From: Nitrospirota bacterium
Lineage (GTDB): Bacteria > Nitrospirota > UBA9217
Assembly: GCA_963754875.1 (NCBI GenBank)
Contig: CAVWHO010000008.1
Location: 192,001-256,000 of the forward strand
Reading direction: 5' to 3'
Length of the DNA stretch: 64,000 bases
The notes below the pieces were generated by a model, which made no database searches, was not told the origin of the DNA, and was given only the letters and a program-made list of their open reading frames with translations. The position numbers and the translations under genes were made by a program. This document shows, piece by piece, positions 1 to 64,000 of this stretch; positions within the stretch are counted from its first letter, which is position 1, and every line of letters begins with the position of its first letter.

Positions 1-1
1 T

Positions 2-1009
2 AAGGGCCTTGCCCGGGCCACCTACTGGTGGATGGGCGTAATCGGGGCTGTATTATTTTTCTTCTCCATCCTGTTCCATGAGTTCTGCCACTCCCTCGTT
101 GCCCGCCGGTTCGGTCTGCCCATGCGGGGCATAACGCTCTTCATCTTCGGCGGCGTGGCGGAAATGGACGATGAACCGCCGAGCCCCAAAGCCGAATTTT
201 TTATGGCCATAGCCGGCCCGATCTCCAGCGTCGTCCTCGGGGCCGTGTTCTATGGCGCGGCATGGCTGGCCACGACGTCCGAAGCCGCGATCGCCGCTGA
301 AGGCGTGCTGACGTACCTGGCGGCCATCAACGGGGTCCTTGCCGCATTTAATTTGCTCCCCGCTTTTCCGCTCGACGGCGGCCGCATTCTGCGCGCGGCC
401 TTGTGGCAATGGAAGAAAAACCTGCGCAAGGCGACACGTACTGCATCGCGTATCGGTTCGGGATTCGGCATCGCTATGATGTTCGTCGGCGTGATAAATT
501 TCCTCTACGGCAGGTTCATCGGCGGGCTCTGGCAGTTCATGATCGGCATGTTCCTTCGCTCCGCCGCCGAGATGTCCTACCGCCAGGTCCTGCTCCGCAC
601 GAAGCTGGAAGGCGAGACCGTGAAGCGGTTCATGAACCCGCGGCCAGTGACCGCACCGCCGTCCATTACGATCAAGGAACTGGTTGAACAGTATTTCAAT
701 CAATACCACTACAAAATGTTTCCCGTCATTGAAGGAGAAACACTGTTGGGGTTTATCACGACCCGGCAGATAAAGGCAATTCCGCGGGAAGATTGGGGCC
801 AAAGGACCGTGGCTGAGTCGATCGAGGGAGTTTCAGCAGGGAACGCCGTCAATCCCGGCACGAGCGTTCTCGAGGCCCTTTCGATCATGGGCAGGACAGG
901 AAACAGCAGGCTCCTCGTCGTTGACGGAGACCATCTCGCAGGCATCATCACGCTCAAGGACATCATGGGATACCTGGCCGCGCAGATGGAGCTGGAGGAA
1001 GGAGACTAG
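2..1009 (+). CDS. Site-2 (M50) zinc metalloprotease with C-terminal CBS pair; 5'-truncated by window edge
   Basis: HEFCH zinc motif, NLLPAFPLDGGR motif, TM segments, two CBS repeats; frame open from position 2. Confidence 0.92.
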   Translation, partial: KGLARATYWWMGVIGAVLFFFSILFHEFCHSLVARRFGLPMRGITLFIFGGVAEMDDEPPSPKAEFFMAIAGPISSVVLGAVFYGAAWLATTSEAAIAAEGVLTYLAAINGVLAAFNLLPAFPLDGGRILRAALWQWKKNLRKATRTASRIGSGFGIAMMFVGVINFLYGRFIGGLWQFMIGMFLRSAAEMSYRQVLLRTKLEGETVKRFMNPRPVTAPPSITIKELVEQYFNQYHYKMFPVIEGETLLGFITTRQIKAIPREDWGQRTVAESIEGVSAGNAVNPGTSVLEALSIMGRTGNSRLLVVDGDHLAGIITLKDIMGYLAAQMELEEGD

Positions 1010-1098
1010 ATCTTCCCGCTCCCGATGTGCGCAGCCCCCCAATGCAGCCTCGCAGCAATTCTGTTTCGCTCTTCTAGACGGCCGTTCCGATGAGGGGA

Positions 1099-2616
1099 TT
1101 ACTGTATGATCAGGGAGTCTAATTTGATCTCTCGTGCCCGGTATGCCGTTTGGCACGAATTTGAATCAACAGGGCGCTTGGGAATGCGCATATCGAAATA
1201 AATGTTCTTAGTATCATCAATGATCATGATCCTCGCTGCGGTCATCGAATCCGTGGTGGCAAAGTCCACGACATAGAGGCCTGAATCGGTCTTGAAAGCG
1301 CTGCCGCATATGGGAGAATAAAGGGTCTGATTATCATCAAAAGTCCAGATTTCGTTCGCCGTCATCTGGGACTCGTCAATTTCATACAAAGAAACCGCGC
1401 TGTAGGTGCGGCTGTCTCCCACGTAAGGAAGAGCAACGTTGCCGTACCCGTTGTTGAAAAGAAGAAGATGGTTCGGGTCTCCGACGACGAATAGTGCGTG
1501 CTGACCGATCGGCGCATTCCCGGTAATTCTGAGCGCCAGGGGCCGTAGGCTGAGCGGATAGTTCTGGTACCACTGCTTGTCCGTGTTTCCCATGATCCAC
1601 TTTATTTTCTTTGTCGAGTAATCAACCTTCAGCACGAAGTTTTCGCGGCTCGATACGATGAGGCTGTCGTCCTGGGGAATGTAGATCGCCGAATTCATAT
1701 GGAACCAATCCACGTTGTTCTCGACAAAGGCCGAAGGATCTTCGCCCGTTGAACTGATTTCTCCGCCCACGATTTCATCGAAATCCCAGGTGGTGCTGAT
1801 CCCTCCCTGCGGCGTCGTCTCGATCAATACCGATTCAGGCCTGTTTATCACATTCGCAGGGTCCGTCGTATCCAGAAAGCCCACTGTCGCGAGAAACCCC
1901 TGTTTGCCCGGTTCTATATCATGATGAAAGCCATAGTAACGCAAGTCGGCGAGCGCGTTTGATTGGGTCACATCACCGCCCAGGCTAATCCTGAATACTT
2001 TACTTCCATTCAGCTCTCCTTCAAGAAATCCGCTCCCGTCAAAATACACAGATCTGACACTCTCTCCGGCCAGGGTAGACTGCCACCTGACTTCACCATC
2101 AACGTCCAGGATGATTGGTGCGGTCGGCGTGGACTCGATAAGAAAATAGCTCACTTCCGGATTTTCATATTGTTTATTGATGACAATGCCCGTCATTTTG
2201 TAATCCGATACAAAAGCATCGGTCTGCATCGTAAGCGACGTAGTGCTGGATGTATTGTCCAGCCGGTTCACAATCAAATCGACGCTGTTCAAATACCCGG
2301 GATAGAGCCCGAATACGGGGACGTCGATGGTCCCTGAGTCGGCGTGAACATGTCCTTCTCTTTTCAGGTAATCGAGAGAGTAGGTTACATTGATATCTTT
2401 GCTCATATTACCCGGCTTTGTGTGCACGATAAAGTTGATCGAGCTGATCTGGTCTATATTCCCCGGCGTGATCTCGGCTGTCTTTGCGAAGACAAAATTA
2501 CCGACGAAGGGAGTATCAGAAGAATTGCTGCTGCAGGCTGCGACTACGGCAAGAAGCAGCAACAGGACCATATATTTTCCATATCGAATGAGGTGTTTAC
2601 TGAGAGAAGCTTCCAT
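1099..2616 (-). CDS. Aryl-sulfate sulfotransferase (ASST) family lipoprotein
   Basis: Lipobox VVAAC; N-terminal Ig-like part (VFGLYPGYLN); DWFHMNS, SSRE and GQHA motifs typical of ASST. Confidence 0.82.
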   Translation of the reverse strand: MEASLSKHLIRYGKYMVLLLLLAVVAACSSNSSDTPFVGNFVFAKTAEITPGNIDQISSINFIVHTKPGNMSKDINVTYSLDYLKREGHVHADSGTIDVPVFGLYPGYLNSVDLIVNRLDNTSSTTSLTMQTDAFVSDYKMTGIVINKQYENPEVSYFLIESTPTAPIILDVDGEVRWQSTLAGESVRSVYFDGSGFLEGELNGSKVFRISLGGDVTQSNALADLRYYGFHHDIEPGKQGFLATVGFLDTTDPANVINRPESVLIETTPQGGISTTWDFDEIVGGEISSTGEDPSAFVENNVDWFHMNSAIYIPQDDSLIVSSRENFVLKVDYSTKKIKWIMGNTDKQWYQNYPLSLRPLALRITGNAPIGQHALFVVGDPNHLLLFNNGYGNVALPYVGDSRTYSAVSLYEIDESQMTANEIWTFDDNQTLYSPICGSAFKTDSGLYVVDFATTDSMTAARIMIIDDTKNIYFDMRIPKRPVDSNSCQTAYRAREIKLDSLIIQ

Positions 2617-2733
2617 TCTCCCTCCTCCTAAATTAGAACGACGAGTACTCGATGATCAAAATTGACAGGCCATTGCTCTACATGCAGCGGGCCACCTTTA
2701 CTCATCCAGCTAAAGGTGCAGCCGAGACAGGCG

Positions 2734-3165
2734 TCAATAGAGACCTGTTACCTCGAATGTCCCGTCCAATTTGTTCGACTGCCGGCCTTTGTCGTCCTTG
2801 ATGTACACCTGAAATGTGTAGTCCCCTTTTGTGGCCGTGCTCATATCAAGTCCGAAGGCAAGGGTGCCAGCCGTCCGTTGCGCGGCGTCGTCCACAGGGA
2901 GAGAGACGAAGGAAACCTCTTTACCGTGCGCATCATACGCAACGGCATTGATCGAAGCGGTCTCGCCGCTTTTATGAGTGATGTTGAATGTGCCGATGAT
3001 GGACGTTGATTTCCCCTCATCCACAGGCGCGTGCTGTGGAATATAGACCAGATTTGCTATCTTCGGCGGGCTATTCTTGTCCATCATCGGACAGCCCGAC
3101 AAACCCGTGAGCATGATCCACAGCATTGACAACGTCATGACCCGAATAAATTTAAGTGTAATCAT
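2734..3165 (-). CDS. Hypothetical lipoprotein (Ig-like)
   Basis: Signal peptide ending LSGC; RBS ggag upstream of MITLKF. Confidence 0.6.
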   Translation of the reverse strand: MITLKFIRVMTLSMLWIMLTGLSGCPMMDKNSPPKIANLVYIPQHAPVDEGKSTSIIGTFNITHKSGETASINAVAYDAHGKEVSFVSLPVDDAAQRTAGTLAFGLDMSTATKGDYTFQVYIKDDKGRQSNKLDGTFEVTGLY

Positions 3166-3384
3166 ATTTCTCCGTTCCTTTCTTTTGCAAAACAAACCTT
3201 ATTTTTTCCCATGCATATATAAAAGGTATCGCTCTTCTTAAAGTTGTCAAGCCGCGCTCGATCAGTATTTTTCTTCATCATACTTAAGTTCACTTGACAG
3301 AACCATGAAGTGCGACGTTAACTAATAGTATGACTTCGGACTTTGTTGTCCTGAACAAGCAACTATTAAGAAGGTTTATTCTCT

Positions 3385-6300
3385 ATGTGGATAGTAAAAT
3401 TGGCCTTGCGGCGGCCTTATACGGTGGCCGTGATGGCTTTACTCCTCATCGTGCTCGGTGCGCTTTCGGCGAGCAGGATGATCGTAGATATATTTCCGGC
3501 CATCGATATTCCCGTGGTCGTGGTCGTCTGGAATTATCCCGGCCTGTCGCCTGAGGACATGGAGCGCCGCGTGGTGCTCATCAGCGAGCGGGCCTATTCG
3601 ACGACGGTGAACGGCATCCAGCGGATCGAGTCGCAATCGATCCCGGGCGTGGGCATGCTGAAGGTCTACTTCCAGCCGGGAAGCGACATCGGCGCGGCGA
3701 TAGCCCAGATCTCGTCGGTCTCGTTCACGATCCTCCGGATCGCGCCGCCGGGCATGCAGCCGCCCACCATCGTCCAGTTCAGCGCCACCAACGTACCCGT
3801 TGCCCAGCTCACCGTCTCGAGCAAGACCATCCCCGAGCAGAAACTCTTCGATTACGGGCTCAACTTCATCCGCGTCCGGCTGTTCACCATTCCGGGGCTC
3901 TCGACCCCCGCGCCTTTCGGCGGGAAGAACCGCCAGATCATGATCGACGTGAACCCCGACGCGCTCGCAGGCGCGCGGGCTTTCTCCGGCGGACGTGGTG
4001 AATGCGCTCCAGTCGTCCAACTCGATCATCCCCGCGGGAACGGCCCGCATCGGCGGACACGGAATACAACGTCATGCTGAATTCAAGCCCGAAGATCCTC
4101 GATCAGTTCAAAAAGATCCCGATCAAGATCGTGGGCAATGCGCCGGTCTATCTGGGCGACGTGGCAACGGTGTCGGACAGCTTTGCCGAGCAGACCAATA
4201 TCGTGCGGGTGAACGGACGGCGGGCCACGTACCTCGCGATCCTGAAGCACGCCGATGCCTCGACCCTGGCCGTTGTTGACTGCCACGCGGGAGGTGCTCC
4301 CGCAGATCCGGGAAGTGGCGCCCCAGGGCATGGAGCTCAAGATCGATTTCGACCAGTCCGTGTTCGTGCGCGGCGCGATCGAGGGCGTGGTGCGCGAAGC
4401 GATCCTGGCCTCGATCCTCGTATCGCTCATGATCCTGATCTTTCTCGGCTCCTGGCGCAGCATGGTGATCGTGTCCACGTCCATCCCGCTCTCGATCTTT
4501 GCGGCGATCATCTGCCTGAACCTCGCGGGCGACAGCATCAACATCATGACCCTGGGCGGCCTGGCCCTGGCGATCGGCATGCTCGTGGACGATGCCACGG
4601 TCGCCGTGGAAAACATCCACCGGAACCGTGCTCTGGGGAAGCCACTCACGGTCGCGGTCTTGGACGGCTCGACGCAGATTGCCGTGCCGGCGATCGTGTC
4701 CACGCTCGCCATCTGCGTGGTCTTCTTCCCGGTGGTGCTGCTCTACGGGGCCGCAAAATATCTCTTCACACCCCTGGCCCTCGCCGTGGTGACGTCGATG
4801 CTCGCTTCCTACGTCCTCTCGCGGACGCTCGTGCCCGTGCTCTCGCGCATGCTCATGAAAGGTGAACACATCGGATCCGGAATCCGGAGCGAGGAGCTGC
4901 CGCGATTCAAGCATATTGCCCTGGTTTTCAACCGCCGGCGCGACCAGATCTATGACGTCGTTCCAGGAGGCCTACGGCCGTTCCCTCGAAACGGTCCTCC
5001 ATCATCGCGTCTTCACGCTGTCCATAGCCGGTCTGCTCATCGTGATCAGCGTGATGCTGCTCTTCGTGATCGGGATGGATTTTTTCCCGACCGTTGATAC
5101 CGGGTTGATGAAACTGCACTTCCGGGCTCCTGCCGGCACGCGCATCGAGGATACGGAGCAGATGGTCGACCAGGTGGAAGAGCATATCCGCAAGATCATC
5201 CCTGGCCGGGAGATCGACACCATCAACGACATGATCGGGGTACCGATCTTTTACAACCTTGCCTTTGTCCAGACCGAAAACATCGGGGGCATGGATGCGG
5301 AGATCCTGATCTCGCTCAAGCCGGGACACCGGTCCACTGCCTTGTACCGCAAAACGCTGCGGCAGGAGCTGCCGCGGGCCTTCCCGGGATCTCGTTTCTA
5401 TTTCCAGGCAGCGGACATTGTGACCCAGGTCCTGAACTTCGGCCTCACCTCGCCTCTCGACGTGCAGGTTGAAGGCATGGATTTCAATAAATCATATGAC
5501 TATGCCCTCAAAGTCCGCGACGCTATGCGCGGGATTCCCGGCACAGCCGACGTGCATATCAACCAGGTCCTGGATTATCCCGCGCTGCAGGTGGATGTGG
5601 ACAGAACGCGCGCCGCGGAGCTCGGGATGAGCGAGCGTGATGTGGCGAACAACGCTCTGATCTCTCTTTCGTCGAGCATCCTCGTGGCGCCGTCCTTTTT
5701 CCTGAACCCGGCAAACAACGTGAACTACACCGTTGCCGTCCAGATACCGCCCGACCGCATCAACTCGCTCGACCGCCTGCGTTCGATGCCCATGACGCCG
5801 TCAGGGGCCTCCGGCCTGCTCCAGCCCGCGGTGACAACGCCGCCAACCAACACGCCCGGGGCGCAGGCACAGACGCTCGCAAACCTTTCCACGGTCTATC
5901 ATGCAGTGAGCACCGAAAACATCTCCCATTACACGGTTCAGCGGGTGCTCGACGTGGAGGCGGATGTTGAGGGACGGGACCTCGGCTCCGTCGCAGCTGA
6001 TATTGAAAAGAAGATAGACGGCCTGAAACCCCTTCCTCCGGGGACCCGGATCCATCTTCGCGGTCAGAATGAGGTGATGAACCAGTCGTTCAAGAGCCTT
6101 GCCCTGGGACTTGTTCTCGCGATCGTGCTCGTATATTTCCTGATGGTCGTGCTGTTCCAGTCCTGGCTCGACCCGTTCATCATCATGATGGCGGTCCCGG
6201 GCGCTCTTGTCGGCATCCTCTGGATGCTCGCCCTGACCGGCACGACGATCAATGTGGAGTCGCTCATGGGATCGATCATGGCGGTCGGCATCGCTACGGC

Positions 6301-6637
6301 GAATTCTATCCTCCTCGTGAGCTTTGCCAATGACATCCGGGTTGAATCAGGAGTGACTCCGTTCGAGGCCGCTGTGGAAGCAGGAAAGACGCGGCTCCGC
6401 CCCGTACTCATGACCGCCCTTGCCATGATCATCGGCATGCTGCCGATGGCCTTTGCCATGGGTGAGGCAGGCGAGCAGAACGCGCCCCTGGGCCGCGCCG
6501 TAATCGGCGGGCTGCTGATGGCGACCTTCGTGACGCTCTATGTGGTGCCGGTCATCTACACGCTGATGCGCACAAAGCCGCCGTCAAAGCATGAGCTGGA
6601 TGAGCGGTTCGAGACGGAGCTTCGAGAGGGAAGGTAA
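3385..6637 (+). CDS. RND efflux permease (AcrB/CusA family), split by about 4 frameshifts
   Basis: MWIVKLALRRP start; GMLVDDATVAVENI and RLRPVLMT motifs in successive frames (ORFs 3385, 3995, 4002, 4255, 4862). Confidence 0.88.
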
Positions 6638-6659
6638 AGGCGGATTTCTGTCTTTAGAC

Positions 6660-6738
6660 GTCATTCCCGCTTGTCGGGAACCGTAGTGTTTTTTAAAGCA
6701 TACTGAAACGAAATGATTCCGGACAAGCCGGAATGATA
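6660..6738. repeat. Intergenic palindromic element (GTCATTCC...GGAATGA type)
   Basis: gtcattcccgcttgtcgggaa ... gattccggacaagccggaatgat, two hairpins with inverted outer ends. Confidence 0.6.
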
Positions 6739-6762
6739 ACTTTATTCGAGCAGGAGGTGACT

Positions 6763-7905
6763 ATGACAAAAGAAATTTCAACAGCAAAAGGAGCACGTAA
6801 ACTTTTTATTTCGGGCATCACCCTGATCGCCCTTGCCCTCATTTTTCTCCTGGTCCTGTTCGAAAACCGAAAGGTTTATCTCATGAACGAGACTAGGGAC
6901 AGGCTGGCGGCGGTGAATGCAGGACCAGAGGTGCGTGTCACCTCTGCAAAACGTTCCCCAGGAGAACGGTTGGTATCGCTCACGGGAGAAGCCCAGCCCT
7001 ATGCAGCGGTGACCCTGTACGCCAAAGTGAGCGGATACCTGAAAAAGATCATGGTCGATAAGGGAGACCGGGTGAAGGCAGGGCAGGTCCTCGCAGTCAT
7101 CGAATCGCCTGAGCTTGACCGTCAATATGACTCCGCAGTCATTGATGCCCAGGACAAGCGCAGGGATGCAGCCCGTGAAAAAACCCTGGTCGAGAAGAAC
7201 TTGGTTTCCCGGCAGGATGCAGACCATGCCGAAGCCGCCGCCCGCGAAGCAGAGGCGAATGCAGAAGCCCTCGAGACCCAGAAAGGGTATGAAATCCTCA
7301 GCGCGCCGTTCCGCGGCACCGTGACAGCCCGCTTTGCCGACCCCGGGGCACTGGTGCAGAGCGCCGCAACCTCGCAGACAACGGCACTGCCGCTCGTTAC
7401 GCTTTCCCAGACGGACAAACTGCGGGTATACATTTATCTAGACCAGAAGGATGCGGCCTTTGTCCGCATCGGAAACCGGGCCGAAATTTCCGATTCCTCC
7501 CGACCTGACGTGAAGCATACCGCTTCCATCACCAGAATAAGTGGAGAACTGGACCCCAAGACCCGGACGCTCCTGGCGGAACTCGACGTTGATAATAAAC
7601 AGGGGCTGCTATTGGCCGGAAGCTTTGTGCAGGTGTTGCTTAAGCTCAAAACTGCGCCTGCAGTTGAAATTCCCGCCGAGGCTCTCTTGATGAAGGGTGA
7701 CGATGCGTTCGTAGCCGTTGTTACATCTGAGGGAAAAGTGAAGTTCCGGCCCGTGGTCGTTGTTGACAGCGACGGCAAGGCGGTCCGACTCAGTTCGGGG
7801 CTTGAAGACAATGAGCGCGTTGTTCTGAATCCCGGTTTCGGCATCACCGACAATGCGCAGGTCCAGCCCGTGGCTGCCTGTAGAGATGGCGAACGTGCGT
7901 GCTGA
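6763..7905 (+). CDS. RND efflux periplasmic adaptor (membrane fusion protein)
   Basis: aggagg RBS; N-terminal TM; AKVSGYL..VDKGDRVKAGQVLA and APFRGTV lipoyl-like motifs. Confidence 0.9.
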   Translation: MTKEISTAKGARKLFISGITLIALALIFLLVLFENRKVYLMNETRDRLAAVNAGPEVRVTSAKRSPGERLVSLTGEAQPYAAVTLYAKVSGYLKKIMVDKGDRVKAGQVLAVIESPELDRQYDSAVIDAQDKRRDAAREKTLVEKNLVSRQDADHAEAAAREAEANAEALETQKGYEILSAPFRGTVTARFADPGALVQSAATSQTTALPLVTLSQTDKLRVYIYLDQKDAAFVRIGNRAEISDSSRPDVKHTASITRISGELDPKTRTLLAELDVDNKQGLLLAGSFVQVLLKLKTAPAVEIPAEALLMKGDDAFVAVVTSEGKVKFRPVVVVDSDGKAVRLSSGLEDNERVVLNPGFGITDNAQVQPVAACRDGERAC

Positions 7906-7932
7906 GAAAAAGGGCTGATGTTGGGAGGTCGG

Positions 7933-8256
7933 TCAAGGGATATAATCTTCCCTCACGGGAGAAAAGACTTCTATTGCAACAGAATCTTCGTGTGCATGAG
8001 CATGATGAGCGACATTGCCCGGGATGCACCAGCTGTCTCCAGGCGAGACCTGATAGGTTACATTGCCGATCGTCAGGGCTATCCTGCCGGAGACCAGGTA
8101 GCCTGTTTGTTCATGAGGATGGTTGTGCTTCGGCAACATCGCCCCTTTTTCAAGCTTGAACTCAGTGAGAAGAGTTTTTTCGCCGTACACCAATGTTTTC
8201 ATCTTTATTTTGTCCAGCGGTTCCTTGTACCCATCGGCGTCACTCCTGTTGAACAT
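7933..8256 (-). CDS. Cupin domain protein
   Basis: HNHPHEQ and IPGNVAH cupin motifs; EVFSPVREDY C-terminus. Confidence 0.88.
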   Translation of the reverse strand: MFNRSDADGYKEPLDKIKMKTLVYGEKTLLTEFKLEKGAMLPKHNHPHEQTGYLVSGRIALTIGNVTYQVSPGDSWCIPGNVAHHAHAHEDSVAIEVFSPVREDYIP

Positions 8257-8424
8257 GCAGAACTCCTTAGAAATTTATTGAGTAGCGTAAATCTGAACGT
8301 TGTTAAAATCTTACCACAGAGTTTACCGGGAAAACCAGACACGCAGAAAAAAATATTTATTTTCGCTGTTTAATTTCCCTGTTCCCGGTGATCTCTGTGT
8401 TTAAGTTATTAGGACACGTCAGTA

Positions 8425-8859
8425 TTAAGAAGCATTGCCTGCCTTGCCGCTTCCCTGGTTGTCTACGTATTTCTTAAATGCTTCCCGGCCTTCCGCATCC
8501 CACCAGGCATCATAGTGTCGCCAGTCTTCTATCTCGTGGTTTGAAGCATCTTCTTTGGAGCATCCGTGCCATGCCATGTGGTGAAACCCGTGCTTTCCTC
8601 TGCCGAAGCCATGAGGACCGCGGCCATGGTGCCCCACGCCGAAGATCAACCGTGCCAGAAGCATCAGCCCGAAAGCCTGGCCATAAGTGATCCGGCCAAG
8701 ATTAAAAATGGACGGCATCAGCCAGTTCCAGAGCATCTGCACAAAGATGCCAAATACCAGCGCGAAAGCGACGGCAATGGCGATCCCGATTGCGACACGG
8801 CCGATGAAGCGCGGTCCCCGTCTCTCGCCCCCTTCTGAATGACAATATCCTTTGAACAT
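8425..8859 (-). CDS. Small membrane protein co-transcribed with ECF sigma factor
   Basis: Two TM segments, LWNWLMP..F.L..ITY.QA motif; 13 bp downstream of sigma gene. Confidence 0.7.
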   Translation of the reverse strand: MFKGYCHSEGGERRGPRFIGRVAIGIAIAVAFALVFGIFVQMLWNWLMPSIFNLGRITYGQAFGLMLLARLIFGVGHHGRGPHGFGRGKHGFHHMAWHGCSKEDASNHEIEDWRHYDAWWDAEGREAFKKYVDNQGSGKAGNAS

Positions 8860-8872
8860 AGAAAAACCTCCT

Positions 8873-9418
8873 TTATTTATTTTGCAGGTCCTGCAGCTCT
8901 TTCTGCAAAGCAGCTACTGCACGGTGCTTTCTGGCGAGGAGCGTGCCAATTGGCAGGTCCCACTCTTCCGACAACTCTCGGAACGTGTACCCGTCGAGTT
9001 CAGTCGCAATCCAGATCGCTCTCTGATTCGGTTCCAGCGTATCCAAGGCTTTTATCAGGCGTTCCCGGATCTCCGATGCATCGACCTCCGCCTGCATGTC
9101 ATAGGTCGGCTCGGGAACAGTTTTCCTTCGGTCCCTGTTGTCTTCGTCAGAAACAGTATCGTCAAGAGAGACCGTCTTTTTCCTTCTCCTCAGATAGTCG
9201 ATCACCTTGTTCTGAATCGAGCGGTAGATGTAAGCGCCGATGTTCTCGACCTGATCCGTGATATCGGCCCTGTTGAACAGGTCCGTCATCAGGTCGCTGA
9301 CGATGTCTTCAATCTCCACCTCCGACAGATCGGCATATCTGCCCCGGAAGGACCTGACCAGTTTCCTGTACTGTTTGCTGAAGAAACCGGCCAAGTCCTG
9401 TTCTCGTTCTTGCTCCAT
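8873..9418 (-). CDS. ECF RNA polymerase sigma factor
   Basis: Region 2 (EDIVSD..AYIYRSIQNKVIDYLRR) and region 4 (GYTFRELSEEWDLPIGTL). Confidence 0.88.
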   Translation of the reverse strand: MEQEREQDLAGFFSKQYRKLVRSFRGRYADLSEVEIEDIVSDLMTDLFNRADITDQVENIGAYIYRSIQNKVIDYLRRRKKTVSLDDTVSDEDNRDRRKTVPEPTYDMQAEVDASEIRERLIKALDTLEPNQRAIWIATELDGYTFRELSEEWDLPIGTLLARKHRAVAALQKELQDLQNK

Positions 9419-9621
9419 GATGATAGGATTGCGACCTTTCTCACTCTCTATGGTAATGACGAATGAAGGCACTCGTTTATTGCATATTATTTTCCAGACC
9501 AGGATTTCGAATATTTTTTACACATTTAAAACAGAACTTGAAATTGAAAACAATCATAGCAGGACTGGGAATTTTGAGAAAGGGGTGTTGTATTACGGGC
9601 AGGGGAAACGATGCGACCGCC

Positions 9622-10188
9622 TCAGCGGTAACGCTGTGCTATTTCGCGCGTTTTTAGAACAAGTTCTTCGTTCGTCGCTTTGCCCGAGGACAAGGCGAAG
9701 AAACTTACAACGTTTCCGCCCTTCTTTGTGATGCGTTCGCTCATTTTCTTGAGCGCGCCTGAAGCGTTGTCGCCTCCCATGGTCATAAATAGGACCACGT
9801 CTTTTCCGGTGAAGTCGGCCTTAGAGATAAAAGCATTGATCGGCGTGGAAGGACTCCCTCCCCATACCGGGGAGCCGACGAAGACACGGTCATAACCCTG
9901 CAAGCTGGTGTCGATCGGTTTTATTTCTGTTTCCACACCACGGATAGCTCTAAACCCGGCGCTGATATAGAACCAAAAGGAAACAGAAGGCTTCTTGACA
10001 TCTTCCACGCGCCGTATGTCCGCGTTCAGCTCCGCGGCCAGCGTCTGCGCTACGACATGAGTTTTGCCGGTCAACGAGTAGTATACGATAAGTGTCTTCA
10101 TGCTCCGCGCTCCCGGCGTGTCCGCGGTTTCTGCAGCCGCAGACACTGCGATGCAACAACAGAAGAAGACAATGAGTATCGGCTTCAT
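9622..10188 (-). CDS. Flavodoxin-like protein with signal peptide
   Basis: YYSLTGKT FMN loop, VGSPVWGG; hydrophobic N-terminus. Confidence 0.82.
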   Translation of the reverse strand: MKPILIVFFCCCIAVSAAAETADTPGARSMKTLIVYYSLTGKTHVVAQTLAAELNADIRRVEDVKKPSVSFWFYISAGFRAIRGVETEIKPIDTSLQGYDRVFVGSPVWGGSPSTPINAFISKADFTGKDVVLFMTMGGDNASGALKKMSERITKKGGNVVSFFALSSGKATNEELVLKTREIAQRYR

Positions 10189-10233
10189 AGTTCCTCCAGA
10201 GAGGGGTCAGGACAGTTCACAAGCCCCTTGGGA

Positions 10234-10285
10234 ATTATATCGCGCGTGAGCCGCGTCGCGGCGGACTCGACGCGCAAGTTGAAAT
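10234..10285 (-). other. Degenerate integron attC site
   Basis: Minus strand tttcaac-tt-gcgcgtCgag..ccgcg/cgcggctcacgcgc: imperfect palindrome with bulged bases directly after the toxin stop; right core decayed. Confidence 0.5.
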
Positions 10286-10292
10286 CACTTTG

Positions 10293-10616
10293 TCAGTAAA
10301 TGTCGAGTTGAATTTTGATCGTCTCGCTTATTTTGAGCAAGTCTTCTTCCGAGAGAACGCCGGCGCGTTTAAACAAACGCAGCTTGCTTACCGTTGCCAA
10401 CTGGTCGGCCATGGTCTTACTTTCTTTACCATTGAGGAGAACCAGCGCTTCACTCGGATAAAGACGATCTGTTTTGCCGGTAAGAGGGACGACTTGAACT
10501 CTGTTGAGGAACTTATTTGAGGCGTCATTGCTGACGATGACGGCAGGGCGTTTCTTTTTAATTTCGCCCCCGACGGAAGGATCAAAGTTTACCCACCACA
10601 CTTCACCTCTTTTCAT
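10293..10616 (-). CDS. MazF/PemK family toxin
   Basis: MKRGEVWWVNFDPSVGGEIKKKRPAVIVSND. Confidence 0.93.
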   Translation of the reverse strand: MKRGEVWWVNFDPSVGGEIKKKRPAVIVSNDASNKFLNRVQVVPLTGKTDRLYPSEALVLLNGKESKTMADQLATVSKLRLFKRAGVLSEEDLLKISETIKIQLDIY

Positions 10617-10833
10617 GTGCTATATCCTTGAAGGTAGTCTCGGCCCATTCCAATGCGGCTGATTCCCGCTTCTTGTCTTTGGACATTTGGGAGTATGCCA
10701 ATTCCAGGTTGGGGCGCACGACGTGCGGGCGTACCAGTTCTTCAACGAATTTGCTGATTTTTCGGGGGCCGATAGTTTTATGAAGGCCTTTATATACCTC
10801 TTCGTCCACTGTTATGGTCAGTTTTTTCTGCAT
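10603..10833 (-). CDS. Antitoxin partner of the MazF toxin
   Basis: MQKKLTITVDEEVY RHH-like N-terminus; overlaps toxin start; aaggag RBS. Confidence 0.85.
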   Translation of the reverse strand: MQKKLTITVDEEVYKGLHKTIGPRKISKFVEELVRPHVVRPNLELAYSQMSKDKKRESAALEWAETTFKDIAHEKR

Positions 10834-10848
10834 TTTGTCTCTCCTTTT

Positions 10849-10886
10849 AATACGTGTAGTATACGTATTCCGGGAAGATATGTCAA
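10849..10886 (-). promoter_or_regulatory. Sigma70 promoter with overlapping operator palindrome for the TA operon
   Basis: TTGACA-17-TATACT; inverted repeat aatacgt..acgtatt across the -10. Confidence 0.75.
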
Positions 10887-10915
10887 TAACGAGACCGGTC
10901 CGATCCACCCATCAT

Positions 10916-11156
10916 TCACGCTTTTTCTTTTCTTGTCCGGTAAATCATCGCCGCGATTTCTTCCACCGTGAAGGGTGGCGTTTGACTATGTATGACTGCG
11001 TGACAAGTAGGGCAGACCGGACGCAGATCATGGATTTGATCGACTTGATATTCCGCGTTTACATCAGCGAGTTGGTGCACATGATGAACATGAATCAAAC
11101 CCTGCGCAGCTTCTCCATGTCGGTCCGCGAAACTTAAACCACACGCGGCGCAGTCG
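10916..11156 (-). pseudogene. 5'-truncated HNH endonuclease (McrA-like C-terminus)
   Basis: CAAC..IHVHH..DLRPVCPTCHAVIH; upstream part replaced by a REP doublet. Confidence 0.75.
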
Positions 11157-11243
11157 CGTAGGTTGGGCAAAAAGGCTCACCTTGCCCAACAGATTCTCAG
11201 TCAAAACGTTGGGCTTTACGAAGAGCGTTCAGCCCAACCTACG
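11157..11243. repeat. REP doublet (REPIN-like), GTAG family
   Basis: cGTAGgttgggc..gcccaac ... gttgggc..gcccaacCTACg; two inverted hairpins. Confidence 0.8.
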
Positions 11244-11310
11244 GAACTAACCGGCGCGCCAAAGGAGGCGAAGCCGACTGAAGCGCGTCCGGTTGAGCCG
11301 CGTTTTAGGC
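11244..11310 (-). other. Integron attC site of the cupin cassette, right end overlapped by REP
   Basis: Minus strand gcctaaa-acgcg-gctCaaccggAcgcgc...gcgcgccggttag with the two canonical extrahelical positions. Confidence 0.72.
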
Positions 11311-11338
11311 CCGACCGTGTTAGATGTCGGGTCTGAGC

Positions 11339-11683
11339 TTACTCTTGCCTGACTATATCGACCGAGATCTCCACCGCCGGAATCGTTCCTCTGTTCTCAA
11401 GCCAGTGTGTGGTGTTCCTATCCTCGGGCCAGCCCACTCCCGGCCCATAGCCCGTAGCGACTCCATTTCGATGGTCAGTGATCGTTCCTTGCAGTATGTA
11501 GACGGTGCCTGGTCTGTCTTTATGGTCGTGAATCGGGCCGAAGACGCCTCCAGGCTCGATGGTCACCATACGCATTCGAAGTTGGCGCCCTGCCATGCCC
11601 TCGATCTCAGGGCCAAGATCAACCGTTGCAAGTAACTTCACCGTAACACCTTTCGTCTCGGGTGCCACCTGTTCGTTGTTCAT
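11339..11683 (-). CDS. Cupin domain protein in a gene-cassette context
   Basis: HDHKDRPG..YILQG..HWLEN; preceded by GTTAGGC core site (11710-11716) and followed by attC. Confidence 0.85.
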   Translation of the reverse strand: MNNEQVAPETKGVTVKLLATVDLGPEIEGMAGRQLRMRMVTIEPGGVFGPIHDHKDRPGTVYILQGTITDHRNGVATGYGPGVGWPEDRNTTHWLENRGTIPAVEISVDIVRQE

Positions 11684-11709
11684 CGTGCTCTCCTCTCTGT
11701 ACTTCCAGG

Positions 11710-11748
11710 GCCTAACGACGCGGGTTACGCGCCGCCTTTTGGCGGACG
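11710..11748 (-). other. Right half of an attC site with GTTAGGC core
   Basis: Minus strand gcgtccgccaaaaggcggcgcgtaacccgcgtcGTTAGGC; left arm missing. Confidence 0.55.
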
Positions 11749-11811
11749 CAAGGACCGGCAGGTTGGAATTGACTGAATGAAACCGCAGCACAGGGACCCT
11801 CATGAAAGAAA

Positions 11812-12141
11812 TTAGGGTGTAAACATCTCCTGCAAAATTGTCAGAACATTTGAGAGTGTAGAAGAAGGGATTTTGCCGAGTTTCTTAACCATACGCTCAC
11901 GATCGACTGTCCGTATCTGGTCCAGAACGATATGGCCTGCTCGACCTTGAAACCGGCATGAGATTCGAAAGGGATATTGATGACTTCCCGTGGTAAGAGG
12001 TGCGACGATGAATGTGTGCAAGTATGCGTTGAGTTCATCCGGAGAAATCACGACGCATGGTCGTGTTTTTCGTATTTCTTCTCCACGGGTTGGGGCCAAG
12101 GAGATCAGAAATACATCGCCACGGCGCACCGTATCAGGCAT
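11812..12141 (-). CDS. MazF/PemK family toxin
   Basis: RRGDVFLISLAPTRGEEIRKTRPCVVISPD; DQIRTVDRER; TAATG coupling to antitoxin. Confidence 0.92.
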   Translation of the reverse strand: MPDTVRRGDVFLISLAPTRGEEIRKTRPCVVISPDELNAYLHTFIVAPLTTGSHQYPFRISCRFQGRAGHIVLDQIRTVDRERMVKKLGKIPSSTLSNVLTILQEMFTP

Positions 12142-12389
12142 TACCACTTCCAATCCTTTTCGTCAAAACGGGTAGGATTTGACGGCATAAGCAAGGCATC
12201 CTCAGCTCGATCATGCATTGTTTTGGCTGCTTTAGCCCAGCCTTCACGAGGCGAATGTACGTTCTCTATTACTATCGCGCCATCTCTTACGCGAAGTTCG
12301 ACTTCATCGGCTAGTCCTGCCTGCGCGATAAGGGGTTTTGGTAGCCTTATGCCTCGTGAATTACCAACCTGAATCAAATGGGTTTTCAT
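12141..12389 (-). CDS. AbrB/MazE family antitoxin
   Basis: MKTHLIQVGNSRGIRLPK motif. Confidence 0.92.
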   Translation of the reverse strand: MKTHLIQVGNSRGIRLPKPLIAQAGLADEVELRVRDGAIVIENVHSPREGWAKAAKTMHDRAEDALLMPSNPTRFDEKDWKW

Positions 12390-12420
12390 AACATCGACCA
12401 TCCTTTCACTGTGTGCTTAC

Positions 12421-12449
12421 ATTGTAATCCCATTCTGCCAGGTTGTCAA
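12421..12449 (-). promoter_or_regulatory. Sigma70 promoter of the mazEF-like operon
   Basis: TTGACA-17-TACAAT. Confidence 0.75.
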
Positions 12450-12552
12450 TTGGTTAATGCCGTGTGTGGGACGCACGGTTTTCGCGACCCTCTCCCGGGG
12501 TTATTGGAATTATCGGTTGGGTTTCGCAGTTAAAGATTCGATACAAGGTCAT

Positions 12553-13602
12553 TTGGGGTCAAATCTTTCATGTTGACAAATTTCCCTCTAATCGGCTCAG
12601 CAGCGCCCGCACCTTTCTATCTTTATTCACCTTCTCATATAATCGTTTTCTCTCCTGGCTGACCGTAGCATAATCGACCTCAAATATCAATCCAATTTGA
12701 GGACCTTTTAATCCGCCTGCGCGGTACAGTAATTCCATAACTATACGACGCAGATCACCCTTTTCGGTCTTGATCGCTGCGATATCCTTCCCTGTTTCTT
12801 TTTGAATTGCTTTAAAAACCTCTTCTTTTGATCGATGCCGATGTATCTCTCCCACTGCTGGTCTCTCTCGGTCCTTCGCTGTATCAAGATATTTGTCTTT
12901 TATCCAGCCAATAAAGGCTTCTCCTCCGAGGATGCTGCGACCAATCATGCTTTCTTTAAGATCAGACTCCTGTGCAATCTCTGCAAAGATCCGCTTCTTA
13001 TATTCCTTTCGTCCGCGATATGTATCACTACCGTATTCTCCTAGCACCATGGAGTAATCAATGTACCATTCTTTCTTTCTCTGACTCAAAAACCCCGGCA
13101 GGCTGCTCCACCGATAACGAATAAGATATTTGATTCCCTCCGGTTCCGAAAGTTTTTTCATGGCTTTTATTTTAACCGGATTCAAGTGAATGTAGCGTGA
13201 GAGAATGGAAAGATATTCGTTTTTGTCAACGAGAACGCTCTTGTACCTGCCTTGGTACAGGTGTCCTACGCGGTCGTGGCGTCGATTGTAATAACCAGTA
13301 TAGGTTATGCTAAACTTGCGCATGAATTCGGAAAGGTTGGCTTTTGGGGTTTCGAGAAGCAGATGGAAATGGTTGGACATGAAAACGTAACTGTAAAGTT
13401 TGATCGAGTAGATATTTTTCGACTGAATAAGTATCTGGAGAAACTGTTTCCGGTCTTCATCATCTTGAAAAATATCCTGACGTTCATTTCCACGGGAGGT
13501 AACATGGTACACAGCATTGGGGTACTGTATGCGGAGGGGGCGTGCCATGACCGCTCATGGCAGAAATAGGTCACATTGTTAACATGAAAGATTTGACCCC
13601 AA
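12553..13602 (-). mobile_element. RAYT element bounded by 27-bp inverted repeats
   Basis: ttggggtcaaatctttcatgttgacaa (12553-12579) vs ttgttaacatgaaagatttgaccccaa (13576-13602), one mismatch. Confidence 0.8.
12568..13548 (-). CDS. REP-associated tyrosine (HUH/Y1) transposase with C-terminal HTH
   Basis: MARPLR, YHVTSRGN, MSNHFHLL (HUH), QGRYKS, YIHLNPV, YRWSS. Confidence 0.92.
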   Translation of the reverse strand: MARPLRIQYPNAVYHVTSRGNERQDIFQDDEDRKQFLQILIQSKNIYSIKLYSYVFMSNHFHLLLETPKANLSEFMRKFSITYTGYYNRRHDRVGHLYQGRYKSVLVDKNEYLSILSRYIHLNPVKIKAMKKLSEPEGIKYLIRYRWSSLPGFLSQRKKEWYIDYSMVLGEYGSDTYRGRKEYKKRIFAEIAQESDLKESMIGRSILGGEAFIGWIKDKYLDTAKDRERPAVGEIHRHRSKEEVFKAIQKETGKDIAAIKTEKGDLRRIVMELLYRAGGLKGPQIGLIFEVDYATVSQERKRLYEKVNKDRKVRALLSRLEGNLST

Positions 13603-13691
13603 TGATCACTTTCTTCGGTTTGTATTTCATATGTTTAGCCCTTTTTCCTTTGCCCCCATCGTTACGTCGACATGAGGTTCTACTAAGGGTT

Positions 13692-14651
13692 CTAAAGTTT
13701 TTTAGGTTGCTCCAATTTCTTCATGAATGATTCAATGAGCTCATTTATATAATCCGAACTATATACAATAGTTAGCCCTGCATTACTCCAGCCATTTGAC
13801 ACAATGCCTATGATATCACTCTTCGCATTCACTACTTCTAAAGAGCGTCCCATTTCATCTGCTCCAAATTTTGTACCTCTTGGAAGAACTACAGGGCCAC
13901 CACTATTGCCTGGTACAATTAATCCATCAACTAAAAATAATTTTCCGCGAATCGTCACAGATCCAGTCTTTCCATCGCATTTCTTCCATTGTGAACTGAA
14001 AGACAGTTCTTCACCCGGAGTAGCTGCAAGATAACCTGCCTTTACAATAGGCCTGTTTGTCAAAAGCGATGTTATTCCCTGAGGGTAACCAATCGCAAAT
14101 ACAAGACTCCCGATATCTGTGGCTCCGTCACGTGTACTGCCGAAGGGCTTAAGGAATTCACGGCTTAGGCATGTCAGCCTAAGTAATCCTCTATATTTGG
14201 TACCTAAGTCGATTTTGATAACTGCTACGTCAACCACAGGGTCAGGATGTAGAGCGATTTTTGAAGTATCGATTGTGCCATCCGATTTTTTCAGAGAAAT
14301 TCTTACAACGGTTGTCACTTCGGAGGAAATTGGTTTATCTAAATAAAGACGAATGTCGATCCAGTCATCCAATACAGTTTGACCATCAGCGGGAGTCCAG
14401 CAGCCCAGCATGTGTTTGTTCGTGACAAGAAACAATTCAACATGTTTTTTGTCTTTCGTAATAGCGCCGGCCAAGAATCCAGTGCCGGTATGATTAGAAG
14501 AATTAATTATCTGAATTGTGGAAATTATGATGCTGTCATTTATTACGCCTCCATTAGCGACTATCGTCGAAGTTAAATAGATAACTTCCAACAAAAGCAG
14601 AAAGATCTTAAAGCAATTTCTCAGTGATGGATTCATTGCATTAGGGGGCAT
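13692..14651 (-). CDS. Trypsin-like serine protease, AT-rich
   Basis: GTGF, LVTNKH (His), DVAVI (Asp), PGNSGGPV (Ser); N-terminal hydrophobic segment. Confidence 0.85.
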   Translation of the reverse strand: MPPNAMNPSLRNCFKIFLLLLEVIYLTSTIVANGGVINDSIIISTIQIINSSNHTGTGFLAGAITKDKKHVELFLVTNKHMLGCWTPADGQTVLDDWIDIRLYLDKPISSEVTTVVRISLKKSDGTIDTSKIALHPDPVVDVAVIKIDLGTKYRGLLRLTCLSREFLKPFGSTRDGATDIGSLVFAIGYPQGITSLLTNRPIVKAGYLAATPGEELSFSSQWKKCDGKTGSVTIRGKLFLVDGLIVPGNSGGPVVLPRGTKFGADEMGRSLEVVNAKSDIIGIVSNGWSNAGLTIVYSSDYINELIESFMKKLEQPKKL

Positions 14652-14881
14652 TTGGGGTCAAATTTTTTTATGTTGACAAAATCCCTTCTAATCGACCCAG
14701 CAGCGCCCGCACCTTTCTATCTTTATTCACCTTCTCATATAATCGTTTTCTCTCCTGGCTGACCGTAGCATAATCGACCTCAAATATCAATCCAATTTGA
14801 GGACCTTTTAGTCCGCCTGCGCGGTACAGTAATTCCATGACTATACGACGTAAATTACCCTTTTCGGTCTTGATCGCTGCG
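14652..14881 (-). mobile_element. Second, partial copy of the RAYT 3' end including the terminal repeat
   Basis: Near-identical direct repeat of 12553-12781. Confidence 0.88.
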
Positions 14882-15032
14882 GGAACTTAGGTGACGTTGA
14901 TACTCAGCATACATTATTGGACCACATCTCATTTCATTACTACTATCGTTGCGATACCTTTGATAAAGAATATGCCGAAACTCACATGTCTATGTTTCAG
15001 CGTTAACAAAAAAACACGGCTGCCAACTTCGG

Positions 15033-15670
<638 letters not shown>

Positions 15671-15795
15671 TTAAATCCATAGTTCGTTCTGGTTATTGCG
15701 TTCGTACCTAATACCTAATATACGACCTGTTGTCTCTATTATAGAATTTTCAAGGTTTTATTCAAGAATATTTCACGTAGGGGAAAGAAAATTGC

Positions 15796-16562
15796 CTACT
15801 CCCCCTTTTCTTCCAGCTGATAATCCTTGATCTTGGTGAGGAGCGTCTTGTAGCTCACCTGAAGAATTTCCGAGGCACGGGACTTGTTCCCTCCCGTCTG
15901 TTTCAAAACCTGTCTGATTCGCCGGGATTCGGCAATGCGCGTGGCGGCAGCTGCGACCTCCTGAAGCGGGCCGTCCATGGGCACATGTTCCGCAAGCGCG
16001 TCGATGATGCTCGATTCGCTTATGCCGAGGTCCTGGCTGCGGATCACTCCGCCGTCGGCATAGATGACGGACCGTTCGATGATGTTTTCCAGTTCACGCA
16101 CATTCCCCTTCCACGGAGACTTCATCAGGATGTCCATGGCATCATCGGAGATCGTAAGCGGACCTTTTCGCACTTCGGCTGAATATTTATTCAGGAAATT
16201 CTGCGCGAGCGCGGGAATATCGTCCCTTCTTTCCCGCAGCGGCGGGATCGTAATCGGGAACACGTTCAAGCGATAAAACAGGTCTTCACGAAACAACTTG
16301 GCGCCGACTGCTTTTTCGATGTCCTTGTTCGTTGCCGCCACGACCCGGACGTCGATCTTGATCGGTTTCCCCCCGCCGACCCGCTCGATCACCTGCTCCT
16401 GCAGCACACGGAGGAGCTTGGCCTGGAGCGCGAGGTCCATATCCCCGATCTCATCGAGGAACACAGTCCCCTTGTCCGCAAGCTCCAGCTTGCCCAGTTT
16501 TCGCGCTTCCGCCCCGGTGAATGCGCCCCGTTCGTAGCCGAACAATTCGCTTTCCAGCAGTT
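15796..16562 (-). pseudogene. 5'-truncated sigma-54 enhancer-binding protein (AAA+ C-terminal part and Fis HTH)
   Basis: [29 protein letters not shown]; Walker A and sensory domain absent, replaced by a REP doublet. Confidence 0.85.
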
Positions 16563-16633
16563 GGTAGGTTGGGTTAAGCGGAGCGCAACCCAACGTCCTT
16601 TGTCGGGTTTCACTTCGTTCTACCCAACCTACC
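16563..16633. repeat. REP doublet (REPIN-like), GTAG family
   Basis: gGTAGgttgggtt..aacccaac ... gtcgggt..acccaacCTACc. Confidence 0.8.
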
Positions 16634-16666
16634 TGGCTTTTTACACAATCAATGCATTCTGCTTTC

Positions 16667-16690
16667 GTAGCCGCAGGCTTTAGCCTGTGC
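16667..16690. repeat. Single GTAG-type REP
   Basis: GTAGccgcaggctttagcctgtg. Confidence 0.55.
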
Positions 16691-16710
16691 AGATTTTTTT
16701 CAACAACCTC

Positions 16711-17775
16711 CTAAGCCTTCGCCCGTAAATACTGATTCGGCCAGGCAAGGTCGACCTTCAGGGCCTTTGCCGCCAGCATGGGCCAGTAGGGATTGCGAAG
16801 CATTTCGCGCGCAAGGACCACCGCATCGGCAAGACCCGTGGCAACGATATGCTCTGCCTGTGCGGGATCGGTGATGAGGCCGACCGCGCCGGTCGGAATA
16901 CCCACCTCCTTTTTGATTGCCGTGGCAAAAGGCGTCTGGTAACCGGGCCCCATGGGGATGACGGCGTTGTACACTGAGCCGCCTGATGAACAATCGATGA
17001 GATCGATACCGATGTCCTTCAGCCTTCGGCACAGTTCTACTGACTGCGCCAGGTCCCAGCCTCCTTCCACCCAATCAGTCGCAGATATGCGCACGAAGAC
17101 CGGCAATTCCTTGGGCCAGATATTCCGCACTGCGCGGGCAACGTTTAAGGGGAACCGCATGCGGTTTTCCAGACTGCCTCCATTCTCATCCTTCCTGTGG
17201 TTACTCAGCGGCGACAGAAACTCGTGCAGCAAATATCCATGTGCCATATGGATCTCTATGACCTGAAAGCCTGCAGCCTTTGCCCGTTTTGCGGCGTCCA
17301 CAAACTGAGTGCGGATTGTGCCCAGATCAGCTGACGTAGCCTCACGAGGCACGGGATGTTCGGATGTAAAAGGCAGCGGACTGGGAGCGATGGGTTGCCA
17401 TCCGCGATTCTCCGGTCCCAGCGGGCCTCCTCCCAGCCAGGGCCGGCTTGTGGAAGCTTTGCGGCCTGCATGGGCAAGCTGGATCCCGGCAACAGCGCCC
17501 TGCTCGCGGATGAACTGCGCGATGGGCGTAAACGCCTCTGCATGAGCGTCGCTCCAGATGCCGCTGTCATCAGGGCTGATCCGGCCCTGGGGGCTGACTG
17601 CCGTGGCCTCGACCATGACCAGTCCCGCACCGCCTACAGCGCGGCTTCCCAAATGGACCAGGTGCCAGTCAGTCGGCAGACCGTCGATGCTCGAGTACTG
17701 GCACATGGGGGACACGAAGATACGGTTCCGGAAGGTCAGGTCGCGTAATTTTAAAGTAGAAAACAATTGGCTCAT
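16711..17775 (-). CDS. NADH:flavin oxidoreductase, old yellow enzyme (YqjM/NamA-like)
   Basis: SPMCQYS, QLAHAGRK, HMAHGYLLHEFLSP. Confidence 0.93.
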   Translation of the reverse strand: MSQLFSTLKLRDLTFRNRIFVSPMCQYSSIDGLPTDWHLVHLGSRAVGGAGLVMVEATAVSPQGRISPDDSGIWSDAHAEAFTPIAQFIREQGAVAGIQLAHAGRKASTSRPWLGGGPLGPENRGWQPIAPSPLPFTSEHPVPREATSADLGTIRTQFVDAAKRAKAAGFQVIEIHMAHGYLLHEFLSPLSNHRKDENGGSLENRMRFPLNVARAVRNIWPKELPVFVRISATDWVEGGWDLAQSVELCRRLKDIGIDLIDCSSGGSVYNAVIPMGPGYQTPFATAIKKEVGIPTGAVGLITDPAQAEHIVATGLADAVVLAREMLRNPYWPMLAAKALKVDLAWPNQYLRAKA

Positions 17776-18095
17776 CGTAAACTCCTTTTTCCCTTCACAT
17801 CATAGGATGCAAGTCGCGGGATTCACCCTTTCCCTTGAAGGTTTCAGACTTCATGAATTTCCAGAGATGACTCTTTTTTATTATAGCTCACTTGGGCAAG
17901 TGAAGGCATACATCAGAGGGATGTTATAGCTAAATATGTGCGATTGAATCGGTGCAAAAATGAGGGTACCGGCAGGAATGAATAGGAAAGAATAATACTT
18001 AAGAAAAATGTATAGCTGACCAGCCGGGCGTCCACGGAGTGAATCCGGCTAATCAGCTTAGTTGCATCTCACGAGCTGGACGCCTGCCGCATCGC

Positions 18096-18602
18096 TTATG
18101 CCTTATGCAGGACTTTGATCGCCTTCTTGTCGTCAGCCGTCTTGACCACCACGCTTGCCGTCTTGCCGGAAGTCGTTGTAGAGTAAAAATAGTAGATGTT
18201 GATGCCGGCATCCGCAATGATCCTGCATATTCTTTCCAGCGCGCCGACCTTGTTTTCCGTCTCAACCAGGATGACCGACGAATCCTGTATGTCGTCGGCG
18301 CCGATCTTGTCGAGGGCTTTTTCCGCTTTTGTGAGATCGTCCACGATCAGGGTAAAGGTCGCTTTATGGCGCGCACCGCTAGCCGAAGTGCCGGTCCCGG
18401 CGAGAATATTCACATTCGCAGCCGCGAGAGCAGCAGCGATCTTTGCCGTTAATCCGATACTATCCACGAAGGTCGCTGTAATTTCCTTTTCCGTCTTCGC
18501 GGTAAACCTGGGTCCTGTTGTTTTCCCGGCTAAAGAAACAGATTTTGCTGCCGGTTTTGCGGCTTTCTTTTTTGCAGTCGTTTTCTTCGCGGCTTTTGCC
18601 AT
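18096..18602 (-). CDS. Tandem ACT-domain protein with Lys/Ala-rich N-terminal tail
   Basis: Two ACT repeats (DSIGLTAKI..NI; NKVGAL..GINIYY). Confidence 0.75.
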   Translation of the reverse strand: MAKAAKKTTAKKKAAKPAAKSVSLAGKTTGPRFTAKTEKEITATFVDSIGLTAKIAAALAAANVNILAGTGTSASGARHKATFTLIVDDLTKAEKALDKIGADDIQDSSVILVETENKVGALERICRIIADAGINIYYFYSTTTSGKTASVVVKTADDKKAIKVLHKA

Positions 18603-18819
18603 GGGTTCGGATCTCCTTTCGGGTTTTCAGGTGCTTCCTGCGAAGAGAGTACTACAAATTTCATGGCATTGGCAAGAAAATTCTGAGGAAAGGATTTATA
18701 GAACGTTGATAGAATATGTCAGATACACATCGCAGGATGGGGTTAAAGAGAGCCCCGCTAGAGATTGCTCTCTAACGGGAATGTATTTTTTCTGTGAGGA
18801 AGATGTCCGATGTTCTGCT

Positions 18820-19425
18820 TTACATGGCCGCATGCAGGATCTTTTTCGGCGGTCTGGACATTTTTCTTTTTTCGTACCACTCCATCGTATAAAACATGGC
18901 GCCTGCAAGAATGAAGACCATTGCGAGCACAATCCAATGGTTCATGCCCAGAAATTCAGGCAGTGTCGGCTGTCCCATATCGGTCGTTTTATAGAACTTC
19001 TCAAGCCAGGGAAAGAGGACGGAGAAAAGCAAGGTCCCGCTGCCGATGCCGATCATAGTCACCAGCGCGTCGAGCCTGCCTGAAGCAAGGCCAGCCACAG
19101 CAGTACCGGGACAATATCCGCTCACGAGGTAGCCGAGCCCGAAGAGCGCGCCACCTACCAGTTGGGGCCAGAAGAACGTGGGAATGATCCAGACCTTGCT
19201 CATATCGAGAAACTTCAGGTCCGATAAGACACAGAGCCCTGTGGCTGCAACAAGGATAGCGGTAAACATGGCTTTCGGCACGGCAAAGTCGGTCAAATAG
19301 AATACTCCCGTAAGCTTGTGGGGGTTCCCCAAACCCCCGCGCTCAAGAAAGAGACCGAAGAACACGCCCAAGACCAGGGCCACGATAAGGTTGACGTTAT
19401 CGCTGAAAACAAAGGGTGCGCTCAT
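18820..19425 (-). CDS. YeeE/YedE sulfur-compound transporter half
   Basis: FGLFLERGG, GYCPGT. Confidence 0.85.
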   Translation of the reverse strand: MSAPFVFSDNVNLIVALVLGVFFGLFLERGGLGNPHKLTGVFYLTDFAVPKAMFTAILVAATGLCVLSDLKFLDMSKVWIIPTFFWPQLVGGALFGLGYLVSGYCPGTAVAGLASGRLDALVTMIGIGSGTLLFSVLFPWLEKFYKTTDMGQPTLPEFLGMNHWIVLAMVFILAGAMFYTMEWYEKRKMSRPPKKILHAAM

Positions 19426-19928
19426 GACCATAACCTCCTGAACAGAGCGGCGAACACAAAGCCGCTAACGAACATGGCGATGACAAAAACCCATCCGGAA
19501 AGCGCGAATTGGGCACCGCCGGTGAGTGCAACGCCGCTCGTGCATCCCCGGGCGAGCCTGCTGGCAAAGCCGAGCACCACACCGCCGCCGAATGCCGTAA
19601 GCGTCCGCATTCCAATCGTCATGCGCGCGGCCCTGTCGAACCGGAACTTGAAGCGCCTGCTCAAAAGCACGCCGATGAGCGCGCCGAGCAACAGTCCGCT
19701 CACCTCGACAACGGTCCAGTCTTTGAAAGGAGACAATTCAAGGTATTTCGACAGATAGGAGAGAGTCGCGGTGTAGGCCGGGAGCAGTGCTTTCATGGCG
19801 GCGCCTGGAACAACGGTGAATGCCCGTGATGCGCCGAGCCCCTGCCCTGCAAGGACAAAGGATGCCAGAAGGGTCAGCCCAAGACCCGCTCCGGCGAGAT
19901 AAGGAGACCAGAAACCGTTCTTCTTCAT
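19422..19928 (-). CDS. YeeE/YedE sulfur-compound transporter half
   Basis: WSPYLAG, RLARGCTSG; ATGA overlap with partner. Confidence 0.85.
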   Translation of the reverse strand: MKKNGFWSPYLAGAGLGLTLLASFVLAGQGLGASRAFTVVPGAAMKALLPAYTATLSYLSKYLELSPFKDWTVVEVSGLLLGALIGVLLSRRFKFRFDRAARMTIGMRTLTAFGGGVVLGFASRLARGCTSGVALTGGAQFALSGWVFVIAMFVSGFVFAALFRRLWS

Positions 19929-20566
19929 AATCACCTCCATGTTTTAACCAGGGAGATTAGCCTCCGCTGGCAGCAACCGTAAAGGAGATATGCGTGTAAA
20001 AAGCACCTCCATGAGGGGAAAGGGAGAATTAAAATGCAAAAGGGGGAAACAAAATGCATTCAAAAAAAGTCGTGTAATCTTCTTTTGACGTCATTCGCCG
20101 CTCCTTATAAAAATATGATGCGGGGCTCTGCCGGCTTGTCCCGCTTGCGGGGCTTGCCTGTGGCCAGTGCTTATGAGTGCGCTGCACGAATACAGGCTAT
20201 CCGGAATCGTTTCTTCCAGTAGGTTGTAAAGCACGACGATTCCCGACTCCGTCCCGCGTCCTCGTGACATCGGAAACGGAGCGGGGCATGCGGCAATGAC
20301 GACTTTTTACGACTTCATCAAACAAGCTATTCAGTCTTTTCCCTTTTCCCCATTTCCCCGCCTTTTTTCTCCATTTCTCCTATCAAGGTTTTTGGACGTA
20401 TGAGAACAAAAGTATTACAAATAACCAAGGATCTGACGAATATTCAATTCTCCAGTTCAATAATTTCCAATCCCTGCAACTATTGGTATAATTATTATCC
20501 CGGTTCTGTCCGTTGTCAAGAGAAGAACCGAAAGCAGGCCGCAATATAACGAGGTTTGATTGCAAT

Positions 20567-20612
20567 AAAAAAGCACCCCGCCGCGGGCAACAGGCCGTGC
20601 GACGGGGTGCTT
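20567..20612 (-). terminator. Intrinsic terminator of htpG
   Basis: aagcaccccg/cggggtgctt stem followed by T-run on minus strand. Confidence 0.75.
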
Positions 20613-20659
20613 ATGCTATTTTGTATTTGCAGATTGGCGAACCTGCAAATGCTCAGGCC

Positions 20660-22576
20660 TTACGAAGTCAGCTGTTTCGCATTCTCCAGCATGAGCTTGG
20701 CCATTGTCTTTGCAAAAGCCGAGGGGTCTTTGACTTTGGAACCTTCGAGCAGGAGCGCCTGGTTATAGAGCAGACTGATGTACTCTTTCAGCATTTCTTC
20801 CTTGCCGCCTTTGGCCATGAGATCGTTCATGGCAGAAAAAACCTGGTGCCCCGGATTGATCTCCAGTATCCGTTTGTCCGTGGGCACGTCCTGGCCCATC
20901 GATTTCAAAAGCTTTTCCATCTGCGGGTCCATGCCGCCTTCGTCTGCAACGAGACAACAGGCCGAGTCCTTGAGCCTGCCCGAAAGCCGCACGTCCTTGA
21001 CCTCGTCCTTCAACTGTTCTTTTATCATCGCGAGCAGTTTCTCGAATTTTTCTTTTGATTTTTCCTTCTCTTTGTCCCCTGCCGTATCCAGGCTGATATC
21101 GCCCTTGATGACCGACTTGATCTTCTTGCCCTTGTATTCCTGGAGGGACGACATAATGATATCGTCGATATCATCGGTCATGATAAGGACCTCGTAGCCC
21201 TTTTCCCGGAACGCTTCCAGGTAGGGAGACGCCAGGACATTCTCATCGGGCTTGCCGGTGATGTAATAGATCTCGCCCTGGGCGATCGGCATGTTCTTCA
21301 GATAGTCTTCCAGGGTCGTCAGTTTCCCCGCCTCGGTCTTGGTGGACGGGAACAGCAGCAGGTCGGCGATCTGCTCCTTGCGGGAGAAATCGAAATGGAT
21401 GCCTTCCTTCAAGACCCTGCCGAATTCCTTGTGAAATGAGACGTAGGAATCGTAGGCGTTCTTTTTCATGTCCGAAAGCGTATCAAGCACTTTCTTGGTG
21501 ACGTTCTTCTTGATGATCTCGACGTGCTTGTTGGACTGCAGGATCTCACGTGATACGTTCAGCGGGAGGTCCGACGAGTCGACCACGCCTTTGATAAAAC
21601 GCAAATACTCGGGGATGAGCTGTTCGCAGTGGTCCATGATCTGGACCCGCTTGACGTACAAGGTCGGCCCGATCTTGTAGTCGCGGTACAGGATCCCGTA
21701 GGGCGCTTTTGCCGGGAGGTACAGGAGCGCGGTAAACTCCGATGTCCCCTCTGCGCGATAGTGGATCACCTTCGCGGGGTCGCCGAAATCATGGGAAATA
21801 TGTTTGTAGAATTCGTTGTATTCCTCGGGTTTGACTTCCGAGGGGTCCTTGAGCCAGATGGCCTTGCCTGCGTTCATGGTCTCTTCTTCGGTGACCTTGA
21901 TCTTCTTGTTCTTGTCCTGCGGGTCTTCCTTTTCCCGTTCAACGTCCATGACAACGGGATGCTCAATATAATCGGAGTATTTCCTGATAACGGACCTGAT
22001 CTCCCATTCGTTCAGGTAATTTTTGTCGTCCGCTTTCAGATGCAGGATGACATCGGTCCCTGCCTGTTCCTTTTCCGCTTCGTCGATGATGAACGAACCA
22101 TCGGCCGCCGATTCCCACCTCATGGCCTTTCTCGTCTTTTCCGTCGCCTTTCGGGTTATGACCGCGACCTTGTCGGACACCATGAAGGAAGAATAAAAAC
22201 CCACGCCGAACTGTCCGATGAGTTCGGGTTTGTCTTTCAGCTCCTTGCTCTGCAGGGCGCGTAAGAAATCCTTGGTGCCTGAATGGGCGATCGTCCCGAG
22301 TTCCGCGATTACCTCCTCATGGGTCATGCCGATGCCGTTGTCGCTCACCGTAAGCGTGCCCGCGGCCTTATCGACAATGATCTTTATTTTCCAGGCCCCG
22401 GTGTTCTCCAGGATGTCCTTGTTCGTGAGCGATTCAAACCGGGCCTTGTCGATGGCATCGGACGCGTTCGAAATAAGCTCCCGCAGGAAGATTTCCTTAT
22501 GGGAGTACAAAGAATGGATCATCAAATCCAGCAGCTCTTTTACTTCGGTCTTGAATTCCATTTTTTCAACAGTCAT
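20660..22576 (-). CDS. htpG: Chaperone HtpG (Hsp90)
   Basis: LYSHKEIFLRELISNASDA, IGQFGVGFYS, DLPLNVSRE. Confidence 0.97.
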   Translation of the reverse strand: MTVEKMEFKTEVKELLDLMIHSLYSHKEIFLRELISNASDAIDKARFESLTNKDILENTGAWKIKIIVDKAAGTLTVSDNGIGMTHEEVIAELGTIAHSGTKDFLRALQSKELKDKPELIGQFGVGFYSSFMVSDKVAVITRKATEKTRKAMRWESAADGSFIIDEAEKEQAGTDVILHLKADDKNYLNEWEIRSVIRKYSDYIEHPVVMDVEREKEDPQDKNKKIKVTEEETMNAGKAIWLKDPSEVKPEEYNEFYKHISHDFGDPAKVIHYRAEGTSEFTALLYLPAKAPYGILYRDYKIGPTLYVKRVQIMDHCEQLIPEYLRFIKGVVDSSDLPLNVSREILQSNKHVEIIKKNVTKKVLDTLSDMKKNAYDSYVSFHKEFGRVLKEGIHFDFSRKEQIADLLLFPSTKTEAGKLTTLEDYLKNMPIAQGEIYYITGKPDENVLASPYLEAFREKGYEVLIMTDDIDDIIMSSLQEYKGKKIKSVIKGDISLDTAGDKEKEKSKEKFEKLLAMIKEQLKDEVKDVRLSGRLKDSACCLVADEGGMDPQMEKLLKSMGQDVPTDKRILEINPGHQVFSAMNDLMAKGGKEEMLKEYISLLYNQALLLEGSKVKDPSAFAKTMAKLMLENAKQLTS

Positions 22577-22614
22577 AGCCCCACCTCGCAATGTCCTTGT
22601 TTAAACAGCAACTA

Positions 22615-22643
22615 TATATACCTGTGCTTTGAACGGTTGTCAA
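22615..22643 (-). promoter_or_regulatory. Putative sigma70 promoter of htpG
   Basis: TTGACA-17-TATATA. Confidence 0.55.
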
Positions 22644-22859
22644 GAAGTTTTGAGGAATCCTCGTGCGCCGGGGGGATTCCTAGTCGCAGGATTTAGTCCT
22701 CAGAACAGTGTACCGAATACAAAGTACCGCATCGGGTTAAAATTTTTGTCCGCGAGAAATAAATTCCTAGTATGACTTGGGAAGAAGAAGGGGGAAATGT
22801 TCTGATGCAAACCGGAAGGTGCAGGGAAGTCTTTTCGACTTCCTCTGCAAACCAGGGGA

Positions 22860-23399
22860 TTACCGTTTACTGATCGCGACCCGTGCTGCCTGCGGCCCTT
22901 CAGTTCCCTGTTCCTCGACGAACGTCACTTCGGTGCCGAATTTCAGATGGTCGAAATCAACCTGATCGAGCACGCTGTTTCTATGAAAATAGATCTCCCG
23001 TTCGTCCGGCGTCTTTATGAAGCCGTAATCCGCCTCGGGAAAGATCCTGACGATACGCCCTGTGGGCGCCTCGGCATGGGCCTTGACGACACCGCGCAGT
23101 TGCCTGCCGTGTTCTTCGAGCAGCCTCACTGCGGCATCGAATGCGTCGCGGACCGCCACGTAAGCATCGGCATTCTCCTGGCGGCTGACCGCCAGTTCCT
23201 TGCCTGGCACGGTGATGTCGATACGAACGCTAAAAAGGTTGCCCTGATGGTGACGGCGCTGTGATTCCTCAACTACAACCCTGCAGCTCATAATACGGTC
23301 GTAAAATCTGTCAAGCTTGGACGCCTTTTCGTTGATGTTCGCCTCAATAACTGCCGAGTGCTCCATGTTCCGAAAGGTGACCTGTAAAGGAATTTTCAT
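22860..23399 (-). CDS. HPF/RaiA ribosome-associated protein fused to a cold-shock domain
   Basis: MKIPLQVTFRNM, DAYVAVRDAFDAA, YGFI..EIYFHRNSV. Confidence 0.9.
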   Translation of the reverse strand: MKIPLQVTFRNMEHSAVIEANINEKASKLDRFYDRIMSCRVVVEESQRRHHQGNLFSVRIDITVPGKELAVSRQENADAYVAVRDAFDAAVRLLEEHGRQLRGVVKAHAEAPTGRIVRIFPEADYGFIKTPDEREIYFHRNSVLDQVDFDHLKFGTEVTFVEEQGTEGPQAARVAISKR

Positions 23400-23616
23400 A
23401 GTTATCCCTCCCGTATTGACGACCTCACTCTTCTGTTTTGAACTTATCATAAGATACTTTCACTGTCAAATAAGTGGACGCAATGCGTAAGAAGACGTGC
23501 TCATTCTCCGTCCCTATGCGACGATGTTCTCAGACCTCCTGTCTGCGGGGCGCATCCTGTCTGTCTGCCGGCTGTAGTACACCGGCAATTTCCCGGGAAC
23601 GCGATTGTTCTTATTT

Positions 23617-24249
23617 TTACCGCTCACGTTCCGGAGTGCGAGACGGCGGCGGCGTCCGCGGCCGCTCAGGGGCGACATGGACCGGTCGATTATTGTGAGG
23701 ATGGATCCACCATGCGTGTCCGTAAAAGTACGGATAAGGATAGAACCATGGCTCGAAATCATACGGCGGAGGATAGGAGTACAGGCGCTCTTTGGGCCAG
23801 AGGTATACCTGTTTGATCCGGAACACAGGATAAGCGTACTCCATTTCATCTATCTTGCCCTTCCGTATGTCGACGAACTCACCCGCGAGCGTTACCCTTC
23901 TTCCTCGTCGATACACTGCGGGGTCCAGCATCGTTCCATCCTTCGGCAGCAACGCAAGATACCTTCCTTCGGAACGGCCGCTTTCCTCGAAGTATCCCGA
24001 TCCGTCCACGGGCACATGCATTGCTTCAATCTGTGAGCCCGCTTCGAGGAGTCTCGTTCGAACGATAACGCCGCCGAGGATAAAAAGCCTCCCCTTGTAT
24101 TGGTCCGGGTTTTCCCTGAGTGCGGTAAATGAAAGAGTTCGCTCGCCCTCCTGCATATAGCCCTTGTATAATACGGGAGCGACGCAGGAAGAAAGTATGA
24201 GGGTACTCACAAATAATAAGAGGATATTCGATCTCCCCAGTCTCATCAT
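23617..24249 (-). CDS. Slp-family outer membrane lipoprotein
   Basis: Lipobox LSSC; GGVI, SEGRYL, LDPAVY..GR.VT, YAYPV. Confidence 0.85.
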   Translation of the reverse strand: MMRLGRSNILLLFVSTLILSSCVAPVLYKGYMQEGERTLSFTALRENPDQYKGRLFILGGVIVRTRLLEAGSQIEAMHVPVDGSGYFEESGRSEGRYLALLPKDGTMLDPAVYRRGRRVTLAGEFVDIRKGKIDEMEYAYPVFRIKQVYLWPKERLYSYPPPYDFEPWFYPYPYFYGHAWWIHPHNNRPVHVAPERPRTPPPSRTPERER

Positions 24250-24426
24250 ATTTAATTTTCTCTCCTAACTCATGTCCTGTCAAGGGTACGGCGGCAAGGA
24301 ATCAATTTGCTTGTAAAGGGAACTGGAACGAAAGCCATTTTTGATGGGGCAAAGAGCGGACACCTGCTGCTGAAAGCAAGCAGTATTTGTGTTACCTTCA
24401 CGCTGCGTGGACGTCCACGGGTGCTG

Positions 24427-25572
24427 CTATTTTTTGACGGATGAATGATTAAGATCCATGATTTTGCTGCCACCTACATACTCTTTTGTCTCATATCGTG
24501 TTATTTCACACATTTTCTGGATGATATGGTCCATCCGGTCACAGCTCTCCAAAAGCCCGTCAACGTGCTTTTTAAGCGGCTTGTTGCTCTCCAGTGCATG
24601 TTCGAGGAGGCCGGCGAGAATAATGATGATCTGCAGCGGCTGCCGAAGTTCATGGGCCGCAGCTCCGGCAACTTTCAGTGCCGCGTCGAGTTTTTCAGCC
24701 GTAACATCGTGAAACACGATGACCTCCCACAGTTCATTCGTGTCACGCAGTTCAATAAATGATGACACCACGGAAAGGACCCGTCCGCCCCAGTGCAGTT
24801 CGCAGGGCTTTTCCAGGAAGGCCCGCACCGTCCGGTAAGTTTCGCACGTGTAGCACGAGGAGCGTCGAGCAAGCGGCAGCCGGCCGATCCCTGCGTTCCA
24901 GCACCGGAAGAGATCTCGGCCTTGCGGGCACCGCGTTTCCGCTCTGCCTGTGGTGCCGGAAAGAGAGCGGGTGTAGGCCAGCTCGATGTCTGAAAGGGCC
25001 TGTCTGAGCGGTGCATCTGCGGGGAGGCCGTAAATGACGCTCCCCCTCGTTTTTTTTTCGAGATCGAGCAGCTTCGTGCACGCATGGTTGACGACGGTTA
25101 TTCTGCCTTCGGTGTCGAGAAACAGGATGCCGTCGCCGATACTGTCGAGGACGGTCTCCAGTTTTTCTTTTCTTTCCTGCAAGAGCCGCTCGCGTTCCAG
25201 GCGCTCGGTCACATCCTGAAAAACTTCCACGCCGCCGATGACGATTCCCTCCTCGTTCCGCACGGGCGCCGTCTTTACCTCTACGGCGACCCGTCTTCCA
25301 TTTTTGTGCCGGAGGTAAACGACCACCAGTCCGCGGGCCTCCCCCTCCTCGATGGAGGCCTGGAGGGGACATCGGCTGTGACAAAGCTCCATGCCATCCC
25401 TGTCCGAATGACGAAGAATGTTATCGAAACAAAAGTGGCCGATAATCTCATCCTTTCTGTACCCTGAGATCCCTGCCGCAGCATCGTTCCACACCAGGAA
25501 CCTCCTTTCCACATCGGTCACGTAAATACCTTCATTGGCCGAATCGATTATATTGGAAAGGTATTTGCTCAT
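24427..25572 (-). CDS. PAS-PAS-HisKA protein lacking an ATPase domain
   Basis: Two PAS domains, AAHELRQPL H-box, ends about 70 aa later; start uncertain. Confidence 0.78.
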   Translation of the reverse strand: MSKYLSNIIDSANEGIYVTDVERRFLVWNDAAAGISGYRKDEIIGHFCFDNILRHSDRDGMELCHSRCPLQASIEEGEARGLVVVYLRHKNGRRVAVEVKTAPVRNEEGIVIGGVEVFQDVTERLERERLLQERKEKLETVLDSIGDGILFLDTEGRITVVNHACTKLLDLEKKTRGSVIYGLPADAPLRQALSDIELAYTRSLSGTTGRAETRCPQGRDLFRCWNAGIGRLPLARRSSCYTCETYRTVRAFLEKPCELHWGGRVLSVVSSFIELRDTNELWEVIVFHDVTAEKLDAALKVAGAAAHELRQPLQIIIILAGLLEHALESNKPLKKHVDGLLESCDRMDHIIQKMCEITRYETKEYVGGSKIMDLNHSSVKK

Positions 25573-26043
25573 ATCGAGGGGCCGTGTCGCATTCACGAAA
25601 CTGTTACTTTTTGGCCGTAGATGATCAGCCCGCTTATGTGCGGAACGATGTGTCATCGTTGATTGCTGGAAAAACCTCCTCCCTCCATGATTCACATAAA
25701 TGATAGCACAAGTTCTGAAGAACGACTGAAGAAATTATCGTGTATGCAGCGAAGACGGGAGGCGGAGGAAATTGTGCAGCAGGAAATTTTTCAGAAAAAG
25801 ATCAGAATACGGGCGATAATGTGCTTTGTGATATTAAGGAAAGAGGTCGCTACCTGAAACCAGACCAAACCATAATCGTCAAATGTCAGGGTGCCGGCAT
25901 ATCGGATTTTTCCGCCGGTGCTGGGCGATTCATTTGGCCCATTAAGCTTAAGGCAAATGGTGCGGGACCCGGCATCGTTGCATTTTTTCTTGTCGATAAC
26001 GTTCACCGTAAATAATTTAACACTGTTCCTTGCTACGACTCGC

Positions 26044-27753
26044 TTAATCTATTCCCAGTGTCTTTGACATAATGCCTATTCTGACGGCGCCCCAATGGCG
26101 TCCCTTCACGAAAATGGGCATGGAAAAATCGTTGATCGTTTCCCCCGTGTCCCTCATATAGGTCTGCAGAAGGAACGGGCTGGCATTTTTGGCAAGTGTT
26201 ATCCCGACCTTATCATTGAACATCCGCTTGTCACGCGTGTTCAGAAGGTCGTCTTCATATTTTCCCGTGGGTGGTTTTGCGAACTTGCTGTTATGGGCCG
26301 GAGCATATCCGTTTTCGTCGACGCACAGTGCATAGATGGCCCCCTTGATATCGGACAGTGCGCTGTCGTACGCCGGTCTGAGTTCTTTATCAAAGTGCTC
26401 ATCGTAGACGGTAGTAAATCTCTCCGGCTTGGAATCCGGGATAAGTTTATAGTTCCTGTCGAAAACGTCGATCCCTTTATCCGAGAGTTCCCTGATTTTT
26501 TCCTGGAAGATGTCCCGGTACTTTTCGGTTTTATCGATAAGCTCCTGAACGAGCCCCGTGCCGACCATAAAGGTCGACATGTTCATCTGCATTGCCTCGG
26601 CTGTCTGGGACAGCTCAGTGGAATATTTTCCTGACTCGTCCATCTGCTTTGTAGTCTCCGTGCTCAGCGTATGTATACCGGAAACTTTTTCGTTGATATT
26701 TTCGTTGGTCTGCGAGAGGTTTTCTATCGACGCTGCGATCCTGGTCAGCTGGGAGCTGTTATTCTCAAAGTCTTTCAGCATGTTATCAAACCCGCCGGAA
26801 GTCTTTTGCACAATACCCCGGGTATGGTCCATGTATTCATTTATCTCTTTGATTTCTGCAAGGGTCTCATGGACCTGCTCGGTCATCTCAGTAATCTTGC
26901 GGGAAATTTCCTCCGTCGATTTCTTGACCCGCTCGGCAAGCTTCCGCACCTCGTCGGCAACCACGGCAAAACCTCTTCCCTGCTCGCCGGCCCTCGCCGC
27001 CTCTATGGCCGCGTTCAGGGCAAGGAGATTCGTCTGATCTGAAATGCCCGTTATCAACGATACGATGTCCTTGATGCTTTCTGAATTTGTCTGCAGCGTT
27101 GCAACCGTAGTATTGAAAGTCAGAAGTCTTTCGTTGATCCTGTTTATCTCTTCGGTAACAAACAGCAGCTCCTTGAGAGAAGAACGCGCTGTTGTGAGGT
27201 TTTGCGACGTTGAAGACGATATGGCCTGGGCATTTTGAGAGATGTCGGTTATGGTTGAACTCGTCGTGTTGCTGAGGTTAAAGATGATGCCGGTAAGCTC
27301 GTTCTGTTTCTTCGCGCTTTCAGCAGTGCCTTTGATCCGCTTGGCCATTTGCGCGGAGCCCGCGGCCACTTTTATCGCAAGGTTCATATTGGTAGCTATC
27401 GTCAGCTTTGGCTTGTCTACGGCTTCACGTAAATGGTCCGCCAGCGCCCGGATGCGGTCATCGGTTATTGCCGCATGCTCCGATGCTTTTGATCCGTTTT
27501 TTCCAGAGATGTCGACGATACATGCCATTAGCTGGTTCGAAGGTTTTATGACTTTGCGGTAGAGATAGAGCATTGCCGCAGCAGAAGCAAGCAGAGTCAG
27601 ACCGGAGAAATAGACAAAGGCTATTCGTTTCTCATAAAAGATAAAAGCACAAAAAGTAATCGTCTGAAATGCAAATAGCGCAAGGGCTGCCGCACCAAAA
27701 TTCCAATGAACGTACGTCCGCCTCCTCTTGTCCTGTTGTTTCCGTGAATCCAT
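26044..27753 (-). CDS. Methyl-accepting chemotaxis protein with extra C-terminal domain
   Basis: [35 protein letters not shown]-terminal [19 protein letters not shown]. Confidence 0.93.
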
Positions 27754-28088
27754 TATTGTCTCCTGTTTGACTTAATATCCTATACTGGCGAGCGCAGGAC
27801 GGGCTCGGCAGTTGAATGATTCTGAGGAGAAGTATCAGTTTGATCTGCGTCTTTGTACAATTTATCGGATTGCTTATAAAAAACTTTAACAAATTTTATG
27901 ACTTTTTCCTTGTCGATGAATTTATTGTTGTAATTTGAAAAAAGGAGAGGGCACAGAGAGATGCGGCTGAGGGGAAATTAAAGTTTTTGCAGGAAAATGC
28001 CGATACGCTAAGAGAGAGCAAACTCCACCAAGAAGGTCAAAGACCAGCGTGCAACTCTTGGCATAGTTAGGCACTACAGAGGATCAAA

Positions 28089-29684
28089 ATGCAACTAAGA
28101 GATGTCTCAATAAAATGGAAGCTTTCCGCACCAATCATACTTCTTATCATTATTGGGGTGACAATTTCTACCCTGGTTACGGGCTACAAAACAGAGTCGA
28201 TAGTTCTTCACGAGGTTAAACAATCGACACTTACGGGGTATCGAGATACCATCCTAAACACACTGACCACAATGATGCTGGCAAACAATATTAAAGAGAC
28301 CAAAGGACCGTTTATCGAACAGATGCAGCACTTTGTTGATCTGAGGGTATTCCGTTCAGAAAACGTCGACAAAGATATGGGGAAAGGAGACATCAAAGAT
28401 TACGCTGTTGATACTCTCGATAAGGAAGTCCTGGAAACAGGCAAAGAACGAATCATCGTCGAAGGCGATTCAATCCGGGGCGTGTACCCCTATATAGCAA
28501 AAGAAAATTTCATGGGGAGAAACTGCCTATCCTGCCATAACGTAAAAGAGGGAACGGTTCTGGGGGCTATCAGCATAAAAGTGCCGCTCAAGGATTCCTT
28601 CAGCAGAATAAAGAAAATGCAGTGTCTCTATGGCCTGCTCGGACTGCTCGGCATCCTCGTAATGTCGTTCATTGTGGTTGTCCTCGGTAATCTAACGTTG
28701 CATACACCAATGAAGATCCTGACAGAGAAAGTCAAGAAGGTCGGCGAGGGCTATACAGGCACTTCCGTGTACGTGAAAGGTAAAGATGAGATAGCACAAA
28801 TATCACAAAATGTGGATCTGGTCATCCAACATTTTTCGAAAATGCTTCACACCATCATAGCCGCTTCCGCAAAGATACTGCCTGCTGTTGATATCGTAAG
28901 GAAAGACGCAGAGGCTACGTCTGAAGGCTCAAAAAAACAGGCCAGCCAGGCCCACCTGATTGCCACAGCAGCCGAGGAAATGACCCGGACGATCGTAGAC
29001 ATCGCAAAAAACGCTGCGGATGCAGCTCTGACTTCGACTGATGCCATGGAAATAGCGGAAAGTGGGAAACAGATAACGAGCATATCCGTGGACACAATTA
29101 ACGAGGTGAATGTCTCCACGCTGGAGCTGTCGAATATGGTGCAAAAGTTGAACAAAAGGGCATCGGAGATAGGCAATGTCGTGACGGTAATAAAAGGCAT
29201 AGCGGACCAGACGAATCTCCTGGCATTGAATGCCGCGATAGAGGCGGCACGAGCCGGGGAACAGGGAAGAGGATTTGCCGTTGTAGCGGACGAGGTAAGA
29301 AAGCTGGCGGAACGGACGATTCAGGCTACTGCCGAAATTTCGGCGGAAATTACCGCGGTCCAGGCAGAATCAGCCCAGACTGCGACATCCATGGCATTAT
29401 CGACTAAAGGAGTATCAAAGGCCACGGGTCATATTAAAAATCTCAACAATGTCCTTGAAACTATTGTCGACTCAATCAAACAGGTCAAAGACCAGATAAA
29501 TCAGATTGCGACGGCTGTGGAAGAACAGTCGGCTACAGCCGCGGAAGTTGCAATGAACATAGAGGCCACTTCAAACATCTCAAAAGACATGGAAAAAATG
29601 GCCGGTGATGTGACCGGAGAGGTGCAAAACCTTTCGGACATAGCCGCTGAGTTGGGAAAGGCCACCGCTAATATCAAAACATGA
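28089..29684 (+). CDS. Methyl-accepting chemotaxis protein with periplasmic c-type heme motif
   Basis: Two TMs enclosing CLSCH; HAMP; MCP signature. Confidence 0.93.
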
Positions 29685-29731
29685 AACGATGCGCGCGATC
29701 ATCTGCACGCTCCCTTACGGATCAAATCGGG

Positions 29732-30016
29732 TCACGCGCCCGTCTTTTCGCGAACCTCACGCTCCCCTGCCCGCAGCTCCTCGGCCTGTTCCGCATCTGC
29801 TTTCAGCAGCAGAGCCTGGAATTCACCAACGTGGGTCTTTTCCTCCCGTGCGATGTCGTGGAGTATCTTTCGAATACTTCCCTTATGCGCCATTGCAGCC
29901 ATCTGCTCATAGAGGTTGATAGCGTCCAGTTCGGCCATGATCCCGGCGCGGAGGATCTCCTTGTCTACGTCTTCTTTTTTTATCGCTTCGAGCTGAAGGG
30001 GGATTTTCGACAGCAT
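29732..30016 (-). CDS. Small ferritin-like/rubrerythrin protein
   Basis: AELDAINLYE, EEKTHVGEF diiron motifs. Confidence 0.85.
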   Translation of the reverse strand: MLSKIPLQLEAIKKEDVDKEILRAGIMAELDAINLYEQMAAMAHKGSIRKILHDIAREEKTHVGEFQALLLKADAEQAEELRAGEREVREKTGA

Positions 30017-30112
30017 GCCTTTGTCTCCTTGTTAGTAAGTTTGTGGTGCACACTGCTAAAAGTATATCAGATCAGGAAAAGCAAAGTGCATGATCGCCGC
30101 GAATGACGCCTC

Positions 30113-30329
30113 TTATTCTTCCACTCTATACCCCAGCCGCTCGATGCTGTCTTTTGTGATTTTTGTCAGTTTTGCCTCGTCGATCTCGCTCTCGTCAAAT
30201 TTGACGGCGATCTTGCCGCTCTCGACGCCGATGGACTCAACCCCGTCCAGCCCTCCGATGAAACGCCGAAGCGCCATTGAACAGTCGTCGCAGAGACTGT
30301 TTATCCACCGTAAATAATGCTACTTTCAT
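30113..30329 (-). CDS. Heavy-metal-associated (CopZ-like) protein, one frameshift; absent from ORF track
   Basis: Removing one A near 30299 gives MKVALFTVDNSLCDDCSMALRRFIGGLDGVESI...IERLGYRVEE. Confidence 0.72.
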
Positions 30330-30370
30330 GATTGGCTACCTCATTCCGGCATGACCGGGTTCAGAAGGCC

Positions 30371-30768
30371 TTACCGCACATCGACGTTAAAAGTAACTGT
30401 CGGAAGCGCCGTACCTCCACGGGTCGTGGTCACATCTACCCGCCATCCGCCTTCCATGGGGATGTTCGCGTTGAATGCATAGGCGCTTCCGCCCGTTATG
30501 GTTTGCGCAGTGTATTCCATCGGCGCCATGCCAGGCATGGCCGGCATATAGTAGCGCACCTCCACCTTGGCGTCCGTCATCGGCTTTCCCGATGAATCGG
30601 CCAGCTTGACCTTGAGCGTATTATCGCCTTTGACAGGGGATAGCTGCCGGCACTCAGAGTAACGGTTACGTCACCCGCCGACTTCTGCGTCTCATATCCC
30701 TTGGTACATCCGAATACCACCCCGACTGAGATGAGAGCAACCATCATTACCGACGAACTTTTCTTCAT
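30371..30768 (-). CDS. YtkA/FixH-like lipoprotein, one frameshift
   Basis: Lipobox VFGC; GDN.L..L.D..GKP.TDAKV...MPAMPGM..GGW across two frames. Confidence 0.75.
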
Positions 30769-31046
30769 TATTATACTTCCCCCTTTAAGAGTCTTCTGCA
30801 TGGATCCATGCTCCTGGTTTAATAGCAACATGCATGCCGGGACCCTTGCAATAGGAATCTTCTGGAAAATCGGGACATTATCTCACTTTTACAAATCCCG
30901 ACCCGTTTCAAGTGCCTTGTCTCATACACATCAGTGTAGCATTTGCTGCTCAATCCCTATGGCGAGCATTGCTGGAGGGTAACGAAGCGACACTCCTCGG
31001 TAAAACCACGAGCACTGCTTCGAATTCTTCGGATAAAACACGTGCT

Positions 31047-32000
31047 TCAATAGGCACTCGCGTTAGTCAGCAGCTCTATCGACTCATGGTCCAATACCAG
31101 TTTTGTCGCTTCGATGAGGGCCGTTCAATTGCTCCAGGCTCGTAACGCTGGCAGATCGGGGCAGTAACTCCGGGACGCGCCATCAGCCAGGCCAAGGGAA
31201 ACGCTCGCAGGAGTGGAATGGTATCGTTCGGCAACCTGATCCAGGGCCTTGAGAATCCGGAACCCGCGGTCATTCATGTAGAGTTTAGTTCCATGGCCGC
31301 GGATGCTCTTTGATAAATCTTTTTCCGACCGGTACTTGCCCGTAAGAAATCCGCTTGCCAGAGAATAGTACGTGATCACGCCCAGTCCCTGTTTGCGGCA
31401 GAGGGGTTCGAGTGATTGTTCATAATCGGCCCGGTCATAGAGATTATAACGGGGCTGCAGGCATTCATAAGCAGGCAATCCCTGTTGCTTGCTGACTCGC
31501 AAAGCGTCCGAAAGTCTCGCCGCGCTGAAGTTCGAAGCGCCTATTGCCCGCACTTTTCCCTGCTTGACCAGTTGTCCGTAAGCATTGAGCGTTTCTTCCA
31601 GCGGGGTGTCTGGGTCGTCGTAATGCGACTGATAGAGATCAATATGATCGATCTGCAGGCGCTTCAGCGAATCCTCCACAGCGCGGAGGATGTAGGCTTG
31701 TGAAAGCCCCCGTTTACCCGGACCCATTTCACTCCCGACTTTGGTTGCTATGACCACCTTATTCCTGCTTCCGCTCTGTTTCAGCCATTTGCCGATGATG
31801 GTCTCCGATTCGCCGCCTTTGTTGCCGGCTACCCAGCGTGAATAGGAATCTGCGGTATCGATCAGATTAAGCCCGGCAGCGACAAAAGCGTCTAATATTC
31901 TAAATGCCGTCGGCTCATCCACGGTCCATCCGAAAACGTTGCCGCCCAATGCAAGGGGCGCGACTTCTATGTCGGAATTTCCAAGTTTGCGTTTTTTCAT
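31047..32000 (-). CDS. Aldo/keto reductase, frameshifted near C-terminus
   Basis: DTADSY, ATKVG, IDLYQSH, IGASNF; tail LAWLMARPGV..LIEATKL in other frames. Confidence 0.9.
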
Positions 32001-32192
32001 GCGACACCGTCTCCTCTATACCTCGAATGTATAATACAGACCTAAAAAAACAATTTGCCATAGAGATCACAAAGAAAAAAAGCTTCACCTCTAGCACGCC
32101 TAGACCAAAAAGTGAAGTCTTTCACATCTAGCGGTTATTGATTTTTTTTGCGTTCTTTGCGTCTTTGCGCGAACAATTGCTCTTCGTTTTCA

Positions 32193-35100
32193 TCACGGCT
32201 TGCCTGATTGAGGCGCGGCGTCAATAATTTCTTCTGCCGATTCTCTTCTTGCGTGTTCTGCAGCCAGGAACATGTACATTGCCGGCACGACGAACAGCGT
32301 GAACAGGGTGCCGATGGCGATGCCGGTCATGATCACCAGACCCATGCTGAAGCGGCCGGCCGCTCCCGCACCCGATGCGGTCACGAGCGGCAGAACGCCC
32401 AGTACCATTGCCGCGGTGGTCATGAGGATCGGCCGCAGCCGGATAGCGGCGGCCATCTCCACGGCCTCTCGTTTTCCCTTGCCCTCGCGCTGCAGATCAT
32501 TCGCAAACTGAACGATCAGGATGCCGTGCTTGCTGATGAGTCCGATCAGCGTGACGAGGCCCACCTCGGTATAGATGTTGAGGCTCGCGCCGCCGACGCC
32601 CAGGCTGATGAAGATCATGGCCCCGCAGATCGACATGGGCACGCTCACCAGAACAGTGAGCGGGTCACGGAAACTTTCGAACAGCGCCGCCAGCGCAAGG
32701 AAAATTATGATAAGGGAGAAGAAGAACGTCACTTCCAATGCCGTCGATTCCTGCACGTACTGCCGCGACTCACCCGCGTAATCTATGCTGTAGCCCTGGG
32801 GAAGCACGTCCTTGGAAAGCGCCTTGAGCGTGTCCAGCGCTTCGCCGAGCGTCACCCCGGGTCTCGTCACCGCCGAGATCGTCGCCGAGTTGAGTTGCTG
32901 AAAGTGGTTGAGTGATTCGGGTACGACCTCGGTCTTCAGCTTCGCGATAGTCGAAATCGGGACCGACGCTCCGCCCGGGGTCCTGATGTAGTAGTCCTGC
33001 AGCTGCGCAGCATTGAGCCGGTCATGCTGCATCACCTGCGGGATCACCTTGTAGGAGCGGCCGGCAAGGCTGAAGTAGTTGACGTAACCGCCGCCCAGCA
33101 TCGACCCAAGCGCGCCGCCGACGTCGCGCATGGTCAGACCGAGCTGTCCGGCCTTGTCGCGGTCGAACACCACGGTAGTCTGCGGCTTGTCGATTTTAAG
33201 GTCCGTATCGAGGAACGCGAACTTGCCGCTCGCATAGGCCTTGCCCATGAGCGCCTGCGACACCTCGTTCAACCGCTCGAACGACTCCGTAGTGCCGATT
33301 ACGAACTGCACCGGCAGGCCGCGTCCCGAACCGGGCAGCGGGGGCGGCTGAAATGCAACCGCGCGAAGGCCCGTGATGTTCCCGAGCCTCATCTGTACCT
33401 GCGGCTGGAGCTGTGCCGCCGTCTGCTTGCGTTCGTTCCAGGGTTTCAGCACCATGCCCGCGATGCCTGAGTTAAGACCGCCGATACCGTCGAACTGGAA
33501 TACGTGGTCCATTTCCGGAAAGGACGCGTAGGTTTCATAAACCTGGCGGGTAAAAAGCCGTGTCTGGTCCAGCGAGGCGTTCGGCGCGGCCGTGGCAAAG
33601 GTAATAATGATTCCCTGGTCCTCCTGCGGCGCAAGCTCGTTCTTCGACGTCGCATACAGGAAATAAATGCTCACCAGGATGAGGACCGCGAACACTCCGG
33701 TGACCGGCAGGGTGTTGAGCGAACCGTGCAATAAACGCTCGTACCCGCTGCGCAAACGGTTAAACTGTTTGTCGATACCCGCCGCGAACCGGTTCTGGCC
33801 GCCATGCTCATAGGGTTTTAAAAAACGGGAGCACATCATGGGCGACAGCGTGAGCGCGATGACCGCTGACACGGCAACCGCTCCTGCAAGGGTATAGGCA
33901 AACTCGGTAAAGAGCGCGCCCGTCAGACCTCCCATAAACCCGATCGGTATATACACCGCGATAAGCACGACTGAGATCGCGACGATCGGACCGGCGAGCT
34001 CCTGCGCGCCCTGGAGCGCCGCGGGCAGCGGTTTCATGCCCGTCTCCATGTGCCGATGCACGTTCTCCACGACGATGATGGCGTCGTCAACGACGAGGCC
34101 GATGGCGAGGACCAGCGCAAGCAGGGTCAGGAGGTTGATGGTATAGCCGAGGACGAGCATGATAAAGAACGCGCCGATGAGAGAGAGCGGCATGGCAATC
34201 GTCGGGATGATCACGGACCGCACGGTGCCGAGGAACAGGAAGATCACGGCGGTCACGATCAGGAGCGCCTCGACCAACGTGCCGATCACTTCGCGGATCG
34301 AACTGTTCACGTATTTGGTGGCATCGTAGACGATGCGGCCTTGCAGTCCTTCCGGCAATTGCTGCGCAATGGGCGGGAACGCTTTGCGTACGCCGTCGAT
34401 CACGGTAAGCAGGTTCGCCGTCGGAGCGACCTTGATACCGATGAACACCGCGCTTTCTCCGTCGAAGGCGACCGCAGTGTCGTAATCCTCGGCGCCCAGC
34501 GTTACGTTGGCGACATCTCCGAGCCGGACGATCGCGTCGTTCTGAGACTTGATCACGAGGTTCCGGAACTCTTCCACGGAATGCATGCCGGTGTCCGCCG
34601 TGAGGTCGACGGTGACCATCTGGCCCCGGGTACGGCCCACTGCGGAAATAAAATCGTTTGCTGCGAGGGCGTTACTGACGTCGGTGCCGCTCACGCCGTA
34701 GGCGGCCATCCGGTCCGGGTCGAGCCATGCCCTCAGCGCAAAACGACGCTGGCCGAGGACCTCGGCTGTCTGCACGCCGTCGACGGCCTGCAGCTTGGGC
34801 TGGACAACCCGGAGCAGATAGTCGGTTATCTTATTGGTGGGAAGGACGGAACTGTAAAACCCGATGTACATGGAATCGATGGTCTCGCCGATGGCGATGG
34901 TAACGACCGGCTGCTGCGCGTCCCTCGGCAGCTGGTTCAGGACCGCATTCACCCGCGTGTTGATCTCGGTCAGGGCCTTGTTCGGATCATAGTTCAGGCG
35001 TAGGCTCGCCTGGATCGTGCTCACACTGAGCTGGCTCGTCGAAGTGAGATAGTCTATGCCGTTTGCTTGGGCAATGGAGTTTTCGAGCGGCGTGGTGATG

Positions 35101-35285
35101 AAACCGGCAACCAGCGCCGGGTCGGCGCCGTAATAGATGGTTTGGACCGTGACGACTGCGTTCTGGACCAGCGGATACTGGCGCACGGGGAGGAGACCCA
35201 CCGACCGCAGGCCGAGCACCAGGATCAGCAGGCTGACCACGGTGGCAAGCACCGGACGTTTTATGAACAGATCAGTGAATTTCAT
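32193..35285 (-). CDS. RND efflux permease (MexI/MexW-like)
   Basis: FIKRPV, GLVVDDAIIVVEN, RLRPILMTT; 1030 aa intact. Confidence 0.95.
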   Translation of the reverse strand: MKFTDLFIKRPVLATVVSLLILVLGLRSVGLLPVRQYPLVQNAVVTVQTIYYGADPALVAGFITTPLENSIAQANGIDYLTSTSQLSVSTIQASLRLNYDPNKALTEINTRVNAVLNQLPRDAQQPVVTIAIGETIDSMYIGFYSSVLPTNKITDYLLRVVQPKLQAVDGVQTAEVLGQRRFALRAWLDPDRMAAYGVSGTDVSNALAANDFISAVGRTRGQMVTVDLTADTGMHSVEEFRNLVIKSQNDAIVRLGDVANVTLGAEDYDTAVAFDGESAVFIGIKVAPTANLLTVIDGVRKAFPPIAQQLPEGLQGRIVYDATKYVNSSIREVIGTLVEALLIVTAVIFLFLGTVRSVIIPTIAMPLSLIGAFFIMLVLGYTINLLTLLALVLAIGLVVDDAIIVVENVHRHMETGMKPLPAALQGAQELAGPIVAISVVLIAVYIPIGFMGGLTGALFTEFAYTLAGAVAVSAVIALTLSPMMCSRFLKPYEHGGQNRFAAGIDKQFNRLRSGYERLLHGSLNTLPVTGVFAVLILVSIYFLYATSKNELAPQEDQGIIITFATAAPNASLDQTRLFTRQVYETYASFPEMDHVFQFDGIGGLNSGIAGMVLKPWNERKQTAAQLQPQVQMRLGNITGLRAVAFQPPPLPGSGRGLPVQFVIGTTESFERLNEVSQALMGKAYASGKFAFLDTDLKIDKPQTTVVFDRDKAGQLGLTMRDVGGALGSMLGGGYVNYFSLAGRSYKVIPQVMQHDRLNAAQLQDYYIRTPGGASVPISTIAKLKTEVVPESLNHFQQLNSATISAVTRPGVTLGEALDTLKALSKDVLPQGYSIDYAGESRQYVQESTALEVTFFFSLIIIFLALAALFESFRDPLTVLVSVPMSICGAMIFISLGVGGASLNIYTEVGLVTLIGLISKHGILIVQFANDLQREGKGKREAVEMAAAIRLRPILMTTAAMVLGVLPLVTASGAGAAGRFSMGLVIMTGIAIGTLFTLFVVPAMYMFLAAEHARRESAEEIIDAAPQSGKP

Positions 35286-35382
35286 AGGTACACCTGCTCA
35301 GGTCCAGGATGCACGACCGAGGACAGACGCGCCCCCCCTTCGTGGATCATGGATCATACATCGTTCGTTGAATTCCCAGCTT

Positions 35383-36510
35383 CTACTCGTCCACCGGTTT
35401 CGGCGACTCCTCGTTCTCCGGCTGGACCTGGTTATTAATTATCACCTCGCTGCCATTCTTCAGCTTCAACTGACCGCTCGTCACCACGGTGTCGCCTTCC
35501 TTGACCCCGGTGAGCAAAGCGACCTGATCGCCGCGGGTAGGACCTACGGTAACGAAGCGCTGTTCAACAATCAGGCGAGGCTTTCCCTCAGTGCCCTTCC
35601 CGCTATCCTGGACGATAAAAACGGTGTCTCCGTAGGGGTTATAAGTCACGACCGTCTGCGGAAGCGTCACATAACGCTGCACTACACCGGCCCGGACGTC
35701 GACGGTTGCATACATTCCCGGCAGCAGCACGTGTTTCGGATTGGCGATCGTCGCCTCCACCTGGAAGTTCCGCGTCTCGGGGTCCACTTTAGGATTGATG
35801 ACCGTTATCTTGCCCGCGAACATGCGGCCCGGGTAAGTGTCCGTCGCTACGGCAACAACCTGCCCGAGAACGATTCGCGAAAGCTCCTGCTGCGGCAAAT
35901 AAAAGTCGACATAGAGCGGATTAAGCTGCTGGAGCGTAACGATCTTATCGCCGGGATTGACATATTGTCCCGGATTGACCGTACTGATACCAAGCCTGCC
36001 GCTGAAGGGGGCTCGTATGGTTTTTTTGTCGACCAGTGCCTGTTGTTGCTCAACCTGGGCGCGCTTGCTCCTCAGATCGGCCGCTTCGCTGTCCAGCGTT
36101 GCCTGGCTCACGGCCTGGATCTCGAACTGTTTTTTGTCTCGCTCGTAAGTCGTATTCGCCAGATCTGCCGCGGCCTGATTAGCGCGCAGCTGGGCGGTGT
36201 CCGCATCGGCGTTGAGTTCCACCAGCACTTGCCCTTCTTCGACTTCCTCGCCGGACTTGAAATGGAGCGAGCGTACGAGCCCCGATATCTCGCTGCTTAC
36301 ATCGACGCCGCGGACGGCGCGCAGACTTCCCACGGCCTTCACTTGCGGCTGCCAGGGCTGGAATTCAGCCTTCATGGCGGTGACCGCCGCCGGCGGCATT
36401 TTGAAGGACATGTATTTTTTCATCATACTGGCCTTGAAAATCTGAAAGCCGAATAGACCGCCGAACAGCACACCGACGGCAGCGATCATAATTACCATTC
36501 TCTTGACCAT
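35383..36510 (-). CDS. RND periplasmic adaptor (MexH-like)
   Basis: N-terminal TM, IRAPFSGRLG, VTSGQLKL. Confidence 0.93.
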   Translation of the reverse strand: MVKRMVIMIAAVGVLFGGLFGFQIFKASMMKKYMSFKMPPAAVTAMKAEFQPWQPQVKAVGSLRAVRGVDVSSEISGLVRSLHFKSGEEVEEGQVLVELNADADTAQLRANQAAADLANTTYERDKKQFEIQAVSQATLDSEAADLRSKRAQVEQQQALVDKKTIRAPFSGRLGISTVNPGQYVNPGDKIVTLQQLNPLYVDFYLPQQELSRIVLGQVVAVATDTYPGRMFAGKITVINPKVDPETRNFQVEATIANPKHVLLPGMYATVDVRAGVVQRYVTLPQTVVTYNPYGDTVFIVQDSGKGTEGKPRLIVEQRFVTVGPTRGDQVALLTGVKEGDTVVTSGQLKLKNGSEVIINNQVQPENEESPKPVDE

Positions 36511-36580
36511 GGTCCGATTCTCCGTATATAAGTTCAACCAAAAGCATTTATTCACAGGGATGAAGGCATTCAACGGCCAT

Positions 36581-38095
36581 TCATTCCTTCATCGATAATC
36601 CCCCCGCTGGACCATCTTGCTTCAATTCGTTTCTATTCCACCAGCCGCCGCCGAGGGCCTGGAACAACGCCGCCGTATCGGCAAACCGCAAAGCCTGTGC
36701 CTGGACTAAACCAATCCGAGTCTGTTGGTACTGGCGTTCGGCATTGAGCAGCGTAAGATAGCTCACCGCGCCGAGCTGAAACTGCTTCTGCGTAAGGTCG
36801 AGTAAATCGCGGGCGAAAGCATCGGCGTCGGCCTGCGCCTTGAGTGCATTCGCGTCTGCATCGAGCGCGCGCAGCACGTCGGCCACGTTCTGGAAGGCCT
36901 GCAAAACGGTCGCACGATACTGGGCCGCCGCCTGATCAAACACCGCTACAGCCGCACGCCGCTTCGCGCTCAATTCTCCGCCGTGGAACAACGGCTGGAG
37001 CAGCCCGCCGCTGAGGCTCCAGACACCCGTACCGCTCCTGAAAAGAGTTCCCGATGAAATTGCTTCCGAGCCGTAACTGCCGGTCAGCGTGAGTTGCGGA
37101 TAAAGATTTGCGATGGCCACGCCGACCTGCGCATTCGCTGCGTGCAGAAGCGCCTCCGCAGCGCGGATATCCGGACGCTGTCGCGCCAGCGAGGAAGGCA
37201 GGCTTATGGGCAGTTTTGCGGGCAGCTGCAGTCCGTCAAGCGTGAACCGGGGAAGGTCCGCCGTTTCACTGGGCAGCCGCCCCACGAGCACCGCCAATTG
37301 GTGGCGCGTCTGGGACAGCTCCTTTTCAAGGGGAGGCAGGGTTGCTCGCGTCTGAGCAAGCTGCGTCTGTTGCGCAAGCACGTCGGGGCGTGCTGCGCCG
37401 CCCAGCCGGAACTGCTGCTCGATCACCTCGAGCTGTCTTTCCTCTGCAGTGAGGATCTCCTGAGTAGCCGACAGCTCAGCCCGCAACAGGGCCTCTTTCA
37501 CTGCCGTTGTTACGATGTTCGACGTGATCGTCAGATAGGCCGCCTCGAGCTGAAAGCGCTGGAAATCGACTTGTGATTGCAAGGCTTCCAGTTCGCGTCG
37601 CGCCCCACCGAAGAGATCGAAGGCATACGTTACATTCACCGAGGCATTATAAAGCGTGAAGGGGCTGAAGTTGGCTTCGGGCTGACCGAAGGCTGCGCCT
37701 GATATTTTCTGGCGTGAAACCGAGCCGCTTGCGTCCACCTTGGGGTAAAGAGCGGACCCGACAAGGGCGTTCAGGTTTTCTTGCGCCTGGCGCAGGGTCG
37801 CCTCTGCAGCAGCAAGAGTAGGATTGCCTGCCAGCGCCTGGTGCATAACCTGGTCCAGCTCCGCAGAGCGAAAGAGCGTCCACCACTGGCCGGGGATGTC
37901 CCCTCCCGGAATCAGACGCTGAGATGCGCCCCCTGTCCCGGGCGATGATGGGGTTTCTGCGGACAGCGGCTCCGCAGTATATGCATGTGTATCTGGGGCC
38001 TCTGGCGGTCTGAAGTTTGGCCCGACGGCACAGCCTGCCAATAGCACAACAAGTGCACCCGCGATCGCTTCCCTGACGAACTTTCTTCTAAACAC
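36581..38095 (-). CDS. Efflux outer membrane factor lipoprotein (NodT family)
   Basis: LAGCAVGP lipobox, RPDIRAAEA, LFQALGGGW. Confidence 0.93.
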   Translation of the reverse strand: MFRRKFVREAIAGALVVLLAGCAVGPNFRPPEAPDTHAYTAEPLSAETPSSPGTGGASQRLIPGGDIPGQWWTLFRSAELDQVMHQALAGNPTLAAAEATLRQAQENLNALVGSALYPKVDASGSVSRQKISGAAFGQPEANFSPFTLYNASVNVTYAFDLFGGARRELEALQSQVDFQRFQLEAAYLTITSNIVTTAVKEALLRAELSATQEILTAEERQLEVIEQQFRLGGAARPDVLAQQTQLAQTRATLPPLEKELSQTRHQLAVLVGRLPSETADLPRFTLDGLQLPAKLPISLPSSLARQRPDIRAAEALLHAANAQVGVAIANLYPQLTLTGSYGSEAISSGTLFRSGTGVWSLSGGLLQPLFHGGELSAKRRAAVAVFDQAAAQYRATVLQAFQNVADVLRALDADANALKAQADADAFARDLLDLTQKQFQLGAVSYLTLLNAERQYQQTRIGLVQAQALRFADTAALFQALGGGWWNRNELKQDGPAGGLSMKE

Positions 38096-38197
38096 TCTTG
38101 CATCCGTCCTTCCGTGTTGATACGATCAAGTGCCAAAGCGTCTCGAACGTTCACCCTATACTTGAAATCATAGCACAGCCGTCAAATACGGGACTAT

Positions 38198-38234
38198 TTA
38201 TGTATAAATTTTATGTATAAATTATCTGTAAATT
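38198..38234. repeat. 13-bp tandem repeat upstream of the efflux operon
   Basis: ttatgtataaatt twice plus a degenerate third copy. Confidence 0.6.
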
Positions 38235-38630
38235 AAGAACAAAGTATCAAGTCAGAGACGCGCTCGAAGTCGGACATCAACTTCGCGCGGCGACAAGCTG
38301 CACTCGTGGTGGACGATTCTAGATCAGGCTAATAAGATCAATACGCTGTTCCTGGAACAAAAAAGCGGGAAACATACGGCTGGACGACTGAAGAAAATTC
38401 CCCTATTTTCATCGAAACTCGTAAATTTGCTTGATTTTTTTTGGGAAAAGAATATAATTCAGCCGTTTTGCTTCTTTTTTAAGGATTAATGCAACAAAAA
38501 AATCTTGTCCGCTTCCCGGACCACGATACCCGACGGTACCTCTAACTGCGGTGCGTTGTTTATTCAATTCATCCTTATTGCGACAAACGCGCTGCTGTTA
38601 TTCAGAAGAGAAGAAAGGGGGTGAAAAAAC

Positions 38631-38789
38631 TTGAAAAAGATCAGTGCAATTATAGCAGTCCTTGCAGTTGTTGCGGTTTTCGCTTTTGCCGGCTGCCAGA
38701 AACAGGAGGCCCCGACGCCTGCACCGCAATCAGCAGTAACGTCAACAGCGACCACCACTGCGCCTGCAGCAATGCCCGGAATGAAGTAA
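38631..38789 (+). CDS. Small 52-aa lipoprotein; absent from ORF track
   Basis: TTG start after purine-rich RBS; KKISAIIAVLAVVAVFAFAGC then P/T/A-rich tail; terminator follows. Confidence 0.75.
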   Translation: MKKISAIIAVLAVVAVFAFAGCQKQEAPTPAPQSAVTSTATTTAPAAMPGMK

Positions 38790-38813
38790 GTGAACGGATT
38801 TACCATAAAGGAA

Positions 38814-38848
38814 GTCCCTCCGGTTTTGTCCTGCCGGAGGGCCTTTTG
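38814..38848 (+). terminator. Intrinsic terminator after the small lipoprotein
   Basis: ccctccgg/ccggaggg stem then ctttt. Confidence 0.6.
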
Positions 38849-38956
38849 TATTGCGGATCTTGCCTTGAATGCCTGTTTTTTGCCTGCAGCGTTTCCCGGT
38901 TGACACCGTTCCCGGCTGCGCTTGCATTGGCGGGGAAATTATTTCATAATGCTCTT

Positions 38957-40192
38957 ATGTCCAGAAAGCAAATCGCCAGCTGGTGTCTTTTCGACTTTGC
39001 GAATTCTAGCTACTCCGCGGTCATAGCTGCCGTCATCTTCCAAGTCTATTACATCAATATTATCGTCGGGAACAAAGAGGGGAAAGGCGACCTTTGGTGG
39101 GGCGCGGCAATCTCGCTCAGCATGCTCGCTGTTTCCCTTTCCTCTCCCTTTCTCGGCGGCATTGCAGATTACACCGGGCTCAGAAAACGCCTCCTTGGGG
39201 CGTACACGCTTACCTGCATATCCGCCGTTACCGCGTTCTCATTGCTCGGCAACGGAGACGTCCTCGCGGGATTTATTCTCATCGTTCTTGCAAACATCGG
39301 CATGGAAGGAGGCCTCGTGTTCTATAACTCCTTCCTGCCGCAGATTGCGCCGGCGGACTACCAGGGCCGCGTCTCAGGATGGGGTTTTGCGGTCGGATAC
39401 GCCGGTTCCATACTCTCGCTCCTGATTGCCCTTCCGCTTGCACAGGCCGGCAGGTTCGAACTCATCTGGATCATGGTGGCTGCATTCTTCGCTCTTTTTT
39501 CCCTTCCTGCCTTTCTCTTCCTGCCGCAGGACCGGCGTATGAAGGTGGCCCCGGCGCAAGCAGGACTCCTGGGAATAAAGAAAGCCTGGCAAACGCTTCG
39601 GGAGATCTGGGGCCGAAAAGAGCCGAGAAAGTTTCTTCTCTCCTACCTCATCTATGAAGACGGCGTGAATACGGTTATCGTGTTCTCCAGCAGCCTGGCA
39701 GCCACAACATTCGGATTCAACCAGAGAGAGCTTATTATTCTGTACCTGCTCGTACAGGTTACGGCGCTCGTCGGTTCATTTCTCCTTTCGAAACCGACGG
39801 ATGTTTGGGGTCCGAAGTTCGTCGTAACGGTTTCACTCCTTCTCTGGTCCCTCGTTTCGGTATCTGCATTCTTCGTCCAGAGCAAGCCACAATTCTGGCT
39901 CATCGCCTGTACCGCCGGCCTGGGTCTCGGTTCCGTGCAGGCAGGGACCCGCGCGTTCTTTACCCAGTTCGTCCCCGAAGGAAAGGAAGCGGAATACTTC
40001 GGGGCCTATTCCCTGGTCGGGAAATCCTCTGCGATCATGGGCCCGCTTGTGTTCGGCCAGGTATCCGCAGCTTTCGGCAGCCAGCGGCCTGCAATCTTGT
40101 CCATTGCTGCCTTTTTTATTATTGGTTTTCTCGTGCTTCGACAGGTCAAAGGGGGCGGACCGAACGTGAGAAGACTGAAGGGACCGGCATAG
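38957..40192 (+). CDS. MFS transporter, UMF1/Atg22-like
   Basis: WCLFDFANS, FYNSFLP, GRVSGWG; about 12 TMs. Confidence 0.88.
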   Translation: MSRKQIASWCLFDFANSSYSAVIAAVIFQVYYINIIVGNKEGKGDLWWGAAISLSMLAVSLSSPFLGGIADYTGLRKRLLGAYTLTCISAVTAFSLLGNGDVLAGFILIVLANIGMEGGLVFYNSFLPQIAPADYQGRVSGWGFAVGYAGSILSLLIALPLAQAGRFELIWIMVAAFFALFSLPAFLFLPQDRRMKVAPAQAGLLGIKKAWQTLREIWGRKEPRKFLLSYLIYEDGVNTVIVFSSSLAATTFGFNQRELIILYLLVQVTALVGSFLLSKPTDVWGPKFVVTVSLLLWSLVSVSAFFVQSKPQFWLIACTAGLGLGSVQAGTRAFFTQFVPEGKEAEYFGAYSLVGKSSAIMGPLVFGQVSAAFGSQRPAILSIAAFFIIGFLVLRQVKGGGPNVRRLKGPA

Positions 40193-40357
40193 CATGTTGC
40201 TGCTGAGGGCACGGAGATGCTGCTAGACTCCACAGCTATTGTAGTACTGCAATCCATACTTCATCTGACCCACTGCCGTACAACGTGAAGTCTGCTCCGT
40301 TGGAGGACCAGCATTTCGCCAGCGGAGCAGATTTGTTAATTAACGCTTCCTTACTCT

Positions 40358-41572
40358 TCAAGATGAAGCAGACCCATAAGTACCCATCTTGAAGCTAAAC
40401 GTTCCCAACAGATGATAGTGGGGCGTAGGTGATATTGTCGAATCGTAATCAGTGAGCATAACATCAAACGTGCCGTTGACGTCGCCCGAGAGTGTTGAAT
40501 CTTGAGTAAAGGTGATGGTGCCGCTCTCCACTTTTTTCAAGGCTGATTTCTCGCCATTGAGAACGATGAAGGTCCCGGGGAACTTTTCATAGAACGTATT
40601 ATCCTCGATAGCAAACGTTTTGCCGCCGATGCTTGGCACGGTTCCATTCGTTTTAGGTATGTCGATCCGCATAACAGTCTTAAAATTCGGGTCCCACACA
40701 TTTTCCCCCACATCGGCCTGTATGGACCAGAAAGAATCATTGTTCGTGGAATAAAAGAAGTTCGGCCTGATGAGGCCGTACTCATCATACGTGACGGTAA
40801 AGCTGTCGGTCGTGTTTTGGGTCGTATCGGCATTCGACGGCACGACAACGGCGGTTGATGCATTCGAATTGCTCATCACGGTTGCGCCGGGTCCGGTTTG
40901 ACCGCCTCCCGAACCGCAGGCAGTCAACGATCCTAATGACATGACGGCGACCAGTACGGAGGTCACCAGCATTTGTTGTAAACGGATTCCGTGCTTAATA
41001 TGATGCGGCTGGACATATCCTTCCTCAATGAGCACCTCACCGAGCTTTTTCCGGCTTAAAACCTGTTTGAGGAGAGCTGCATCAAGCTGCTCACGGGTGA
41101 TGTGGCCGGCTGAGACCAGGATTTCGCCGAGCCGGAGGGGACCGGGAACAGGCTTCGGAGGCTGCTGGTTGTTTTGAAAATCGAGCAGCCTGTTCAGCTG
41201 CTGCTTGGTGAGCATTCCGTTGCGGACAAAAATCTCGCCGAGCTTGTCTCCTGTTTTCTTCTGCTCGTCCAAGGCTTGACTGAGTTCCGCCTCGGTGATG
41301 TGTCCGGCCTGGAGGAGCAACGCGCCGAGCATTTGACGGACTCCGGCCGCAGTTGTAACGGCTTGATCGGTATCATCGAGGCGTTCCTGCACTGCAAGAA
41401 CAGCATTGATGTCCGCGGGATCAAGCACTCCCATTCTGACCAGCACCTGCCCGAGGAGTTCATTGGTATGTTTCTGCTCCTCGAGAGCGCGCCCCAGGTC
41501 CGAGGAAGACATAAAACCGCCGTCAACAAGAATCTGTCCAAACGGCCGTTTAATACGCTTTTGCATCGACAT
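40358..41572 (-). CDS. Protein with three MshEN-like domains, a TM/lipobox segment and an exported C-terminal domain
   Basis: Repeated (R/K)LGxxL...G.I...L..AL..Q motifs, then VLVAVMSLGSLTACG. Confidence 0.75.
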   Translation of the reverse strand: MSMQKRIKRPFGQILVDGGFMSSSDLGRALEEQKHTNELLGQVLVRMGVLDPADINAVLAVQERLDDTDQAVTTAAGVRQMLGALLLQAGHITEAELSQALDEQKKTGDKLGEIFVRNGMLTKQQLNRLLDFQNNQQPPKPVPGPLRLGEILVSAGHITREQLDAALLKQVLSRKKLGEVLIEEGYVQPHHIKHGIRLQQMLVTSVLVAVMSLGSLTACGSGGGQTGPGATVMSNSNASTAVVVPSNADTTQNTTDSFTVTYDEYGLIRPNFFYSTNNDSFWSIQADVGENVWDPNFKTVMRIDIPKTNGTVPSIGGKTFAIEDNTFYEKFPGTFIVLNGEKSALKKVESGTITFTQDSTLSGDVNGTFDVMLTDYDSTISPTPHYHLLGTFSFKMGTYGSASS

Positions 41573-41685
41573 TGCAGACTCCTTTGCGCCCCCTAAAGCG
41601 GCGCCCTGTTTTTCCAAACCAATGCTCCGCTGCGAATAGACCGGCCCTTCGATGGACCAGCCTTCCCACTTACAGAACCATTATA

Positions 41686-42198
41686 TCATGTTTTTCCATA
41701 AATATCTTGTTTTTTTATCACCGCGCTGCTTTGGACGGCGTTTCTGCTCCCTCTGTCTCCATCTCCCGAACCGCTGCTCGCCCTGTATTTCAAAGGACTT
41801 CCGCTGTACTCCGACGGGTAAGCCGGGGCATAGGTCGATTCATGAAGGAAGACTCTTTGCCCGATCAGGGGCGCCAGTTGATGAATGACATGCTCCTTGC
41901 TCAGAAACGCATTGGCCCCGGCATCAACGAACTGACGGGCCCTTGCATCTACGCTGCAACCGATAATGAACGAATCCGGAGAAAATCGGCGCGCCAGTCT
42001 CGCTACCTCATCTCCGTTCATCTCCGGCATCAAATAATCGGTGATGATGATTTCGAAGCGCTTTGATTTCATCAAATCGAGGCCGGACCTCCCGCTCTCG
42101 CAGCAGCTCACGTTATGGCCTTCGAATTCCAGAAGTGCTCGAAGCATATCCCTTGTGGTTTTGTTGTCATCGATGATCAAAACATCCAGTCTGCTCAC
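41686..42198 (-). CDS. Single-domain response regulator receiver
   Basis: LIIDD, TDYLMPEMNG, AGANAFLSK; true 3' end uncertain. Confidence 0.8.
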   Translation of the reverse strand: MSRLDVLIIDDNKTTRDMLRALLEFEGHNVSCCESGRSGLDLMKSKRFEIIITDYLMPEMNGDEVARLARRFSPDSFIIGCSVDARARQFVDAGANAFLSKEHVIHQLAPLIGQRVFLHESTYAPAYPSEYSGSPLKYRASSGSGDGDRGSRNAVQSSAVIKKQDIYGKT

Positions 42199-42237
42199 GT
42201 CTGTTCTCCCACATTATTACCGAACGTTTTTTTGACG

Positions 42238-45200
42238 TTACTGTCCGCTGAACCACTTTACCGCATCACGAACGCTCACCTGATCGAACTTGAGCCGCAG
42301 CTTGATAAAGGGCCCCTCGCTCGTGAAGTCGGACTGTCGAGAAATCACGGTCTTTGAAGCCCGAGAAATTGTATCCCACACTGACCCAGATGTTTTTACC
42401 GGCGTTGTAACCAACCGATGCCCCGGTGCCGTATATCATCTGGTCAACGCTCCATGAGTGCATCATGAGCTCCCGCAGACCGATGTCCCACTTCTTCGTG
42501 ACATCGTACCTGGCTTCGAGACCGGTGAGGTCGGTGTATCCCCGGTAGTCGTTCTGGTCGATGGTTTCCTGGACATACTTGGAGCCGTACTGCACCGAGA
42601 CCTGCGTTCTATCGTCTGTCCTAATGTTCGCGACGAAGTTATTGACCAGGCGCCAACTGTTGTCCTCAATACTCCCCCCGCCATGCTGATCGTTGAGAAG
42701 ATAATCGAGGCGGTCGAGGATTATGAAGCGCGTCTCTGCAGGACGGTACGCAAGAGAAAGACGGAGATCGCTGTTCTGCTGCATCAGCCCGCTTACTGCT
42801 GCGCTCCGGAACGCCTGCAGTCCCGCGGCAAGACCCAGCCCTTCCGCACCTCACCGTTGGACCCGACGAACACGCCGAACTTGTCCTCCGACGTCGAAAC
42901 ACGGTCCTCGACCCGCGCTGTCCAGGACCACTTCTCCTCACGGTACCCCACGCCGAGAGAAACTGCGGTAAAGTCTTCCGTCGTGCCGACGGCCGGCGGG
43001 ACGTTGGTGTTGAAGATATACGGGGCGGTGCTGCTATCCGTGCTCACGCTCGTATTGCGGAGCGTCGTGCTGCGGTCCAGGCCCGCGTCAACGCTCCACT
43101 TCTTCGTGATCTGCCAGGACTGCTTCAATCCCGTGGTGGAGAAGAGCCGCATGCCGTTCTCCGTTGACTGCTGTTCCATCGTTGAACCGACCTGGCCGCC
43201 TGTCCACGGCGCTGCCTTGATCCCGATCCGGGAGGTCTCGGTGTCGATGCCCGACCCCTGCGTCCATTCCTGGTCGGCGAAGAACGTGGCGGTGTCGCTC
43301 AGTTTGTAGTCCGCGCCGACCGTCGTCTTTGTCGGGAAATCGACATTGTCGTTTGAGCCGACAGACTGATCACGGCTCACGCGCAGCGCGAGCCGTTCGG
43401 TGAGCTGGTACTTCGCGCTCGCAAAAAACTGGTCGGACCGGTAGGACTGGCCCATGCGTGAGCGTATCTTCCGCGCTGCGCACGCCGGCCAGGAGATCGT
43501 ACTTGCCCGACGTGTATCTGCCGCGAAGTTCCGCCATGTCCCGAACCGCGCCGGTGGCGAGAACATTCTGCTGGAACACTTCCCCGCCTACGGACCAGAG
43601 TTTGTCGAGCCGGTAGTTGAGGTCTGCACCGACCTTTCGCGTGCCCGTTTCGCTGTTGTTCTGCTGGCCGAGACCAAAGCCGCTCGATTGTTCGCGCACG
43701 TAAGCCTTCCCGTCCATCTTTTCGGAGCGGTGGGAAAGTTCTGTCAGGTAGGCGGACCCGTCATTCGCAATCCCGTCTTCATTGGTGTTCGATGTGGCAA
43801 TTTCCGTCTTGATCTGCGTATGCTCGTTCACCTTGACGGTGGCGTCGACACCGGTGAGATGTCCGACGCCTCCATTGTCTTCCTCGTGAATGTGCGTGGC
43901 GCCGATCTCGACTTTGTTGTTCAGCACACGCACGGCGCCGCGGCCGCCGTAGGTATAGGAATCTCCGGATGCGCCGAAAATCTCATACCGGACCACGATG
44001 AAGATGGGGTTAAAGTTCGCATCGGTGTTGAACACCGGGGACTTGAAAAAGATGGTGCCGGTATCGTAGTCGATGGAGTAATCGAGATACCGGGCGAGCG
44101 GCTGAGAAGAGAGGATCACCTCGCTCCGGTACCGGTCTCTCGTTTCTATGACCACCGTTTCCGAATTGAGCACGATGTTCTTCCGCGACAGCTGGTAGAG
44201 ACCGGACGTGCCGTCGCCGGGGATCTCGTCCTTTACAAAGGTCTGGTCGTTCTTGCTCGCGAACAGCGTGTAGTTGAAGTGGTCCGACTTCATCTCCGAT
44301 TTGACGCCGGTCATCTGACGGCTGTACCGGGACAATTCAGTCATCGTCAGGCCCGTGTCATAGTCGCCGAAGAGGGCATAAAACTGGTCGCGTTCGATCT
44401 TGACGTAAAGGGAGCGGGAGCTGGCCGCGTCGTTGCCCTGCAGCGTACCATCGCCGTACAGGGTATAGTACTTGTTCGGATCGATGGTTTGATAGAGGCC
44501 GTTCTGGTCGCTGTGCACCGCGTTTGCTGCTGTCGTAGGCCAGGGTAAGCAGCCACTCGCCCTTGATCCTGCCTTTAGCATAGAAGGCCAGACGATCATC
44601 TTCGAAGTACTTGTCATCGCCTCCCCCGGAGCTAAAGGTCTCCATGTTGCCTTTCACTACATTGTATCCCACCGTGCCTTCGGCGAGACCGACCAGGACC
44701 CAATCCCGGTTTTCAGGCTTGAGCCAGGTGCGGATTTCCTGGGTGGTGCCGTCGGCAACCTGGAAGCGAAGGACTGCTTCACCGGTCTGCGTGGTCGGAA
44801 CAAGCTCGATCATCGCCACGCCGTCATCGCCGATGAGATAGCGGTATCTATCGGTATTCGGGGCGATGAGTGGTGATTGTTGAAGTTCATCAGCGCGCTG
44901 CTGGGGAATATACGGAGGATCGATGAAATAATCGGCCCGAACACCCTCCCGGGCAGGGTGCCCATCCTTATCCAGAAGCTGGACTGCAAGAATTATCGGG
45001 TTTTTGCCGTCCGCAACGAGCTTCGATCTCTCAGGCAACAGTACCGCCTTTACTGGCGGCCCTGAATAGTGTACGGTCCGCTGCAACCTCTTGATCTCGG
45101 AACCGGAACCGTCTGAGAGAACGAGTTCGAATCTGTTGTCCCCCTCCTGTAGATGGATCCCGCGCCAGAAACTGATGGCGACAGTGCCGTCAGATTTTTT

Positions 45201-48200
45201 AATCATCCCTTCATAATGAAGAGGATCCACTACGTCGCCATTCAAAAGGAGCTTCGGTTTCTGGCCCGGATCGTGTTTTATGGCAATTCTCATGCTCGCA
45301 ATATTGGGACGGTAGCCATCAACAGGCCAGAGCCACTCCAGCCCCGGGGCTGCTTTTTCTACCCAGGCCGTATCGTAGTCAGGCATGGTCTTATTGTCAC
45401 CAACTGTGTGCATCGGCTCCGATTGTGGATTCTCCACCCATACTTCGCCTTGCGCCAGGCCGGTGACCGGGACGGTCTTCATTCCGCTCGTTTCCTTGTC
45501 GTTGCGGATATAGGTCCAGGCGGAATCCTTGCGGGTGTCGACTCTGAACTCCACGCGGCGGTTCTGCGCCCGTCCTTCTGCGGTCCTGTTTGTCGCAATC
45601 GGATCGTCAGGTCCCTTCCCGACGATCGTGATCTGATCCGGGGCGAGCCGGAGGGCCTCGGCAATGACCTTGGCGACCGTCTTGGCGCGGCTTCGCGACA
45701 GCGCGTAATTATCCGGAAACTCCTTGCTGGCCCCGGGCCGGATAGCGTTGGAATCGGTATGACCGGTAACGGTGATATGCTCGATCTTTCTTGATTTCAA
45801 TTGTTCAACGATCTTTTCTATTTCCTTCCGGTCGCTTTGGGACAGGTCCGCCTTCAGCGTAGTCGAACTTGGGATGGAACACGGCGTCGGGTTCACTCAT
45901 CTGACGCTTCAGCTATAGCGGACAAGGTTCGTGTCAGCCACGGGCGTCTTCACTCCTTTTGCCGCCGGAGTGTCGAAAACCAGGAACGCCTTCGTGGACA
46001 GATTTCCCTCAACGCCCTGCGCCGGCGCTGTCGCGAGGAACACGACGGACCCCTCCCAGCCGGCGGGCCGCTCGCCCAGACGGTAGGTCAGGACGCCGTC
46101 GCCGAGGTCAGGATCAGGGACCCGGCCGTCATTCAGACAGCTGCTTCCCGCCGCGTACGTTACGCCGTCCGGCATCATCACGATCAGCCGGAGATTCCGC
46201 ACAGGGACCGCTCCCACATGCAGGTTGGCCGCGTAGGCGACGGTGTATTGGCCGTTCGCGTCCGGGAGACAGCAATTCTCATGCACGAAGGGCACCATGG
46301 CCGCATAGTCGTTATGGCCGTTCACGTCCGGCCTCGCGGTCCCGGTCTGGACCGTGGCCGGGGAATTCTTCTTCAGTTCGCCGAAGCAATGCGCGCCGAA
46401 GGTCCACGTCAGGGCCGTAGCCAGGGAAGCCCCCGGCTCAGCGTCGGCATGGTTGATCGACCCGGTCTGGGTCGTGACCAGGGAAGTCCGCAGCTCAAGG
46501 CCGACCTCGCCGGTCTGCTTCGCCTTCGGAGGGCGGGGCGCAAGATGGAAATCGGCCCTCCACAGCGACCCGCCCTGCAGGTCCACGAACTGCGAAAATG
46601 GCCGAGCCCGCAAACCGGGTGTTGTCCTCGCACTGTTCAGGCTCATATTGCTCGGGCACGTGACCCGTATCGAGCTGCACCACGTGGGTCCCGGCCTGAA
46701 CAGCCGCGAAGTGGTACATCCCGTTCTTGTCGGTCACGACATAGGACCCGTCCTCGAGGAAAATGCGGACCCCCGCGATGCCGCGCCCGTTGTCGCCGCA
46801 GCCTTCGAGGACTCGGCCGACAATGGTCGTTTTGCTCATAAAGAGGTCCTCGGTCACCAGCACCGTGGCCGCGGCCGTGTTGGATACCGCGCCGAGCGAG
46901 CCGCTGGCCACGGCCGTGTTGACGGCCTTTCCGAGGCTCGCCCCCGCGCCCACCTCGGCCACGTAGGTGATGACCGCTTGTCCCGCAGCAACGAGATCGC
47001 CGACGCATAAAGGTGAGGCTCCGGCCGTCTGCGGAGATCGCGGGATCGGGTCCCGGCACGCTGTTCAGCCGCACTGAACCCTTACGGTACCGGAAGCCCA
47101 CCGGCAACCGGTCGGTAATGGTCACTCCCGGCGCCGGTGCGCTGTTATCAATGTTCTCCACCGTGAGCTGATAGGGAACAAAGTCTCCGATCGCCGCAGA
47201 GTCCTTTGCTGCGGACTTTGATCAGGTAGAGCCGCGAGCTTATCGGGTCCGCGGGAATGTCGATATGGATCGCGGGACCGGCGTTCACCACGAACTGCTC
47301 GTCCCGCGACCCGGGGTCCACAATGGCAAAGGGCCCGCCCGACAGGGCCTGCAATGCGGCCGTGGCAACGGTGGAGGGCGCCCGGTATCCCGCGGGCGGC
47401 CGGACGTCGAGACGATAGTTTCCCGGCTTGATGAACGGGAAACGGTATCCGCCCGGCGACATAGGAATAGACCTTTCCGCTGCTGTCCACGGCCGTTCCG
47501 CCGGTGGTCACGTGGCCGGGAAGGTCGCGACACCGTCATCGCCGTACACGCTGGCCGGACCGCCCGTGGACGACGTCCACGAGGGTGACGGTAAGCGCCG
47601 TCAACAGGCTGGCCTGTCGAGCTGTTGAACACGATGCCGTAGGGATCGACCAGCGCTGCGATGGAATGCGTGTCCGTCGGGTCCACGGCATCGGTGTAGG
47701 AGGCCGTAACGCGCGAGTCGTTCACCATGTTCAGAAGACCGTTGTTGCTCGCGACGGGTTGGGAACTGGACTGTATAAAGCCGATGAACACGCCGGTGTT
47801 CGGCCCGGTCTCCGTGAGACGCAGCACTTCCGTGTCCCCGGTCTTGTCGTCGTGGACGGTCACCACGACCGTTTCCGCGACGGCGGGATCGTTGTTCTGG
47901 TCTCCGTCGGTCAGGCGTATGAAGACCGGCTCGCCCGCGTGATACTGCGTCGCCGGGACGAGCGGTACCGTGCTGGGTGAGATCGATGGGCGCGGTAGAT
48001 CCTGCAGGAACCGGCGCGCCTAGAGGCACGAAAGGGTCCGGCCAGGCTTCCGCTGGGACTGTAGGACGTCGGCGGGACCGGAACGAGCTGCGCGCCGGGC
48101 GTCGTCGGGCGCGTACTGGAGGAATTCAATGACCGCTGTGGTCCGCTGGACCGTGGTCGTCACCGATACGGTGTTCGACGCTGCGGTCACAAGACTCCCA

Positions 48201-48436
48201 GCGAAGCCATTGGTATACGTTGCATTCGCGATGTTGCTGATGATCGTGCCGGATGGCGTGATCGACCATCCGGCGGATGAAAACAGATGGATGAATAGGA
48301 ATGATAACAGAAAAATAACGAGGAAAGAAGAAACAGGGACCGCTCCGGCACGCGGACGCACCACGGCCGTGGCTTCACCCGGACGGATGCAGCCCTCGCC
48401 GTTTCTTGCGCGATATGTGTTGAAGCAGTCCCTCAT
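42238..48436 (-). CDS. Giant (about 2000 aa) outer-membrane protein with DUF11 and OmpA-like domains, split by many frameshifts
   Basis: Contiguous fragments: signal peptide + TPSGTIISNIANATY; DUF11 (LYLIK..TDRLP..AVNTA); OmpA (GHTDS..LSRSRA..GRAQNRRVE); beta-strand-rich C-terminus ending FIKLRLKFDQ. Confidence 0.8.
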
Positions 48437-48448
48437 AAAGTATCAATC

Positions 48449-48473
48449 TCCCCGCCCCTCATCAGGGCGGGGA
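48449..48473 (-). terminator. GC-rich hairpin between putative major subunit and giant OM gene
   Basis: tccccgccc/gggcgggga stem, no long T-run. Confidence 0.5.
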
Positions 48474-48486
48474 ATATCACATCTCC

Positions 48487-49590
48487 TTATTGGATAACAA
48501 CCTGATATTTGATTGTGGCGGTAGTTCCTTGAGCAACGGTGAGGCCGGAAACCGTCATTTTGCCCGCAGTAAAATCAGCGCCATCAGCATCACTTGCGTT
48601 CGTTTTGCAAACATTATTCACGACGATACCCGACCCTGCAGCACACGGGCTGGTACCGTCATTAAACTGGGTGTTAAAGGCGATATACCCATTGGGGGCA
48701 TTAATCATAGCACTCAAGTCGTCCGTGATTACAACATTGGTCGCGTCAGCAGCGCCTAATGCGTTGGATACTGTTACGGTGTACGTGACAACTGCTCCAG
48801 GTATCGCCTTGGGGTTCCCGCCTGTACTTGTAGAACCGCTTATGGGGTCCGAATACACAGTAGCCGTCTTGTTTATGGTCAAGCCTGCGGCGGTAACTGT
48901 AAAGCGTCCGCTTGCGGAATGTTTTCCGTCGTGCAGCCCGTCACCAGTAGCGGTCCCTGCTGCGTCGCCGAATATCGTCATTACAACATTGAGATTGGCG
49001 GACTTGAGCCCGGCAGTCTGGGTAGAGGGGGTCAAGGTCCCCGCATCGACCGCTGTTGCCAGGAGGTCGTAATCCGTATATTGAGCATTTGTAGCGGTGG
49101 CCGGTATGTCACCGACGACCAGTACGGTGAAGGTTGCGCCTGACGCGATGTCACCGAAGGTGCTGGCATCAGTGTACAGTGTATCGCCGGCGTCGTATTG
49201 GCCGTTACTGTTGTTATCACGATAAATCTTCGCACCGGTCAAAGACCATGTGTTTGTCGACTTCGACACGGGTGACAGCGCAAAACGCATGGCCGTGTTG
49301 CTGCTATTTGTCACGAGGAACTGGATCGCCTGGTAGGTTGAGCTCGGGGCGCTGGTCACGTCGCTTTGTTTCGTGACGGTCAAGTAGATCACTCTGTCAA
49401 CCATGAAGGTGACGGTGTTCCCCAGCACCGCGGTTTGCGCTACCGTGCCGACCGTATAATTCACTGTTGCCTGGTTCGAGATGGAGACCCCTGCGGCCGT
49501 GTTCGCGGCCTGCGCGAACTTCGGGACCGCCAGGGCAATCGCCGCGAACAGCACTATTGCCGCTATCCTATACATACTTTGCTTCTTCAT
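48487..49590 (-). CDS. Secreted DUF11-type protein (putative major pilin)
   Basis: aaggagg RBS, signal peptide AQA, N-terminal TAAGVSISNQATVNY, C-terminal INKT..IPGAVVTYTVTVSN..ITD. Confidence 0.8.
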   Translation of the reverse strand: MKKQSMYRIAAIVLFAAIALAVPKFAQAANTAAGVSISNQATVNYTVGTVAQTAVLGNTVTFMVDRVIYLTVTKQSDVTSAPSSTYQAIQFLVTNSSNTAMRFALSPVSKSTNTWSLTGAKIYRDNNSNGQYDAGDTLYTDASTFGDIASGATFTVLVVGDIPATATNAQYTDYDLLATAVDAGTLTPSTQTAGLKSANLNVVMTIFGDAAGTATGDGLHDGKHSASGRFTVTAAGLTINKTATVYSDPISGSTSTGGNPKAIPGAVVTYTVTVSNALGAADATNVVITDDLSAMINAPNGYIAFNTQFNDGTSPCAAGSGIVVNNVCKTNASDADGADFTAGKMTVSGLTVAQGTTATIKYQVVIQ

Positions 49591-49769
49591 TGTTTCCTCC
49601 TTGTTTTTTAAATACGGTAATGTAAATTGTTTCAAATTATCGTTCTCAACATGTCAGGTTTCCTTTCCACATCCTAAGAATCATTCGCATAATACGTCTC
49701 CGCTCTTATGTCCTTGAAAAGCAATTTCCGTTTTTCCATGATCATATCCTCCAAATTGAATTTAATCGT

Positions 49770-50264
49770 CTACTTAATCTTGGCCTTGAAAGAAACACTG
49801 CCCGAACCTCCTGCGGGGAGCGGCCTGGTCAGTGTCCACCTGATGCCGTTGTAGTCTTCCGCTCTGGCCTGGCGCACCATTCCCTGGGCGTTCTTGATTA
49901 TCAGTTTCTCCGGCGCGTTGTAGGTCTTCCCGCCGTCCGTTGAAAACTCGATGCGGGTGTTGTTCCCTTCCGCGCTGCCGTCGAGATAGGTCATATGCTC
50001 GTCAATGGGATTGGTGATTACAATGCCGTCGGCGGGCCGCTTTCCGGTGTTGGTATAGTGCGTCGTAAAGATCACCGTGTCTCCCGGCACCGTCGTCGCT
50101 TTCGCGACATCTACCCGTTTAACTAACTTCTCCCCTTTTTGGTTTTTCTCCGCAACCTCGACTTGCGCGACAGACTTGAGCACTATTGCCCCTTTCTGCT
50201 GCGCCCACGCCGCCATCGGCGCCAATAGCGCCAGCGTCAAAACCACCTGTAATATTTTTTTCAT
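49770..50264 (-). CDS. Small secreted DUF11-type protein
   Basis: Signal peptide AWA; VPGDTVIFT..YTN.G..ITNPI..SVSFKAKIK. Confidence 0.8.
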   Translation of the reverse strand: MKKILQVVLTLALLAPMAAWAQQKGAIVLKSVAQVEVAEKNQKGEKLVKRVDVAKATTVPGDTVIFTTHYTNTGKRPADGIVITNPIDEHMTYLDGSAEGNNTRIEFSTDGGKTYNAPEKLIIKNAQGMVRQARAEDYNGIRWTLTRPLPAGGSGSVSFKAKIK

Positions 50265-50282
50265 CGTCATCTCCTCCCTCGT

Positions 50283-51332
50283 CTATTTGATCTTCACATC
50301 AAAAGTTATCGTCTGTACTGGCGAAGCGTTCGTCAGATCGCCAAGTTTTACGGTCACCGTATTGGTCGTTGTGACTCCCACGTCCCCGGCGTCCGTGTCC
50401 GCCGCGTCGGTGAGGGCCGTGTTGTTCAGCCGGAGCGAATTAGCGATATATGTCGTGTTCACCGGCAGCGGATCGCTGATCACGACGTTTGTGGCTGTCC
50501 CGCCGCCCGTTGTCGTTGCCCCGATCGTGTACCGGAGTGTCGCTCCCGGGATGGGCTGGTTTCCGCCCCATTGGTCAAGGATTGTTACGGTCTTATTCAC
50601 GTTCACTTTCAATGCCGCGGTGGTCACGGTAAAGGTAGCGGCCGCGGAGTGTTTTCCGTCCCGCGCCCCGTCGCCGGGGGCGCTTCCCGCAGCGTCCAGA
50701 AACACCGTGTCCACTCCCGCGGTGTCGGGCCCGCTGGTCGGGGTGGAAACATTCAAGGTGCCCGCATCGACCGCCGTTGCCGCAAGGTCGTATGCTGCAG
50801 TCTCTCCGACCGTCAGGCCCGAAGGCGTATCGGCGACAATCAATACGGTTATCGATGCGCCGGTCGCAACGTCTCCAAAAGTGCCTGCGTCCGCATAGAG
50901 GGTGTCTCCCGCGTCCCAGGTGCCGCTGCTGTTATTGTCGCGAAAGATGCGCACATTGCTCATCGTCCACGTGTTCGTAGCCTTCGACACGGCCGCAAAG
51001 GAGAAACGCACGGCCGTATTGCTCATATTGGAGACGAGGAACGACACAGCCATGTTGTTCGAGGCCGGCGAGGTATTCACATCGGCGTTCTTGGTCACGA
51101 CCACGTTGACCACCCGGTCAACCATGAAACTGGTGGTCACGGACGTCGCGGAGCTTCCAACGCCGCCGAGAGTATACCTCACGGATGCAGTGTTCGTGAC
51201 AGCCGTGCCCGCGGCCGTGCCCGCGGCCAGGGCGTTGCCGGACGTGAACAGACACCCGATGAGGAATGCGACGATCGCCCAAAGGGTGCGCAATCTGGAT
51301 GCCCCTTTATTGTTGTGCGGAGTAGAATTCAT
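50283..51332 (-). CDS. Secreted DUF11-type protein (putative minor pilin), paralog of 48487-49590
   Basis: Signal peptide ALA; GTAAGTAVTNTASVRY; shared FMVDRV..RDNNS.G..DAGDTLY..ATAVDAGTL. Confidence 0.8.
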   Translation of the reverse strand: MNSTPHNNKGASRLRTLWAIVAFLIGCLFTSGNALAAGTAAGTAVTNTASVRYTLGGVGSSATSVTTSFMVDRVVNVVVTKNADVNTSPASNNMAVSFLVSNMSNTAVRFSFAAVSKATNTWTMSNVRIFRDNNSSGTWDAGDTLYADAGTFGDVATGASITVLIVADTPSGLTVGETAAYDLAATAVDAGTLNVSTPTSGPDTAGVDTVFLDAAGSAPGDGARDGKHSAAATFTVTTAALKVNVNKTVTILDQWGGNQPIPGATLRYTIGATTTGGGTATNVVISDPLPVNTTYIANSLRLNNTALTDAADTDAGDVGVTTTNTVTVKLGDLTNASPVQTITFDVKIK

Positions 51333-51370
51333 TCGGTCCTCAGTCACGAACAGCTGTCCACAAGATCTTC

Positions 51371-54300
51371 TCAATTGAGCTGCACCCTGAATTTGACGGT
51401 AAAGTTGGCATTGCCGCCGTTCAATGTCCCTTCAGGATTGATACAGAGACCCTTCACATTTGCGTCAAAATTGCCCGTCGGCGAGTAGGTGAAGTTGCCG
51501 CATGCATTGGGCGGAGCCAGAACCGCAGGAAGCGGATACGTAGTTGTATATTTCACGTCGCTTCCGTAACTGAACGTAAGTCCGCAGGCCGGCGACGCGC
51601 TGCACGAAAATAAGACGGGATCGCCGGAGACCGTGGAGACATACAGGGTCGTATTCGTGGGAATGGGGTCCGTAACAACGACGGAACTGCCGTCCGCGAC
51701 GCCGGTCCCGCTGTTCGTCACGGTTACGGTATATTCCAACACGGCGCCGGGGATGGCCCTTGCGCTGGTCGTTACCCCGCTGACGGGATCGGAGATGACC
51801 TGCACGGACTTCAGGACCATGATGTTCGGCATCAGCCCAACTCGGAACGTGCCGGTCCCAAGGTCCGAGATGGTACCTTCCGTTCCCTCGTTGGCGGTGA
51901 CGTTCACTGTCCAATAGCCGGTCGGGCCTGCTGCGGGTACGGTGTAGGCATACTCGTAGGTTTTGGTGCCCGTGGTAGAGGTAACGATGTTCGTCAGCGT
52001 TACTGCGCTCACGATGGCATTGTTGTTCGGGTCCTTGATCGTGATCTTCGTCGAGGAGATGTCGAAGGCACCGAAGGGATCGCTCACAGCTGTCCGCACA
52101 TAAACGGTCTGTCCGCCGATGTAGAAGCCGGAGACCGGGGTAGTCACGGCCGGATAGGCCGCACTGTAAGCGTTGACGCTGTTCACGCCGATCACGTTCT
52201 GAGAGGGCAGACTGACATTGGAAATGTTGCCACCGTTGGCCGGGGTAACGTTCACTCTGCGCGTGGTGCTTGCGGCACCGCTATTGGTGACTCTCAATAC
52301 CCAGGAGTTGCCCGTCGCGCAGGACATCGCAGAGGTCAGGGGCAGATTGAAGGGATAGGATGTCACCGTCCCCGTGAGAGCGAGGGTCCGGGACTGCGTT
52401 ATCAGCGTTCCCGGCGTCGCGGAACAAAACAGATCGACGATTACGGTGTAATTGTTACTGCTGTTGGTCGAGAGATTGAGGGATACCGGCACAGTGGCGC
52501 CGACAGCCGGGGAGATCGTGACCGGGGAGGCCAGGACTGGCAGTTCGGTCCAGCTTTGCGACGAACCCCTGTTGATCGCGACCAGCGGAGGCGCTCCCGG
52601 GGTAGGCGTTCTCGAAAGTGAGTAAGTCGGCGCGCTGTAAAGATACAGCGGCTTGCTGCCCGTCTGAGCAATGGACGAGGCCGACACCGTGATCGTCGGC
52701 GCTGCGGGCGCTGCGCCCGGACCTCCGGGGTTCGTGATCATTGCAGTATTGTCGATCGACGTGCCCGCTACGGTCCCGCCTGCTATCGTAGCAGATACGA
52801 CAATCGGGACATTCCCGTCCGCAGGGACCGATATGTTGGAAACCGTGAGCACTTGACCCGCAATATTGCACATCGCGCCCGAGGGACAGCTTGCTAATAA
52901 ACCCGTCAGCGTTGTAGGAAAGGTGTCCGTCACCGAAACTCCCGGGGCTGCCATGTGACCCGTCTCCTTCAGCATGATCGTGTACTGAATTACGTCTCCC
53001 GGGTTCTGGTCGCCGCCGTTGAGGTCTATCCATGTTTTTGTCGAAGTGGAAAGATCGGAGGGGACGGAAACGCTCACCGTGGCGCTGTCGTCGCTGGAGT
53101 TGTAGTCCGTAATTGCGCCCGGGACGACGAGGCTTGCGGTATTGCTGAGCAGGCTGGGAGCGCCAGCGCCCACGGTCCCGTTGATCGTATAGGTGACATA
53201 TCCGTTCTTGGGGAGGTTGGCGGTGGTATTGATGGCATTCCCGCTCCCCGAGGCCGCCCCGCAGGTTCCGCCTCCCGATCCCGCGCAGGTCCAGGCGACG
53301 CCGGTTATGGCCGCCGGCACGGTATCGAGTATGCCGACGCCGGTCGCCGTCACGTTGTTGGGGCCCGTATTGCTGGCGATGACGGTATAGCGGATCTGGT
53401 CGCCCACCGAAGCTGTTGTCGTCGATCCGGTCGTAATGTCCAAGAACGTCTTGGTGATCGCGAGGTCGATCGCCGAGGTCGTGTTCTGGTCGGTCACGAT
53501 CAGGTTGCGGATCTCGTGATAGTTGGTGGATCCTCCGGTGCTGGCGGCATAGCCGATCTTAAGCTGCTGCGTTGTCGTGATCGCCGGGAGCGCCTGGTTG
53601 GTGATCATCTGGGTAAAAACAAGCGGAGAGCTGTAACCGAATGAGACCCAGACATTGGCGACGGGATTGGGCGCCGGGCTGATCTGGATGCGCACATGGC
53701 GGTAATTCGGGCCGGTCTGAGAAGGTCTTGGCGAGCCGTTGAACCACAGCAGGCCGTTGTTAGCAGAGGTGGCGATCCAGGGATAGGACGCGGCTGACAG
53801 CGTTTGCCCAATGGCCCCTGCACCAAAACCGACCACGGAGCCCCGAAGCGTGATAGTATTTGGGACTGTATTGCTGTTGCCGTAGGCGCTGAGATACCGT
53901 CCTTCGCCGCAGTCGGCGAAATTACCGTATTCATCCACGCCGATCCCGATATAGCCGCCGCTGATCCCGGGAACATTTGAAGGAGCGGGGTTGCCGCAGG
54001 GACTGGTCGTCAGTTTCTGAGCATAACCAAGAGAGCCGCCGAAGGCGCCGATATTGAAGGCACCCACATTCGCGTCGAAGAGATAGACGCTGTAGCCGTC
54101 TGCGCCGGTCCCCCCCCAAGTGGCGTAATCAAACTCGACAAGGAGCCCAGCACTCAGGTCAAAGGCCGTGGTGTTGTAGGCAAACCCGGTCTGGTTGCCC
54201 GTATTGTTCGTCAGGCGCAGCCATCCCTGTCCCACCGGATCAATGGCGCCGCTTCCCGTCAGAATGGTGCCCCCCCCAAGGGTCCAGCCCGCGCTGTTCG

Positions 54301-54433
54301 TGTCGGTCATCGGTGCGTTGATGATGATTGCAGCTGAGGCATTCCCGGCAAGGCCCAAACTGAGGACAACAAGAATAAGGACCAGTATCCTCCGCGTTGA
54401 GTGAACAGCTGATGAAAAATGGCGGTACATCAA
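51371..54433 (-). CDS. Secreted adhesin: lectin-like (ConA-type) domain plus three DUF11 domains
   Basis: WLRLT..GADG..GIGVDEYGN..GYAASTGGSTNYHEI lectin-like motifs; DLAITK, DLSTSTK, IMVLKS repeats. Confidence 0.82.
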   Translation of the reverse strand: MMYRHFSSAVHSTRRILVLILVVLSLGLAGNASAAIIINAPMTDTNSAGWTLGGGTILTGSGAIDPVGQGWLRLTNNTGNQTGFAYNTTAFDLSAGLLVEFDYATWGGTGADGYSVYLFDANVGAFNIGAFGGSLGYAQKLTTSPCGNPAPSNVPGISGGYIGIGVDEYGNFADCGEGRYLSAYGNSNTVPNTITLRGSVVGFGAGAIGQTLSAASYPWIATSANNGLLWFNGSPRPSQTGPNYRHVRIQISPAPNPVANVWVSFGYSSPLVFTQMITNQALPAITTTQQLKIGYAASTGGSTNYHEIRNLIVTDQNTTSAIDLAITKTFLDITTGSTTTASVGDQIRYTVIASNTGPNNVTATGVGILDTVPAAITGVAWTCAGSGGGTCGAASGSGNAINTTANLPKNGYVTYTINGTVGAGAPSLLSNTASLVVPGAITDYNSSDDSATVSVSVPSDLSTSTKTWIDLNGGDQNPGDVIQYTIMLKETGHMAAPGVSVTDTFPTTLTGLLASCPSGAMCNIAGQVLTVSNISVPADGNVPIVVSATIAGGTVAGTSIDNTAMITNPGGPGAAPAAPTITVSASSIAQTGSKPLYLYSAPTYSLSRTPTPGAPPLVAINRGSSQSWTELPVLASPVTISPAVGATVPVSLNLSTNSSNNYTVIVDLFCSATPGTLITQSRTLALTGTVTSYPFNLPLTSAMSCATGNSWVLRVTNSGAASTTRRVNVTPANGGNISNVSLPSQNVIGVNSVNAYSAAYPAVTTPVSGFYIGGQTVYVRTAVSDPFGAFDISSTKITIKDPNNNAIVSAVTLTNIVTSTTGTKTYEYAYTVPAAGPTGYWTVNVTANEGTEGTISDLGTGTFRVGLMPNIMVLKSVQVISDPVSGVTTSARAIPGAVLEYTVTVTNSGTGVADGSSVVVTDPIPTNTTLYVSTVSGDPVLFSCSASPACGLTFSYGSDVKYTTTYPLPAVLAPPNACGNFTYSPTGNFDANVKGLCINPEGTLNGGNANFTVKFRVQLN

Positions 54434-54992
54434 ATGATGCCCCCTCCTGCCGAGCGTTTTACTGAAACTTCACGCGCACAGTTATGGCGTTATAGCGTTC
54501 TACAAAAAATATCTGATAAATCTGTAATTCGGCAATCCCCCCCGGGGTTGGCGGACTACAACTAAGGTAAGACAATTTTAGGATAAATATTATTTTTTGT
54601 CAATACATTTTTTTATGGTATTGCATTTTATTGTAACCCTCTACAGCGCCTAAATAGGTAATTTAGAACAAAATAAGGCATTTCAAGAATAATTCGGTCA
54701 GCTTTTGAACAACCAAATTGCTGCACTTTCCACATCTGCCGGAAGAAAGGGTTAAATTGTACTGGATAGAGAGAAGCTGGATTGGGAATACAGAATGTTG
54801 TGATACTTGAATTACTTGGAGTCGTTATGCGGGTCCTGAAAAACAAAAAGAAAGAAGATGGTCGTTGAAATATATGTTTTTTATATTTCAGAGCGTTGTA
54901 ATAAGCGCTCACATGCGTACGGCGATTTTTATGACCAAAAAGGGCTAAGGTTATTTTGGCCAAACTATGACCTCCTTCATTATCATCTGTAC

Positions 54993-55640
54993 TCACGATG
55001 ATTTATGCTTATGAAATTCTTTTCGCAACTCACGGAAAGATTCAAACCATGATTTTTTCACATCATCTGGCCATGAAGGATCAAAATCAGGAAATTTATT
55101 TAACCAGACTTGCTCAGATGATATGGTTTTTTCAGCTTTTATTACCTTAGATTCATCTTGTTCAATGCTGGAAAATTTAAATTTTTTGATATGCGGTGAT
55201 AGTTCTATCCCCGTATATTTTGCTGCAGCTAAGAAAAACGCTACACTTTTTCTAATGGTCCCACCAAAGGCACCAGCTTTCTCAAAACAGAGCTGTAAGT
55301 CTTTCGATGTGGCACTTTTTAGATCAAATCCTTCACTAAATAAAAAAGGATAGGATGCAATTATGATCTCTCGGAGTATTGTCTTTTTTTCTTCTTCAGA
55401 TGCTTCAACTAATTTATGGAATTTTTCAGTTGGAATACCATCGTGTCCTGACATTAAGTGAAAATATTTTAGAGTCGTAATAAGTTGAGCCTGGGCAGCA
55501 CTGGAAAAAGAACTCAAGGTCTTAATATTGCGGTCAATCTTATTTGGTACACCAACTTTTGCCAGCCCCTCAATAAAGTTAAGAAAGGTGTTAAGGGAGA
55601 GGTAAGGTGGGGTTAGTATCTTATCTTTAATTTTTTCCAT
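54993..55640 (-). CDS. AT-rich hypothetical protein, DUF5343-like
   Basis: PPYLSLNTF..GVPNKID; C-terminal KFPDFDPSW..W; family call from memory. Confidence 0.55.
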   Translation of the reverse strand: MEKIKDKILTPPYLSLNTFLNFIEGLAKVGVPNKIDRNIKTLSSFSSAAQAQLITTLKYFHLMSGHDGIPTEKFHKLVEASEEEKKTILREIIIASYPFLFSEGFDLKSATSKDLQLCFEKAGAFGGTIRKSVAFFLAAAKYTGIELSPHIKKFKFSSIEQDESKVIKAEKTISSEQVWLNKFPDFDPSWPDDVKKSWFESFRELRKEFHKHKSS

Positions 55641-56176
55641 ACAAAAGTCTTCCTGAAAATATTCCGTATAATCCTTTTATATCAGATACGCATATTCCTG
55701 TCAAGAGGAATATATTCCATTTTTTATTTTTTTCCAATATGCTTTATGAACCGACAGCGTATACTGTTAAAATTATTAACTTACAGGAAATAAAAGGTTG
55801 GACTGATGTTATATAATATTCCATATATTCCAACATTCCATCTATTAGAAAAAATGAATATTCATTTTAATAGAGAAAATATTCTTTTGTGCCGACTTTT
55901 TTGTAATATTTTTTATACAGAAAGGAAATATGCTTTAGGAATGGCGAGAGAATTGTCAGGCCTTAAAAGGAAATGAACCTTTACAGCAGAATGTAGAATG
56001 TAATGAGACCGACAGCAAAAAAATATTTAATGTTACAAAAGACGTATGATGAAACCTGCCAGTTATGCACGTCAAGAACCACGCGTCAAGATGCAGGGCA
56101 AACTGGCATGTTTTCGTCGATCGAACTTTTATAAAATAAACGAGAATAGCCAAGAAGAATGACTACAGCAGCATCT

Positions 56177-57031
56177 TCACGAAAGATCGCTGCCCCAAGA
56201 TTGGAAGGCGTTCCCTTTTTCATCGAGCTTGCAGGCAAGCAGGTAAGGATCATGATAAAAGGTAAACCAGGCGCCGTTATCGATTCCGATCTTAATCCAC
56301 TTTTCCTTCATTGCAATTGAATCCATGGGATAGTTATCATAGGCCATGACCCACAATGGGTTAGCATGTGCATGCGTGGGGAAAAGATCGCCAAGGTGCA
56401 ACGCAGTTTCTGCTTTTGATTTCATGTGTACGATCTGGTGCCCGCTGTTGTGCCCCCCCGTATGGACAACTGATATCCCCGGGACGACCTCTGCTTCTCC
56501 GTTCACCAGTTCGAGCTTGTCGTTTCCCTTCATCAGTTCTATGTTTACGGGCCAATACGTGTTAATGGACCTTGCATTCGGGCTCAACACGCCCTCCCAC
56601 TCCTTTTTTTGGAGTATGTGTTTCGCCTTTGGAAAGGTGAGAGCAAGCCGGCCAGTTTCGTCCTGCATGATAACGCCTCCCGCATGGTCGAAATCATAAT
56701 GAGTCAGAATGACGAAATCGATGTCCGTGCGCGAGATGCCGAGTTGATCAAGCTCTTGGAGAACGGACCATTCCTCCTTGACGAGGAAGATATTCTTCTG
56801 TTTGTCCGTCAGTTTATTCCCGAGCCCCGTCTCAATGAGCACGAGGGCACCCGGCGTCTTTACCAGGATGGGCCATGCACTGAGGCTGATTGTGTTCTCA
56901 TCGGTCGCCGGATATTTCTTCTGCCAGAGCACCTTCGGCACGACACCGAACATTGCTCCGCCGTCCAGCTCGAACCTGCCGCCGTTCAGCCACGTCAGTT
57001 CAAAATCACCCAACCGGAATCCTGTTTTCAT
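56177..57031 (-). CDS. MBL-fold metallo-hydrolase (YtnP-like)
   Basis: LDGGAMFGVVPK, THYDFDHAGG, GGHNSGHQ, FYHDP. Confidence 0.9.
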   Translation of the reverse strand: MKTGFRLGDFELTWLNGGRFELDGGAMFGVVPKVLWQKKYPATDENTISLSAWPILVKTPGALVLIETGLGNKLTDKQKNIFLVKEEWSVLQELDQLGISRTDIDFVILTHYDFDHAGGVIMQDETGRLALTFPKAKHILQKKEWEGVLSPNARSINTYWPVNIELMKGNDKLELVNGEAEVVPGISVVHTGGHNSGHQIVHMKSKAETALHLGDLFPTHAHANPLWVMAYDNYPMDSIAMKEKWIKIGIDNGAWFTFYHDPYLLACKLDEKGNAFQSWGSDLS

Positions 57032-57046
57032 AATAGGCTCCCCATA

Positions 57047-57071
57047 AAAAAAATGCGGCCCGAAGGCCGCA
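57047..57071 (-). terminator. Intrinsic terminator downstream of prpE
   Basis: tgcggcc-ttcg-ggccgca followed by T-run. Confidence 0.75.
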
Positions 57072-57326
57072 GTCCCTGATCAAACCAGGAAAATACCGCT
57101 ACAATCATGGAGAAGAGAGAAGATCACAGGGCAATAGCAAAATCCCCTATCTGCCAAACTGCGCGTCCAGTGAAATCGGTAAAAGATCATTGACCACAGA
57201 CACGGACGGAGGAAGTGCTCTGAAAAAAAAGTCCCCCCTCACGCTTTGAGCCCCTGGGGTGAAATCCGTTTATTCAAGACAGTCACGACGTAACGAGGGG
57301 CTCTGTTCACCCCCGTGTCCTCTGCT

Positions 57327-59246
57327 TCACAAAGGCATATTGTTACTGTCTTCCTTGTGAGCATAGCCCACTTTTTTCAGCGCCTCTTCAATTTCGTTCA
57401 GCGTCGCCGGGTCGTCAATGGTCGACGGCATCGTGTAGGTCTCGCCGTCGGCGATCTTCCGCATGGTGCCGCGCAGGATCTTTCCGGAGCGCGTCTTCGG
57501 GAGCCGTTTCACGACGCACGTTTCCTTGTATCCGGCGATGGGGCCGATGGTCTCCCTGATCATGTTCGCGAGATCCTTCTTGATTGCCTCTTCACTCGTG
57601 TTCACGCCCGCCTTGAGCACGCAAAGCCCGACGGGAAGCTGGCCTTTCAGATTATCGTGCACACCGATGACCGCGCATTCCGCAATGTCCTTATGCGTGG
57701 ATACGACCTCTTCCATCTCTCCTGTGGAGAGCCGGTGGCCGGCCACGTTGATCACGTCGTCCACCCGGCCCATGATATAAACGTAGCCGTCTTCATCGAT
57801 ATACCCGCCGTCGCTCGTAAAGTAGTAACCGGGGTACACTTTGAGGTAGGACTCGAGAAACCGCTGGTCCGCCTGCCAGAGCGTGGGGAGCGTGCCCGGA
57901 GGCAGCGGCAGCTTGATGGTTACGAGACCGGTCACTTTCGGACCGACCGGCTTGCCGTTCGTGTCCAGGATCGTGACGTTGAACCCGGGCACCGGCTTGG
58001 TAGAAGATCCCGGTTTGATCGGATGTTCTTCGATGCCCATGCTGTTTGCCGTTATCGGCCAGCCGGTCTCGGTCTGCCACCAGTGGTCGATGACCGGTTT
58101 TTGCAGAAGATCATGAGCCCAATGGTAGGTATCGGGATCGAGACGTTCACCGGCGAGGAACAGGTACTTGAACCCCGAGAGGTCGTACTTCTTGATGAAT
58201 TCACCATTCGGGTCTTCCTTCTTGATGGCACGGAACGCAGTCGGTGCCGTGAACAGCACTTTGACTTTGTGCTGGGATATGACCCTCCAGAACGCCCCGG
58301 CGTCGGGCGTGCCGACCGGTTTCCCCTCGTAGATGATCGTAGTGCAGCCATGCAGGAGCGGACCGTAAACAATGTAGGAGTGCCCGACGACCCAGCCCAC
58401 ATCCGATGCGGCCCAGTAGACGTCGCCCGGTTCGACGTTGTAGATGTACCGCATGCTCCACCGGAGCGCCACGGCATGGCCGCCGTTGTCTCGGACCACG
58501 CCCTTCGGTTTGCCGGTCGTTCCCGACGTATAGAGGATATAGAGCGGATCGGTCGCCTTGACCGGTGTGCACTCCGTGGGCTTTGCTTTTGCAATGAGCT
58601 CTTCCCAGTCGAGGTCGCGGCCCGGGTTCAGCGCGGCTTTTACGAACTGGCGCTGGAATATGATGTTCTTTTCCGGTTTATGCGTGGCCAGCTCTATGGC
58701 TTTGTCGAGCATGGGCTTGTATTCCAGGGTTTTCTTTCCCTCGATGGCGCCCGAGGCGGTGATTATGACTTTGGGTTTTGCGTCGTCGATCCTGATCGCA
58801 AGCTCGTGGGGTGCAAATCCGCCGAACACCACGGAATGCACGGCGCCGAGACGTGCGCACGCGAGCATGGCAATCACCGCCTGCGGGATCATGGGCATGT
58901 AGATGATGACCGTCGTCCCCTTCTGGACGCCCATGCCCTTCAAGGCGCCTGCAAACCGGGAAACCTGATCGAGCAGTTCCGTATAGGTGTACTTCCGGAC
59001 CGTGTTGGTCACCGGGCTGTCGTAGATCAGAGCGACCTGATCGCCCCTGCCGTACTTCGCGTGCCGGTCGAGAGCATTGTAACAGGTGTTCATCTCACCG
59101 CCGCTGTACCAGCGGTAGAAAGGCTTGTTGGAATCATCAAGAACTTTGTCCCACTTCTTGGTCCAGGTGATCGCTTCTGCAGCCTCACCCCAGAACTTCT
59201 CCGGGTCCTTGATGCTCTTCTGAAAGAGATCCTGATACTTTCCCAT
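57327..59246 (-). CDS. prpE: Propionyl-CoA synthetase
   Basis: YTSGTTGKPKGVVRDNGGH, DHWWQTETG, LPKTRSGKILR; in prp operon. Confidence 0.88.
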   Translation of the reverse strand: MGKYQDLFQKSIKDPEKFWGEAAEAITWTKKWDKVLDDSNKPFYRWYSGGEMNTCYNALDRHAKYGRGDQVALIYDSPVTNTVRKYTYTELLDQVSRFAGALKGMGVQKGTTVIIYMPMIPQAVIAMLACARLGAVHSVVFGGFAPHELAIRIDDAKPKVIITASGAIEGKKTLEYKPMLDKAIELATHKPEKNIIFQRQFVKAALNPGRDLDWEELIAKAKPTECTPVKATDPLYILYTSGTTGKPKGVVRDNGGHAVALRWSMRYIYNVEPGDVYWAASDVGWVVGHSYIVYGPLLHGCTTIIYEGKPVGTPDAGAFWRVISQHKVKVLFTAPTAFRAIKKEDPNGEFIKKYDLSGFKYLFLAGERLDPDTYHWAHDLLQKPVIDHWWQTETGWPITANSMGIEEHPIKPGSSTKPVPGFNVTILDTNGKPVGPKVTGLVTIKLPLPPGTLPTLWQADQRFLESYLKVYPGYYFTSDGGYIDEDGYVYIMGRVDDVINVAGHRLSTGEMEEVVSTHKDIAECAVIGVHDNLKGQLPVGLCVLKAGVNTSEEAIKKDLANMIRETIGPIAGYKETCVVKRLPKTRSGKILRGTMRKIADGETYTMPSTIDDPATLNEIEEALKKVGYAHKEDSNNMPL

Positions 59247-59359
59247 ACTTACCCTCCTCACATTGTTTTAATGTGCATGTTTTTGCTACACTGATGCCCA
59301 AAAAAAGTCGGCTCGAATGTATGCTCTTACGGCTTAAGCGACTCTCTCAAAAAACCGCA

Positions 59360-62068
59360 CTACGGTCCGTGCATGAGTTCCCGTAGTACATACGGCAGAA
59401 TTCCCCCATGCTGATAATAATCGACCTCGATCGGGGTATCGATCCGCGACAGCAGCTTGACTTCCTGGCGAACTCCCCCGTGTCTTTTGACGAGAAGGCT
59501 GATTTCCTGTTGCGGCATCAGATTGTTCAAGCCGACAATATCGAACTCTTCATCTCCGATGAGCCGCAGTGATTGGACGGAATCGTTGCCTTTGAACTGC
59601 AGCGGCAATACGCCCATGCCTACGAGGTTGGAACGGTGGATACGCTCGAAGCTTCGTGCAATAACGGCGCGCACTCCGAAAAGTCTGGTGCCTTTGGCTG
59701 CCCAATCACGCGATGATCCTGTCCCGTATTCTTCTCCACCGAAGACCACCGTCGGCGTGCCTTGGGCCAGATATTTCATTGCAGCGTCATAGATCGACAT
59801 CTGCTCTCCGCTGGGCTGAAACAGGGTAATGCCGCCTTCCACGCGCGCGCCGTCTGCCTTCGGGAGGCACCATGAGGTTCTTGATGCGCACGTTCGCGAA
59901 GGTGCCGCGAATCATCACATCGTGATTGCCCCGGCGCGTGCCGTAGCTCTGAAAATCGGTCTTGGCACGTTGTTTTCGAGCAGGTATTTTCCCGCGGGAG
60001 TGGTCTCCTTGATGGAGCCTGCCGGACTGATATGGTCGGTCGTGACCGAATCGCCGAAGATGCCGAGCGCCCGGGCTCCGAGCGATGTCGTTGACGCGCC
60101 CGGCTGCATCGAGAAGTCCATGAAGAACGGAGGTTCCGCAATGTACGTGGATTTCGGCCAGTTATAGACTTCCTCGGAAACCGAGGCCACGTTGTTCCAC
60201 AAGACATTGTCCTTGGTGAAGTCCGCGTAGAGACGCTGGAAGGTTTCCGGGTCCGTGGCATACTTCATCACGGACGCAACTTCGGCATTGCTCGGCCAGA
60301 TGTCTTTGAGGTAGACCGTTGCTGCCGTCCTTGCCGATGCCCAGAGGATCTTTCTCCATGATTCATGAGCACGGTCCCGGCTATGGCATAGGCCACGACA
60401 AGGGGCGGGCTCATCAAAAAGTTGGCGCGCAGGTTCGGATGGATGCGCGCTTCGAAGTTGCGGTTGCCGGAAAGGACCGATGCGCAGACGAGATCATTCT
60501 GCAGAATGGCCTCTTCCGTCCCTTCATCCAGGGGGCCTGAATTGCCGATGCAGGTGGTGCAGCCGTAGGCAACGATATTGAAACCGAGCTTTCCAGGATA
60601 AGGCAGGAGACCGGCTTTTGCAGATATTCGGTCACGACTCGCGAGCCCGGCGCAAGGGACGTCTTGACGTGCTTTTTTACGACGTGCAGGCCTTTCTCCA
60701 CAGCCTTCTTTGCCAGCAGACCGGCAGCGAGCAGCACCGCACGGATTGGAGGTGTTGGTGCAGGAGGTGATGGCGGCGATGATCACATCTCCGGAGCCGA
60801 TGTCTATGCCGTCCTTTGTTTTGAAGCGCGCTGCAATGTCTTCGGACTTCTTTGCAAATCCGTTTTCCGTTGTCGGCTTGACGAATAATTGGGACATCGT
60901 ATTTTTCAGAGCGGGAAGTTCAATGCGGTCCTGCGGGCGTTTCGGCCCTGCAACGGAAGGTTTGATCGAAGAGAGGTCGAGTTCAAGGGTCCGCGTGTAA
61001 TCTATCTCTCCGGCCTTCGGGAATGCCGTACATTCTCTGGGCTGTGTAATAGGACTTGCAAGCGGCGACTTCCTCGTGAGTACGTCCGCTGCTGCTGAGG
61101 TACTCGACGGTCACGTCGTCGATCGGGAAGAAGCCCATGGTCGCGCCGTACTCCGGCGACATATTCGCGATCGTGGCGCGGTCAGGCACGCTGAGGGATG
61201 CGGTGCCTGATCCGAAAAATTCGACAAAGGCGCCGACGACCTTATTTTTCCGGAGCATCTCGGTGATGGTCAGCACGAGGTCGGTGGCAGTGACGCCTTC
61301 CCGGAGTTTTCCGGTCAGGTTCACCCCCACCACATCAGGAGTTAGGAAGTAGAGCGGCTGACCGAGCATACCCGCTTCCGCCTCAATGCCTCCCACGCCC
61401 CAGCCGACCGAGCCGATACCATTGATCATCGTCGTATGGCTGTCGGTGCCGACGAGCGTATCGGGATAGTAGACATCGTTCTTGTCATGCACGCCGCGCG
61501 CCAGGTATTCAAGGTTCACCTGGTGAACGATGCCGATGCCCGGCGGGACTACCTGGAAGGAATGGAATGTGTTCATGCCCCACTTCAGGAACTCGTACCG
61601 TTCCCGGTTGCGCTTGAATTCCATTTCCATATTGATCCGAAGCGCATCAGGATTTCCGTAGGAGTCTATCTGCACGGAGTGGTCCACGACCAGATCGACA
61701 GGGACGAGCGGTTCGATGATGCCCGGATTTTTGCCCATCCTGCGGGCCGCGCCGCGCATTGCCGCCAGATCGCACAGGAGGGGTACGCCGGTAAAGTCCT
61801 GGAGCAGGATGCGTGCAACGACAAAAGGAATTTCCTCTATGCGCCGTCCCTGGGGCGACCAGGCAGCAAGCTGTTTAACGTGATCTTCTGTTATCTTCTT
61901 GCCATCGTAATTACGCAGCACCGATTCGAGCACGATCCTGATCGAAACGGGCAAATGCGAGATCATGCCGATCCCCGCTTTTTCCAGAACAGGCAGGGAA
62001 TACAATTTCCCCTTTTTCCCGTTGCCCAGGCTGAAATCTCGGAGCGTATTGAAGAGATTATGGGTCAC
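59360..62068 (-). CDS. acnA: Aconitate hydratase A family (likely methylisocitrate dehydratase role), several frameshifts
   Basis: [60 protein letters not shown] in successive frames. Confidence 0.9.
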
Positions 62069-62086
62069 TGTGTCTCCATTTTTTAT

Positions 62087-62165
62087 CGCACGAAGGCACG
62101 AAGCCACAAAGAAGTACACTGAAAGGCAGGTGATCCTCCCCTTCGTGGCTTCGCGCCTTCGTGTG
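62087..62165. repeat. Intergenic inverted repeat built from cacgaag-like units
   Basis: cacgaaggcacgaagccac / gtggcttcgcgccttcgtg. Confidence 0.6.
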
Positions 62166-62190
62166 AGACCGACTGCATCTGTTTTTTGGT

Positions 62191-63642
62191 TCAGATCACA
62201 TACAAATCGACGTATTCATGCACCGGCATAGCTTCCAGTTTTTGCTGGTCCAGACTGATCTCAAGAATCGCCTTCTGCTGTCTAGCCGGGAACCGACGCG
62301 CCAGGTTGGTCTTGAACTTATCGACGAGCACCGGCATGCCTTCCTTCCGCCGGCGGCGGTGTCCTATGGGGTATTCGACGAGAATTTCCGGCAGCTTGGT
62401 GTTGTCCTTGAATTCCAGGGTAAGGCCGTTCGCGATCGAACGTTTTTCAGGGTCGTGGTAATCCTTCGTAAACTGCGGGTCCTCAACGCAGGATATCTTA
62501 TCGCGCAGAGCATCTATGCGCGGGTCAGCCGCGACACTGTCTTCGTAGTCAGCGGCAATGAGCCTGCCGAAGATGAGCGGCACGGCTACCATGTACTGGA
62601 TGCAATGATCCCGGTCCGCAGGATTGTTGAGCGGCCCTTTCTTGTCGATGATGCGGATTGCAGCCTCGTGGGTGCGGATCGTGATTTTCTTTATATCGTC
62701 AGTGCTCCTGCCCGTGTCCTTGAGTTTTCTGTTCAGGGTCATGGCGCTTTCCACTGCCGTCTGGGAGTGGAATTCCGCCGGGAAAGAAATTTTAAACAGC
62801 ACGTTCTCCATCACATAGGAGCCGTAGGGCCGCTGGAACTTGAATTCATTCCCCTTGAAGAGCACGTCATAGAAACCCCAGGTCTTAGCCGTCATTGCCG
62901 AGGGGTACCCCATCTCGCCCTTCATGGCCATGAGCGCCAACCGGACGCCGCGCGCCGTTGCGTCGCCCGCTGCCCAGGATTTCCGGGAGCCCGTGTTCGG
63001 AGCATGGCGGTAGGTCCGGAGGGACTGGCCGTCGATCCACGCATTCGACAGGGCATCGATGATCTCTTCCTTTGTCCCGCCCAGCATCTTCATTACTACT
63101 GCGGTCGTCGCGACTTTGACGAGAACGACGTGGTCAAGCCCTACCCGGTTGAAGGAGTTTTCGATGGCGATAATCCCCTGGATCTCGTGGGCCTTGATCA
63201 TGCCGGTGAGTACGTCCCGCATCACAAGAGGCTTCTTGCCCTCGGACACTGCTTTGCGTGAAAGATAGTCAGCTGTTGCCAGGATGCCGCCCAGGTTGTC
63301 CGACGGATGGCCCCACTCCGCGGCAAGCCAGGTATCGTTGAAGTCGAGCCAGCGGATCATAGCGCCGATGTTGAATGCAGCCTGGATCGGGTCGAGCTGG
63401 AACTGGGTGCCGGGGACCTTTGCGCCCTGAGGAACAACGGTGCCCGGTACGATCGGCCCGAGGAGCTTCGTGCACGCGGGATACCCCAGCGCTTCGAGCC
63501 CGCAACCCAGGGTATCGATAAGACAGTACCGCGATGTTTCATAAGCCTCAGCCGACTTGATTTCATAATCATGTGCATAATTGGCAATGTCCACCAGGAC
63601 CTTGTCCGGGTCAGGACGGACATTGGAGATGTGAGAACTCAT
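62191..63642 (-). CDS. prpD: 2-methylcitrate dehydratase
   Basis: [49 protein letters not shown]. Confidence 0.96.
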
Positions 63643-63751
63643 GCTGTTCTTTTTTCCTTTCGATGTGTGATTATAGTTTAAACCGATAGAGGATGGACGC
63701 AATTTCTTTTTCGTCCCTCGTCCATCCTCCATCCTCCCTCATCCCGCGTTT

Positions 63752-64000
63752 CTACTTCCTGTCCTTGATCGGCGCATACTTCCGGTCTTCAGGTCCGGTG
63801 TAGTTCGCGGAAGGACGGATGATCTTGTTATCGAGCCGCTGCTCGATCACATGGGCGCCCCAGCCCGTGGTGCGTGAAATGACGAAGATCGGTGTGAACA
63901 GGCTGGTCGGTACACCCAGCATATGATAAGTCACCGCAGAATACCAGTCAAGATTGGAGAACATGTTCTTTTCCCTTTTCATGACCGCTTCGATACGGTC
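63752..64000 (-). CDS. prpC: 2-methylcitrate synthase, C-terminal part (runs off window)
   Basis: [37 protein letters not shown]; upstream of prpD. Confidence 0.9.

Follow-up and report, generated by a model that had tools for sequence, protein, structure and literature searches.

Gene content of the locus

Judged by sequence, five adjacent genes of this two-membrane bacterium carry a self-crosslinking adhesin domain that is halved, with the halves placed on different proteins. All five lie on the reverse strand of the window (the whole stretch of 64,000 nucleotides that was analysed), and a sigma-70-like promoter site on the same strand (TTGACA-17-TAAAAT, 54575..54603), matching the consensus at 11 of 12 positions, precedes the first gene by about 140 nt; it is a candidate by its consensus match, the 7 such sites found being about as many as in shuffled sequences (mean 6.0). 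The first gene (51371..54433) encodes a tip adhesin of 1020 residues with a signal peptide, a putative lectin-like domain, two complete DUF11 repeats, further beta-rich domains and a truncated DUF11, and no donor. The original prediction had called it a lectin tip; it has indeed only an acceptor, but the PF18483 match that suggests a lectin is weak (E 2.5e-4; 21 bits, the cut-off being 78). Its acceptor half-domain (51374..51829) bears Lys875 (51809-51811) and Asp922 (51668-51670). Pilin A, a putative adaptor of 349 residues (50283..51332), comprises a donor hairpin (51120..51224) that contains Asn47 (51192-51194) and is two-stranded in the structure model, a middle Ig domain, and an acceptor with Lys247 and Asp287. 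Next comes a gene, unmentioned in the original prediction, that encodes a small secreted DUF11 protein of 166 residues (49770..50270), truncated to the acceptor, with Ser33 and Asn87 in place of the reactive Lys and Asp. Pilin B, the putative major subunit (48487..49590, 367 residues), has a donor with Asn39 and an acceptor with Lys241 and Asp290. Directly after its stop codon is a GC-rich RNA hairpin (48447..48473, reverse strand, -22.9 kcal/mol) that may stabilise the upstream mRNA; such a hairpin occurs at 54% of pilin B ends and 24-29% of other genes, a signal that is weak across loci and confounded by G+C. Rfam gave no match within 38000-58000.

The fifth gene (42238..48436) encodes a giant outer-membrane (OM) protein, about 2060 residues long in relatives, with a donor hairpin, an Ig stalk (one complete DUF11 and SdrD_B-like domains), an OmpA-like peptidoglycan-binding domain (45558..45854; PF00691, E 7e-16) and a large C-terminal beta-barrel (42238..44813), and without a terminal acceptor. 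Its donor segment (48107..48265) holds the expected Asn68 (48233-48235). The protein is no single open reading frame (ORF) in the window, where indels disrupt the gene into 9 aligned pieces in three frames. The gene is intact in 51 of the 79 relatives' clusters, and contigs of close relatives (about 90-97% identical over long pieces) lack at least seven of the indels. The barrel was placed on the window from one intact relative, L003, whose model (pLDDT 80) has about 38 strands, counted by hand from the DSSP string, strand 7 being followed by an inserted small beta domain.

The gene set was found in 27 of 251 Nitrospirota genomes, in 22 of 400 genomes of the class that contains Lysobacter and in 13 of 251 genomes of a third group, and also in Thermus and a cyanobacterium. 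The pilin A gene is missing from 19 clusters in which the adhesin gene adjoins the small gene; the small gene itself occurs in every one of the 23 genomes that have a pilin match.

Halved domains and conserved residues

On re-reading the window sequence we find every motif quoted in the original prediction in its place. The two complete adhesin repeats carry Lys, Asp and Asn within a single domain of one chain (K328/D370/N431 and K466/D503/N562), whereas the terminal domains of the adhesin, pilin A and pilin B end before the Asn strand, closing with F/Y-x-V-x-(L/I)-x at the stop codon. These domains lack two strands and not the one strand originally supposed, and the N-terminal donors of pilin A, pilin B and the OM protein, which carry the predicted Asn and have one motif in common, are two-strand hairpins made of the Asn strand and the final strand. 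The locus domains match PF01345/TIGR01451 (pilin B TIGR01451 only), and DUF11 is CnaA-like, not CnaB-like as had been proposed. The subunit folds are predicted; the modelled last domain of pilin A aligns with PDB 9IFR (Z 7.8, rmsd 2.5, 91 residues, the match spanning chain residues 18-109). Sequence searches of the PDB returned nothing useful, and the ESM Atlas only unnamed DUF11 or OM clusters. Two further candidates were discarded: an anammox S-layer identity (NF052345), for which there was a partial match of 27 bits against a cut-off of 1400, and a second bond in the middle domain, where the Lys-like position is not conserved.

The expected conservation of residues and gene order is borne out, with Lys and Asp present in 120 of 120 pilin A homologues and the layout recurring among 132 clusters or fragments. 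The adhesin acceptor keeps its Lys in 54 of 54 rows (53 relatives and the window), so that a suspected loss of this Lys in some lineages was rejected, and it has Asp in 53 and Glu in one; no donor is called in 42 of the 43 adhesins with a closed 5' end. The pilin B acceptor has Lys in 89 and Asp in 90 of 90 rows, and its donor has Asn in 97 of 99 called. The OM donor Asn is found in 63 of 63 donor-profile rows, by eye in 14 of 16 further rows, and in 72 of 73 called in the cluster survey, one cluster (L163:9089) having an OM protein without an evident donor. Choosing donor rows by a donor profile and acceptor rows by the terminal motif inflates these counts; the pilin A homologue counts (of 120 and 113) are free of that bias, and all homologue counts include related genomes and are non-independent. 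All three residues are present in 353 of 365 intact DUF11 domains, and the triad taken across pilin B and the OM protein is conserved to the same degree. Since the adhesin has the acceptor half only and the OM protein the donor half only, neither can complete itself.

Joining between subunits

In the fibre that we propose, the repeat unit would be a tandem DUF11/CLIPPER stalk in which the cuts are shifted by half a repeat: a pilin starts with the last two strands of one domain, including the Asn, and ends with the remainder of a domain, including the Lys and the catalytic Asp. Each hairpin would fill the incomplete last domain of the subunit next to it, and the Lys-Asp-Asn triad restored in this way would form an isopeptide bond without an enzyme. 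The products of the five genes probably form a covalently locked, head-to-tail surface fibre with its root in a giant OM pore, the likely order being adhesin at the tip (acceptor only), pilin A, pilin B repeated, and the OM protein at the base (donor only). This model as a whole, a proposed OM-based, covalent, out-of-phase DUF11/CLIPPER fibre, strikes us as rather probable.

We are highly confident that the subunits join in trans, and the best new evidence for this comes from 14 natural pilins without a middle domain, which keep the Asn, Lys and Asp in 14 of 14 aligned. The Asn-to-Lys spacing in these single-domain pilins (34-37) resembles that from Asn to the next-repeat Lys in intact tandem stalks (median 32, IQR 30-35.5, n=231) and, with no linker leading back across an Ig domain, should be too short for self-closure, as reasoned from the nine-strand fold. 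These pilins, together with the linkers of two-domain pilins, which match straight tandem ones (a donor-to-next-domain linker of 10 residues in 116 of 116 cases, the mode of tandem stalks), speak against monomeric circular permutants in which the hairpin of each pilin fills its own last domain and the adhesin pairs straight with the OM protein. That arrangement, which we regard as highly improbable, draws on the middle Ig domain, which could bridge both ends, on one natural pilin form (P0232) whose 63-residue spacer might permit closure, and on the pilin A monomer model, which is confident throughout (pLDDT 96.8) and compatible with self-closure of two-domain pilins. It also fits poorly with the loss of the donor Asn, which is absent in 42 of the 113 pilin A homologues covering the site as against 8 of 365 intact domains. 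A complex prediction with four chains (the adhesin acceptor, pilin B, the OM donor and pilin A as partner) scored 0.65 against 0.67 for the control and weighs on neither side.

If subunits do join in trans, a covalent bond is, in our view, strongly to be expected. The conservation, the gene order and the single-domain pilins support the head-to-tail fibre that was originally predicted, with subunits completing each other in trans and a full triad at most junctions. That prediction needs amendment at pilin A, where 71 of the 113 homologues have the donor Asn and the rest have lost it through at least 19 changes by parsimony, with Ser, Cys, Thr, Gly or Asp in its stead, so that a covalent bond is not required at every junction. 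Because pilin A retains its own Lys and Asp in every homologue despite these losses, its Lys seems independent of its own Asn, although this argument is weakened by the failure of a related expectation: even at the loci whose pilin A donor has no Asn (12 of 37), the adhesin keeps both Lys and Asp instead of losing them as predicted. Conservation of Lys and Asp is thus in itself no proof of reaction with the proposed neighbour. It is very unlikely, we think, that donor-hairpin complementation is real and the three residues serve folding with no bond between chains, an explanation to which the tolerance of other residues in pilin A, the indifference of the adhesin to the pilin A Asn, and the unheated oligomers still formed by an Asn mutant of Clostridium perfringens BsaA (PMC11580942) would all lend themselves. 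The small protein has the same half-fold with Lys in 0 of 121 homologues, and so the fold does not need Lys; moreover, the buried Lys/Asp/Asn set is the reactive signature of the solved CLIPPER domain (PMC12617251).

How long the covalent chain might become is a separate matter. A long pilin B homopolymer is fairly likely, in our estimation, since pilin B keeps both halves and all three residues and has the donor motif common to pilin A and the OM protein, so that nothing obvious bars it from binding itself. Present data nevertheless fit equally well a short fixed chain, that is, a split giant adhesin whose halves join in trans, probably covalently, with each subunit used once or a few times and no long pilus, although we consider this unlikely overall. 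Pilin B reaches 870-1130 residues in some lineages and would there be a long stalk already, the sign of high expression is limited to the weak hairpin signal, and the OM stalk of L003 (residues 263-597) matches the C-terminal part of an unsplit giant adhesin on contig C20 (E 3e-21).

Assembly, export and known systems

We find it likely that the fibre, or the Ig stalk of the OM protein itself, would exit through the large barrel of the OM protein, whose OmpA domain would grip peptidoglycan. The OmpA domain must be periplasmic and the donor and stalk are N-terminal to it, so that export requires threading through the barrel. This need speaks for a rival in which the chain forms but is kept in the periplasm as a scaffold tied to the barrel and peptidoglycan; we judge this extremely unlikely, given that the size of the tip protein ranges between about 600 and 2200 residues across loci, as for an exposed adhesin, and that the barrel is predicted to be larger than a 24-strand usher. 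Fold searches with the barrel gave generic barrels only (best Z 14.7, rmsd 7.9) and no close solved match, FimD being among many barrels at TM 0.21-0.23 and the usual usher having 24 strands against the roughly 38 counted here. Elsewhere in the genome, a barrel of the same family adjoins a giant DUF11 adhesin that is unsplit.

The original prediction had noted no sortase or PapD-like chaperone in the locus. The 90%-complete genome indeed contains no match to a sortase, to the PapD-like chaperone family PF00345 (PapD_N) or to the usher PF00577, the last also without a match in the locus ORFs, and the pilins end at their last strand with no LPXTG sorting signal. TasA and peptidase families had no match on the locus ORFs, and TasA is absent among the fold matches listed. 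For type IV pilus genes, the Pfam and NCBIfam scans covered 17 ORFs of the locus and another 10 in the window. What the prediction missed is a probable chaperone of non-PapD type: the small DUF11 protein is homologous to the adhesin acceptor (hhalign 98%), has Asn instead of Asp in 99 of 121 homologues and is richer in Lys and Arg than the pilins (14% against about 4%), and is a candidate chaperone or reversible cap. We lean slightly towards the chaperone role, in which its reversible binding to free donor hairpins in the periplasm would keep them from locking too early.

Taken furthest, these observations would describe a new class of pilus that occurs in two-membrane bacteria of at least five phyla. 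Phase-shifted CLIPPER domains would polymerise covalently without an enzyme, with a chemically disarmed acceptor as chaperone, and the polymer would leave through a barrel of its own, of about 38 strands, whose N-terminus doubles as covalent terminator and anchor. Barrels of this family would constitute a secretion pore so far undescribed, used by unsplit giant DUF11 adhesins as well, and the pilus would then stem from the division of such an adhesin into subunits. We offer this full reading tentatively, leaning marginally against it in its entirety. If true, it would add a pilus class, and probably also an OM export pore, widespread in environmental bacteria and present in the cultured hosts Thermus brockianus and Lysobacter sp. 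A03. Protein engineering would also gain polymerising isopeptide pairs that are split by nature, and single-domain subunits about 150 residues long. We found no description of this kind of pilus in a literature search mostly outside subscription journals.

Pili with covalent links are known in one-membrane bacteria and in archaea. The type V pili of Bacteroidota arise from a lipoprotein precursor that is cleaved by a protease and have a C-terminal donor strand, whereas the pilins described here have, by eye, ordinary signal peptides and N-terminal donors. A review of Gram-negative pili describes, in its available part, donor-strand assembly as non-covalent. The Litorilinea hook, CPR Pam pilus, Microcystis CT pilus and tafi are different systems as far as their available descriptions go; in the accessible text on tafi, mentions of 'DUF11' are in fact of DUF1102.

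Sortase pili are likewise covalent polymers of Cna-type Ig pilins with tip, shaft and base, but they require a sortase and LPXTG (PMC13721041). Chaperone-usher pili (Fim, Pap) have, in the same source, an incomplete Ig fold filled by the N-terminus of the next subunit, an acceptor-only tip and an OM barrel (PMC13721041). The locus likewise shows, at the level of sequence and model only, an incomplete Ig fold for which the next subunit has a donor at its N-terminus, and by analogy the small domain inserted in the barrel may act like the usher plug. Chaperone-usher pili differ in being non-covalent, with a single donated strand, a strand-donating PapD chaperone and a 24-strand usher (PMC13721041). 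At the present locus it is the barrel protein itself that carries the putative terminator, as a fusion. The CLIPPER/DUF11 domains (PF01345) belong to the same family and have the same Lys/Asp/Asn, and their isopeptide chemistry has been demonstrated within one domain (PMC12617251; PDB 9IFR). In the available text they are known only whole, internally bonded and in long single-chain adhesins, unlike the domain split between proteins at this locus, and the word 'donor' is absent from that paper's main text (PMC12617251). In BsaA an N-terminal donor Asn locks to the Lys of the next subunit without an enzyme, this isopeptide chemistry between subunits having been shown, and mutants lack heat-stable oligomers; the account differs from our locus in the TasA family, one short strand, a Glu catalyst, SipW processing, a one-membrane cell and no OM barrel (PMC11580942). 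The archaeal thread Saci_0406 is a head-to-tail donor-strand fibre with proposed inter-subunit isopeptides, these running from the N-terminal amine to an Asn of subunit n+2, and the part of its report at hand notes no link to DUF11 (PMC9715654). Isopeptide-locked donor strands therefore already have precedents in BsaA and the archaeal thread, which cover neither this fold nor a diderm pathway, and what would be new lies in the pathway and its parts.

A DUF11 domain divided between subunits

The operon comprises five genes, all in one orientation on the minus strand, that encode an adhesin of 1020 aa (51371-54433), pilin A (50283-51332), a small protein (49770-50270), pilin B (48487-49590) and a giant outer membrane (OM) protein (42238-48436). 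The first four each match DUF11, or the corresponding NCBIfam repeat model, in a profile scan, and the nearest named database records are Nitrospirota genomes. DUF11 was at first likened to CnaB-like Ig domains; the solved CLIPPER domain is instead described as a CnaA-like fold of nine strands with a Lys715-Asn806 bond beside Asp748 and one further strand after the Asn (PMC12617251). The expectation that complete repeats carry Lys, Asp and Asn held for both complete repeats of the adhesin and for 353 of 365 complete domains from the collected loci and long homologues. As had also been claimed, the terminal domains of the adhesin, pilin A and pilin B keep the Lys and Asp and end before the Asn strand; among 333 such domains from the classed clusters a single one has an Asn-strand motif after the Asp, these classes having been picked by a terminal motif. 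The missing Asn was correctly placed at the mature N-termini, but not as a single strand: since structure prediction gives each pilin a two-strand hairpin there, and since the CLIPPER structure 9IFR aligns with the final domain of pilin A (whose middle region is a separate Ig-like domain by fold alignment), the donor is, as modelled, a hairpin. We note that the middle domain of pilin A (window 50283-51332) contains a conserved Asp-rich loop, DNNSSGTWDAGD, in which D132 and D143 are invariant over 79 rows and which we take to resemble a calcium-binding loop pattern.

Alignment to an intact relative divides the OM gene into nine pieces in three frames; a single OM ORF of more than 1500 aa is found in 51 of 79 clusters, the others being broken or cut by contig ends. 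Although strain-specific decay could have broken the gene here, it is less likely than sequencing error, the likeliest cause, since at least seven of the indels are absent from short-read contigs of close relatives and an aconitase-like gene (named by eye; window 59360-62119, minus strand) is also spread over several ORFs, which again points to indel errors in the assembly.

Probable joining in trans and conservation by role

Neither the adhesin, which has only an acceptor (a terminal DUF11 without its last two strands), nor the OM protein, which has only a donor, can pair without another chain. Whether a pilin hairpin might instead fold back into its own domain is better judged from natural variants than from the confident monomer model of pilin A (pLDDT 96.8). 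Single-domain pilins of 160-187 aa, which have no middle domain, occupy the pilin A position in two loci of relatives (L039, 9388-9951; L065, 315-857) and also occur in the protein collections (P0159, P0173, P0258, P0271-P0278 and P0283). Asn, Lys and Asp are kept in 14 of 14 aligned examples, in which Asn and Lys are 34-37 residues apart; the corresponding interval in intact tandem stalks, between an Asn and the Lys of the following repeat, has a median of 32 (n=231, many from few long proteins). Judged from sequence, such a pilin is the end of one repeat joined directly to the start of the next, a minimal split-CLIPPER subunit, and its linker of about 4 residues is too short: the hairpin cannot return to its own domain. 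Given the odd strand count, the domain ends would lie at opposite poles, in keeping with the beads-on-a-string stalk described for Litorilinea. Two-domain pilin A has linkers of like length, 10 residues after the donor in 116 of 116 and 9-13 before the acceptor. Joining of subunits in trans is well supported at the level of sequence, a covalent lock between them is likely and a putative long polymer is plausible.

The small gene served to collect 132 distinct clusters or cluster fragments; since these include related genomes, which are not independent, conservation counts are given without P values. After removal of six misclassified rows, the adhesin acceptor has Lys in 54 of 54 and Asp in 53 (Glu in one). 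Pilin B has Lys in 89/90, Asp in 90/90 and the donor Asn in 97 of the 99 called, with four rows not called. The OM donor Asn is present in 72 of 73 called, and 16 further OM rows missed by the profile comprise 14 with the Asn motif by eye, one inner fragment and one without an evident donor. Pilin A, counted from an independent homology search, has Lys and Asp in 120/120 but the donor Asn in only 71/113; a tree that leaves the donor out requires at least 19 changes at that site. At one locus (L163, G514:C36) two divergent clusters lie back to back, one of them with an OM protein in which no donor is evident.

The small protein and the order of subunits

If the pilin A donor always reacted with the adhesin, loss of its Asn would be expected to be followed by decay of the adhesin Lys and Asp. 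No such decay is seen, which tells against the simplest form of the model: 12 of 37 loci lack the pilin A Asn and all 12 keep Lys and Asp, so the subunit order in the fibre is one that we only infer. Three options present themselves: the adhesin-pilin A junction can be non-covalent; the adhesin also accepts the pilin B donor, in keeping with the absence of pilin A from 19 clusters; or the pilin A donor is mostly bound by the unreactive small protein. The latter is homologous to the adhesin acceptor, has no donor and is Lys/Arg-rich, which the pilins are not; at its reactive site Lys is found in 0/121 and Asn replaces Asp in 99/121. Its gene is present in 23 of 23 genomes with a pilin match in a 251-genome sample. 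It is plausible from these features that the small protein is a candidate chaperone, an acceptor unable to react that would reversibly cap donor hairpins.

Directly after the OM gene lies a stand-alone response regulator (window 41686-42198, minus strand), and 40358-41617 (minus) encodes four MshEN-type c-di-GMP-binding repeats (NF053729, E 2e-48) with a lipobox-like segment mid-protein. Similar genes come after the OM gene in six relatives' loci (L001, L002, L003, L006, L007 and L022), and through this protein the putative fibre may be controlled by c-di-GMP. A complete RND efflux trio (AcrB-like, HlyD-like and outer-membrane efflux proteins; window 32193-38095, minus) has no connection to the operon that we could see. 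Upstream of the operon, a DUF5343 gene (54993-55640, minus) lies in a low-G+C stretch (40%).

The predicted outer membrane barrel and related systems

Alongside one complete DUF11, the intact OM protein of a relative (L003) contains SdrD_B-like domains and an OmpA domain, and its last 851 residues are modelled as a barrel (pLDDT 80) in which, by our own count, there are about 38 long strands and strand 7 is followed by a small inserted beta domain. SprA has 36 strands. Ushers have 24 plus a plug, according to a review (PMC13721041), and a fold search among solved structures gave no close match to the barrel. A second locus in the same genome, outside the window (G000:C20:30589-45288), encodes in two overlapping ORFs an unsplit giant adhesin made up of complete DUF11 repeats, followed by a separate 1714-aa OmpA-barrel homologue (E 7e-80); the C-terminal part of this adhesin matches the OM protein stalk, and the locus is possibly an unsplit sister system. 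Helical-repeat genes, by eye, follow the barrel homologue, and three adjoining genes on that contig (24609-27857) presumably encode, again by eye, a vWA protein, a PP2C-like phosphatase and a kinase-like protein. The donor-only stalk is a separate gene both in Thermus brockianus and in Synechococcus NIES-970; the gene after it matches the barrel profile in Synechococcus, with no match in Thermus over the part examined. Together, the adhesin/barrel pair and these separate stalks suggest a single barrel family for the display of DUF11 stalks, be they intact or divided into subunits. Long pilins of 882 and 911 aa, each with a donor as well as an acceptor, occur in these clusters (L189, on pTB1 of T. 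brockianus, and L190, on a Synechococcus NIES-970 plasmid), and the T. brockianus cluster is located after carotenoid genes.

The small gene is found in 27/251 Nitrospirota genomes, in 22/400 genomes of the class of Lysobacter (including one unpublished genome, G513, and with one genome not scored), in 13/251 of the phylum of a 'Deltaproteobacteria' record and on 5 plasmids; within the genus it is patchy (2/13 other genomes). The absence of sortase and PapD-like chaperone genes, first noted for the locus, extends to the 90%-complete genome, in which a family search found no sortase, usher or PapD families. No account of a split CLIPPER fibre, this barrel or this operon came up in a literature search. 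The underlying principle is nevertheless already known: BsaA of Clostridium perfringens (PMC11580942) combines a donor strand with an inter-subunit isopeptide bond, and the archaeal thread Saci_0406 (PMC9715654) does so with bonds that are proposed.
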